64,000 nucleotides of DNA, taken from assembly GCA_958009085.1 (NCBI GenBank), contig OY253687.1, positions 310,001 through 374,000 on the forward strand, given 5' to 3'. Every line of letters starts with the position of its first letter. The stretch's first letter is position 1. Below, one piece after another: positions 1 through 64,000 of the stretch. This DNA is from Protoeuglena noctilucae. Taxonomy: Eukaryota. The notes under the pieces were generated by a model. That model was not told the origin of the DNA. It was given only the letters and a program-made list of their open reading frames with translations, and made no database searches. A program made the translations under genes and the position numbers.

Positions 1-3000
1 CCAGCCTCGGCTGGGCCGTGCTGGCGCTGGCCGGCTTCGCCGCGTTGTGGAAGGCGCCGCACAAGACGGTGGCCGCCGTGGTCTCGGGGCCCGTGACCAT
101 TGCCAAGTCCTTCCTTTTCATCGTATTGGCCGTGGACGCCGTCCTCATCGCCCAGCCGTGGCTCGTGGGCCTTTCTAAGAGGCACGCTCCGGGCTTCCAC
201 GCGAGCCTCAGGTGGGTGGCGCGCGTTGCAGGGATCCCCAACATCTTCTTGCAGCTGACATGGAGGTGGGGGTGTGCGGGGTCACTCCCCGCGTCGCCCC
301 GGTTCTCGCAGCAAGCGCGTCGTGCAGTTCGTGCGCTATCAGCTCCGTCTCTCGGATGCGGAAACGCCCGAGCTGGCGGTGGCCGCCGACGAGGCCGACG
401 GTCGGCGTGGCGGGAGCGCGCCCTCCGCGGACGTCGCTGAGGCCGTCGCGTCGGCCCTCTCGGACCCCAAAGGTGCCGCCCCCTCCCCCGGCGCCCCGCC
501 AGCGCGGTGCCCGCCGCCACGAGCGGCGATGGGACACTTATTCAACGTATGTCTGCCCCCGCAGGACCGTTGCGGGATCTGGTGAAGCGCTGGGCGGAGG
601 AGGCGAGGGCGGCGGGCCCCAGCGACTGGCGGGACATGCCCACCCCCATGATGCCGGCCCGCGGGGCCGCCCCGACCCCCGCTGCCGTGCCTGCCGGCCT
701 CACTCGCGCCCAGGTCGAGCGCATCGTGGACCACCACATGGAGCGCTGCCTCCTCAGGCGAGGGAGCACGTTGGGCGGACACGTGGGCGGCTGCAGTTGC
801 CAGTCCCGGCCTCGCCCCCGCCCGTGCGATGAGACAATTCCGCTCACTGTCGCGTCCCCGCATTTGGTTTCGAAAGTCGGCACTTCAACTCCGTTTTACT
901 CTTCTTGCCGGCTGCTGACCTTTTCTCGCCACCGCAGTGCACCTTTCGCTTCCGCTGCTGTTGGCTGCTGTTGGCCCCATTGCCATCCTCTCACCCTGAC
1001 CCCCGCCGCAGCGACCGCTCGGAACTGCGGGCGCTGCGCACGCAATACATGGAGGAGGTGCGGGTCGACGCGGAGCGCAAGTGGGAGGGCATCCGCTCCC
1101 AGGCCGACCCGCTGATTGCGCAGATGACGGCCCTGGCCCAGGACACTCGAGTCCTGCATGCGGTGAGCTCGCTGCCCGCTTGCTTTGGCTCGCAACTTTC
1201 GCTCCATTAGAGCCTCAGTGGCCCACCTCTGCACTTCACTACCCCCATCGCCAGCCCTGCTGCTTGTTCACCACGTGACCTTGCGACACCAGGGCGTGCC
1301 TATCCGCGCCCCGCACTGCACGTTGGTGTGCTGTGCTCGACCGCAGGATTTGCGAGAGCAGTGGGACGACTTCTCAAAGAGCGAGGTGGAGGCACGCAAT
1401 GCGTGGGTGGCTGAGACCCAAACACGCATGCAGGAGATGCGCGACGCGATGAAAGCGCAGTTGGGTGCGCTGAGAGAGGAGGCCTTCCGGCGCATGGATG
1501 CCGACAGGTGAGGGATGGGGTTCGGGGTGGGTTGGCGAGAGGGAGCGGTGGCAGGCCAGGGCATGGCACGAGGAGTGGCGAGGTGGTCATGCATGGGCTT
1601 GCGAGCGTCCCTGTGGGTCCCATCTGCCTTTTGTCGTCCTGAATCATAACGTAATTGGAGAGGTTCTGGCATCGTTGTCGCCCTAGATGCGAAGAACCAG
1701 CCGTGCCACCCTCGCAGGGACGCGGCGCAGAGGGAGGTTTCTGACGTAGACCGCTGGCTGACGTCATCGCTGGAGGACGCGCAGAAGGACCTGCAGGCGC
1801 TCGCGGCTCGTGCGGAGGCGCAAGCGGGCGAGCTGGAGCGCGCGACGGCCGAGCTGCGCCAGGACCTGGCGGGGCAGATGGCAACGGTCGCATCGAAGGA
1901 AGAGCTGGAGTCAGCGAGAGACGAGGCGATGAGGGCTGCCCAGGAGGGCCTCGCTGCGTTGCGGGAGGACGCGGAGGCGGCGATTCTGCGGGAGAGGGAG
2001 GATTTGATGAGCCAGATCGAGGCCATCAACCAGGAGGTGAGAGGGTGGGCTGGGTGTGCCAGATCGATCTGGTTTACCAGGGGTTGAGAGGGCGGTGGTT
2101 GTTATTGTGATGCCGTATTCTTTCGGATACGCTGATACGCTGTTGCTGGATTGGGCCATCGTAGATGCCGGGGCTTTGTTGCTCACGACATCTCGTCATG
2201 ACCCTGAGCTGTCCCCGCCTTGCCCTCGCAGCACCCGCAAATGATCCAGCAGGCCGAGCGAGACCTGGTGGGGCAGATCCAGAGGCTCCGCGAGAGCATG
2301 GCGCTGCGTCCCGAGCGCTCCGACCGCGCCTCCGCGCCACCCACGTCGACCCCAGCAGCGGACATCGGCGCTGCGGCGGCGGTCACAGAGGCGACGGCGG
2401 CGCTGTCGTCGATCCGCGCAGCGACGGCGGAGGCCGCGGCTGCCACGGGCGCGGAGCATGTCGCGGAGACCGCGGCTCGCCTCGCGGGGGCATCGCGGCA
2501 TCTGCAGGCGGCACAGGCGGGCAGCCGGGCGCTGAGCCGGGCGTCGAGCTTGGCGCGTGGCGCAGCGACGGAGGAGAGCGGGTCGCGGGGCGGCGCGGAT
2601 GTGCTGGAGGGGCTGGGTGCGACGTTGGACACGCTGCTGCGGAGAGTGGCAGACGAGGGGGCGGGGTCGGAGCTGGCGTCGATGGCGAGGGCGCGGGTGG
2701 CGGCGGAGGCAGGGACCGTGCGTGCCCAGGCGCGCGCGCTGGGCGCGGCGCTGGCGAGGCAGGCGAGCGAGGGGACTGCTGAACACCCCAACACGGTCGT
2801 TGACAAGATCCCGAAGCAAGGGACGGGCGTGGAGGCGGAGGTGGCCCGTCTCTCGCGGGTGGTGGCATCGTGGGCGCCGCGCCTGTCGGAGATGGAGGTC
2901 CTGGGGCGGAGGGTGGAGGAGGTGCGGGGCGCGGTGGCGGCGGTGCAGCGCGGGCTGGCCCAGGCGGTGGCCGACGCGACTGACCTGGAGGACCGCATGG

Positions 3001-6000
3001 GGCTGCTGGAGCAGCGGTGCGAGCAGATGAGCAGCGAGAACAGCAGCGTCGAGGCGGAGCTGGGGCGGATGGACGAGGAGACGGACAGCGTGGAGAGGGA
3101 GGTCAAGCGGGTGGGCGATGCGTTGGCTTCCGTGCAGGACACGCTCGCGAGGGCGGTGGGGCGCCTCGCAAAGCTCGAGGAGCGGGCGTCCGGCGGGGCT
3201 GGCGCGGAGGACGTGGCGGTGCTGCAGCAAGCGGTGGAGGCGCATCAGGCGCTCTTGGACGCGCACCAGAGGTCCGCGGAGGAGTACGCGGGGCGCGTGG
3301 AGGCCTTGGAGGGCCGCGTCGTCGCGGCAGAAGCCAGCGCGCGGGCCCTGGAGGGGCTGGGGCCCCGGGTGGAGGCGTTGGAGGGCTGGCGGGGCGAAGG
3401 TGGCGCGGGTGGCGACGCACATGCTGCCGGCGGCGACGAGGGGTCCGGTGCGCGGCAAGCGGGTTTCGAAACGTGGCAGCAACTGGCGGAGCGGCTGCGG
3501 GAGCTGGAGGTGCGGGTGCAGGAGGTGGCGGGCGGGGATGGGGACAAGAAGGGTGCGTCGCCGGTCACGGAGCTCTGCGAGGTGGTGGGCGAGGCGCGGG
3601 AGGCGTTAGCGGGCGTGGAGGAGCGCCTGAGGCGAGCGGAGGAGGAGCTGGGGCGCCGGGTGAGCGTGGCAGAGGTGGAGGGGCTGCGTGCCGAGGTGGG
3701 CAGGCACGGCAAAGACATGGAGGGTCTGCGGGACGCCGTGGGGAAGCAAGCTGCGGAGGCGGAGGCCCTGCGCGGAGAGCTGAGCAAGCAGGCGACGAGG
3801 ATGGGGGCATTGGAGGAGGGTCTGGCTGCCAAGGCGGTGCGTGCGGAGGTGCGGGAGGAGTTGCGCGGCGCCATCCGCACCGTGCGCGAGCGTCAGGAGG
3901 AGATCGCGGCGTCCGTGGAGGGTTTCAAGGAGACGGCACAGGGCCGCATCGACTTGATGGAGCGGGGGCTGGAGGCGGTGGAGGCTGCGGGGGCGGAGGT
4001 GAGGCGAGCGGCGGAGGCAGCGGCAGCGAGGGCCGAAGCGGTTGAGGCAGCGGTGGAGGACGTGACGAGGCGGCTGGAGGGCGCGGACGGGAACGCGGCG
4101 CGCGCGGGTTTGGAGAAGCGGGTGGGTGCGGCGGAGGGGGCGGCGGCGGAGGCCCAGACGATGGCGCGCAACGCGTTAACCGAGGCACGGGCGGCGGTGG
4201 AGGGCGTGGCGCGGGAGCTGCGGGGCGAGGTGGAGCGCGCGAGGGAGTCGGCGAGGAAGGGCGGGGCCGAGGCGGTGGCGGAGGTGGCACGGAAGTGCAC
4301 GGCACTGGACGCTCTTGGTGAGGCTGGGGCTGGGACCGGGCGGTTGTTACTGTGTTGTATGCATGGACGTGTGTAAACACGGATCTGGGCATGTCAGAGT
4401 TGCTAGTGCGTTGACTCCGTGCGTCGTTGCGCTCACGCAGTGGCCGAGCAGGGTCGTCGGTTGGAGGGTGTGGAGAGGAGCCTGAGGGATGCTGTGGACC
4501 TGCTGAGCGAGACGTCGCAAGTGGCGCACGGGCAGGGCAGGAGCTTAAACGACCTGTCCACGGACATAGGGGACCTCAAGACGACCGTGGAGGGGCTGCG
4601 TGGGGAGACGAGCAAGCATGCAAAGGACATGGAGGGCCTGCGTGGGGAGGTGGGCAAGCAGGGCAAAGAGGTGGAGAGCTTGCGTGGGGAGGTTGGCAAG
4701 CAGGGCAAAGAGGTGGAGAGCTTGCGTGGGGAGGTTGGCAAGCAGGGCAAAGAGGTGGAGAGCTTGCGTGGGGAGGTGGCTGGCTCTGTGCGTGAGGCGG
4801 CGGCAGCAGTGGAGCGGGCGAGGGAGGGTGCATCGGTGGGAGAGCGGCTGGATGGGCGGGTGAAGGAGGTGGAGGGGAGCGTGGCCGACATCAAGGCTGC
4901 GTGGAAGGCAGGTGAGGGAGCAGAGAGGGCGCGTGTGCTGGGCAGGGTGGAGGGGTTGGCAGGGTCGCGTGAGGGCTCGTGCACCTGAGCACTGGACCTC
5001 CCCAGTTGCCATGCGTCCTCACATGCACCTTAGCACTGAACCTGCCCAGTCGCCATGACGCCTCGATCTCCCCCGTGCCTCGCAGCCAAGAGCGACATGC
5101 GGGCGATGAAGGGCGTGGTGGATGGGCTCGAGAAGCGGGCGGGAGAGGTGGAGAAGCGCACCGCGGGGATGGCGGACGCAGTGCACAGCGCGCGCGAGAT
5201 GAGCCAGGTGGTAATGAAGTTGTCGGGACGGGTGGACGCGGCGGAAGCATCGGCGGAGGCGGCGGGCGGCCGGGCAACGCGGGCGGAGCAGGGCGTGCGG
5301 GCGGTGGAGACGGCGCTGGCGTCGCTGCGTGGGAAGGTGGAGGAGGCGTCTCGGCTGTGCCGGGACATGGAGCGTTTGGGGTTAGACGAGATGCGGCCTT
5401 CGATCGCGGAGGCCACGGCGAGGGCGGACGCGGCGCGGGAGGCGGCGGAGGAGGCCATGGAGGCGGCGGCGGCAGCCACGAGGTGAGGGAGAGGAGGGTG
5501 GGGTCGTGGAGGGGTGGTGGTAGCAGCTAAGAGGTGAGGGAGTGAGGGAGAGATGAGGGGTGGGGATGAGGGGTGGGGGCTATGGAGAGGGTGGGACATG
5601 AGAACACGTATGGGTGATTCCGATGCGATTGTAATTTAATGTGATCACACACATGTGACACCCACCGCCTCTCACAGGTTGATGGAGAGCTTCCGCCAGG
5701 AGCAGGCGGACGCGGTGAAGGTCATCCAGGCAGAGACGACGGCCAAGATCACGCGCAGCTTCAGTAACAAGATCGGGGCGATCGAGGCGAGTTGGGGAGG
5801 CCCGGGCTGTCGCTGGGTGGTGGGCGGTGGGGTGGCTGCTGTGTGACGTCAGATGGAAGGTGCGAGCGTTGCGGCCCCTGCAGGCGCGCTTGGCGAGCGT
5901 GGAGCCACGCTCGGAGACCTTCGCGGACGAGAGGCGCAGTGGGGCTGCGGAGGAGTCGGCCACTGCGCCGGTGGCGGGGCAGGGACGCAGCCCGGCTCGG

Positions 6001-6090
6001 CCCGCAGGCGCGTCCCCCGGCAAGTCGTCCAGCAAGCCCTTTATCACGCGGATGGACACGATGGACGACATGGATGCCGAGGAGCAGTGA
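1..6090 (+). CDS. Large multi-exon coiled-coil protein with N-terminal hydrophobic segments (5' end outside window)
   Basis: Approximate exons <1-211, 313-507, 565-757, 1012-1161, 1347-1507, 1718-2036, ~2233-4318, 4441-~4960, 5086-5482, 5678-5786, 5884-6090. E/A/R/L-rich heptads throughout; ends ...DDMDAEEQ*. Some boundaries uncertain. Confidence 0.7.
4596..4778 (+). repeat. Coding 42-bp tandem repeat (14 aa LRGEVGKQGKEVES, about 4 copies)
   Basis: Unit ttgcgtggggaggttggcaagcagggcaaagaggtggagagc repeated near-perfectly; equals two heptads. Confidence 0.9.
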
Positions 6091-6193
6091 CGGAGCGGCT
6101 TTCGGGGGGAAAGCGTGCGTGAATTGAAACGGCAAAGACTGCACTGCGGAGCAAGCGATTGGACGCTACGGCTCGCGCAGCACGCCCCGAGGG

Positions 6194-6925
6194 TCACAGC
6201 TCCTCCTGAGCGCTCGACAACTTAGCGATCAACGCCTCCTGGTTCAGCTTGACTTTCACGAGCTGGTCCAGCTCCCGCTGCAACCGCTCCAGCTCCGCCT
6301 TGCGGTCCCCGACCTGCTCTAGGAGGTCCAGGCGCTTCCTGCGCGGGACAAAGCGCGCGGAGATTACAGCTGCGAGACGACTTGGTCGGACTGCGCTGGA
6401 AAATCGCCGAATACGGGCCGCGCCGGGGCACTGCGAACGAACTAGCATGCGCGGCGCACCTCTTGCGCTCCTCCTCGAGCGCCGAGACTTTGTTGCGCAA
6501 ACCCACTGCCCGAAGCTTCTCTGCGTCGATTTTTGCTCGTTGGGCCTCGAGCTGATGGACGTAACCTGCACGCGCGGCCGAGGCAGGGCGTCATGGTCCG
6601 CGCAACTCAAACTCAGGTTCTCCCATGGGTGCTGCCGAGACATGGGGAGCCTCATTTATCAATCGTGACGCCATAGACGCGTCAGCACCTGACACGATGT
6701 CCCCCAGGCGCTGCACTTTCTCAATGAAGACCTTGCTGTTGTCTCGCAAACTCTCGCTCTGCTGCTGCTTGTCCGGGTCCATCAAACGGATCCGGAACTC
6801 CTGTGCAAACAAAGGATACGCGAGACGGATCAGACTCGACCCGGACGGGCCCCAGGGCGGCGCGGGGCTCGTCATGCAGCGGCATGTCTCGCCTCATCGA
6901 ACGTGATGCCCCCCGCCTCGCCCAT
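6194..6925 (-). CDS. IFT20: Intraflagellar transport protein 20
   Basis: Four exons give MGEAGGITFDE|EFRIRLMDPDKQQQSESLRDNSKVFIEKVQRLGDIVS|GYVHQLEAQRAKIDAEKLRAVGLRNKVSALEEERKR|KRLDLLEQVGDRKAELERLQRELDQLVKVKLNQEALIAKLSSAQEEL*, matching IFT20 motifs (FDE-x-RILD; EKLKAIGLRN). Confidence 0.93.
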
Positions 6926-7526
6926 GGCGCCCTCCAGCCGCCAGCAAGCAGGGACTCTGCGTCAAACCTCGCGCTGCCGTGAGTGATGCTGATTCGGGTC
7001 GCAGTGGGGCGCGTGGGTCTTGACGCGTGTGTGAGCGCTAAGAAGAGAAGACAGGACGCGTAGCTGAGGAAGAACGACCCGGTTCGATGCCATGGCGGGC
7101 AGCGAGCAGCACGCAAAGGCCTGTCGTCGACTGCGATGTTCTGACGTCGCGAAACTCACGTTCCTGCCCGCGGGCCGTCGCGCCAAAAGCCGAGCCAACA
7201 GTCACGCCCCTGCTAATGAGATCCCATTTTGCGTGGTCGGAGAGCCCTGCTTGCGTCCTACCTCATCAGGATCCCGACGAGGCGGCAGGACCTGCACCGT
7301 CACTTCGTGGGCCAAAACGCAGGCATCTAATCGGTTCAGCTGCGATCGCGGCCCTTGGCTGCATCCATAACTCTTCTACTTCTGCGCCGCGGCAGGAGAG
7401 AGCGTTCCGCGCCTCGGAGACGCTTCTGGCTGAGGCGAGCATGCCACCCGACGAGCATGGCCTTGGAGAGCCCGCTCGCCGCCGCCCCGTCGTCCCCGTG
7501 CCACGCCCGTCCTCACAATCGCCTCG

Positions 7527-9758
7527 ATGGTTCATCTAGATGAAAAGGACCCCGCCCCCGCAGTCGAGATGGAGCGAGACCTCGATCTGGTGGTTTTTGG
7601 TGCCACGGGCACCGTGGGTGAGCTCGTCTGCGAGCACATCGCGAGGGAGTACCCCGGCGTGTTCACGTGGGCCATGGCCGGCCGCTCGCACGACAAGCTC
7701 GAGTGCGTCGCCAAGTCGCTGCGCGACATCCACCCCGAGTGCGACCCGCACATCCTGGTCTGCGACGCAACGGACCAGGAGGCCGTCGACGCGGTGATCT
7801 CCCGCACGCGCGCGGTCATCTCGACGACCGGCCCGTTCATGCGCAACAGCCGCTCCATCGCCGAGGCGTGCGCTCGCCTGGGCACGGACTACTTTGACGT
7901 GGCCGGCGAGCCGAACTTCGTGCGCTGGTCGGTCGAGCACCTTTCAGACAAAGCCCGCCAGTCGGGCGCGCGCCTGGTGCACATGGCGGGCTTCGACGCT
8001 GTCCCGGCAGACATGGGCACCTACCACATCGTCACGCACATCCGCAACCAGGGCCTCTTGCCTGGGAAGGTTCACGCCGTCCCCGGCAGCATCCGCGGGG
8101 GCATCTCGGGCGGCACCCTCAACACCGTCGTCGCCATGTTCGACGACTTCAGCGTCCCAGGTGACGAGGGGAGCTAGGCTCTCGGGGATTATGCAACGCG
8201 CTTTGGGCCCGCCACTCTCCATTCCCTGCGGAGCCCCAACAGCGCATCCCTGCACCTCACCGCTCCCTGCTTACCCCACTCCGCTCCCTGTAGACCAGGC
8301 GCCCAAGCCGCGCAGTCGCACCCTGTCCCTTCCCTGCTCCCTGCGGTGCCTTGACGGCGCAATTATACGTCATTGATACATGTGTCACCGGCTCTCTTCA
8401 TTTCCCGTTTCCTGCAGAGCTCGCCAAGGCCATGGACGCGTACTACCTCTCGCCTGACGCCAAGGACCGTCAGGGATTCTCGCATGACCGCGGCAACTCG
8501 TACCCGGAGCGCTTCGACGACGGGTGGCTCGCGCCCTGGCTCATGGGCGGCCCCAACGGCCAGGTCGTCCGGCGGTCACGCTCCCTCATGCCGGAGACGT
8601 ACGGTCCGCTGTTCAGGCGAGCGGCATGGGGCAGAGCGACACCTGCAGGCAAAGTCAAGGAATTTGCGTGCGCCTGGTGGCATGCCTTTTTCTCTCTTTC
8701 TCTCTGTCGTGCGCCATGGCGGCCTGCGATGTGTTGTATGCGCGCGCACGCTGTGCCATGCTGAGCTCGCCAGGTATTCTCTCTTCGCACTGCACCATCC
8801 TCCTCGCCCTGCAGCTACGTCGAGGGCATCTACACGCGCTGGCTCCCGTCGGCCATGGCCCTGACCGCGGTGCCCTTCTTCATTGCCTTCCTCGGCATGA
8901 CGCGCATCCTCAAGCTCCTCGTCTGGATGATGGGCATGGCCAAGCCGGGATCCGGACCCTCCCGGGAGCGCCTCCTGTCGGGTGACTCGCGGATGCGTTT
9001 CTCTGGAATGCCCATCTTTCGCAGCATGATCATGAACAATGCAGGGTTGACGTCGCCCTGCAGCGCAGCTGCGCCTTCAAGCGCCCTTCCGATACATAAT
9101 CAGTGTTGTGTCCATCTGTTCCAATTCTCTCAGGCTTCTGGGAGTACCGCTTCTACGCCGAGGGCATCCCCCACGAGGGCGGCATGCCCCGCCAGTTCTC
9201 AACGCGCGTGTTTGACAGCCACGACCCCGGCTATATGTCGACCTCGCGCATGGTCCTCGAGGCCGCCATGTGGTGAGTAGATTAGCGTTCTAACACACGC
9301 ACGCAAGGCCTTGCTGACGGGGTCGCAACCACCAGCACCCAGCGCCACTGCACCCGCACCCGCCGATCGTGGCTGCGGTCGCAATTAGCTGCACCCAGCA
9401 TACTGCACCCGCACACGCCATTACCAGACCAAGCTGATGCCCGCAACCAGCTGCACTTAGCTGCACCCGCACCCGCCATGACCGCAGCGTGGTGCTCCAG
9501 GAGTTTGATTTGAAGGCCAAGGGATACCCCGGCTACGGCGTCCTCACCACCTCCGCCGCACTGGGCGACGTCTACAAGGAGCGGCTGCACAAGGCGGGGA
9601 TCACGTTTGAGAGCGTCCGCGGCGACCGGCGCGGCATGGCGCCGGCAGGGCCGGCGAAGGAGATGCCCAAGAAGACGGAAAAGGAGATGCCCAAGGAGAA
9701 GGAGATGCCCAAGAAGATGGAGAAAGAGATGCCGAAGGAGACGGCGAAGGACAAATGA
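7527..9758 (+). CDS. Saccharopine dehydrogenase-like oxidoreductase (SCCPDH / trans-acting enoyl reductase family)
   Basis: DLVVFGATGTVG Rossmann motif, AMAGRS, TTGPF, DYFDVAGE, GFDAVPADMG, GGISGGT, DPGYMSTSRMVLE, GVLTTSAALG. Exons 7527(or 7569)-8160, 8418-8616, 8815-8981, 9133-9272, 9488-9758. Confidence 0.9.
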
Positions 9759-9929
9759 GCTGGGGATGCAGCACAGGGCAGCACGGGGGCGGGCCTGCAG
9801 CACAGCAACGCTTCTGGTCACCTCGGCGGGCAGCGTGCCCGTCGCAGGGTAGTTTGCGGTTGTCGCTTCAAGACCATTTGAAGTGCATTGGTTTTATGAT
9901 GAGCCGCTGAGGGCCGCACACTTTCGAAG

Positions 9930-12746
9930 ATGTCCTGCATCCATCGCAGACAACCCGGCATCCGCACGGGTGCTGTGGGGGCTTGGTCACAACCAGGATG
10001 CCATCTCCGCGCCCAGCAACGGATGCAACAGCCCCATCGCTTTGGGAGCAGTTGGGATGTCGGGCCCGTCATCCGCCGATGTCCTTGCCGCATCGCGCGC
10101 GCGCAAAGGGCAGCGATGACTCGGGCTGCAAGTAAGTCAGCGGTGGTGGTTGGCGGGGGCGTGGGCGGCCTCGTGTGCGCGGCCAGGCTGGCGCAGGCGG
10201 GAATGCGAGTGCAGCTGCTGGAAAAGAATGCCCAGGCAAGCTGCACGCGCCGCGATGGAGGCCGGCTAAAGCAGCACAGCTAGATAATGAGCGTTAGAAT
10301 ACCTAGGCTTCCGCTGCAGCTGGGAGGGCGGATGTGCAGCTTCTCTTTGGAGGGCTTCCGCTTCGACAAAGGTCCCAGCCTGCTCCTCTACCCCGATTTG
10401 TACGCGGAGACGTTTGCGGAGCTCGGGCGCGACATCCACGACTGCATCCGGTGCGTTTGGCTTTCTCCTGCGCGATCGGAGGCATGGCAGGCGACCTTTG
10501 CCAGCCAGTACAGGCTGGGATGGAGGGTGCGACCCACTGCGGCGTGCAGGGTGGCCAAGGTCCAGGAGCGCTGCTACCGCGTCCACTTCGGCGACGGCAC
10601 GGCGCTGGATATGCTGTACGACGTGCAGGCGATGGTCTCTCAGCTGAACCACGTGGAGCCTGGGTGCGGTGGCTGGGACGCCGCGTGCCCAGCCGCCCTG
10701 CACAAGACGCATCAGCTCAGCCACGTGCAGCACTCCTCAGCATCGCTCATCCCATGTCAACCTCGTCAGCTCAGCCACGTGCAGCCCTCCCTCAGCATCG
10801 CTCATCTCCCTGCCCCGTGTGCTCCCACCACGCAGGGCCGGCGACCGCTACCTGCAGTGGCTCTCCCGTGCCCGCGCCGCTCTGTCTCTGTCCAAGGGCG
10901 TCGTGACACGGGACCCCGAGGACCTGCCGTCAGTCCTGACAGGAGCCGCGCCACTGCTGACTCAGGCGTCTCTGCCAGAGATCCTGGGACCCCATCACGC
11001 GGGGCTGGGCGCGTACTTTCAGGACTCGAGGCTGAGGGCCATGTTCACCTTCCAAGACCTGTACGTCGGCCTATCTCCCTACAACGCTCCCGGCGTGGTG
11101 AACGGCGCCTGGCCTAGCAGCACAGTTCACTGGCTGAGAGCTGGGTGCCGTTATGGATGCTTTTGTGCAAAGGGAGAGCGTTCCACATGGCCAGCCCGCA
11201 TGCCACCTCCCCTTGCCTCATCTGCAGTACTCCCTCCTCGCCGCCACGGAGCTCACGGACGGGGTGTGGTACCCCATGGGTGGCTTTGGCACAGTCGCGG
11301 ACGCCCTGGTTAACATCTGCGCCGATGAGGGCGTGGAGGTGCGAGTGTCTGCTGAGGTGGAGGAAATCACTGTTAATGGAGGGAGGGCGACGGGCGTGAG
11401 GCTACAAGGCGAGAAGCAGCGCAGTGTTATCGGCATCGGCTGCGATGTTAGTAGTTGGCATGGCAAGCAGCGCATACGGTACCATGGTCCCTGTGGCCCT
11501 CACGTACACAGGGGGCGAGACGCTGCTCTCCGATGTGGTCGTCTGCAACCGGGACCTCCCGGCCGCTTACGGGTTGATTAAAGGGGCAGGGCCGTACCCC
11601 GAAGAACGGGCAAGCGCGCTGGACAAGCTCAATTACAGGCGAGGGCGCTGGAACTAAGCTAGAATCTACATCCAGCACTGTATGTAGCACATAGCGATGC
11701 GAACAAAACCATAAAGCAAGGGGTTTTCTGATTGCGCTGTGACATGCACTGTTGCGGCACACCTGCTCTTCATGATGCCTAATCCATGCCCCTTCATACA
11801 ATGGCAATGCGCTTCCGGGCATGCAGCGCGAGCGTCGTTGCGTTCGACTGGGGCGTGGAGGGCGAGCTGCCCATGCTGGCCCACCACAACGTGTTCCTGT
11901 GTGACGAGTACCGGCGGTCCTGGGAACGTGCTGTGAGGCCGGGGGACCTCGCGGCACGACCCAACTTCTACCTGCACCACCCCTGCCGCACGGACAGGTG
12001 AGCTTGTGATGACATAGACCCGTATTATTATGTGATGCTGGCTCAATCGTTCACAGACAAAAGACCTGCCGAGACCCTGACTACCATGGGTGTCGCCCGT
12101 CGATGGCATGGCCCCAAGCATCGCTAGACTACTGACCCTCCCTTGCCATCGCAGGTCGGCTGCCCCGTCCGGCAAGTCATCCATCATGGTCCTGCTGCCC
12201 GTGGCAGAGATCGGCCCTGGGGGCGCAGGTGCAGAGAAGGATTGGGGCGCGTTGGTGGACGCCGGACGGGAGACCGTGCTGTCATTCCTGGACGCGCACG
12301 GGGTGCCCATCCGAGGCAACATCGGTGAGAAGACAAGAGATTCGATACTCCGACCTTGTTCAGGTGATGGTATTGAATGGAGTCAGTTCCACCATGGGCG
12401 GTGTCCCATCCCTCTCCACCAGCCAACCTCACCTCACCCCGCCCGTCACCCCACCATTCCCACCCACCCTACTCACACCCGCGCAGTATGCGAGCGCGTC
12501 GTGACACCCCCAGACTGGCGCGATGCGTACGGCCTCCATCGCGGCGCCGTCTTTGGCCTCTCCCACGGCCTGTCGCAGCTGAGCGTGCTGCGGCCCAGGC
12601 AGCAGGACGACCGCATCCCGGGGCTCTACTTCTGCGGGGCCAGCACCCACCCTGGCAACGGGGTGCCTTTGGCGATGGTGTCGGGGCGGCTGTGCGCTGC
12701 CAGGGCGGTGCGGGACCTTGGGCTGGGGGCGACTACTCCCTCATAG
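9930..12746 (+). CDS. CrtI-type (bacterial/fungal-like) phytoene desaturase family flavoprotein with possible transit peptide
   Basis: VVVGGGVGGL...LEKNAQ|LGGR...FRFDKGPSLL, MFTFQDLYVGLSPYNAPG, GVWYPMGG, HHNVFL, PNFYLH, GLYFCGASTHPGNGVP. About 9 exons; start at 9930 or 10116. Confidence 0.88.
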
Positions 12747-12941
12747 GGGGCGTGAAGAGGATGTCTAATCCGGAACATTGAAGCGAAAGGCTGGGAACCT
12801 TTCGTTAGGGTACTCTGGTTTGCTCTGTGACCTTCCCATGGTACTCACATCATCTCATATGATGCGGGCTCATTCGACTCGTTCTGGTACTCGTTCAAAA
12901 GGCCCTGCCTAACAGGCCCCAGCTCTGTCTTCAAAGCCCCC

Positions 12942-14348
12942 TCAGTTCCGGCCCCATCCCCCAAACAGCTGGAATGCGCGGTCTGCCATCGCAGCCCCCT
13001 GAGTCAGCACCGGGGGAGGCGGGGGCGGGACCCCACCCCAGGGCGCGGCGGCGGGGGAGAGCCCCGCCACGGTCGCAGGCGGTGCGGGGGGTGGCTGCGG
13101 GATGGGGAGAAGGGCAGGTGTTGTGTGGTGGTGTGAGCGCGCAACACGGTGGTGGGGCGGAGTGACAACAGCTGGTTTGATTGGCAACAAAAACGTACGG
13201 CTAAGTAAGCAACAGTCAATATGTGCCACCCACTCACGCACACATGCACACATATCGTCACACTCCCCCTCACCTGCGCGTGCACCCGGGGCACGTCCCC
13301 CGCCTTGTCCAGGAACGTCAGATCCACCGCGCCCACCATGTCCGACTCCTCCCCATCCAGCGCATCTGCAAAACACAAAGCATCATCTCAGAGTGTTGAC
13401 ATGCCTAGTCACTGTTGTGCCCTATTCGCTGCTCCCTTTCTGACTACCAGCTGGCGACTTCAGTGCCGCACCCCTGCCATGCAGCCGACAGCCAAAGCCC
13501 GTCCATCAAACCAATGCCGCCCGCTCACCTTTAATGCTGTCCAAGATGCCAGCGGGGATGCCCTCGTTGGCGTCCGAGACCCCGAGCATCCCGGCGCCGG
13601 CGTTGCTGCCGAAGTCGCCCCCGCCGCCCAGCATGCCACCCGCGCCGTCCCACGCGTGCGACCCCCCGTGCGGGTGCGGGTGCGCGAGGACCGGGAGGGC
13701 CGGGGGCGGGGGCGGGTGCGGCGTCAGCACGTGCGCCCCACGCAGCATGGTCGGAGACACCGCGCCGCTCAGGGACGCCGGCGGTGCCGACACCGCGGGC
13801 AGCGTCAGCTGCGACAGGTCCAACTCCAGGTCCAATGCCGCGAAGGCATCGGCGGTGCGAGAGGGGGCGTCGTTCGGGGTAGCACCGTGCGCGGGCGAGG
13901 CACCCTGCCACGCGGCATGGGCAGAGGCCTGGATGGCGCTTGCGGGGGTGGCAGTGGCAGCGGCAGCGGCCCACGGGGCGACGCCCGAGGGCGGGCTCTG
14001 GGGCCCCGGGGGGCTGCGCGCGCCCGGACTGTGGCCGGATGCGCGGCGGGAGGCCACGGCGGACGCCAGGCCGGGGGCGGTGGCGGCGGGGGTGCCGGGG
14101 GCCGAGGGCGGCGGGGAGGCGGCGGAGGGGCGGCCCGCGACGGCAGCCGCGAAGCTCCCGGGCGGCGCAGAGGCGCGCGGGGACCCTCCGGCGGCGGCCC
14201 GGGGTGCTGAAGCAGGGGCGGGCGGCGGGGGACGTGGCGCAGCGCGTGCGGGCTTTGCCGCCACCTTGGCCGCCCCCCTGGGGACGTGAACCGGCACGAC
14301 ATCGACGGCGACGACCTGCCGCGGCCGCCGGGCGCGCGCCCCGGCCCC
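12942..14348 (-). CDS. 3' part of a hypothetical Pro/Ala-rich protein (truncated by gap)
   Basis: Long open exon from the gap to ~13529, exon ~13274-13365 (DALDGEESDMVGAVDLTFLDKAGDVPRVHAQ) and terminal exon ...RAFQLFGGWGRN*. Confidence 0.5.
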
Positions 14349-14548
14349 NNNNNNNNNNNNNNNNNNNNNNNNNNNNNNNNNNNNNNNNNNNNNNNNNNNN
14401 NNNNNNNNNNNNNNNNNNNNNNNNNNNNNNNNNNNNNNNNNNNNNNNNNNNNNNNNNNNNNNNNNNNNNNNNNNNNNNNNNNNNNNNNNNNNNNNNNNNN
14501 NNNNNNNNNNNNNNNNNNNNNNNNNNNNNNNNNNNNNNNNNNNNNNNN
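14349..14548. other. Assembly gap (200 N)
   Basis: Run of N; same length as the second gap, so probably a placeholder size. Confidence 1.
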
Positions 14549-17500
14549 GGAGGGTGGATGAGGTCACGTGGCGAGGTTGCTCGTGGCCTGCTGCGGGTGA
14601 GAGGGGGGAAGTGGAGGGTGGTTGGGGCTGTTGTTTACAGGATGGAGAGGCGATGGGCGCATGGTGCTCGAAGCAGTGGACCTGTGTGGCAATGCACTGG
14701 CACAAGACCCCATGCTTGGGCCACCACCACCCCCTGCCTCAACCCCGCGTCGCTTGTCCCCTCCACCTTCACCTCCACCCCTCTCTAACCCCCAACTACA
14801 CCATCCCATCTAACCCCATCTCCACTAAAGACCCCCACCCCATCCAACCCCTCACCCCCGCGTCGCTCGTCCCCGCGGCCATCCCCGACTCTGCCCTCTC
14901 CAATCGCCTCTCTGTTTCTGACGACACCTGACTGGCATCACCACCACCACCCACCCTCCCATCCCTCGCATCCCTCGCGTCGCCGTTGCTGAGGGGGGTC
15001 GAGTGCGCCTTGGGCACTGGCTGAGCACTGCCAGTGGCAGTGGCATTTGCAGCTTGGTGAGGGTGAGGGTCGGCGTGGCGGGTGGCGGCGTCTTCGGAGT
15101 GAGGCTGGGTGGTGGTGGGGAAGAGTGGGAAGGGGCCGGTGGGCTTGGCGTGGGGGGAGGCGGCGGAGGGGGACTTGTCACTGCGGGAAAGGGAAGGGTG
15201 GGGATGGGAAGCATCGCAATGAGGAAAGATGTCATTGCTGATGTCTCACACCTCCCACCCCTTACTCCCTCATCCTCACCACCCCACCCCACTCAGTTCC
15301 CCACCCACCCCTCACCTCTCCCCCCCGCTCACACCCTCACCCACCACCACCCACCCTCTCACCTCTCCCCCCCGCTCACGCCCTCGGCCCTGGAAATGCC
15401 ACTGGGCGTCCTGCTCCACACCCCATGTGAGGAGACTTCCTCTGCCGGTGGCGTCACACTCTGAGGCGGTGTAAATGTGAAGTCCCCATCTCTCGCGTCC
15501 TTGTGAGCCCCTGCCATGGCACGGGGGGGAGTGGCGAAGAGAGACGCGGGGACCTCCTCTCCCCCAAAGGCGAAGTCGCCTTGGTTGTGTGTTGTGTCGG
15601 CGTCGTGGGGCTTCGGGTCCAGGTCTGTGGATGGAGGGGGTGGGGATGAGGGTGAGGGGTCTTGTGGGGCGTGGGAGTGAAAGTGGGGCAGGGATCGGGA
15701 GCGTGTGGGGTGTGGGAGTAGGAGTGGGCCCGGGACGGGCATGTCGCGATGGCAGCAGTGGTAGCAAGTGGCAGCAATGGCTGAGTGACCCCGCAGCACC
15801 CCGTCGCGCGCACCCTTGCACCGCCACCACCCATCGCCACCACCCACTCCCTCACCACCCGCAATATCATCCCATCCCCACCACCACTCACCGATGTCGT
15901 CGCCCTCCTCCGCCCCCCCGTCCCCCCCATCCCCCCCCGACCCCCCCGCCCCTCCCCTCTGCTTCACGATCGCCTCCCCCTCCTCCGCCAATGCACCCAG
16001 GGACCTCGCCAGCTCTGCGGAGGTGATCTCGCCGTCTTGCAGGAGCTCGGCGGCCACGTCCAGGGCCATGCTGCGCACGGCGGGGTCCTGGGGGGGAGGG
16101 ACGGGGTGGGTGGGTGGGTGAGCGAGGGGTGTGGGGGGTGAGAGTGATGCTGCGGACGGTGGTGTGCTGTCAAGAGAGCGAGTGGGAGGGACGGGGCTGG
16201 GTGGGTGCGAGGTGACACAACCTCAACCCGTACCACCACTGCACCCCATCACACATCCACCACCCTACCCCATCACAACCCCCAACAACCCTCATACCCC
16301 ATCCCAAATCCACCACCCTACCCCTCACAACCCCCCATCACACCCCATCCTCTCACGTCCGCGAGCGCGCCCTGCACGGCCGACCCCCGCCCGATCTTCA
16401 GCTGCCCCGCCAGGGCCTCCGTGATGTTCGCCAGGAGCCCACCGGGATCGAACTTGCCCCAGTGGTCCCACAGGGAACCCAGCCGGGACGCCTCCTTCCT
16501 GCGCCAGGTGGGGGCGGGGAGGTGGGGTGAGCATAGGGGTGAGCAGGGAAGAGGGTAGGGGCAGAAAGTTGCAAAGACAGGTTGATGAGACAGCGGCAGG
16601 CTATACAGAGACGTTGAGCATGGGCGCCCAACCACCGCCACCACCCATACCGACCACCACCCCCACCACCCATACCGACCACCCCCACACCACCCCACCC
16701 CCACCCCACCAAATCCCACCTGACCACGTCCCCGTCTCCCTCGGCCCTCGACACCTGGGGCACCACCGGCTCTCCGTTCTCTGTCCCAGACACCAGAGAC
16801 CCCTCCTCATCGCTGGACCACCCCCCCGCCTCCACCCCATACTCGGCGTAGTGCTCGTCGTCGGAAAACAGCACCTCGTTGCGCACGAACGATCGCAGGT
16901 TCGCGACCGTGCCGCGGAAGTACCCCGCGTCCTCGTCATCCGCATACTCGTCCACGTCGTCGCCCCAGGTCCGGTCACGGTCGGGGAAGCGAGCGCGGGC
17001 GGGGGCGCGGCGGCCGCGGCGCAGCGAGGAGCCCCCGGCCGGCGCCGCCGACGAGTGGTCGCGGTCCGAGGGGTCCGAGCTCAGGTGGTGCGGCGCGGGG
17101 CGGTGCTGCGGGCGGGCGGATGCCGCGCCTGCGAGGGTGCAAAGGCCAGGGTGGCGGAAATGACGTGAAATGGCGACCGGGGCGAGGATCGGGAGGCCCC
17201 CGGCGCGTCGCACGATGTGCTATGAATATACCGGTTCGCGAATCGCACCTTTGCCGACCGCCGGCCCGCTCTCGCTCTCCCCGCTGCTGGCCTGGCGCGA
17301 CCCCTCGCTCCCCGCCTCCTCCTCCTCGTCGCCCTCCCAGTCGACGTCCTCCTGGTCGGCCGCTTCTTCCTCGTCCGCCATATCTCCGTCGCCCTCGTCG
17401 CTGAAGTCGCCGCGCGGGTGCTGCCGCGCGGCCCTGCGCCCAGGGGCGGTGTGGTTTCAATCGGACCCCGCGCCGCGCCGGACGGGGTGGCCGGGCGCTG

Positions 17501-18030
17501 GATCGCGGATCGCGTGCAGCGCAGATGGTGATGAGGCTTCGGCGAGCGAGCGCGCCGGGGCCAGGGCCCGCGGGGCGCGGCGGAGGGGCCGCGCTCGTGC
17601 ACGCGCTTGGTTACGCGCGGCCCGGACGCACCCGGCGAGTGGGCGGGGCTCGTCATCCTCCCCGCTGTTGTTTCCCGACGACGCGGACTCCTCGCGCCGA
17701 ATGGGGGACCACCCGCGCTGCTCGGCCTCGGCCAGGAGCTGCCGGGCCGCTGCGGGGGGGACGCAGACGACGGGATCTCGCATCCGGGGCGGGCTAGCGA
17801 CGGGCGGGCATTGCCGACCGCAACATGTACCCAACTGCCACCCGAAACCGATGGCGGGCGATGGCCCTGCGACCGGGGGTGCCCACGGGAGCCCAACGAA
17901 CACCTAACCCCGCGACCCGCGGCCCGTGCGCACCCGTGTCGAGGCCGTGCTGCGTCAACCAGCCCAGAATGTCCCCGAGGACCTCCTCGCGGTCCCCATC
18001 GAGGACGGGTGGATCGCGGCGCTCCGACAT
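14549..18030 (-). CDS. 5' part of a multi-exon gene resembling the N-terminal region of plant/algal DYRKP kinases; no kinase domain visible
   Basis: LisH-like start MSERRDPPVLDGDREEVLGDILGWLTQHGLDT|AARQLLAE and acidic motif DEYADDEDAGYFRGTVANLRSFVRNEVLFSDDE, recalling the DYRKP DEY-DDDDVGY motif. Runs into the gap. Confidence 0.4.
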
Positions 18031-18413
18031 CGCAATCCACGCCCGCCCCTGTGGTCGCCGGAAGCTTCGACGCAACTGCTGCGATCCTCTAGAACGCGCC
18101 CTTGCAACGGCCGGCGAATCCAGCCGAGCGCATTTCAATTGCAAGGCCAATGAAGCTCCCCTGCTCCGCTTGAACGCGAGGAGCAAACTCTGACGTCGCC
18201 GTAGCTGCCGTGATGATCGAGATAAGTGACGGGGACCGCGCAAGTGGCTGGGACTTCGCGACCCCGGTGCCATCAGGCCTGAGTCGACGCAAGGCCCTCG
18301 CAAGCACGGAAGTAGACGCGCGTGACGTCAGGCGGCAGCGATTTCCTCGCGCCTCGGCTCTCGTTGCTTTCAAGATCCCCGCGCGCCGCCAGTCGTCTCC
18401 CCACGCTGAGGAG

Positions 18414-20467
18414 ATGTCGGCGTGCCTCGCCCTGGCCCCTAGCGGGCCATGCTCGCGGCCGGGAGGGCTGAGGTGAGGAGCGCAGTGACGCCGCGTTTTT
18501 CTTCAGACGCTGTCTGCCACGGGACACCAGATCAAGCGAACGGAGGCCTGCCATCCGGGCCACGACTGTACTCGAGTATTTGCGCCGACCTGCACGCCCG
18601 CAGGAGCTCTCCGCGGCGCAGTGTGGCCTGCGCGGCTCAGGCGGGGACGAAGCGTTCGGCGGCTGCGGACGTGGGACGCAAGCCGTCCACGAAGAACGAG
18701 CATCTGATCGCCGACTCCATGGTGGACTTGATCGGGGACACGCCGCTTGTGCGGGTGCGTATGCGACCACGCGTCCTTGCAGATAGTGCCACTATTCTTC
18801 GTAGAATTCTCCGCCGCCGCAAATCGCCGCCACGCGCCCCCGTCCTCCGCAGCTTCGGCGTGTCACGGAGGGCTGCGGGGCTGTGGTGGCCGCCAAGCTC
18901 GAGCTGATGGAGCCGGCTTGCTCGGTGAAGGACCGCATCGGCGTCAACATGATCCTGGAAGCCGAGCGGCAGGTGTGACACGCCCTGTTGTCTCTCCTCA
19001 TCGGCGTAGCGACGGTGGCGCGACGGTGGTTGCCAGCCCCGCCCTTTCTAGCCCCGCCCAGCAACCCGCAACCCGCATTCCGCAGGGTCTGATTTCGCCC
19101 GGCACGACGACGCTGGTGGAGCCCACGTCCGGCAACACGGGCATCGGCCTCGCCTGGGTGGCGGCGTGCCGCGGGTACCGCCTCATCCTCACAATGCCCG
19201 CCTCCATGTCCCTGGAGCGCCGCGTGCTGCTGCGCGCGTACGGTGCGGACCTGGTGCTGACCGACCCCGCCAAGGGCATGAAGGGCGCCGTGGCGAAGGC
19301 AGAGGAGATCGTGGGGCAGACTAAGGGGGCCTTCATGCTGCAGCAGTTCGAAAACGCATCCAACCAACGGGTGAGGTCGCATGGGGAGGTGGTGTTTGTG
19401 GTTCCGCACTGTGCTTGGTGCATTGGTGCATCTGGTAGTGATGACATGTGACTGGCGTGGTGGTGTCACACAGGTGCACTACTTGACGACGGGCCCGGAG
19501 ATCTGGGAGGACACGAACGGGAAGGTGGACTGCCTGGTGGCGGGGGTGGGCACGGGCGGCACCATCACGGGGGCGGGGAGGTACCTGAAGGAGAAGAACA
19601 AGGCGAGTGGCATGGATTGGGTTAGCGGGGTCAGGTCACAGCATAGACTATCACGGCAGAGACGAGACGGTCACAATGTTTGACAAGTGTGGCATGGTGC
19701 ATGTCTTTGTCGGTACTGTCGACTACTAGCACATATGACACATCTCATCGTCCCTGTCCGTTGCAGTCCATTCGCGTGGTGGCGGTGGAGCCCAGCGAGT
19801 CGGACGTGCTGTCGGGTGGCAAGCCGGGGCCCCACAAGATTCAGGGCATCGGGGCGGGGTTCGTGCCGGGCGTGCTCGACACCGACGTCTACGACGAGGT
19901 TGTGCGGGTGTCCTCCGACGACGCCATTGCCATGGCCAAGGTGCCCTGGGCTCACCCGCGGCAACGATGCAGCGTGGATGGCGTGTGCCTGCGCCTGCGT
20001 CCGTGTCTGTGGGTGCCAAGTGCTTGTTATGTCCTCAGTAGTACCTATGCTCCACCACCCCCTTGCAGCGGCTGGCGGCCGAGGAGGGTCTCTTCTGCGG
20101 CATCTCATCGGGCGCAGCCGTGGCGGCCGCCGTGCAGCTGGGGTCGCGGCCGGAGATGGCCGGGAAGCTCATCGTCACGGTGCTGCCGTCCTTCGGGGAG
20201 CGCTACCTCTCCACGGCGCTCTTCAGCACCGTGCGCGAGGTGTGTGGGTTGTGTGGGTGTGTGGAATCGTGACATGACTGCGTATGTGATGACGGTGCGT
20301 GGGTGAAGTGGCGATTGATGAGTGATAGCTGTGTTCACTGCCCCGGTTGCGGCCACCGACTGCAGGAGTGCGTGGGGATGGGGACGGACGAGAAGGTCAA
20401 GTTCCGAGACGCGGCGGGGAAGGAGTACTTCATCTGGGGCTGTAATACTTTCACAGCTTTCTCCTAG
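18414..20467 (+). CDS. Cysteine synthase / O-acetylserine(thiol)lyase, organelle-targeted
   Basis: [25 protein letters not shown] (PLP lysine), [61 protein letters not shown]. Eight exons; Arg/Ser/Ala-rich N-terminus. Confidence 0.96.
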
Positions 20468-20658
20468 GCTAGTGAGGAATACGTGCAACGCTAGATACAT
20501 CCGTGAACGAGAGTCTTCTTGCAAGTTTGCTGGGCCCTGGCAACAAATTTGGCCACATTCCCCGATATGCCGGGACATGCACTGTGCTTCTGTGAGACAC
20601 AGAACGTGACGGCGTTGCTTGTGGGCGTTTAGCTCGAGCCGGGTCACCCTCACACTAC

Positions 20659-23600
20659 ATGGGCGACGTGCGCGACGGCCGTGGCTACGGCGCAGCGCCC
20701 GCATTCCAACGACAGCACAGGAACGGTTCTCGGGGGCGGGACGCGTGGGCATGGGGGTCCGGGAACTCGACAGAGGACGGCAGGTGCTTGCTTGGGCCAC
20801 TCTGCGGTGCTTGCGCGCCTTTGCATGCGCGATATCGTCACAGTCACAGGTATGCTTCACACTCAGGTCGTCCCAGCCCTATTCGGACTCTCGAGGCTTT
20901 CCGCCAAGACCGCCCGGTGGGAACGCTGAGGAGGGGGGCCGTGGAGGGGGCGGCGATGCTTTCCAGAGAGTGTGAGTGCACAAATGCTTAAAGATATAGC
21001 CCGTGTGCTCTTGTGCGGGGCGCTGCGTCACACCAGGGCCGCGTTTCCGCGCAGCTGCGACCATGAACGAAGGATGGCGATGGCGCAGCTCACCGGGCGC
21101 AAGTTCGCCTACAGGGCCCTCTCCAAAGTGAGTAGTTTGTGCCAAACAAGACAGAACATGCTTAAATGCGGCGTCCCGAGCGAGCCGCTGTGCTCTGGCC
21201 CTCGCCGCAGGACGTGCCCCGCGAGGCGCTTTTCACAGGGCAGGCGTTCGCTCTCCCGGCCCTGATGGACAGCAAGACGGAGCTGAACACGACGAAGGAC
21301 AAGCTCAACGATAAGGACATCTCCGTGTGGGGCAAGCACACGGGCTTCACGAACCTGGCCGGCGACGTCGTCAGGTGTGCGGTGCACACGCTGCCGGTTG
21401 CAGCGGCAGCTTGCCCGCCCAGCCGTCAAGCGGCACCCGCTCTCACTCCGCAGGGTCCTGCGTAACGCGCTGAAGCCCGAGATGTGCACCAGCGCCTGGG
21501 CCAAGATGTACGAGTGCATCCAAGAGTACGACTTGCTGCCGGTCGAGGCGTGCAGGGCCCAGTGCGCCCGGCCGGACCAGCCCGCGGTGATGACGGCGCA
21601 CGTGTGCGAGGCGCCGGGCGCGTTCATCTGCGCGACCAACCACTTCGTGCGGACAAAGATGAAGGGCTTCGACTGGGGGTGGGTGGGTTTGACCCTCAAC
21701 CCGTACCACGAGGGCAATGACTTGGGTGCTATGGTGGATGACGACGCGCTGATCAAGGAGACGATGGGCAACTGGTGCTTCGGGAAGGACAACTCGGGGG
21801 ACATTCGCAAGCCCGACAGCATCCGCGAGATGTGGCGGAGGTGCCGGGCTGAGGCCGAGCGCCTGGGGGTGCCTGGGCCTTTCCTGGTGACCGGGGACGG
21901 CTCCATCGATTGCCAGGAGAACCCCAACGAGCAGGAGATGACCACGGCGCCGCTGCACTACGACGAGATGGTCTGCATGGCCGGCATGCTGGCCAAGGGC
22001 GGGTCGCTCGTCATCAAGGCCTTCACGCTCTTCGAGCACCCCACCGTGGTGACGGCCTGAGCCAGCAGCGAGCCTTGGCAGAGGCTGTGTGTGTGCTGAG
22101 GGGTGCCGTGCTCGCTTGCGCTGCTCGTCTCAGCAACCTCTCCACCTTTCCTCGCCCCCTCACAGTGCCTGTTGTACATCCTGGCGTGCCTTTTCGACCA
22201 AATATGCGTGTTCAAGCCCGCCACCAGCAAGCCAGGCAACTCGGAGGTCTACATCATCGGCAAGGGGTTCCGTGGCATCAGTGACGAGCTGCTGGAGGCC
22301 ATGCTGCAGCATGTCGGGAAGGACGTCTTCCACACCAGCGCCATGCTGCCCCTGGAGCTGCTGGACCCGGCGTTTGTGGAGGAGGCGCAGAGGTGCGCCA
22401 AGGTGTTTGCGGACGCGCAGCGGGAGACGATCGAGCTCAACATCCAGCGGGAGAACCGGCTGAGCGGGATGGAGCGCAAGGCCATCTACGACACCAAGAC
22501 GTGGTTCGCGGGGTTCTGGATCAAGCACTACGACGTGCAGCCCCTGCTGCCGCGGGACTTTATCGCGCCGGGGGCCAACCTGACCGGGTCCAACAACAAC
22601 ACCAGCAACGCCCTGGGCCGGCGCAAGCGCATGGGCGGCACGCTCGCGGACCGCCAGGAGCAGTACAAGCGCAGGAGGGAGGGGTGGGACGGCGGCGATG
22701 GAGCGGAGGCGCCTGCGGACATGCAGGGGGGCGCAGGAGCTGCGGGGGGTGGTAACGGCACGCTCTACGCCCCGGGTGCTCCCGAAGGCGCGGGAGCGAG
22801 AGGGACGTCGGGGGTCGAGGATTTGCAAGACGCAGGCACGAGCAAAGCGATGGCGATGATGCGCAAGATGGGGTTCGCGCCTGGGTCGGGCCTTGGTGCG
22901 CGAGGGCAGGGCATCACGGCGCCAGTCGAGGCGTACGACGGCCCATCCCGTGCCGGCCTGGGTAGCGACGCGCCCCCGGACGCGTCCTTACTGGCGCTGG
23001 TCCCGTACGCGGACGAGCTGACGAACGAGGACCTCCTTGTGCCACCCCTGGATGGGTGGCTGGAGGCGCAGACGGTGGCGGAGCTGCAGCCTCTGCGCCG
23101 GTCCAAGTTCTTTGCGATGGAGTCGGCGTTGTTGCAGCTCAAGACGTCGCGCGAGGGCCACCGCTCCCGGCTGGGGTCCTGGACCGCCTGCCCGCACGCG
23201 CTGCCGTGCATGTCGGTGGCCGGCTCGGGTGGCGGGGTCGACGCCTCCTTCTGGCACCTCTCCTGCGTCCTGCGCGCCTTCCCGGACGTCGCGAGCGGCT
23301 CGAAAGGGCCACAGGACCGCCTCCGCGTGCTGGACCTCTCGCCCTCCGGGCTGGGGCCCCTGCAGCGGCTGGCCGCGACGGGCCGCCCCATCAGTGCGGC
23401 GGTGGCGGGGGCCAGGGACGGCCTGGATGGGCTGGGCGCCTGGGGGGACGTCACATGCGCGGTGCTGACTGCCGGCGGGTCGCCGGGTGGCGCAGGCCTG
23501 AGCGCAGCGTCGGCCGAACGACTGACGGACCAGTTCGTGGCGCTGGGCCAGGTGAGCTGCTTGACAGAGCAGGGCCGGCGTCAGCACATGAAGCTGTGCG

Positions 23601-24337
23601 CAAGGCAGCCGCCGTTTGGGGCAGGGCTGCTGGGATTTGCGAGATATCTGATGGCTGGGGCAGTCAGGATGGTAAGCGCACGCCTCGCCCAGCCCTCCCT
23701 GCGCTCGCAGGCGCACCTCGTCTTGGGCTGGCTGGCTCCGTCGGAAGAGGTCGCGGGTTCGTTCCCCGCCGGCAGCGCCGACGCGGTGCTGGAGCTGGAG
23801 CGCGTCCCCGCCGTGCGCGGGCGGCTGCTGTGGGAGGCGCTCTGCGGCATCCTGGCCCTGGCGGAGGGTGGCAACCTCGTGCTGCGCGTGCCCGACTGCC
23901 TCACGCGCGCCACCGTGGGCGTCCTGTACGTGCTGCACCGCTCGTTCGCGCGGACGCACGTCGCCCGGGCCGGCACGCAGTGCGCCGCCAGCCCCGACCG
24001 GCTGGTGGTGCTGCGGGGCTTCCTGGGACTGCGCGCTGCCGCCAAGCGCGTGCTGTCGGCGGCCCTCGACCGCCACAACGCGCTGGGCGACGGTTGCGCC
24101 GAGGAGCTGGCCGACGTGGTGCCCCCGGCCGAGTACATGGGGTCGGCGTTCTTCAAGTACATCTGCACGAGGAACGCGCTCCTGGGCAAGCACGAGGTCG
24201 AGCGGCGCAACGGTATCGCGGGCGCCGCGGCGCGCGGAGAGGCGAGACGCGTGGCCGTGGCGGAGGCGTGCGACGCGCTCGGGCTGCCCGACCAGGCTCG
24301 GGCGCAGCTGGAGGCGTGGGGAAGCGGAGGGGCGTGA
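20659..24337 (+). CDS. CMTR2: Cap-specific mRNA 2'-O-methyltransferase 2-like (FtsJ/RFM fold) with internal G-patch and degenerate second RFM domain
   Basis: K-D-K-E tetrad in AWAKMYE, LVTGDGSIDC, LVIKAFTLFE, KPATSKPGNSEVY; HVCEAPGAFICATNHF; TLNPYHEGN. G-patch at ~22840-22965 (SKAMAMMRKMGFAPGSGLGARGQGITAPV). Confidence 0.9.
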
Positions 24338-24921
24338 GAGGCGGACAGGATCGTTTTAGCAGCGATCGGCGCGGGCCAGCACCTGTATGTGGGCTTGATA
24401 TTTGATTCGCGGCCTTCGGCTGCGGTCCATTGCGGACGACTGTGCGACACTTGGGTCTTGCGTAGGTGCCAGCGGTCAACCCTGCTCAGGGCGACCATAT
24501 CAAGCTCGCGAGCAACACTGTGCGCGACAGAATCGAGGCATTGACTGCAAAGCGGTGCGTGGCGCGGCCTTTATCCAGGCTTTAGCAACCAGGGTCGACA
24601 TTTCTTGGCTGGGTGAGATCGGGACCGTGGCTGAAGGCGCAGCACCCGGCGAAACGTTTCTAGGTAAGCACCAATGTGACGACCTTTCGACTTCGCCCTC
24701 CCCGTGCTCCAGAGAGCTTCCGCGGCCTGACCGTCTGAGATGCATCATTTTAGGTGCTCTAGCGCTTCACCTGGTAGCTTGCATGGTAAGTTACTCATGT
24801 TTCTGCCAGGCTTTTGACGCTGGCCTCCCCCGCGCACACAGGGAAGCCCCTAGCTGCGCAGCAGGCCTGGGGCTCGTGCGGGTGAGCTTCAACGGCATCA
24901 GAGGACGCGAGTCAGGAGCAC

Positions 24922-27900
24922 ATGTCCTCTGGAAACCTGAAAGCGGCCGGGCCCGGCGCGAATGAGCCGGGTAAGGAACGATTGAGTTTGCGGGCGAGTT
25001 TCACCTGGTTGCATCCATTCAACAGTTCTACGACATTAAAAATTGGCTGGGCTGGCATTTGCAGGTCAGGATGAGTTCGTTATCTTCAGACCCGACGGGC
25101 CAGAGAACAAGAACCTGGTGGAGGTGAGTGGTGCCTGTGTTCGTGCTGCATGCATCCATGGCATGCAGATAAACTGCGTGCAGCCCTTCCACGCTTTGAC
25201 GGCCCGCGCAGTGCCTCAAGCGTGCTATTCAAGTGCGGCAGGACGTCCTGGGGGACAGCGGGTCGGGGCAAGAGCTGAAGCACGTTGCGCTGGTGGTGGA
25301 CGCCAATAATGTGCTGGTCGAGCGGTGGAGCGGACCAAGACAAGGCAAGAGGCCGCGTTTCGTATGCGCACACGGTATCAGTTAGAATGCTGAAAACAAG
25401 CTTTGGTTTTGATTCTCCTCCACCGCAGAGCTCGACTACGGCGAGTTTTCCAAGGGAATTGGCGCAAATGTCAAACGGGTCGCGGAAGCCCTCACTAAAG
25501 CGGTCAGGGAAACCGATCTAAATGTGGAAAAGATTGAGTTGGTGTGCGTGGTGGACGGGCCCCCGGGGAGTGCGACACAAGGTGAGCACTGCAAGCCCGC
25601 TCATCCCTAGCACATCGCGTCCATGGCTATGGACAAAAGAGCGGTGCTGCATTGCCGCAGATATGAGCGATGATGACGCCAATCCGCTGTTTGGGAAGAA
25701 CCCAGAGAAGCTGCCCAGGGAGCCTCCGAAGCCCACAGACAGGGTGCGCGATCAGCTTCCCAATTTCGGGGTCCACCAGACGCTGGCGACCCTGGCAGCG
25801 CTGGCCAAGGACCCGAGCAAGCTACACGGAGTCACTTTGCAGATCATCAGCTCGTGCCTGGAGGGGGACCGCCTGGCGCATGCCTGCGCAGGTGACGCAG
25901 CTGCGATGGTATCGATGGTATCAATTGTGTTTCAGTCAGACCCATGGCAGCAGTCCCTTGAGATGACCCCACAGATGACATCGTTCTTTCCTGTTGCAGT
26001 GGAGCTTGGGGCAGTGGCGGCCATCTCCACTGACAGGGACTACCTTGGCTTTAATGTCCCACGCATCTTCTGGCCAGGCGATGTGCACCTCGCATACGCC
26101 GTGCCCAAGACGCGCCCCCTCGTCCAAACGGCGATCACGCTGCTGGGCACGGACTTCCACGCAAAGGGCGTGAGCTTTCCAGGACATGGTCCCGATCCCT
26201 TCTATTTCCGCAAACAGGGAGTACTCAACGTGGACGGGGACTTTGTGGATTGCGTCCGTGAGGTCGCGGGCGACCTGGACAAGATCTGGAACGGCAGGGT
26301 GAGCGCAGCTGCAAGAGCTGTGCGTGCCAGGCTCAATATGTGCACGTGACTGGGGCTCGGTCAAGCTGATGTCTTCGTGCCTGCTTTGCTTGCAGAGCAT
26401 GGAGGGGAGCCCGACAGGCGTGGGGGTGCTGGAGCTGCTGACGGAGTCCGCCACAAGAGAGCTCATCCAGACCAACCACATCGCCGGTCTGCGACGCAAG
26501 CAGCAGGAGTGGCTCGACGCGTGCAGCGAGGTGGAGAGGTGGAAGCAGCAGGCTGTCGCACCCATGTGGATCGATGGAGCGTTCTTTGACTTCTTCAGCA
26601 CCGATGTGGGTGTCACCTTCAGCCGGGAGGAGGAGGGCCCGGGTGGATTTGTGGAGAAAGGCACGGCAAACGAGGGGTGCGTGTTGGCGATGGCGGACAG
26701 CGTGTACAAGAAGCATCTGGGTACGCCTGGGAGGGATGCGATGCTGCAGCACGTTGCCAAAGGCATTGCCGAGTGCACCGTACACCGGGCGAGCTGGGAG
26801 CACCTCTTTCTCGCGACGGGATACGTCAGGCAGAGCATCCCCATGTGAGTGCGGGCGCGTAATGGTTTGCCCTAGCTGCTGCACCACTGCATAGGGCACG
26901 TGTTGCAGTGTTGCCCTGTGAACATGTGTGAGCAGTTTCTCAACATCTGTAGTTCGACACCCGCAGGTCTGGCAGGACCTTGAAAGCAGAGGAGGAGAAT
27001 GCCGTCCAGGACTTGTGGAGCTCGTGGCAGGGGGTGTGGGCGTTTATGGGCCACAAGGAATCCATCATCATGGTCGACAGGACTGACCTGGCCTTTCCGA
27101 CAGGTACCGTCCCCATCCACTCCCAGTGAGTCGCTTGTTTTCTACATCTCGTCTCGAGCTCACTGTAACTTGTATGTCCTGCACCGGTACCAGCGGCAAA
27201 TGCAAGCCATTGTTACAATGCAGACCTGTCATGCGTTTTGCACAACCATTGGTAATGGCGACTTTCATGAGGTCTGTCATGGCTATCGTCAGCGCATCCA
27301 GGCATGGGTGATGTCAGCGACTCGCTCCGGCGCAGGTACGACATCTCGGCAACCATCGACATCGACCAGCGACTGGAAGCTGCAAAGGCGGTGTACCTGC
27401 AGCTGTCGGGAGCTGGAGGCGCCCCCCTTGGGGAGGGCGGCCTTTTCGACAAGGTGTGGGTCGAGAACAGAGCAGAGGACACGACTCAGCCGGTCCACGT
27501 GAGAGAGCTGGACAGCATGGCGGTGGCGGCGGCGCTGGTGATGGGCCCCCACATGCGCGGCGCTGGAGAGGAGCTGGCCATGCTGGCGGGTGTGTTCACG
27601 TGCGTCAGGGAGGCAGATGTTCGCGCCATGTCAGGGGAGGTCTGGGACGCAACCAAGCGGCTTCTGTTCTGCGCCGTGGCCACCACCCTCGCACGCTGCA
27701 GCGCGAGTGCACGAGCGCTGGGCAACGACACGCCGCTGATTGCCGTCCACAAAGATGCAGCGGATGATCTTGCGATGCTGCAGCGCCAGCAGGGGGCCTT
27801 GCGGAACGACTTCCGCAAACTTGTGCCCGAACTTCTCAAGATGCTGCGCATCAGCTCGGTGGCGCCCTCATACAGCAGTGCAAAGGACGGGCATGCGCAG

Positions 27901-28122
27901 GCCTTCTGTCTGGTGGAGGTCAGCGTGGAGTTGTGCCTGCACGCAATGACTGCGGCGTCGATCGACATGTTGCCTCTCTTCTCCAAGGGGCTGCCGGTCC
28001 CCAAGTTCGTTTTCGCCAGGCCCCTCAAAGCGCAGCCAGCCGCAGTCCCTGGCAAGGGGCAGGTGGCAGCGGGAAGGGGTCAGACGGGCGGGAGGCAGGC
28101 CAAACGCACGTACGGCAGATGA
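24922..28122 (+). CDS. Asteroid/ASTE1-like XPG/FEN1-family PIN-domain nuclease, paralog A
   Basis: Nine phase-consistent exons (24922-24970, 25065-25123, 25212-25344, 25429-25581, 25661-25891, 26000-26298, 26396-26844, 26967-27125, 27336-28122). Ordered acidic motifs LVVDANN, VCVVDG, LEGDRLA, AISTDRDY, LLGTDF match the FEN-like PIN active site. Confidence 0.72.
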
Positions 28123-28719
28123 GGCTATGGGTAGCAAGAGCGACTGCGACCGCTGGTGATGGTAGCCAGGGCTGTGGAGTAGTCGAGGGTGCACTAGGGG
28201 AGGATGCAAGGTGCGTGGCAGCAGCGGCAGGAAGAGGGTTAAAGGGGGTTAGAGGGTTAAGCTAGCTAAGATTACATGCAAGGACAGAATTTGTGCTGCC
28301 CTGTCGTATGTTTCCATAGTACTATACTACGCATATGAGCTCAGAAGGGCCATGCAACGGATGCAATGCCCGACAGACTGTAAGCTAAGCAAATGCTAGT
28401 CAGCTGACGAAATTGCTTTTTTCACAGGGAACACGCCGTTCCAAACATATGATTTATATAGAGGGCACTGTGCCATGCAGGCAGCGGCTGCTAGCCACTT
28501 GAGACAAGATTGCATGTAAGGAATGGCTTTTGTGCTGCGGAGATGGAGATTTCCATGTAAGCTTCAGGGGGGCCATGCCATAGATGTGATGCCCGACATG
28601 TGAGTGCCCGATATGTGAGTCAAGCGACTGCTAGTAGACTGGCGAGTGCTCTCCATGCGCACGTCTGCCTTTGAAGGGAACACGCCGTCAACCCGTCAAC
28701 CACCAGTACAAGAGGGCAC

Positions 28720-28937
28720 TCTGTGTGCAGCGGCTGGTAGCTCTTGAAGAGCACAGGCTCCCTCGCGCGCCACGAGCTCATCGCGTTACAGCAGCTGCTA
28801 GCAGCGGCAGCTGGCAACAAGAAGTGCACGCGCGTGCCCCGCCCCATCACAGGTGCAGGCCGTGCCGGTTTTTCTTCTCCCACTTGATGGCCTCGTTGAC
28901 GGGTGCGCCACAGACTTGTCCGAGACGCCGCCCGCGT
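28720..28937 (-). pseudogene. Orphan 3' fragment of the 34962-36568 gene with an internal deletion
   Basis: Encodes VNEAIKWEKKNRHGLHL (intact copy VNEAIKWEKKNRRGLHP); the sequence equivalent to ~35016-35171 is missing. Confidence 0.85.
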
Positions 28938-29139
28938 CCCACCTCAGCCCACCTTACTTCGCTTGGCGTGAGGCATTTGCTCAGGGTATGCCGGCAGGGC
29001 CAAAGGGACGCGGTCAATCGCAAGCAACTTGCATGGTGGCTGCTGCTAAGCCCAGCCTGCCCGCCCTGAGTCGTGTCTTTCATCCAGTAAAGCCAACATC
29101 TAGCTCCCCTGCGCTCGCAGCGCACCTCGTCTTGGGCTG

Positions 29140-30103
29140 ACTGACTGACTCGCTTCAAAGGGTCCACAGCTTAGGCCTCAGGCCTATTGCTCGCCAGTTC
29201 TAGCCTATGACTAGGGGTCCCTGGACCTGGCTTAAGCCGCTTTGGCAGCACAAGGGCCTATGCTACCAATACCCAAGAAGTTTGCATCAACTGCGTAGTG
29301 TACATCCGCGCAGCCGAGCCAGAGGTGGAAACCGAAGGTAAAAACCACCCGAAGGCGAGGAGGGCAAGCCCCCCCGTGCCGGTGAAGGCGCAAGCAAGAA
29401 GCAAGCGCAAGGCCCCCAGATACGAGGGCGGGTGCCCGCTAGGCGGGCTCAAAGGGCTGCAGCAAGGCAGCGGGGGCAGCTGCAAGACAGCGGGTAGGCG
29501 GCGCGGCGGTTGCCATTCCCCCCGACTCGCAGGGCCGGGCTGGGGTGGCGGGCTCAGTGGCCCACCGCTTGAGAGCCCTTGTGCATGGGGAGGTGCCCCT
29601 GGGGCGCCGTCCTCTGCACCCTGGGCCCGGCCGCCCCATCATGGCGGCGCTCGGACACGAAGGCCGATGGGGAAGGGGAGTGGGCGCCCCACGCCCGGCG
29701 CGGGCACACGGTCCATGCTGAACCACTGGCCCGCCTGCTGGATCTCTTGGACGACAGCCTGACGCTGGGAGAAGAAGGCGCCCCCCACCGTCTTGGCGAT
29801 GACGCGGCGCACCCGAGTGAGCACCTCGCCCGTGCCCGGGGGCCGGGCGTGGGGCAGCCGGCGCAGGGTGGTGTGGTACAGGACCATCGTGCCCCGTGCC
29901 GCCATGGCCCAGGCGGAGGCGACGATGAGCCACAGGGTCGGCGGCCAGTTGGGCGGCGTCTGCAGGCCGAGCACGTGGCCGGCCGTGAGCTGCTCAGAGG
30001 GCCCCAATGCCCAGGCTCACAGCGCTCGACGTGCCTCCGTGACGCGCGGGCAGAGCCACAGGGCGTGGCTGCGAGTGTTGGGGGGGGCCGCGCCGTCCTC
30101 GGT
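29140..30103 (-). mobile_element. 5'-truncated non-LTR retrotransposon (LINE ORF2 C-terminus plus 3' UTR)
   Basis: 15-bp target-site duplication cctcgtcttgggctg at 29125-29139 and 30104-30118, single-copy at the empty paralogous site 23716-23730. (AGTC)n tail at the element 3' end. Translation HALWLCPRVTEARRAL*AWALG...HVLGLQTPPNWPPTLWLIV resembles the LINE CCHC knuckle and downstream region, with one in-frame stop. Confidence 0.8.
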
Positions 30104-30720
30104 CCTCGTCTTGGGCTGGCTGGCTCTGTCGGAGGAGGTCGCGGGTTCGTCCCCCGCCGGCAGCGCCGACGCGGTGCTGGAGCTGGAGCACGTCTCCGCC
30201 GTGCGCGGGCGGCTGCTGTGGGAGGCGCTCTGCGCCGTCCTGGGCCTGGCGGAGGGGGGCAGCCTCGTGCTGCGCGTGCCCGACTGCCTCACGCGCGCCA
30301 CCGTGGGCGTCCTGTACGTGCTGCACCGCTCGTTCGCGCGAACGCACGTCGCCCGGGCCGGCACGCAGTGCGCCGCCAGCCCCGACTGGCTGGTGGTGCT
30401 GTGGGACTTCCTGGGACTGCGCGCTGCCGCCAAGCGCGTGCTGTCGGCGGCCCTCGACCGCCACAACGCGCTGGGCGACGGGTGCGCCGAGGAGCTGGCC
30501 GACGTGGTGCCCCCGGTCGAGTACATGGGGTCGGCGTTCTTCAAGTACATCTGCACGAGGAACGCGCTCCTGGGCAAGCACGAGGTCGAGCGGCGCAACG
30601 GCGTCGCGGGCGCCGGGGCGGGCGAGGAGGCCAGGCGCGTGACCGTTGCAGACGCGTGCGACGCGCTCGGGCTGCCCGACCCGGGCGCTGCTGGAGGTGC
30701 GGGGAAGCGGAGGGGCGTGA
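30104..30720 (+). pseudogene. Duplicated last exon of CMTR2 without upstream exons
   Basis: Near-identical to 23716-24337 (5 mismatches in the first ~100 bp); interrupted by the LINE at its 5' end and altered by a deletion near the stop. Confidence 0.88.
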
Positions 30721-31315
30721 GGGGCGGACAGGATCGTCTTAGCAGCGATCGGCGCGGGCCAGCACCTGTATGTGGACTTGATATTTGATTCACGGCCATT
30801 GGCTGTGGTCCATTGCGGACGATTTGGCGACACTTGGGTCTTGCGTAGGTGCCAGCGGTCAACCCTGCTCCGGGCGACCATTTCAAGCTCGCGAGCAACG
30901 CTATCCGCGACAGAATCGATGCATGGACTGCACAGCGGTGCGTGGCGCGGCCATTATCCGGGCGAGAGCAGCGAGGGTCGACGTTTCTTGATTGAGTGAG
31001 ATTCCGACCGAGGCTGCTGGCGCTGACTCACAAGACGGTTTCAGGTAAACATCATTGCGGCGATCTACCCGACCGCGACCCTGCACGGGCCACGGGGAGC
31101 TTCCGCGGCATGGCCGCACTCTCTGAGATGCATGGGTGCTCCAACGCTTTGCCCTCCTGCTTCGGAACAAGAATATCTATGTCCACAGCAAGGGTTTGGA
31201 TGCTCGCATGCCCCGTACACGCAGGGGAGCTACTGTGCTCAGATTGTGGTGCGTGGCAGGCCTGGGCACCCGCTACGGAGCTTCACCGGCATCAGAGAAC
31301 GCGTGGGAGCAGCAA

Positions 31316-34300
31316 ATGGCCTCTCAAAACACTAGCATGGCTGGGGGTGTCTCGAAAGGCCCGGGTGAGGGACAAAGGAGTGTACACAAGCTCATGACGC
31401 TGCTTGCATCCGATCCACGCCGTGATCGACTGGCATTTGCAGGTCAGGGAGATATCAGAATTTTCACACCCAACGGGGCGGGGAACAAGGACCTGGCGGA
31501 GGTGAGCGGTGTCCGCCCGGGGTGTTCATGCACGCCCTCTGCAGATCAACAGTTTTGCACCCCTTCCACGCTTTGCCTGCCCGTGCAGTGCCTCAAGCAT
31601 GCTATTCAAGTGCGGAAGGACATCCTGAGGGACAGCGGGTTGGGGCAAGAGCTGAAGCACGTGGCGCTGGTGGTGGACGCCAATAACGTGCTGGTGCCGC
31701 GGTGGAGCGGACAAGGCAAGAGGCCGCGTTTCGTATGTGCACACGGCGGCAAAGCTGATGCAAGGAAGCAATATTTATTTGACTTTCCTCTCCGCAGCAC
31801 TGAATTACGGCGCGTTTTCCTCAGACATTAGAAAAAAAGTCGAGCATATTGCGGCAGCGCTCACAGAAGCGCTCGCGGATACGATTCGAGAATCAGCTCC
31901 GGATATCTCTGAGGAAAAGTTCAATTCCTTGCTTCAAGGCATCAACGTCGATTTGGTATGCGTGGTGGATGGACCCCCGGGGAGTGCGACCCAAGGTGAG
32001 TGTGAGCATTGCGCGGCCTTGCAAGCCCCATGTCATCCCTGGAAGGTCGCGCCCATGGCTATGGAAACAACTGCGGTGCTGCAATGTCGCAGATGTGAGC
32101 GGTCCAAAAGGCGGTCCACTGCTTGGGAAGAACCCGGAGAAGCTTCCCAGGGAGCCCCTAGAGCCCACAGACAGGGTGCACGATCATCTTCCCAATTTTG
32201 GTGTCCATCAGACGCTGGCGACACTGGCAAATATCGCCAAAGTCTCAAAAAAACTAGACGCAGTCAATGTGCGCTGCATCAGCTCGTGCCTGGAGGGAGA
32301 CCGCATGGCGCACGCCTGTGCAGGTGACCCAGCTGCCATGCACAAACCAGAGAAGATTCAAAAGCCTGAGGCAGCGATTGCTTGAGCAGGTCTCAAATGA
32401 AATGATGCACCTTCCCTTTGCAGTGGAGCTGGGTGCAGTGGCGGCCATCTCCACTGACAGGGACTACCTCGGCTTTAATGTCCCACGCATCTTCTGGCCA
32501 GGCGATGTGCACCTCGCATACGCCGTGCCCGGCAAGCTTCAGTTCGTCCAAGCGGCAATCACGCTGCTGGGCACGGACTTCCACGCAAAGGGCAAGGAAG
32601 TGGACATCCAGGGACATGGAAAGAAAACCGCCTACTTCCGCAAACACGGAGTTTTCGACATGGACAACATGTACGAAGACTTTGTGGGCTGCGTTGGTCA
32701 GGTCGCGGGCGACCTGGACAAGATCTGGAGAGGCATGGTGAGCACACACTGTTTGCTTGAGGGGCGATGCATGCAAGGTTGTACATTTGCACATGGCTGC
32801 GGGGTTAAGGATTAAGTGATATCTGCATACCCGACGCTGCCTCTCAGAATATGAAGTGGAAACCGGAAGTCGTGGAGGTGCTGGAGCTGCTGACGAAGTC
32901 CGCCACGAGACGATTCATCCAAAGCAATTGCATCAAGGGTCTGCAACGCAAGCAGCAGGAGTGGCTGGACGCGTGCACGGAGGTGGAGAGGTGGAAGCAG
33001 CAGGCCATCGCGCCCATGTGGATAGATGGGGCGTTCTTCGACTTGTTCAGCACCGACGTGGGCGTGACCTTCAGCCGGGAGGAGGAGGGCCCGGGCGGAT
33101 CAAAGAAGAAAGGCGTGGCAAACCAGGAAGGCGTGTTAAAAATGGCGCGCAAAGTGTACACGAAGCATCTGAACCTGTCTGGGAGGAAGGCGATGCTTCA
33201 GCACGTTGCCAAGGGCATTGCCAAGTGCACCATACACCGGGCGAGCTGGGAGCACCTGCTTCTCGCGACGGGATACGTCAGGCAGAGCATTCCCATGTGA
33301 GGGCAGGCGCTTCATGGCTTAGGCTTACCCTCATCCCGGGCCTGCACTGCTCGGTGCACTTGTTGCACAGTGATTGCACTGCGAGCGTGACATGACCAGT
33401 CTTTTATCCGACGTTGACCCGCAGGTTTGACAGGACGACCAAAGCAGAGGAGGAGAAAGCCTTTCAGGCCCTGTGGAGCTCGTGGCAGGGCTTGTGGGCG
33501 TTTATGGGGCACGAGAAGTCCGAAGTCATGGTCGACAGGCCTGGCCGACGGGGGCCGTCAGCATCCAGTCCCTGCCCTCCCCTCCCCTCCCCAAGTGAGT
33601 ATTTGCGCTGTATGTGGGGTACCAGTGACGCATAGACGCAAGCCATGATCATGAGGCGGAGCAGTGATGCGTGTACACAGCACAAACCTCGCCAGTACTG
33701 ACGATCGTGGCTGTCGTCTTGACGCATCCGTGGCTTTTGCAATGTAAACGACTTGCTCTGACGCAGTTGCGAGATCTCGGAATCCACCAACCCCAACCAG
33801 CGACTGGGTGCTGCCAACGCGTACGACCAACTGTCGGGTGCCACCATCGGGAATGACGGCCTTTTTGACAAGGTGTGGGCCGGAAACACAAACCGGCATT
33901 CTCGAGTGATGAGACAGCTGGACTGCATGGCGGTGGCGGCAGCACTGGTGCTGGGCCCCCAAGACGCTGCACAGGAGCTGGCCACGCTGGAACGTGTGTT
34001 CACGAGTGTCAGGGCAGCTGAAAGATACATGTCTAAAGAGCTGTGGCACGCAACCAAGCGGCTTCTGTTCTGTGCCGTGGCAACCAGCCTCGCACGCTGC
34101 AGCGCGAGTGCGAGGGCACGGGCGCGGGGGCTGGACATCAAAAATTCAACGCTGTTGGCCGTTCACATCGGCTTTAACGAGGACCTCTTCAAGCACCTCA
34201 GCCAGCAGAGTGAATTAGCACACTTTGCCCGCGTAATTCACACGGAGATTACCAAGATACTACCCAACAGCTCGGGGTCGCCCACATACAGCAGTGCAAG

Positions 34301-34454
34301 GGAAGGAGATGCTCAGGCCTTCTGCTTGGTGGAGGCCAGTGTGGAGCTGTGCCTGCACGCAATGACTGCCGCGTCCATTGACATGCTGCCTCTCTTTTCT
34401 GACGGGTTGCCAATTCCCGCATTCGTTTTCCCCAAGCACCGCAACTCGCAGTAG
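31316..34454 (+). CDS. Asteroid/ASTE1-like XPG/FEN1-family PIN-domain nuclease, paralog B
   Basis: Same exon structure and the same five acidic motifs as paralog A. The last intron (donor 33595, acceptor 33766) is phase-mismatched unless another donor is used. Confidence 0.68.
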
Positions 34455-34961
34455 TCCGCAGTCCCTGGCAAGGGGCAGGTGACAGCGGGAAGGGGTGCGG
34501 GAGGTAGGCTAAAGGACGCACGGCAGATGGGAGACGGGTAGCAGGAGTGACTGCGATCGCTGGTGACGGTAGCAAGGGCTGTGGAGCAACGGAGGGCGCA
34601 CTTGGGGAGGATGCTTGAGGTGTGGCAGCAGCGGCAGTGACAAGGACTGAGCTAGCTGAGATTGCATGCAAGGAAATGCTTTCGTGCTGCGGTGTGTGTT
34701 TGGTCTTTGGGGCCATGCAATGGGTTGCAAATGTTCCACAGATATGTGACTCGAGTGATTGCTAGGGGGCTAACATATGCAGCATTCGCAGGGAACACGC
34801 CGTTTCACACACGTTAACGAGGGGGCACTGTGCCATGTAGGCAGCGGCTGCTCGCTCTTGAAGAGCACAGGCTCCCTTGCGCGCCACGAGCTCATCGCGT
34901 TACAGCAGCTGCTAGCAGCGGCAGCTAGTAACCAAGGAGTGCACACACGTGCCCCACCCTG

Positions 34962-36568
34962 TCACGGGTGCAGGCCGCGCCGGTTCTTCTTCTCCCACTT
35001 GATGGCCTCGTTGACGCGGCGGGAGAGGTCGGTGACGCGGCGGTGGAGCAGGTTGCCGCCGGCCTGCTGCCGGATGAAGAGGTTGGGGTTGGGGTATGAA
35101 TACTGCCCTGGCACTTGCTTGGTCGCGTGCGCGTGTGCGGCGCGCTTGACGGTTGCGTTGAAGGCCTTCAAGTGCGCCACGGACTTGTCCGAGACGCCGC
35201 CCTCGTAGCTCACGAACGCGTGCTGCCACGGGGCGGGTGGTGGATCCCACGACTCCATGCTGTCCGAGTGCACGTCCGGCACTTGCACGGCTGCCACGGC
35301 CTGCAGCCACGGCACGAGCAGTGAGGACCTTCGCTGCAAGTACAACCCGACATGTGACCGCAGCGGCCACTCAACAGACAGCCCCGCCAAAAGCCTCACC
35401 TCCAGCTCCCGGTGGGACATGCGTTCCAACACCCCGACCAGCTCCCACTGCAGCCCCCGCTCCACAGGCCCGGCCCCGCCGTTCTCCTCCCGCCCCACCG
35501 CGCCGCTCTCGGCGCCGTCCGAGCCCCCAGAGCTCCCCAGCCGGGCGCGAGAGGGCCCCGCGCGACGCGACGACCGCGCCAGACCCACCCAGGGCGTGTA
35601 CTGGTGCAGGTTGTCAGCCTCTGCGGGCAAGGCAGCGTCACGCGAGGCGCTCACGTCATGTCAGCGACCCGTGCAGAGGCCGGGCGCCTTCACACACCGC
35701 CTCGCCAGCCCCCTCACCGTGGGTCAAGCCCGGCCATGGCGTGCTCTTCTCTCGCGACCCCAGGCCCCTCGACGCCGGCACGCTGGCCGAGCGCCGCGGG
35801 GGAAGCCGGCTGCGCTTGATCACGTCCTGGATGGCTTCGTTCTCGAAACGCCAGATGTGCTCCTGATGGCGCTCCAACTCCTGTGGACGGACTGAGGCCC
35901 CAGCGTGCGTGCGAGTCGTCCTCTGCACATGCCCAGATGCGGCCCTCCAGGCGCAGCCGCAGCGCACCTCGAGGTTGCAGCCTGGAGAGGCCTGCATGGA
36001 CGCCTGGTAAGAGACGGCCGAAACCACGCGGTGGAGAACGGCCGCCACCTGGTCGCGCTCCGCGGGGGAGAGCTCAGCGGTGCTGGAGGTTTCTGGGGCC
36101 GTCACGGAGGGCGGCGGAGGCGGGCGGAAGGGCGTCTCGCTGCAGCAGGGAGAGGGGCAGGGGATGCATGGGTGGGTGGGCGAGACGACGCTCTGGTGCA
36201 CACGACTCCCGGCATCGCCTCACATGGTCCACAGGTGGCGCCGCAGGATCCCCTCCACGCGTCGCTGCGACTCCTCCTCTCTCCTCCTGTCGCGCAGCTC
36301 CATCTCCCGCAGCCAGTAGGACAAGTTCTCAGCCGGGGGGCGGACCGGCGACACCTGCGTCGGGTGTTGCGCGCGCGCTGAGAGTCTGGTCCGCAGTACC
36401 GGCGTCGCTTCGCCAGAGAAAGCGGATACGCACCCGGACGTCCAGCGGACCGTCCTCCCGGGCCCGGTAGTTGGACATGCGCACAGTCCACGTCGTGCCG
36501 GCCTCCGCGCTGGCATCCTGCGGGGCGCTCGAGGTCCCGCTCGAGGCCTGACGCCCGCTTCCGTCCAT
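34962..36568 (-). CDS. Hypothetical multi-exon protein
   Basis: Exons bounded by splice signals, MDGSGRQASSG...NLSYWLREMELRD...ELERHQEHIWRFENEAIQD...YSYPNPNLFIRQQAGGNLLHRRVTDLSRRVNEAIKWEKKNRRGLHP*. No family recognised. Confidence 0.65.
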
Positions 36569-37328
36569 GATGCTCCGAGGGGCTGCACCCGCTGAGCTGG
36601 AAACCCCAAGTTTCCCTTCAAAGAAGGGGCGCTCCCAAAGCGACCCTGCCGCGCGGTGTAACGAGTGGCCCTCGCTCCCTTTCGGGTGCCGGTGTCCCTC
36701 AGGCCACGTGTGACACGGCCAGGAGCCCGATGCAGGCCGCTTTTGCGGCGGAGGACTTTTTGGGCTGGCGTTTCGGTTGCCAGTCACGCAGAGCCCGGGC
36801 CAGCCGTCGCGCCTGCCTTCCGATGTCGACAGTCGACACTGCGACGCGCGGGACTGGCGGATCGGCGCTGCGCCGAGCACTGGGACCGGGCAACTCGCGC
36901 CTGCGGTCGCTCTCCCCAAGATGGGTATCGGGAGGATCTGCAGCACTCATATAAGGATCGCGGCCTTCTGCTGGGCGCGTTGAGGTGACGACTCGGCGAG
37001 GCACGCGGGCGAATCTCCTCGCCGGGGGACAGCGGGCTGGGCTCCCCGCTCCCCGCTTTGAGAGAGCGCTTTTCTAGGGTGCGTTGGCGAGCTGGGCCCG
37101 GCACGACAGCGCCTCCAGCCCTGGAGCAGGGGCGCGCGATTGCGAAGGCCGCGCCGCCGAACAGGGATGGGGGATGTCCTTCGTTTGAGTCGCTTACGCA
37201 CGCGGTACTGCTCGCCCTGCGCTGCAGAGGACCCGGAGGACTCGGCGGGCCCGCCTGCGCGCTCAACAGTTTCGTCCCTTTTGGGGCCCCGGGGGGGGGC
37301 GTGCGCGCAGGTTCCTGGCCGGCACGAG

Positions 37329-40126
37329 ATGGGATTGGAGGCCAGCCTCGCCGGTGGGGCGGCGGGGGCCGCTCGTGCCGAGGGCGCGGCCGAGGTGAGC
37401 CTGCGCGCCCGGCCCTTGGGAGTTGCCCTGGCTCGCCCCGCCGGGCCGCCTGCAGGTGCCTCCCGCACCCGCGGGGGCCACGTTGCAGAGCGTGGAGCTT
37501 TCGGCGGCCTTCCACGCCCTCCATCGTGCATCCCCGGGCTCCCCGCGCTCACTGCACTCGCTGCGCGCTTGCAGGGAGGCAAGGCCGGCCCGCTCGTCGG
37601 GCTGGGACACGCCGCGGGGCTCGAGCACGGCGCACACGAGATCATGCTCTCGAGCTGCAGCAGCTGCAGCCACTGGTGCCAGGTGGACCAGCAGGTGAGC
37701 CTTGCCACGCCCAGCGTGGCCCTGCGAGGCGGCCACAGCCGGCGCGCCGAGCCCCGCGCGCGTGCCGTGCAGTTGGTATCCTCCAACGCACTCCCCCCGC
37801 GCCGCGTCCGGCCCCGCGCAGGCCGCGGAGGCGTCCATCGACCCCTCCCTGCGCAAGTTCTGGGCCACGCTGCCCGAGGCGAAGCAGCGCAACCTCATGA
37901 CCGTGTCGAAGAAGGCCTTTTTTGAGAAGATTCGGTCGCTGTACTGCTCCCGGTGCTACGGCCTCTTCGTGATGCGGTGAGCCCGGCGAACGTGCGCATG
38001 CCTGTGCGGTCCTATCGTGGGAAGAGCGTGCGACAAACGCCGCTCCTGGCCTGTCGCGCAGGTACGACGAGCTGCGTACGGCGGCGCCCATCGAGTGCCC
38101 GGCGTGCGCGGAGGTGTACGGGGGCCTGGAGGTGGCGGCGGATGGGGCGCTGGTGCTGGGGCGGCGGTATCGGCAAGACCCGTTCCTGCCCATCGGTGAG
38201 GGCCTTGGTTGGGCGCTACGTGGCGCTGCGAGTGATGCGTGCCACAATGCGGTCCGCCAGGGCTACTACTGGTGCTGAGTGGCGGCGCTCCCATGACGAT
38301 CGGTCCACTCACCCGCAAGCGTTCGTCCTTCGCTCGCCCGCAGCTCTGTCCCAGGCGCGGGAGAAGCAGCGCGAGGCGCAGTTCATGCCGGGGATCTGCG
38401 GGTCGGGGTGGAAGAAGCGGCCGGGCGCGACGATGTGCGCGCTGCACACGGCGCCGGTGCCCGGGGCCACCCTGGGGGACTACTGGGCGTCGCTGCCGGA
38501 CGACCACCGGCGCGCGCTCTTCTCGATGCGGGAGGAGGACTTCGTGGCGGAGCTGGACGGGCACATGCGGTACCACCTCAAGATATGCCGCGACTGCCGG
38601 CTCAACGTCACGCGGTGCTTCCGGGACCTCAGGGCCGGTGCGTGGGGGCAGGGGCTGAGAACCACACACGGGCTCGCTTTCGAGATGCTTATCAGCAGGA
38701 ACGTTGGTGCTGTGTGTACGGTCCCATGCTGGGTTTGTATGTGATTGGTACCACCCACCGTTTGCTTGCTTTGTCGAGCTTGTCCCGACACACGATGCTC
38801 GTTCGGCCGCGTGGGTAGAGTAGCACTGCCAACCCCCCTCGCCCGTCTCTCCTCCCCCCGCAGACTGCATGGCGGTGTTCGGGCAGCAGGCGGGGAAGCG
38901 GCCGGGCGTGGGGTGCGGGTGCGGGTCTCACGAGTGCGATGCTGGCGGGGCGGCACACGGGGGTCACGCGGAGAAGGGCCAGGCGGGGGTGCAGGGGTCG
39001 CGGTCGCGGTCGGCGTCGCGGGACAGCGAGGGCGCGCGCGGCGAGGCCCACGGGCGCGGCGGCGGGGCTGGCGGCAGGGCGGGGGGCGCGTGCGAGGGTG
39101 GGGGGTGCCACAGCCACAGCCACGCCATCGTCAACGGGCACGGGGGTTCGAATTCAAATTCGCATGCGCTGGCCCACTCGCACGGGCACGCGTGCGGGGA
39201 GGGGTGCGGGGCGGGGGCCGGCGTGGATGAGGCGGTGTTGGCGGCGCGGGCGGGGCTGGACGTGGGTGCGGGTTTGTCGCTGGTGGCGGTGGCCAACGTG
39301 GTGGTGCTGTGCGGCGACGACGTGGACCATTTGCTGGACCTGGCGGAGGAGCTGGAGGAGCAGAGGGCCAGGTGAGATGGGGGTGGTGGCAAGGAATGGG
39401 ATTGGTGTGTGGGCATGGCATAGCATGGTGAGGGTTGCACTCGCGTTGCATGTATGGACCAGCGCTGGACTCCTTTGTCCAGTTCCACCGCTCCTCACCT
39501 CACCCCCCACTTGTCACCCCGCATTCTCACTCGCCTCACCCTCACCCTCACCGTCACCCTCACCCTCACCCTCACCCTCACCCTGTTACCCCACACTCAC
39601 ACCCCGCCTCCCCCCTCATCACTCCCCAGGAACGGCTACGACCTCGAGGGCGAGGGTCTCCGCCACGCAGAGACGCCGGAGCTGGCGCGGGAGGTGCTGA
39701 GGGAGAGCGCGGCGTTGATCTTCAAAACGCAGATTGAGGTGGCGTTCCGGGAACAGACGGCCGGGCACAACGCCCTCGTGCTCTTCGCCTACCTGGCGCT
39801 GGGGATGATGGCCGGTGAGGGGCGGGGGTACCGGCGGGGGTGGGGGTGGGAGATGAGCTGGGGTGGGTGCTAGTAGCTGTGGGGGGCGTGGTGGGGGTGG
39901 GAGAGGAGCAATGGTGGGTGCTGCCCCGGCTTACGCCCGCACCTCTCACCCCCCTGACCTCTCCTCACCCCTCTTCAACCCCCCTCACCCCTCCTCATCC
40001 CTCCTCACCCCTCCTCTCACCTCCCCACCCCTCACCCCTCCTCACCCCCCCCTCACCCGTCCTCTCCCCGCAGCGGGCATCACGAACGCGTTCCGGGACC
40101 GTGAGGCCAAGCAGCTGCAGGACGAG
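37329..40126 (+). CDS. GGNBP2-like protein (plant/algal type), 3' end lost in gap
   Basis: KFWATLPEAKQRNLM...YCSRCYGL, CALHTA...DYWASL...REEDF...ICRDCRLNV, RHAETPELAREVLRESAALIFKTQIEVAFRE match motifs of plant GGNBP2-family proteins. Contains a Gly/His-rich insert. Confidence 0.72.
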
Positions 40127-40326
40127 NNNNNNNNNNNNNNNNNNNNNNNNNNNNNNNNNNNNNNNNNNNNNNNNNNNNNNNNNNNNNNNNNNNNNNNNNN
40201 NNNNNNNNNNNNNNNNNNNNNNNNNNNNNNNNNNNNNNNNNNNNNNNNNNNNNNNNNNNNNNNNNNNNNNNNNNNNNNNNNNNNNNNNNNNNNNNNNNNN
40301 NNNNNNNNNNNNNNNNNNNNNNNNNN
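40127..40326. other. Assembly gap (200 N)
   Basis: Run of N. Confidence 1.
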
Positions 40327-40781
40327 TGGCGAGGGGTGATAGGGGGGTGTTTGGGGTGATGGGTGCCTGTTGGAGCTGTGGGAGGTGGTGGTGGTGAGCG
40401 AGGGATGGGGCGGTGCGGTGTGTCGGGCTTTGCCTAGTGGAGGAGGGACCGTGGCGCATGCTAGAACTTAGTAACTTGCTTTGAAGCGCTTAGTCTAATT
40501 ATGAAGGTTCGCCTCGCCTGTGTGTGCCAGTCAGACGTCGCCGTTTCAGACACGCACCGCGGTGAGTGATGCGCAAGGAAGCACCATGCTGACATCACAA
40601 AGAGGATGCAGACCACGCGCATCTATATCTGTGTATCTACCTCTCAGCAAGGAGGAATTAGCAGAAGGTCCCTACCCATCCTACTCCGCTCCCTATCACA
40701 CCATGCCCCACCACCACGCCCTCTACCCCCACCCCCGTCGTCACCCCCCCGTGGTGCAGTCAGTCAGTCAGTCAGTCCTGG

Positions 40782-43700
40782 TCACCCCCCCGTGGGCCCA
40801 AACGGCGACTCCCTGTCCGGGGCATCCCTGGGGCCCTCACGCACACCTGCGATGCACGGCCGTGAAACACACGTGAGACACATTGTAGAGAGAGAGCCGC
40901 TTGTTACCGTCAACATTAACACTGACTCCATCAACATCCACCACTACGCACTGTTAACACCACCACTCACCAGCCACCATCACGCAGTCACTTATCACCA
41001 TCCACTCCCACCCCCTTCATGAGCTCACCTCCCGCGCCCTCATGCGAGTGCCTCCTCATCCCCGCCCCAGTCCCCCCCTCCTCCGCCCTCCCCGCGCTCG
41101 CCACGCTCCCTCCCCTCTCCGACCCCTCGGATGCCAGAGTGGACGCCAGAGTGGGCGATTCTGGCACTGACTCGGAGCCCAGGGTGGGCCTGAGTCGGAA
41201 AGCGTCGCCCGCGTCACTGCCGCTCTCACTCGCGCTCGCGTCGGACCAGTTGGCACGGAAGGAAGTGTCGAGGGAATCGCTCTCGTGAGCGGGGTGGGCG
41301 GGGTGGGGGTGTGGGTGCGGGTGGTGGGGGTGCTGGGGTGGGTGGTGTGCGGTGCGGGAGTGCGGGTCGGCGTGGGCGTGGGGGTCGTGGTACCGGACAT
41401 CGCGGTTCGATTCTTGGCCATGTCGACTGCCCTGGCCCAGATCAGATGGGCCCGGTGCCGACCGCACATCTGCCCCCCCAGCCTCCATCAGCACAGCAGC
41501 AGCGGCGGTGGCAGTGGCTGTGACAGCTGCCAAGGGCGCTGCGGATGTCGCCACTGCTGCCGCGTGCTGCGCGTGGGGTGGTAAGCCCTGGCCGGACAGC
41601 CGAGAGGGCCCAGGCCCAGCGGCATGGCCCAAGCCACGGGGGGCGGGGCCGTGGATTGGAGCAGGGTGGTGATGGTGGTGCACCGTAGTACTAGCAGCCA
41701 TGCTAGGGATACCAGGCTGCGCCGTCGCTGTCCTGCCACCCCCGCTGCCCTCGCCAGTGCTTTTGTCGCTTTGACTGGCACCGGGAGCGGGTGCAGGTGC
41801 GGGTGGGGCTGTTGCGGGTGCTGGTGCGTTGTCGTTGAGTGGTGCGGATGGCGTTAGGTCGGGTATGACCGTGTCAATGGAAGCGGATCGGCCTGACCGG
41901 TGAGATGGCGGGGGTGCGGGGGCGTGGGGGCGGAGGGGGGGGGCGTCTGGAGGTAGCATGGCGTGAGGGGTGGCGTGGGGGGTGGGCTCTGGGATGCCGG
42001 CGTGGCGCAGGGATGCGAGGGCACTGCGGGGGAGGTGAGGGTGGAGGGGCAGTGAGAGAAATGCGGGAAGAAGGGAGAGAGCGCGGCGGATGAGTGGTCA
42101 CACCACAGCACTACCAACTCACACCATCTCTAGCCCCAGCCCACGCCACACCGCCGCCCCACCCCGCACAGCAACTCACCGCACCAGCTGCCACTCCACC
42201 TCCTCTTTCCTCCCCATCAGTTCCCGGTTCATCGCCACTTGATCTGCAAACTCCGCCCCCGCAGCCCTGGCCTCTGCCCTAGCGGTGTCTCTTTCGCTCT
42301 CTGCTGTCGCCAGGTGTTTGCGTAATGCAGACAGCTCTCCCGTCAATGCCTGGTGCTGCAGGCGCATGCCCGCTGCCTCCTCGCGCAAGGCACGGCACTC
42401 GGCGGTCAGGACGCTGGGGGGGGGGGGGGGGGGGAAGTGAGGGCGAGGGTGAGGGTGAGGGTGAGGGTGGCAGTGAGGGTGAGGGTGGGGGTGGCAGTGA
42501 GGGTGGTAGCGAGGGTGAGTGTGGGGGTGAGTGGGAGTGGGGGTGAGGGTGAGGGTGGTGAGGGTGCGGCTGAGAGCACCGCCCACCGCACTCCAGCTGC
42601 CCAGTCATTGCTACAACCATCCACTCATATCCACACCCATCTCCACTCACCGCACTTCCGCTGCCCTGTCATCGGCAGCCCTCCTCTCCTCGGCCGCCCG
42701 CGCCAACGCCCCCGCCGCCTCCGCCTTCGCAGACGACTCGGCAGCGCGGGACTGCAGGACATTGAAAAGGCAAATATGACAATTTATAGATCTATGATGA
42801 CAACTGACGATGACAGAGCACCAGCTGCCGCGTCAACCCCACCCCAGCACTTGCAGTCAGCCCCACCTTCTGTCACCACTCACCCACCACCACCCACCTT
42901 ACCGCCACCATAGCACCCCACCACCCCCTCGCCTGCTCAAGCAAAGCCGTAAGCCCCGCTTCCCTCTCCGCCCCCTCGCTTAGCTCCACCTCCGCGTCCG
43001 CCAGCCGCCCCCGCCACTCCCGCTCTTTCGCCACCCCCTCTTTTGCCCTCTCCTCCGCCAGCCCCTCTGCCGCCGCCACCCTCGCCATCGCCTCGTTCAT
43101 CCGACGCTCCACCTCCGCACGCACCTGGGGGATGGGGTGGGGATGCGCGATGAGGGGTGAGCGGCAAGGGGGTGGGGATGTGCTGCGAGAGGTGAGCGGC
43201 AAGGGGGTGAGAGATGTGCGGTGAGAGGTGAGCGGCGCAGGGGAGCGTTACAAGCGTTGAGAGGTGAGGGTTGAGAGGTGAGCGGGTGTAAGGGAAGCGT
43301 TACACGAACAGGGATGAGAGGAGCTGAGGCTGAAAAAGGCCTTGGTGATTGCGTCAGCATGGGTCCCTGACCTTCCATGTCGCGCCGCAGCATCTCATAT
43401 CCACATCCATCTTGTCTCATCGCCTTCTCATCCCCCCATCACATCACCCCCTCGCCTGGTCGAACCACGGCCCCCTCTGTTCCTCCGCCGCCATCTGCGC
43501 CTCGTCTCTCTGCCTCTCCGCCTCCTCCGCCCTCGTCTCCAGCTCCCGCACCCGCATCAGCAGCGCAAGGTTGTCCGCGGCCACCTTGGCGACCGCCGCC
43601 TGAGATCGCTCGGCCGCTCCTGCCGGTCAAGTGCAGGGGTGAGGGGTGATGGGCGATGGGTGAGAGCGAGTCGTTGTGAGGTACAGTAATAGTGAGGTCC

Positions 43701-45016
43701 TGAGAGAGAGGCTGTCAGTCGGGTGCGAGGAGGAGTGGTTGGTGTGATGCGCCACGCTACAAATGGACCAACTGAGGGACCCTGTGTGACCCAATCACAC
43801 CGAGACATGCACCGTCCACGTCACCAGCACTACATCACACAACACAGCCCCACATACCCCATCCCCCACTCGCCCCCCTCACCTCTCGCCCGCCCCGCCT
43901 CCTCCTCCGCCCTCCCCGCCCTCGCCCGGTGCTCCCCCTCACGCTCGGCCGCCTGTGTCGCTGCCGCCCTCGCTTCCGCAGCCTCGCGCTCTGCCTGCTG
44001 CGCGCGCCGCTCCGCGCCCGCCACCTGCGCCGATGCGCAGTCGCGACAGGTTAGTTCACATAACGAGCTGAGCTGGTGGGCTGGCCCTCAGCAGGACACT
44101 CTAAGCGCCAGTTCCCATCCATCGCATATCAGCTCTCACTGCCCCAAGCTCTCACCTTTGCCTGCATCACCTCCATCTCCCGCTGCAGCGACGCCAGCTG
44201 CGTCCGGGCGTGGTGCAGGTCGCCGTCCAGGCTGGAAGCGTGCTGCCCCGCACGCTCCACCTCCCGACCCAGCGCCGCGCCCTCCGCCTCCGCCGCGCGA
44301 AGCCGGGACGCCAGAGACTGCGCTTGACGCGATAATAATAAGCATGTTCTTGCAATGGAAGTATCGCGCGCGGCCGCCGCTCGCCGGTCGCGCGGAGGCA
44401 GAGCAAAGCGTGTTGTCATGCACGGCTGCTCTCCCCGCCCCGGGGACCCTTCCCGGCCCCTCCCGCGCGCCCCGCACCTCCCTCTCGGCTTCCGCCGCCT
44501 CGGCGCGGTCGCGCATCGCCGCGCGATCGACGTCCGCGGCCGCGAGCTTCTCTTTGAGCGCCACGCCCCATCGGTACAGCCCCTGCAGCTCCCCTCCCGC
44601 GTCCTGCAGCACCGCCTGCGCCTCGCGCAGCTGGTCCACCGCGCGCACCGCGAGCTTCCTGCGCGTCGTTGCGCTCAGCTGCGCGCCCTCCTTCTCCGCC
44701 ATCGAACGGAGGCACCCGGACAGCGCGGCCGCAGCCGTGCGCATCTGCTGGAAGACCACGTGCCAGCCCCTGCGACGAGATGGTCGGGGAAGCGTTTAGG
44801 TAGTTGTTTCGGCGCGCGGCGCGTCACTTTCAGAGAGACGCGGAGGAAAAGCGACCCCCGACGCTGGGCGCCGGGAGAGCACCGACTCCGCAAGGGCCGG
44901 CGAGGCAGGGCGCACCCGGGGGCGGATCCGGAAGGCAGACTCGGTTCATCGTCCCGCTCCGCCGGGGCCGCTGGGGCCCCATCGGCGGAGGCGCGGAGGA
45001 CGGCCGGGCCCGTCAT
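40782..45016 (-). CDS. Hypothetical coiled-coil protein with His/Pro-rich disordered C-terminus
   Basis: About 10 short heptad-rich exons (e.g. AADNLALLMRVRELE, QVAMNRELMGRKEEVEWQL), a long exon ~41029-41900 and terminal exon 40846-40782 ending TGA. Start uncertain. Confidence 0.62.
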
Positions 45017-45982
45017 GAATTTACCATGCCCCGCCGGCTGTCTGCTAGAACGCGTACAGCGACCGAAAAGAGAGTCAAACGACGGACGCTTCGGAAAGGG
45101 ACGCAGGGTCAGGGAACCCCCAGGAGCCGGGGACGGCCGCGACCTGTCGCAGGTGACAACGCGCTCAAAACAACGGCCCAGCAAAGAGGCCTGGACGGTG
45201 GGCCGCGCGGACCGCGGAGAGCTTGGCGCATCCGGAGGCAGGCTCGGCCCTCAAGATGGGCCGAGGTGCGGCTGAGCGAGCAGGGAATGACCGGGCGGTG
45301 TCAGATCGCGAGCCTGACGGACGTCGCGGCCATCTGTTCGGTCGCTATGCACGTGAAGGGTGTTTTGCCGCAGTGCTCCTCGCGCGTTCCCTCGAGCCTT
45401 GGTTCCGGTGCAAACCCCTTCGCACGTTGCGCTGCCTCGGACCCGGCGCCGACGGTGAGGATGGGCCGCGCATGCGCGTGTCGATCGAGAGCCGCGTGCC
45501 CCGAATCGCGGAGCGGTCCCCGAGGGAGCGCCTCGACACGGGGCTCTTTGTCCTGATTCCCTCGCGCCGCTCCGCGTCCTGGTCCTGCGATGTGACTCCC
45601 ACGCCCGTCTTTTCACCGTGCACTTGCCAATCGCTCACGGCATCGCGCCTGTCGGCCCCGCCCGCCGTGCCCAGCGCAGGCACACTCCGCCACGGGTTTG
45701 AGGCCGAAGCTCGCGGCCTCCTTGCATCGAAGCCCCGTTGCTTACTAGCGAGCGTTGGTGCTTTGAGCACACATGGCATCGGGGGGCTCACGCTGCTGTA
45801 TTTCCGCGGCTCCGGGCCCTGCGCGTAACGCGATCCTTGTGGGGTTTCAAGGCTACACTGACCTTCCGTTTTCAACTATCTGTCGCAGGGCTCGCACGTG
45901 GTTCTTCCGACCAACACTGCGGAGCCTGCCTTCGTTCCTCCGGCGCCGGACTGTCCGCGACGGGTTCTCATAGCGACACGCG

Positions 45983-48900
45983 ATGCAGACCGCTGCGGCC
46001 CGACCGCGGCTGGGCGCCGTGGCCGCCCACGCGCCGCGTCGCGCCGTTGTCGCCGCCGCCGTGCGAGCGCCACCCGCCGAGTGCGCCCTGGGCCCCCGAT
46101 GGAGAGGCGAGTGGGATTGCGAAGTCATGTTATATGTAATGATTCTCTTCGCGCTTGTCTGAGCACGTTACCGCTTCCTAATCGCCGCAGAGCCTTCCCG
46201 ATGCGCGAGCGCATGTGCCCCGCCCGTCGCAGCAGCACGCTGGCACGTCCGCTGCCGGTCGAGCGCGGCCGTGGCGGGGTCCCCCGCGGAAGGCGAACCG
46301 AGCGGCAGCGGCAGTGGTACTGACACCACCACCACCGCGTCGTCGTCCCCCTACTCGCGTGCCTTCCTCGCCACTCGTCTCATCACGTTTGCCGGGATCG
46401 TGCTGGGATACTCGTGCTTCTACCTGACCCGGTGAGGGATAATACTAGCGGCGGCGTGAACGAATCACTTTGCACTCTGCGTGCATTGACAAACCCCAAC
46501 CCCACAGTAGTGAAAGACACGCACCATACCACCGCACCCCTCACACAAACACAAAAACACCCACCCTCTCTCGCTCTTTACCCCTCTCAGCAACTCCCTC
46601 ACCTACACGGCCCCCGTCATGGTCGCCACGCGCTCGCTTAACATCGACATCACCAACGTCGGTGCTATGACGTCCATCTTCCCCATCGCATATGGGTGCT
46701 CCAAGTTCGTGGCGGGGGTGCTGGGTGAGTTTTTAGTGGAATGGGGAGGTGGAGTGATTGAGATGGGTGAGGTTGGTGAGGGTGACTGTGTTGTGGCATG
46801 GCGTGGCGGGGGCGTAGGTGCGTGGGTGTCGGTCGAGCCTCAGTTATTAGTACTGTCAAATTAATGACCATTGATAAATAACCACTGTCTCCCCTTCTGC
46901 AGGCGCCAAGCTGTCCCCTGCCATCCTGCTGGGTGCGGGGCTGTGCTCCACGGCGGCCATCAACATCATGTTCGGGTTCGGATCATCACTCGGGTGGTTC
47001 TGGTGAGTAGAAATATGTATTGGAGCTGTGATATGTATGAACAAGTTATGCACATGACAGATCTTGCCTCATCTAACTAAGCCACTCGCCACCGATTCAT
47101 CCCCACCGATTCATCCCCACCCACCCATCCACTTGCAGCTTCTGGTGGGCCCTGAACGGCGTGCTTCAGGGCACGGGCGGCCCCGCCTGCGCCCGCATCC
47201 TGACCAATTGGTTCGCATCCAAAGAACGGGGCACTTACTGGGGCATGTGGAACATCGCGCACAATTTGGGGGGGTTCCTGGCCCCCATCATCGCCGGGAC
47301 CGGTGAGGCTGCTAGTTACTATCATATTATTTACTATTACTATTACTATTACTATTACTATTACTATCACTGTCACTGTCACTTGTCACTGTCACTGTCA
47401 TCACTGTCACTGTCACCATCACCATCACTATCACTATTACTGTTACTGTTACTGTCACTATCACCTTCACCTTCACCCCTCCCCCCCGCAGCCGCCAAGC
47501 TGTACGGGTGGAAGTGGGGCATGTGGGTGCCCGGGATATGCGGATTGGTGCTGGGGGTGCTGATTCTGGCGGGGGTCAAGGGTTCCCCCGAGGAGGCGGG
47601 GTTTGACCCGGTGGAGCAGGAAACGACTGCGAAAAAGGACAAGGGGGAGGGTGAAGGTGAGAATTGAAACAATAACACTTGACTGATAATCGTAAGTTTG
47701 TAGCACTGCTAATGGATGGGTTAATGGGTGAGTTGAGTGGAAGGTGGGTGGGGTTTGACCCGGTGGAGCAGGAGACGACGACTGGGGCGAAGAGGAAGGC
47801 TAAGGGGGAGGGGAAGGTGAGGGATTGAGTGATTGAGTAATAGTGCTTATGGATAATTGCAATAATGGATGGGTTTTGATGGGAAGGTGAGCGGGTTTTG
47901 ACCCAGTGGAACCCCCGTCGACATGCTGGTGCAAGACGTTGCTATCTACAGTAGTGCTTGTAACCAATTTAAACCAATAAGTAACTACACCCCTTCTCCC
48001 CACCCCCAGCCCCTTCCCAAGAGCGCTCTCTCGTGGACATGCTGGTGCAAGACGTGCTGCGCAACCCGTACCTATGGGGACTGGCGCTGACGTATTTCTT
48101 CATCTACGTCGTTAGGCAGGGCGTCACGTCGTGGTTCGTGTTTTACCTGATCAAGGCCAAGGGGGTGGCGGACGCGGGGTCGGCGGCGCTCAGGTGGGGG
48201 AGTGGGTTCAATGGGCGTTAATTATAGGGGTAAATGGGAATTGGGTGGTTGATAATGGATATGGATGTGGTTGATTGGCTGGGTGGCGGACGCGGGGTCA
48301 CCAGCTTGGTTAGGAGTAGCTGGGTTCGCTTTTACTATTGATCTCTCTCATCTCACTCCCCGTCACCCCTTATCCCCCTTATCTCAGGGTGTCTGGGCTG
48401 GAGCTGGGGGGTCTCTTCGGGTCGCTGCTGGCGGGGCGTCTGTCCGACCACCTCATCAGCAAAGGGGGCAAGGGGGGGGCGGTGGGGAAGCGCATACAGG
48501 CGAGTTGCTGAGAATGCGGGGTTGTTTGGTTTGCAATATTGTGTATGTGATAGCAACTCATCAGCAGGGGTGGTGGTGAAGGGGGGTGGTGGGCATCCAT
48601 CAGTTATGCCCGTCAACAAGTACCTGATGACACCTCTAAATCTATTGTTTATTGCATCTGATACATAATTATATCATTGGTACGTATCCCTTCTCCCCCC
48701 AGGTGGTATATATAACACATATCATTTATCATCATTACCCCTTTCCCCCCTTACAGGTGGTGCTGGGCTACACCGTGGGCATTATTTAACAATCGACAGC
48801 TACTGATAATATCAATATATCCAACCTTATTCACATGTCTTCCCCCTCCCAGGTGGTGCTGGGCTACACGGTGGGCATCGCGGCCATGCTGGTGGCCTTC

Positions 48901-49666
48901 GCGTCTACTCCCGCGTCCCTGGGGTGGCTGCAGTGGGTGACGGTCTTCATGATCGGGTTCTTCCTCTACGGACCGCAGATGCTCATCGGGCTCTGCGGGG
49001 CGGAGGTGAGAGAGGGGGTTGAGTAAGGGGTTTCAAGTGCTAATGGGGCTGTGTGGGGCGGAGGTGGAGGGGGGGGGGGGTAGGGGTTGGGTGCTGTGGG
49101 GTGGTGCAAAGGTTCAGTTGTAAACAGATTAGTACGAAATCCATTTGCTAGCTTCCATCGCATCCTGTGCGTCCCAAGTCAGTCAGTCAGTCCGTCCATG
49201 CACTGCTCGTCGTGTCCACTATTACTATTACAGTTATTATCATTATACATTACCTAATCTTCTCCCATCCGCAGATTGTGGGCCCCAAGTCGGTGGGTGC
49301 GTCTGAGGGCTTCCTGGGCTGGATTGCGTACCTGGGGGCAGCCAACGCCGGCATCCCCCTCTCCATCATCGTCAAGGAGTTCGGTGAGCGGGTGATAATA
49401 TATGAATGAGTTAATAGTACGTAAAAAAATTGGAAACGCATGAACACACGTCACCCCTTCCACTGTCCTTGTTGTGTTTAACACACTCTCACCCATATTT
49501 CACACCAACCATCTCCCCTCATCTCTCCCCCCCAGGCTGGTCTGCGTATTTCTCCACACTGCTCGCCGCCTGTGGATTCGCGTGCCTGCTGATGCTGCCC
49601 ATGCTCAACGTCAAGAGCTACGTGCAACGCGTGGCGGCTAAGAAAGCGAAAGCGGGGGGGGTGTGA
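45983..49666 (+). CDS. uhpC: Plastid UhpC/GlpT-family hexose-phosphate MFS transporter
   Basis: Ala/Arg-rich transit peptide; GYSCFYLTRNS, AYGCSKF, NWFASKERGTYWGMWNIAHNLGG, YVVRQGVTSW, ELGGLFGSLLAGRLSD, GFFLYGPQMLIGLCGAE, ASEGFLGWIAYLGAANAGIP. About 12 exons. Confidence 0.93.
47317..47476 (+). repeat. Intronic compound microsatellite (TAT/TAC)n-(CACTGT)n
   Basis: Read directly. Confidence 0.9.
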
Positions 49667-49920
49667 GGGATGTGAGGGGGGGGCTGTGAGGGATGGGAGG
49701 GTGGGGGTGGGGGAGTGGCAGTGGGGGTAGGGGTGGGGTGACAGTGGGGGTGGCAGTGAGGGTGGCAGTGGGGGTGGCAGTGAGGGTGGCATGGGGGGTG
49801 GCAGTGAGATTGGTGGGAGAGTGGGGTGGCAGTGAGGGTGGCAGTGGGGGTAACAGTGAGGGTGAGAGTGTGAGTGGAGGTGGCAGTGAGAGTGGGGGCA
49901 GTGAGAGTGAGAGTGGAGCA
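49667..49920 (+). repeat. Hexamer-based minisatellite (GTGGCA/GTGAGG/GTGGGG)n
   Basis: Same motif family at 42437-42566, 53198-53245, and as reverse complement at 39530-39585 and 63820-63880. Confidence 0.85.
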
Positions 49921-51077
49921 ATGAGGCGTCTGTTGTAGACGTTACAGTCGACAAGCGCTAATGCTCTCCGATGCATGTTTGGTATCAACTGTCGACAATT
50001 AACCTCCCGCCAAACCGTAACCCTGTCGCGTCGACCTTTCCTGCGCTTTTGAATGGTCGGCATGCCGATTAAAACATACGCATAGATGCAGAGAGCGCAG
50101 CGTTGGGCAAGGGAGTTTACTACTAGCAATACTAACGATAGTTTCGGAGAGTGAGCGACACCGTGCATGCCACATGCACACACAAATGCTGGAAAGCTAT
50201 CCATGATCTACAGAGCAGGGAGTGCGTGGGAATGCCTGGGCATGGAAATGCAAAGTCGATGACAAAGAGACTTAGTGTGCAACAGCTTGACCGACCCCAC
50301 CACTACCGCTACCCCAGAAGCCCTTCCCTTGTTAGCCACACACCCCTCACACCCCCCAGTCAGGCATTACCGCCCCCACCCGGCCCACGCGCGCATTTTG
50401 GGTGACGACAGCGCCACATATCGCATCCAACGCTCGCGATGACCCATGGATGGCAACGACGATGGGTGGTCGAGCAATTGTGGGTGACTGAGCGTTGTTG
50501 GTTGGTCTGGTTGGTCGAGCAATGGTGGGTGGTCCAGCGATGCAAGTTGGTTTGGTGATTGAGGGTGGTCGAGCAGTAGTGGGTGGATAAGCGACGATGG
50601 GGGCTGGTCTGTGTTCGTGGCAGGCACAGCAGGCTCAACCACCCCGTTGCTGTGCCCCACCAATGCCACCCCATCCCCAGCCACCCCACCACCCTCCCCA
50701 TTCCCTCCCACCCCATTGCTGTGCCCATCCCCAGCCACCCCTCCCACCCCACCACCATCTCTGCTCCTAGCCCCCCCGTTGCCCTCACCACCCAGCCCAT
50801 CCCCTGCCACCCGCAATGCCGCATCCCCTGCCACCCCTCCACTCTGCCCCATCCCAGCCACCCCATTGCCCTCCCTGCTCCCTTCCTCCCAACCCCTCTC
50901 ACCACCCAGCCCCATCCCTCCCACCCCACCACCCTCACCACTCCGCCCCATCAACGCAACCCCACCCCTGTCACCCCCCTGCCCCATGCAAGCCACCCGC
51001 AATGCCGCCTCCACCCCCGGCCACGCGATTAGAGAAGCCTCGAATGCCCTCTCCTGATCCTCACGCTCTCGCTCCTG

Positions 51078-51181
51078 CGATTATTAGTGAGCAGGAGATG
51101 ATCAGCAAGCATGAGATGATCAGCAAGCAGGGGATGATCAGCGAACAGGCGATTATCAGCAAGCAGACGATTCTCATGAGC
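51078..51181 (+). repeat. 18-bp tandem repeat, about 5-6 degenerate copies
   Basis: Consensus near gatgatcagcaagcagga. Confidence 0.85.
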
Positions 51182-51300
51182 AATAACGGCAACAAGGTAC
51201 AGAGGCAGTGCCATGCATCACAGCACCAATAAAACAGACACAAACACAAACGCGCACGACGCAACACAACCGAAAGCGTCGTGTCGTTACTATCGCGTCA

Positions 51301-54300
51301 CTATCGCGTCACTAGCGCGTTGCTACCGCATCCAAATCCCCTCACGTCGATCTCCCTCTTCTCCTTTTCCGTCCTGGGGTTATACCACATGTTTGAAACG
51401 CTCTTGATCATGGAGTAGTCCCTCTGCCTCACGCGGCCCCCGTGGGTCTCGAAGTGCTTGCGGTTCATGCGGATCATGTAGATGATGCGATCTTTCAAAT
51501 GCTTGACCTGGGGGGAGTAAGACAGTGGATGTTTGTGATTTTACTAGTATAATAATGCTATGTTATACTGCAATGGGTGCTTGCGGTTCATGCGGATCAT
51601 CTAGATCCAGATGCTTGACCTGGGGGGATGTGTGGGGGTGGATGCTTAGTTTGCTTACTATAAATAATAATATAGTTCATTGCAATTCTTATAATTATAG
51701 GTAATTATAGTTATACAGTTACATTTTATATTGATGCATACATACAGCTGTAATAACACTAACAGATAATATCATTGCATAGTGATCAACAACCTCCCAT
51801 TCCTCCGACTCGCCTGGTTGATGTGGTGTTCCGAGACATAGGTGTACCCGATGTTGGTGAGGGGCAATCGATCGGCAAACTCCTCCCATGCAGCCAGCGA
51901 CGTCTGCATGTTCTCACCCACGTTCACCGCCCACACGCGGCCCGTGGCCTGCGTGGCAGGGGAATAAAGGGATGTGCGATCATATATAAGTACTAATAAC
52001 GATAGTAATATGAGTATTGTAAGTATTTAAACGGCAAAACATTCATTCACTGTTTAATTTAAAAAATAACCATAAATAAACTATAAATTTACAATAATCA
52101 TCACTGGTAATATCAACAAAAGATTTAAATTCACCCAGCAACCTCACCACCCCATCGACTGACTCACCAGGGTATCAACGAGCTTCCGCAGCTGCGGGTC
52201 GAGCATCCCCGCGTTGAAGTTCTGGATATACAGGATCTGCACGCGGGTATTGACCCACAGGGCGTCCAGAAGGGCGTCGATGTCGCGGGGGGTGGCGCGG
52301 GCGTTCATGAAGTTTTTCAAACGCAGCACGGAGCCACGGCCGTTGAACGCGGTAGAATTGGAGCGAATGGAGGCGAGGAGGTTGCTGCGGGGAGGGCAAG
52401 AAGATGGAAAAAAATGGTAAAAAGATGGGTAGCAATTGGGAGGGACTTGTTTTTGTGTGGTGTGTGGATTTGTTGACGTGTGTGGATGATAGTGAGGTCA
52501 CACTACCATGGCATCTTATAGTATACAACCATATCTAATTAAACATTCTCCGAACCACTCTCACCGGAAATCGCGATCGTTGACGGCCCTCTCCACCCCC
52601 TGCCGCGACCGCATGCCACGGCCCAGGGAGGCGACGCAGGGGTCGGGGCAGGGCTGATCATCATCGTCAACACACGGGCGATCCTCATCGCAAGGACGAT
52701 CGTCATCCGCCATCTGCCCACCTCCCGTCTGCACCTCCTCACACGGCCGCTCATCCCAACACCGACGCTCGCCATCAGCCACCTGCCCATCTCCACACGC
52801 CCGGTCCTCATCACACCGCTCCCCATCTCTGACCTGCCCATCTCCCATCTGCACCTCTCCACACTTGTCAGCCAACCCTTCCCCACCCACCTCCCCCACC
52901 CTATCCCCACTCCCACCCGCACCCTCAACCCCCCGCCCCCACCCCGCCCGCACCGCCGTTCGCTGATTGGGGTCAAAGCAAACAGGATACCGCAGCGCAG
53001 TGTTCTTGCTTAGCGGCACGCGCTGAGCTTCTGCCTCTACCCTCGCTGCATTGACGGCTTGTATGCAGGGGCTTTGGAGTGACCAGGCGTGGATGGGATA
53101 GCAGAGGGCGGGGCCGGAGATGGGGCGGGGGGAGTGGAGGGAGCGGAGGGGGAAGCGAAGACTGCGGGGGGAAGGGGGGGGGGGGGGGGTTTGGTGAGGG
53201 TGGTGATAAGGGTGGCAGTGGGGGTGGCAGTGGGGGTGGTGGTGGAAGTGAGCGAAGGTGAAAGCATCAACTCCATTCCTTTCCAATTGGAATGAATCGC
53301 CGCCACTGCCGCCACTCACCCGACCGACCTCCCTGTCTCGTCCCCCATCGTGCTCTGCCCTCCCCTCGCGTCCTCCTCGAACGTGCTCTGCCTCCCCGTC
53401 TCATCCCCAATCGTGCTCTGCATCATCCCCGCATATCCCTCGAACGTGCTCTGCCTCTCTCTCTCATATTCCTCAAATGTGCCCTGGACATCCTCGTGCC
53501 TCAGCAGAGGGGGAAGGGGGACATCGGCCGGCAGACGCTGCGGGGGGCGAAGGGCATACGTTCTGATACTCGCTTTCTGACAGCGTCGACCCTATGACAC
53601 ACAATGCGTCGTGAGCCACCCGCAATTACCTCCCCCCATCTCACCTACGCTCTCACATCCCAGGCCCCCATCTCACGTAACTAACACTATCATCCCACCC
53701 CAACCCACTCATCCATCCACACTCACCATGGGCGGTACATGACCCATCTCAATCATTATACGGTAACTAACACGATCATTTCAATACAACCCCATCATCC
53801 ACACTCACCATGGGGCACTTGGGGTGGCTATGAAGAAGCACATCTCACACAACCAATCAATTAGTAATTAGTAATACCAATCTAACCGCAACTACGAGTA
53901 ATCAAAACTCACCATGGGGCACTCTTTGTGATGGTAGAAGAAGTATGTCCCAGGCAGCAGTCCCTCCTCACTGTGCCCCTCCAACACCGCAGCCACGTTT
54001 ACTGGCACTCGCAGTCTTTTGACTGGCGGGGAGAGGGACAGGGGAGAGGCAGGGCGCTTGTGTTTTGCAACCATCGCGTGACTGCCACCCCGGCCACCAA
54101 CACCCTTGTTCTTAGCACCAACACCGGCCTTCGCAGCTATTGCCGATGCCGCAGCTCCCTTTCCCCGCTTCCCGGCAGCCCCTCGCTCCGCGCCCACCAC
54201 TTGTGCCGCACCCACACCACCCCGCTTGCCACCCTTGCCACCCCCCGCATCGCCCCACCCCGCTGCTACCCGCAACGCCGCCGTTACTCTCTGCGCCTCT

Positions 54301-57300
54301 CCCACCATCCGCCCCACCTCCCCGTCACCCTCATCCACCACAACCCTCAGCCCGACCAGCCGTGCCAGCCGTGCCACCACTGCCCGCTGCAGCCTCGCAC
54401 GCAGCAACCCAGCATCCGCCACAGATACTAGGGATGACCCAGGCCCAGCATCGGTATCGGTCAACTGCCCCACAGCATCTCCCGATTGCACCCTCCCGTC
54501 TCCCAACATTAATGCGCCGTTGTCACCCATCCCACCCACCACCTGACCCCCACCCACAATCCCTGCCACCCCGCCCGCCCCATCCCAATCGCCACCAACC
54601 GCGTCCTGCAACGCCTGCGCGGCCGCTTGCAGCTCGTTCAGCTCATGCAACGCAGCAACGGCATCGGTCGCGCTCAGGTGCGGGGGTAACGGGGGCGATT
54701 GGAACAGCTGGCGGGTGGCTGCGTCGACGGCCGCTTGTGCTGCAGCCTGGAGCAGGGAGCTGACGATGCGGGTGACGTCGGGGGAGTTGTGGGGGAGGAG
54801 CGGGGCAGGCGGCGGGGGTAGCGGTGCGGGTGCGAGTTGCGGTGCGGGTGCGGGTGGCAATGAGGGTGCAGGGGTGGGCAGGGATGAGGGCTGAGGGAGC
54901 CCCATTGACAATGGCTGGGCTGGGGCACTCGACACGAGTGCTGAGGATGCGGGGGCGGTCAGCTGCAGCGCTGATGTCGGCGGGAGGGGTGAGAGGGGTG
55001 CGATGCTGCCTGCCGCCTTTGGCAAAGCATTTGGCAAGGGCGGGATCGTCTGCCCCATGCTGATGCTGAAGGCGCTTGAGAGGTCGGTGGGCGGCGGCGG
55101 GATGGGCAGGATGAGGGAGGGCGTGGATGGGGTGGGGTGGCCGGGATGGGTGGCGGTGGTGGGCAGGCGGTGTGGCGCGCTGAACCCCACCCCATCGCCA
55201 TCGGCAGTGAGAGGTCCAGTCACCGCCACACCAGTCCCGGCCATGCTCAGCCCAACTGTGTCAGTCACACCAGCCCCTGCATAGGCAGCACCTGCCATGC
55301 TAAACCCCGCCACACGATCGCCAGCCACACCAGCCCCGCCCACGCTCCACCCCGGCATGCCCAGCCCCGCTATGCCAGTCACCGCCCCACCAATACCACC
55401 CCCAACGCTCAGCCCCGCAATGCCAAACCCCGCCCCACCCCCACCGATGCCCCCCATGCCCAACCCCGCACTGCCCCACTCGCCCCTGCTCACCCTGCCA
55501 CGCTGTGCGCCGGGCAATGTGAGCCCAACCGTCAGAGGCCCATGCGCAGTGACACCCGTCCCTGCTAGGCCAGCCCCCGCCATGCTAAGCCCTGCTAGTA
55601 GCGGCCCATTTGCAGCCGCCCCTCTCCCCGCAACAGTTGATGTGGCTGGCAGGGGTTGCGCTGCCCCCACCGCCGCCTCTGGCCCCGCTAAGCGGCTCGC
55701 CCCCTCTGGCCCGAACACCCCATCTGCTATTGGACGCGCCAACGCTGTTTCTGCCATTTCATTTGCTGTGCCACTCACCCCCACTGCCCCCACCGTCCCC
55801 ACCGTTGCCTCTGGCCTTGGATAGGAAAGCACCCGCGCAGCCAGGTCATCTTGCAGCGGCAGGGACAGGCGCACATCGTGCTGTGACGACACATTGTGCT
55901 GGGGCTGTGATGGCAATGGGAGGGACGTGGGGAGCTGGGGAAGGGAGAGTTGGGGCAGAGACTGCTGTGGCTGTAAGGGCTGTTGGAGTAAAGGCTGTTG
56001 GTGCGCTGCAGACGGCTGCTGCTGCGTGCCTGGCAACGGCTGCCACCGCATGAATTGGCCGGGGCCCGACAGCCGGGAAAGCGCCGACAGACCGGGCAAG
56101 TGAGGCAGCCCCACAGCGGGGAGATTGCCGGGCATCCCCACTGGTACCGCAGACAATGGCGCATTGCTGATGGGCGATGCCCCACCCATTGCTGCACCCA
56201 CAGGCATGGGCAGCGGCTCACTCGCAGCAGCGCTCGCGCTAACGGGCAACGCACCAGCCATGGTCAATGCCCCACTCCCAGCAGCATGCATGGTTACAGG
56301 CGACGTCCCGCTCATGCCCAATGCCCCACTGGTACTATCAGCAGCACCCTTGTCCCAAAGCAATGCATTGCCATCAGCAGCACCCGCACCCACAGGCACG
56401 GCCCTGCCCACGGCAGCACCCACGCCCCCAGGTAATGCCCGACTGACACCGGCACCCACATCTGCAGACAGTGGCCCGATCCTAGGCAATGCCCTGCCCA
56501 CATCGGCAGCTGATGTCTGACCGACAGCAGCACCCAGGATGGGTGTGGAGGGCGCAGGGATGGGTGCGTTGGTTGATGCAGGGATGGGCGCAGTGGCCGG
56601 TGCAGTGATCGGTGGCACAGTGATGGGTGCAGTGACGGGCATCAATGAAGGTGCATTGGCCGGTGCAGGTGCAATGACAGGCGCCTGGGCCAGTGTTGAT
56701 GGCGTTGCCGGTTGCAGCTGCAGTGTCGCCTGCCCCGCTGCAGCCACCCTGGCTGGCGCCTGACCCCGACCCGGGGGGTGGGTCAGTCCCACACAGTTGG
56801 GGAGGTCTGGGCTCGGGAGGGGCAGCGCTGGATGCAGGGAGAGCGGGGAGGGCAACTGCAGAGGCGCGGAGTATGCGTATGGGTTGACGCCCAACAGCGA
56901 CTGTGCCAGTGACAGTGGCAATGACTGTTGCATAGATTGCGATGTCATGGGCAGCATGGTCGATTGCAGCCTGACATCCAACATCCTCTGCAGCTGGGGC
57001 GGTGGCGAGGAAGGCCGCATGGCGTCGGACAGCGGTGCTGACTGCAGCGGCATGGGCTGTGACAGTTGTGCTGACTGTGGTATGGGCTGCGCCGATAAGG
57101 GCTCCGAACGCCGCAGCATCCCCAGCACTGAAAGGGGAAGCGACTCTGGCGGCAGCGCTGATGGCTGTAGCGATGGTGGCAGTGACTGTGGCAGTGGCGG
57201 TAACACCGGCAACCCTCCCACCGCACCAGTCCCCTCCTCTACCAACCCCACTCCCGCACCCTCCCCTGCCCCCTGCTCTACCAACCCCACCGCACCCCCA

Positions 57301-59207
57301 CCGCCACTGCCACCCTCACCAAGCCCCACCACCCCCCCAGCTTCCCCTCCCCTCCCACCCACACCGCTGTCCATCGGAACCCCATTGCCGCTCACCACAA
57401 CCGCAGCCCCACCACCCCCCTCTGCACTCCGCACCCCCACACCCATCCCATCACCCCCCTCGCTCGCCACCCCCGCCCCCGCCCCCACACCCTCCTCTGC
57501 AACCCCCACCCCCGCCCCCATCCCCGCATCTTCTCGTTGTTTCAGAGACTCCCTCAGCTGCGCCAGCACCCCCTCCACCTCAGCCCGGCTCAAAGTCACA
57601 CTCCCCACACCGCCCCTACCCCCGCCCCTCCCTCGCCCCCTCCCTCGCCCCCTGCTGCCACCCCGCGCGCCCCCCCTCACCACCGCAGCTCTCTCCGGCA
57701 CATATGCGTCATCCACACCCACGCCCACCCCACCCCCGCTTATGCCAGCACCCGCGTCGCCACCCGCCCCACCCTCACCCGCACCCACGCCACCGCTTGC
57801 CACCAACCCCTGCTCCCTCTGCCCCCCTCCCTCATCCTCCCTATCACCCCCATCTCCCCCACCACCCCTCTCCCCACCCTGCTCCGCCCCTCCCGCACCC
57901 ACCCCACGCTCCGACCCTTTGCCAGCCCCGCGCCTGCGACCCCCCCTCCCACTCCTACCACCACCCAAGCTCTCAGTTACCGAAGACTCCACCCGTGGCC
58001 CTTCCATCCCCGAAACTCCCATCGCACGCGCCCCCACCACCCCCACTGGCTTGCCTATCGCCACCGCCGCTTGCCCTCCATCCCGCCCCCCATCTCGCCC
58101 ATCACCGCCCCGCCCCCGCCCCGCCGGCCGCGCCCGGCGCCGCTCCCCAGCGATGTCTCCCGCAATCTCCATTTCTACTGCAAACTCGGCATCCCGCAAT
58201 CGGTGTGGCATCAGCACAGCGCGGGTCGACCGACGCTCCCCCACCGTCCCATTCCCAACCCCTCCCCTCAACCCTGCCCTGCCCCTGCCAGTCCGCTTCA
58301 CCACACCCGCCCGCTTGACCTTTGCTGGTTTATAACCCACTGCAATCTTGGCAGCCCCACTATGGTTAGTCACCTCACTCTGCCTTGCACCCCCAGTTTG
58401 CTTGGCACCCCCACTGTTCTTAGCACCCGCACTCTGCCTCACCCCCCCACTCCGCTTCACCCCTCCCGACCCCCTCGCCCCAGCCCGCACCTCCCCACGC
58501 CCCCCACCATCTCCCGCCTGCTTTCCCTTCCCAGCAGCAAGCACAGCGTTATCAGCCACCAGCGACCGCCTCGCCACACGCGAGCTGGTGATGCGGATCT
58601 TATTCCCAGGACCTTTCTTCGCAGGTGCGGCTGTTTCTGCCCTCGCCTTTCCCTCAGCCCCCACCACCGCCGCCCCCACTGCCGCCGTCGCCCCACCCAC
58701 CCTTGCTGCCTTGGCCGGCCGCTCCTGGTCGTTATCCCCGACATCGCCGCTTTCGACCGAATCAACCAGACGCTTAGATGAGCGACGGCGGGGCTGGGGT
58801 GGGGCTTTGCTCGTCTGCCTGCCACCCACCCTGATCCCAACCCCGCTCACGCCCGCCCCATCCCCACCCGCCGCATCCCTGCCCGCTGCACCCCTGCCCC
58901 TCTTGGGCCTGCTCGCCTCATTCGCCCCCGCCGTCTCTCGGCGTTTCATGCAGTCTGCGTGGGCCCGGTCTGTGCCGCACGCCCGGCTTTGGGCGCGGGT
59001 CAGCTGCACGCAGACGGGGCACTGCCCGGATCCCTCCGCCACGAAATCGCGAACGAGTGACACGGCGGATCGATGCTCGAGTGTCATGGGCGAGGTTTTC
59101 CGGCGGCTGGCGGACCCGGGGCTCGGAGAAACGCTCGGGGGCGCTGCGGGTGCGATGAGAGCACGCGCGGTGGTTTGCCGGCGAAGAGACCAGCGCGGAG
59201 ATTGCAC
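51301..59207 (-). CDS. Very large low-complexity protein with a globular, possibly RNI/LRR-like C-terminal domain
   Basis: Exon 59207-53913 (~5.3 kb, Gly/Ala/Pro-rich), then exons ~53593-53321, ~53150-52565, 52385-52168, 51948-51814, 51507-51301 giving LRLKNF...DALLDALWVNTRVQILYIQNF...RVWAVNVGEN...YTYVSEHH...IRMNRK...NMWYNP. Confidence 0.68.
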
Positions 59208-59985
59208 GATGAAATGAAGTATTGATAGTGTGCGCGAGAGGAGTTACGCAGGCGTGTGCGCGCGGCGGGTGGCGAGAGCGTGGAAAACAGTTGACGTGGC
59301 AACTGTTCGCGACCGCGCGCGCGCATTACGCGGCGCGCATTACCTGGCGACGGAACGTCATTCGCGGCACGTTCCTCCGCGGCCGGCGGTCCCTCCGTGG
59401 CGGCCGTCGAATGGCCAGCCCTCCCGGCCCTCCCCCGCCCGCCGCCACGGCCCCGCCCACGGGCCGGCGCCATCAGATCCTGCGCGACAACGCTGGCCAC
59501 TCCAATCGCGCCTCTTGCCGCGTAAGATCAGAACGATGGATCGGCTGCCATCGATGAAGCTGTGTTGTGGCGGGCACGCTGGGCATGCAGCAGCCAGCCC
59601 TGTCGATCCCGGAGGGAGAGGAGGGCATCTCCGACATCCTCGCAAAACAACCGTCTCACCGACCACTCCCGAGTCGCGCTTGGCCAGGGATTGCTGCGCC
59701 CTTCATGCTTCGCTTGCTCGGCGCACTACTTGTCTAGTCCTTCAGCTTCTCACGCACTCCCAGCGAGCTCTCGTCGACCGCGATGGAATCTGAGCACCCG
59801 CCTGAAGCATGCGGGCGCCAACAGCAGCCAACCAGTTTCACGCGCCAGTCCCGCGCTGGAATAGCCGGTCACGGGCGTCTAGTTCATCGAATGGCATTCT
59901 TCCGGCTGCAGCATTCGCGTCAACACGACGCCCTGGTGGTGCGGCCGCTCCGGCGACCCGGAGCAAGAGCGTGCGCATCAAAAAA

Positions 59986-62900
59986 ATGGCGCCCAGCGGC
60001 TGCCCTCTGCACGGGACAGCCATCCCCGTCGCTCGCCGCCCTGTCGATTGGCGGAGGACGATTCGACGGGGAGGGGGATTGGAGGGGATCGGTGGGGCAT
60101 GGACGGGTCACGCGCAGCACCAGACGCGTCGTGTGGCGATTTCCCGCGCGGAGGGCGATGGGCAGGCCGGCAGGAACAACGGCGTCGGCACCCTGGAGTC
60201 AACTGGAAGGGTGTCGCCGGACCTGGTGCGGATCCGCGCGCCCTGCGCCCTGCGCCGGCCCTGGCCAGTCATGGTTGGGTTCGCCTCACTCCCGCCCTCT
60301 TCGGCTCCTCGCAGGTTCCGATCGAGGTCGCCCTCTCTCGTGCGAAACGTAAGGATGGTCACCGGCGGGCCAAGGCGCCGGAACCCGCGTCGCCGGCCGC
60401 GTCTCCTCCTCCCAAGCCACGCCAAGCACCGATGCTCCTCGCTCGCGCGGCCCGGGAGCCCCGCGCCCTGCCCGCCGCCCCGGACGTCGCGACCTCCAAC
60501 CGCGTGAGCATCTGGCTCGACAGCCAGGGCGCCTCGCAGAGCCCGGAGGCCTTCGTGGAGACGCGCCAGTTCGCGTGGAGCGAGGAGGGCTACAGGTGCG
60601 CGGAGCCGCGGACCTCAGGCGCGCGATGGAATGTAGTGCAATGCAAGCGTCGTACGGCAGCGTCGAGGGTGCGAAGCGACGCCTCCGCAGTGCGCCGCTG
60701 CGTTCGCTGTCCATCTGGTGCTTCATCATCCAGGCGCGCGCGGGGCTCTTCTTGCTGGACCAGAAGTGGAGCTATCCGGGAGGTTTCGATGATGCCAAGA
60801 AGTCGCGCCGTGCGACGGTTCTGGGCGCGTGGCTGCGCGACAACATGCTCGCACTCGGCCCGACCTTCATCAAGATCGGACAGCTCTTCAGCGCGCGCTC
60901 GGACCTCCTCGCCCCGGAGGTCGTCAACGAGCTCTCGAAGCTCCAGGACCGCGTGCCGAGCTTCCGGCCGGGTGAGGGCGGGCGAGCGGTGCGGCTGCGG
61001 GTGTTGCGTGTACCGGTGCTTGCGTGGGTGCGTGCATTGCGTATGTCTGCACTTGGGCAGAGTACTGTTTGCTTCGCAATTAGCTACCCCCGCTCTTCCC
61101 ACCTCTGTGCCTCAGAGCTCGCCCGCAAGATCGTGGAGCGTGAGCTGGGGGGTCGCATTGAGGACCTCTTTGCCTCCTTCGACGCCCAGCCCATCGCGGC
61201 AGCATCCCTCGGACAGGCGAGGAGAGGGTGTTGGACGTTTCAGCGGCTTAAACAGGATCGACTGGGCTGTGAGAACTCGCATTTTAATGCATCGTTTCAT
61301 TGCAATGGCTCCCTCATATGTAAGAAATCTACTTATGTAGATGACTTCACTGCACTGCTTCGTGTCGCCACGCTTACCCCTACCCGCTCTCGCTCCCTTC
61401 CTACCCGCACTGCACTGACTCCCCCCACGCTCTCACAACGACATTGCAGGTGCACCGCGCTCGCCTCTTCACGGGCGAGGACGTGGTGGTGAAAGTGCAG
61501 CGTCCGGGACTGGAGAAGCTCTTCGCGATTGACTTGGGGAACCTGGAGATCCTCGCAAGGCAGCTGGACGCGCAGGAGGAGGGGAGGGACTTCACGGGGA
61601 TATTCCAGTGAGTGGACATGCGTGTGCGATGGGTATGTGTGGTTGATTGCATGCGATGGGTGTGGTTGATTGCGATGTGTGACTTCACGGGGATATTCCA
61701 GTGAGTGGACGCGTGCGCGCATGCGATGGGTGTGTTGCAATCGATGTGTATGTGTGGTTGCATGCGATGTGCCACTCCTTGCCTGTCACTCTCCCACTCC
61801 TCGCCTGCAAAGCAACCCAGTCCCATCGCACTCCGACACCATCCTCCCACTCTCCCACCCTCACCACCACCCACTCCCCCTCCACTCACAAAGGGAGTGT
61901 AAAACGATCCTTTTTCAGGAGGTTGATTACATCGCCGAGGGTCGAAACGCCGACCGCTTCCGACGCAACTTCAACAATAACACCCCCTGGGTGCGCGTGC
62001 CCCGCGTTTACTGGCAGCTGTCGAGTCCGCGCATTCTGACGCTTGAGTACCTGCCGGGGACCAAGATTACCGATCTGGGGAAATTGAAGGAACAGGTGAG
62101 GGGGGGTGTGGGTAGCAGTGTGGGTGTGTGAGTGTGTGGGTGGTGGGAGAGAGGGGATGCAATTGGTGTAATGGATTTGCAAGGACTGAGCGAGCTTGCA
62201 CACTCGCAATCGGATAAGTCGGCGTGGCAAGACTAGCGCGTGGACTGTCCATAGCACATACCCAGCACCCACATCACGTCCCCGCATCCCCCACATCACG
62301 TCACGTTCCTCACTCGCCCCTCCCCCCGCAGAATCAAGACCTGTCCCTCCTGGCAAGGCGCATGACCGAGTGCTACCTCACGCAGCTGCTTAGGCACGGG
62401 TTCTTCCACGCCGGTGAGTAAGGGTGGACATGATAATTAACAATGTGATGTTGACATTGATTAACGATACGATATTGGCAGGATCATTGGAGATGTAGTG
62501 TCACCTGACGTCGCTGCCACGGGATGGATTACTTGATCTCGTTAAGCGGGGGAAGGGGTTGCGATGCATACGTGCATGGCCACCCTTCCCTCGCTTAACG
62601 AAGCCAAGGAATCCGTGTCGCTGCAGCCGCGTCGAATAGCGCTTTTAGTTATCATCTCAAATAATTGTCCGTCTGAGGTTAGGGTACAAATCGTAGATGA
62701 TACCCCGGTGACCCCGCGTGCACGCCCGTGACTACTCTCACGCACTCCACCCCTCGCCCTAATCACGCCCCGTCAACTATCATTCTCACGCACTCCACCC
62801 CTCATTATCTCTCCCGCAGACCCCCACCCCGGCAACCTGGCCGTCGATGCGCAGGGCAACCTCGTGTTTTATGATTTCGGTGAGGGGATGGGGATTAATT

Positions 62901-64000
62901 GGTGATGACGGTGATTATTGCAATCGTTAGGCCAACCCCACCCCTCGCCTCTCACACTCGCTCGCACCCTCACCTGCACCCTCCCCCTCTCCCCCAGGCA
63001 TGATGGGCGAGATCGTCAGCAACGTGCGGGAGAATCTCCTGGAGGTCTTCTACGGAATCTACGGGAAGGACACGCAGCAGGCGAGGATTAATTTATTTAC
63101 ATAAAGATAATTATGATAATAATTACACATTTATAACTGCATATCTATGACATCTATCATGAAAACATAAAATATGAGTAATTACACCCATCACTCCATT
63201 CCACCCAGGTGTTAGACGCCCTGATAGCCCTGGAGATCGTCAAGCCCACCGGCGACTTGCTGTCGGTGCGTCGGTCGGTGTCGTATTTCCTGGATACCTT
63301 CACCAAGCAGACGCAGAGGGAGGAGACGATCCGGTGAGTGGGTGATAATAAGGGGGTAGTGAATGACGATGGGATGCAGTGGGTGATGAGGGATGCGCAG
63401 CGAGGGATCACTCTTACCAACACTGATGCGTACTCCTTACTTACTATATATTTACTATATAATCTAATTTAAATTTCTTATCGCAGCAACATTGGCGAGG
63501 ACCTCTTTGCCACTTTTACAAACAGTGTTAATAATCGTTTATAAAATAATATATTCATTACTTGTCATCCGCAGCAACATCGGCGAGGACCTCTTCGCCA
63601 TCGCGCTGGACCAGCCCTTCCGCTTCCCCGCCACTTTTACGTTTGTGCTTCGTGCTTTCTCCACTCTGGAAGGTATTGGAAAACGATTGGACGACTCATA
63701 TCGGTTCTCGGTGGTCGCCACGCCCTACTTCAACGAGCTGCTGGCCATCAAGGTGACTTCTATGTACTGGAGGGTTGTTATTAATACTAACCCTCTGCTT
63801 GATGCAACGAGGTGCTATCTCCACTGCCACCCCCACAGCCACCCCCGCTGCCACCCTTATCACCACCCATATCACCACCCCCGCTGCTTCTTTTTCCCTA
63901 ACCACAGGACGCCTCCCAGCGCGGCCAGCTGGTGCTGACCCAGCTGCAGCAACAGGTCGAGGCCCAGGCAGACGCGGCCGCGCAGGCCCCCACCCGCATC
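59986..64000 (+). CDS. ABC1K7: ABC1/UbiB atypical kinase, ABC1K7 (SIA1)-like, plastid; continues past window end
   Basis: LGPTFIKIGQ, LSKLQDRVP, PIAAASLGQVH, VVVKVQRP, EGRNADRF, LTLEYLPG, GFFHADPHPGN, FYDFGMMG, IGEDLFAIALDQPFRFPATFTFVLRAFSTLEGIG. Confidence 0.9.

Follow-up and report, generated by a model that had tools for sequence, protein, structure and literature searches.

The introns of three consecutive genes in the window, a stretch of 64,000 nucleotides of a contig of the marine green alga Protoeuglena noctilucae, contain copies of the ends of their neighbouring exons, and the question raised by this locus is how such copies, here called echoes, arose. The three genes are an MFS transporter, a minus-strand gene without a Pfam family and an ABC1 kinase:

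45983 to 49667, plus strand: host gene 1, MFS sugar-phosphate transporter with 10 introns (spliced frame; Pfam MFS_1, E 1.4e-9)
51346 to 59087, minus strand: host gene 2, without a Pfam family, 3' end at or below 51346
60354 to beyond 64000, plus strand: host gene 3, ABC1 atypical kinase (Pfam)

The spliced reading frame of gene 1 (45983-49667, plus strand) stays open across all 10 introns, 5 of which are present among the RNA joints listed, and the gene was called UhpC-like from the names of its relatives. Gene 2 begins with a low-complexity first exon of 1726 codons from 59087, and its 3' exons are short. Nine introns of gene 3 were seen as joints among the RNA joints listed; this gene runs on into L012, where another donor echo is found (L012:220-251).

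A sequence-only reading of the window had proposed nine exon-intron copies within these three genes, and all nine pairs aligned where it had placed them. Three more copies, at 47891-47910, 49038-49066 and 48698-48707, were absent from that reading. Echoes and sources, by alignment unless otherwise given, are:

47595 to 47661, plus strand: working exon end and donor (GT at 47657), source of the echo at 47747-47821
47747 to 47821, plus strand: donor echo of 47595-47661, period about 152
47891 to 47910, plus strand: third, truncated copy of the exon end 47595-47661 (score 15)
47916 to 47939, plus strand: copy of the next-exon bases 48032-48055, one synonymous change
48281 to 48299, plus strand: copy of 48163-48181
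48698 to 48707, plus strand: third copy, 10 nt, of the acceptor with the first bases of the exon
48754 to 48782, plus strand: acceptor echo of 48850-48878, period 96, one synonymous change
49038 to 49066, plus strand: donor echo of 48980-49008, period 58
51577 to 51627, minus strand: acceptor echo of 51454-51515, decayed (stop codon, 11-nt deletion)
53803 to 53819, minus strand: donor echo of 53907-53923, period 104
53714 to 53732, minus strand: second donor echo of 53907-53923 (intron flank common to 53796-53814)
61681 to 61710, plus strand: donor echo of 61588-61617, period 93, 30/30 identical
63482 to 63519, plus strand: acceptor echo of 63570-63640, two synonymous changes

Over its first 10 codons the echo at 47747-47821 carries 2 synonymous changes; it also has two in-frame insertions (6 and 3 nt) and one 1-nt deletion. 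The echo at 49038-49066 carries 3 synonymous changes and 1 non-synonymous change relative to 48980-49008. The copy at 47916-47939 adjoins the truncated donor-side copy at 47891-47910 and does not reach a junction, its source beginning 22 nt past its acceptor; the copy at 48281-48299 does not reach one either, the match ending 12 nt before the donor at 48194. The intron flank of the echo at 61681-61710 is homologous but ragged, and a 33-nt deletion between short direct repeats marks the echo at 63482-63519. The echo at 53714-53732 is a secondary tandem expansion with a period of 82. In the eight ungapped window comparisons, 9 synonymous changes were counted versus 2 non-synonymous ones, in agreement with the earlier observation that mismatches are mainly synonymous, and the codon pairs named for it (ACC/ACG, ATT/ATC, TTT/TTC and GAG/GAA) are all four synonymous.

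The window echoes are real. Contigs of metagenome run X5 (47490-49079, 50791-53162, 53215-57323 and 58078-64000) and of run X6 (47490-48453, 50993-52146, 53294-54241 and 59410-64000) showed 0 differing letters, and echo length was identical in X5, X6 and the window. Both runs come from one study, of another year, and their contigs are short-read, not long-read; the echo at 49038-49066, within 31 letters of a contig end, does not count among the bridged ones. Tandem allele-like exon ends are the expected look of a mis-join, but the merging of two haplotypes during assembly is barely conceivable when the X5 and X6 contigs bridge the window echoes without a difference and the same pattern is present in the unrelated assemblies L083 and L088.

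The echo pattern is genome-wide but patchy. Of 1569 predicted introns, 84 held ungapped junction copies, 108 in all, spread over 48 genes and 17 contigs, and by extrapolation echo sites number hundreds. Gene models came from a self-trained HMM that recovered 18 of 20 window introns, though those introns had seeded its training, and its introns were filtered by the length of the exons and by coding and splice scores, which kept 1330 of 1823 in the first 864 kb. Alignment of exons against adjacent introns, for 906 high-confidence introns, gave 37 matches at a score of at least 14, against about 1 expected with the exons of other genes, and 2 matches in inverted orientation versus the 37 direct ones. 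The near end of the adjacent exon gave 97 matches, the far end 1 in 2591 tests and non-adjacent exon ends 4 in 2202; 124 of 148 matches lay within 5 nt of the junction and 98 of 148 exactly there. An echo consists of 14-58 nt of exon end plus the splice motif, about 100 nt from the real site, and next to it an intron start or end that matches in composition but not in sequence. A single ungapped copy was present at 79 of 92 junction sides, and two or more at 13 of 92. Introns with copies have a median length of 264 nt versus 152 nt once the extra units are removed, which bears out the proposal that the process lengthens introns. Echoes cluster by 25-kb bin (permutation p 0.0003, with bins partly chosen for echoes).

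RNA contigs (X9, X11), which hide rare forms, showed the true sites joined in 3 echo-bearing introns among the joints listed: joint 49003>49273 used the true donor at 49006 and not the echo at 49038-49066, joint 61607>61894 the true donor at 61608 and not the echo at 61681-61710, and joint 63332>63574 the true acceptor at 63574 and not the echo at 63482-63519. The expectation that echoes create decoy splice sites thus held for their dinucleotides, which are intact in 69/73 donors and 27/35 acceptors, but not for their use in the RNA joints listed. Selection of echoes as splicing regulators, acting as weak alternative sites that lead to nonsense-mediated decay or as spare sites, would fit the intact dinucleotides, the stop or frameshift that echo-site use would cause in 99 of 108 cases and the recurrence of an echo at the same acceptor in the Chlorella-type contig L088 and in the read-through protein P0121. 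We consider it very unlikely, since it gives no reason for the retention of amino-acid sequence, the periods are blind to frame (remainders 0, 1 and 2 in 32, 43 and 33 echoes), no AG or GT arrangement permits an echo to be translated instead of the exon end, the true sites are those used in the RNA joints listed, and stops and deletions are present in echoes. In-frame alternative exon ends were ruled out, there being neither a frame preference nor an internal splice arrangement. Copies templated by cDNA, with exons joined without an intron, were also ruled out (2 candidates in 1569 introns, both of them donor echoes with an intron start that resembles the next exon), and a G-rich/C-rich stem hiding the decoys found no support (z -0.79 for the one intron folded).

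A purely local copy would leave exon and copy identical at birth, with a pN/pS near 0.5 and well-matched intron flanks. Before the codon count, the 148 matches were reduced by 16 that were gapped and 24 that lay over 5 nt away from the junction. Comparison of the 108 echoes with their exons showed a pS of 0.183 (132/721 sites) and a pN of 0.041 (94/2285), a ratio of about 0.22-0.26, or 0.26 after control for substitution type (gene bootstrap 95% range 0.17-0.37), while neutral duplications simulated under the same detection gave 0.50-0.56. The ratio differed from 0.5 with P 2e-7, was below 0.5 in 31 of 41 informative genes and stood at 0.21 among the 40 echoes that scored best for coding. Transversions alone gave 0.19 for donor echoes and 0.24 for acceptor echoes, which rules out CpG decay as the origin of the synonymous bias. 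The 57 echoes without an amino-acid change still had a pS of 0.157. Synonymous counts were homogeneous across echoes (p 0.11), and the non-synonymous ones showed overdispersion (p 0.001), the pattern expected of alleles at a constant distance whose echoes vary in age. Indels of at least 3 nt between echo and exon were in frame in 9 of 11 cases; slippage in codon-periodic repeats can also yield in-frame indels. From the predominance of synonymous differences and in-frame indels it follows that protein selection acted on the two lineages during most of the time since they split. As controls from this genome, a dead exon copy had a pS of 0.043 and a pN of 0.054, with a flank identical at 257 of 288 positions without gaps, and thus decayed without codon bias; echo-echo pairs were near neutral (pS 0.13, pN 0.088). 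At the four-fold sites of acceptor echoes, a G in the exon faced a C in the echo 15 times and the reverse occurred 2 times, an asymmetry that counts against an origin from two equal alleles, which predict none.

Flank identity had a median of 66% for echoes versus 61% for other introns of the same gene and did not correlate with echo decay (rho 0.06); in a working paralogue pair at pS 0.28, introns were 56-72% identical and so resembled echo flanks. Flanks were detectably homologous in 31 of 72 cases, which is compatible with both an allele model and plain duplication. Near-identical flanks were present at some echoes and highly similar whole units in a few arrays, and 36 of 1037 echo-free introns held a plain tandem repeat (period 25-117 nt). 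Among the 29 echoes of at least 22 nt without an amino-acid change, a single one had a flank at least 85% identical, and 13 of 14 perfect echoes had flanks at 76% or less. A search for a repeated intron element (introner) with one 401-nt echo-bearing stretch matched only that stretch itself in the genome (G000; simple repeats skipped).

These results bear on an ordinary tandem duplication of about 100 nt over a junction within one haplotype, a single-step form of the amphioxus 'mirage' repeats, in which junction location would be a survival filter, low-complexity flanks would turn over by slippage and conversion would keep the exon part alike. Its head-to-tail topology, the homologous flanks, the intron-internal repeats, the few perfect or near-perfect units, a ratio of 0.46 in L088 and the precedents in amphioxus and human F7 all agree with it, and it requires no unseen allele. 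However, it predicts a pN/pS of at least 0.5 by simulation, or 0.5-1.0 with conversion by our own derivation, against an observed 0.26 with an upper bound of 0.37; it predicts matching flanks in young copies, found in 1 of 29; and the flanks in L088 are complex yet unrelated beside an exon match of 45/46. Simple tandem duplication fits the echoes poorly, and we regard this origin as rather unlikely. The earlier claim of a recurrent local duplication at exon-intron junctions therefore stands as to recurrence and junctions, but not as to a purely local copy, given the low pN/pS and the poorly matched flanks.

We propose instead that echoes are scars left when two diverged working alleles, homologous only in exons, recombined through break repair or exchange, an origin to which we give an even chance. 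A break would occur inside an exon near a junction, in a cell whose two alleles differ at about 15% of synonymous sites. One broken end would invade the other allele, copy past the splice site into its unlike intron and then be joined end-to-end to the other broken end, presumably because the short mismatched exon remnant is unable to anneal, which would leave both exon ends in tandem. An out-of-register crossover could yield the same product. The outer site would stay in use, the inner exon end would be spliced out with the intron and decay, and events with a competing inner site would be purged; later slippage or unequal exchange between repeats, seen for some echoes, would give ordinary arrays of 3-4 units. 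One-sided invasion of this kind, with homologous copying at one end and end joining at the other, yields partial duplications with one border set where homology ends, and is known from induced breaks and transgenes; it was reportedly the subject of Belmaaza and Chartrand in 1994 and of Puchta in 1998. The literature searched contained no account of it as an origin of intron sequence across a genome. In Schizophyllum, crossing-over between parents 14% diverged favours exons (PMC4209137).

Old plain duplicates might also have been refreshed by a diverged allele, the partner exon in a hybrid converting the echo or the exon until homology ends. The ingredient of diverged alleles is common to this origin and to exchange between alleles, and the birth of the echo is different. 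Refreshing would explain the low pN/pS, the homogeneous pS and the poor flanks equally well, and echoes in arrays have 5 synonymous and 2 other changes in common versus the exon. We find it improbable, since plain duplicates, if steadily supplied, should include many young ones whose flanks match, against 1 of 29 seen, the halves of the spacer are equally matched (proximal better in 22 and distal in 19 of 72), and an unseen allele is required here too.

The donor allele was sought in several ways. No diverged allele was present in the X5 and X6 contigs, which equal the window letter for letter where covered, and no sister lineage in a metagenome scan that gave 52 loci (best 90% protein identity, one intron) or in a protein search (one match, to the same kind of relative). 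Runs X16-X23, which bear the same species label, contain almost none of the sequence words and carry no weight here. These results leave the allele-exchange step as one that we infer. Seven ENA proteins of gene 2 were identical or differed by one residue, away from their ends, and a 92% relative of gene 2 was ruled out as a sister when it turned out to be identical to the window. In favour of exchange between alleles, the genome (G000) has matches to HAP2-GCS1, two to TP6A_N (Spo11/TopoVIA) and to Ku. One centromere-like AT-rich region per chromosome was ruled out, the AT-rich donor pattern having 38 sites with at most 8 on one contig, and a search with a 24-letter A/T pattern gave microsatellites only.

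In other assemblies, L088 has 8 such copies in 7 of 13 introns, with 14 synonymous and 18 non-synonymous changes, a count that speaks against exchange between alleles. The flanks of these copies reach scores of -5.6 to 4.4 where 35 is the maximum, close to those of other introns in that gene, which speaks for it. The single echo of L083 resembles plain decay, again a point against. At the protein level only, a gene model of Chlorella ohadii runs through three copies versus two in L088.

The closest known system is the amphioxus 'mirage' minisatellites of Adh3, troponin C, the globins BflGb6 and BflGb9 and PGBD5, the mechanism of which is called unclear (PMC3087553, PMC3902484). Both systems have tandem copies of an exon-intron boundary, at either end, inside the intron; the units reach about 160 bp, splice signals are frequently intact and splicing is normal. 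In amphioxus the loci are few and most are arrays of several units, which are 81-100% identical, evolve in concert and are unstable in length, whereas echoes have hundreds of sites (extrapolated), 79 of 92 of them single, a poorly matched intron part and an allele-like exon part; boundary-spanning direct copies and normal splicing are thus shared, and multi-unit arrays and unit-wide similarity are not. Similarly, intron 7 of human F7 has a 37-bp VNTR spanning the exon 7 donor, with downstream donor copies that are functional in principle but silent, the most upstream site being chosen (PMC1557585); unlike echoes, this is a homogeneous repeat at one locus, and the abstract describes neither acceptor-side cases nor allele-like divergence. 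Vertebrate repair-mediated duplications are closely linked, short, attributed to synthesis-dependent repair and able to carry splice sites, with 4/824 donors partial exon/intron, a Ka/Ks near 1 and possible inversion (PMC2671141). Among echoes junction copies dominate, orientation is direct and pN/pS is about 0.25; an absence of coding constraint of the type of Pace et al. 2009 is not seen (0.26, range 0.17-0.37). The Rogers model has an exonic AGGT segment duplicated in tandem into a new intron (PMC3443670). Echoes are likewise short tandem duplications at splice-like sequence, but an existing site is copied and an existing intron grows, and they lie inside introns with their own RNA-supported donor and acceptor rather than forming a new intron between two AGGT copies.

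Public annotation deserves a warning, as a Chlorella protein model already reads through such copies. Were plain duplication the true origin, echoes would still be an unusually dense genome-wide set of mirage repeats, with the codon bias unexplained. If exchange between alleles is the true origin, it would provide a concrete route by which introns grow, at about 100 nt each time, a natural set of hundreds of tests for how the spliceosome chooses between near-equal sites, and a mechanism for the boundary duplications of unclear origin in amphioxus. Each echo could then be, as we tentatively suggest at somewhat less than even confidence, a fossil repair junction between lineages ~15% apart synonymously, such that one haploid genome records hundreds of outcrossings and retains fragments of alleles since lost. 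Intron growth across green algae, of which pedinophyte-like and Chlorella-type cases were seen here, may have this process behind it, and so may the first mirage repeats in animals with high polymorphism. It would then be possible to count and date cryptic sex among distant strains from one genome of a planktonic alga that looks clonal.

The sequence-only reading had listed nine copies of exon ends inside neighbouring introns of the window, and 9/9 align as it described; we detected three more. These echoes, short copies that carry a splice site, are hosted by an MFS transporter gene, a gene of no known family (gene 2) and an ABC1 kinase gene. Contigs of two metagenome runs (X5 and X6) span the copies with zero differing letters. 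The decoy splice sites predicted from the sequence are present, and use of them was not seen: contigs of two RNA runs (X9 and X11), which are blind to rare forms, joined at the true sites in 3/3 echo-bearing introns with listed joints (60 further joints lie outside the list). Use of the echo would bring a stop or a frameshift in 99 of 108 echoes, and the donor score of the real site was above that of the echo in 39 cases and below it in 14. Other features of the window were:

23711-28109 and 30111-34450: tandem segmental duplication
~29090-29150: further fragment
53910-59087 (-): first exon of gene 2, low-complexity, 1726 codons, no Pfam match

The segmental duplication holds two copies of a no-Pfam gene that are diverging fast (pS 0.28, pN 0.17), together with a dead last-exon copy of a cap methyltransferase gene. 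The last 197 residues of the gene 2 first exon found zero relatives beyond their own lineage among 1.84 billion representatives. Two 200-N scaffold gaps (approximately 14349-14548 and 40127-40326) both lie within genes.

The suggestion that the duplication recurs was borne out by an exon-versus-intron comparison with controls. We took 800 kb, near and distant from the window, and predicted gene models with a small gene-finding HMM trained on these sequences and the window; regions rich in echoes are over-represented in the sample, and the recovery of 18 of 20 window introns is no independent check since the same introns seeded the HMM. Among 906 high-confidence introns, 37 matches scored at least 14 when about one was expected, against 2 in inverted orientation. 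Of 155 introns of at least 200 nt, 27 contained an echo; none did among 537 introns 80-150 nt long. With the addition of 38 loci picked for AT-rich introns, the total rose to 1569 introns and 148 matches, 124 of them at most 5 nt from the junction; ungapped junction echoes numbered 108, 73 at donors and 35 at acceptors, and were spread over 84 introns in 48 genes on 17 contigs. The claimed link to junctions also held, with 97 matches to the adjacent exon's near end, against 1 in 2591 tests at its far end and 4 in 2202 at the ends of non-adjacent exons. In blindly picked blocks, 10 of 700 introns over 460 kb bore an echo, which extrapolates to roughly 570 echo-bearing introns genome-wide, a lower bound because weaker junction matches are also over-represented (35 versus 1.4 expected, 862 tests). 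The echoes are real, junction-specific and widespread.

The exon-derived part of an echo measures 14-58 nt, and its period, the distance from the copy to the real site, 41-295 nt (median ~103). In the first 55 echoes, identity was ~0.9 over the exon part and splice motif and ~0.45 just past the motif, versus 0.32 for unrelated introns. Two or three copies were present at 13 of the junction sides, with matching spacers in several. Echoes occurred in 0 of 470 introns in the first 700 nt of genes and in 30 of 263 introns located 2-5 kb into genes, a zone of longer, more A+T-rich introns whose 5' ends are G-skewed.

Over an 864-kb sample of this genome, median intron length increased from 100 to 177 nt with distance from the gene start, the opposite of the usual long first intron; intron G+C decreased from 0.68 to 0.60, CpG fell and 5' G-skew rose, while GC3 held steady at ~0.87. 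GC-AG introns are common, GCGAG making up ~13% of predicted donors (252 of ~1980). At echo-bearing introns, four-fold sites upstream of donors favour G (0.68, with C at 0.23) and those downstream of acceptors favour C (0.56, with G at 0.31), a split that mirrors the intron ends and is absent at short introns.

A plain tandem duplication would leave an echo free to change anywhere beside an exon that accumulates only synonymous changes, which predicts pN/pS near 0.5; simulation of this process with the same detection gave 0.50-0.56. Between echo and exon, pS was 0.183 and pN 0.041 (ratio 0.225), and pN/pS was 0.26 (0.17-0.37) once substitution type was controlled and the free end trimmed (P 2e-7 versus 0.5; 31 of 41 informative genes below 0.5). 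Even among the 57 echoes with no amino-acid difference, pS was 0.157; synonymous counts were homogeneous across echoes and non-synonymous counts overdispersed. Intron flank, expected to persist in young plain copies, was retained in 1 of 29 undecayed echoes, and indels of at least 3 nt kept the frame in 9 of 11 cases. Controls came out as expected: pS was 0.043 and pN 0.054 for the dead exon copy at 30111-30722 (flank 89% identical), pS was 0.13 and pN 0.088 for echo-echo pairs, and pS was 0.28 for a working paralogue pair (introns 56-72% identical). Plain repeats do occur among the echo-free introns (36 of 1037), and some echoes are clear head-to-tail copies, but the low ratio and the lost flanks make plain tandem duplication an unlikely origin of the echoes. 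From the low pN/pS, the unmatched flanks, the in-frame indels and the controls, exon and echo resemble a pair of working alleles with a synonymous distance of ~0.15, plus ~0.03 of later decay, a split that is our own partition of two rates.

We give even chances to the reading of echoes as scars of repair or exchange between two diverged alleles, and lean towards it when it is taken together with a variant in which old duplicates are converted by the diverged allele. By the simplest route, a break near an exon end would be repaired in a cell holding both alleles: one broken end would copy the partner allele through the splice site into the partner's unlike intron, and the copied end would be joined to the other broken end, which would retain the old exon end. 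Duplication would fall at the junction because homology stops there, and echo length would be capped since any longer remnant would anneal in the normal way; ordinary expansion would yield arrays once two repeats were present. The genome has genes for gamete fusion, Spo11/TopoVIA and Ku, and in Schizophyllum crossing-over is reported to favour exons between parents 14% apart (accessible text of PMC4209137). The HAP2-GCS1 match (L173, contig C18, 498387-500900) stops just upstream of an intron that holds three donor echoes (C18:500624), and the two are probably in one gene. Counting against capture from a second allele, acceptor-side four-fold sites had G in the exon and C in the echo 15 times versus 2 for the reverse. 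A second allele was absent from the wild X5 and X6 contigs, which equal the window, and no diverged allele occurred among seven ENA proteins of gene 2, identical or nearly so; metagenome and protein scans for relatives gave distant ones only.

The window (G+C ~64%) belongs to an assembly of 26.3 Mb in 27 contigs. Window positions 45500-54000 are present in four runs of one organism and in marine metagenomes and metatranscriptomes from 2016. Wild samples (45001-64000) and ENA records P0169-P0177 hardly differ from the assembly, even in introns, and the lineage looks clonal at the sampled places. The best named protein match for one exon was Pedinophyceae sp. YPF-701 (66% identity), which, judging by this one gene, makes a pedinophyte green alga the probable source.

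Boundary-spanning tandem repeats are described, in the accessible text, for the mirages of amphioxus, whose origin was called unclear (PMC3087553, PMC3902484), and for human F7 intron 7 (PMC1557585). Echoes work like mirages, but as a set they fall short on two mirage features, multi-unit arrays and similar whole units; we therefore class them as a variant of mirages and not as members. They are unlike repair-mediated duplications (PMC2671141) and intron gain by tandem duplication (PMC3443670), as the available parts of these papers describe them. Introns come up once in the available part of the YPF-701 genome preprint, and echoes nowhere. A search that most subscription papers fell outside found no literature that describes copies of exon ends across the introns of an algal genome, or a synonymous bias in such copies, which is weak evidence.

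A metagenome scan for relatives gave 52 loci, many bacterial or intron-poor. The orthologue at locus L083 has a single intron; the donor echo in it (period 85) has the appearance of plain decay. Intron density is very unlike between the lineages, the transporter gene having 1 intron in L083:2650-4410 versus 10 in window 45983-49667. At L088, where an exon equals a Chlorella ohadii protein across 51 residues, 8 echoes occur in 7 of 13 introns (periods 75-124), with flanks near the level of the gene's other introns and a pN/pS of 0.46 from 32 differences. The public C. ohadii protein model P0126 (COHA_008742) includes ~60 false residues, from two acceptor echoes that it translates along with their spacers; at this site L088 has a single echo. 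L116 and L117 contain candidate copies as well. Synonymous codon bias is demonstrated in Protoeuglena noctilucae alone among the algae compared; given the copies at L083 and L088, the echo structure itself extends beyond this species.
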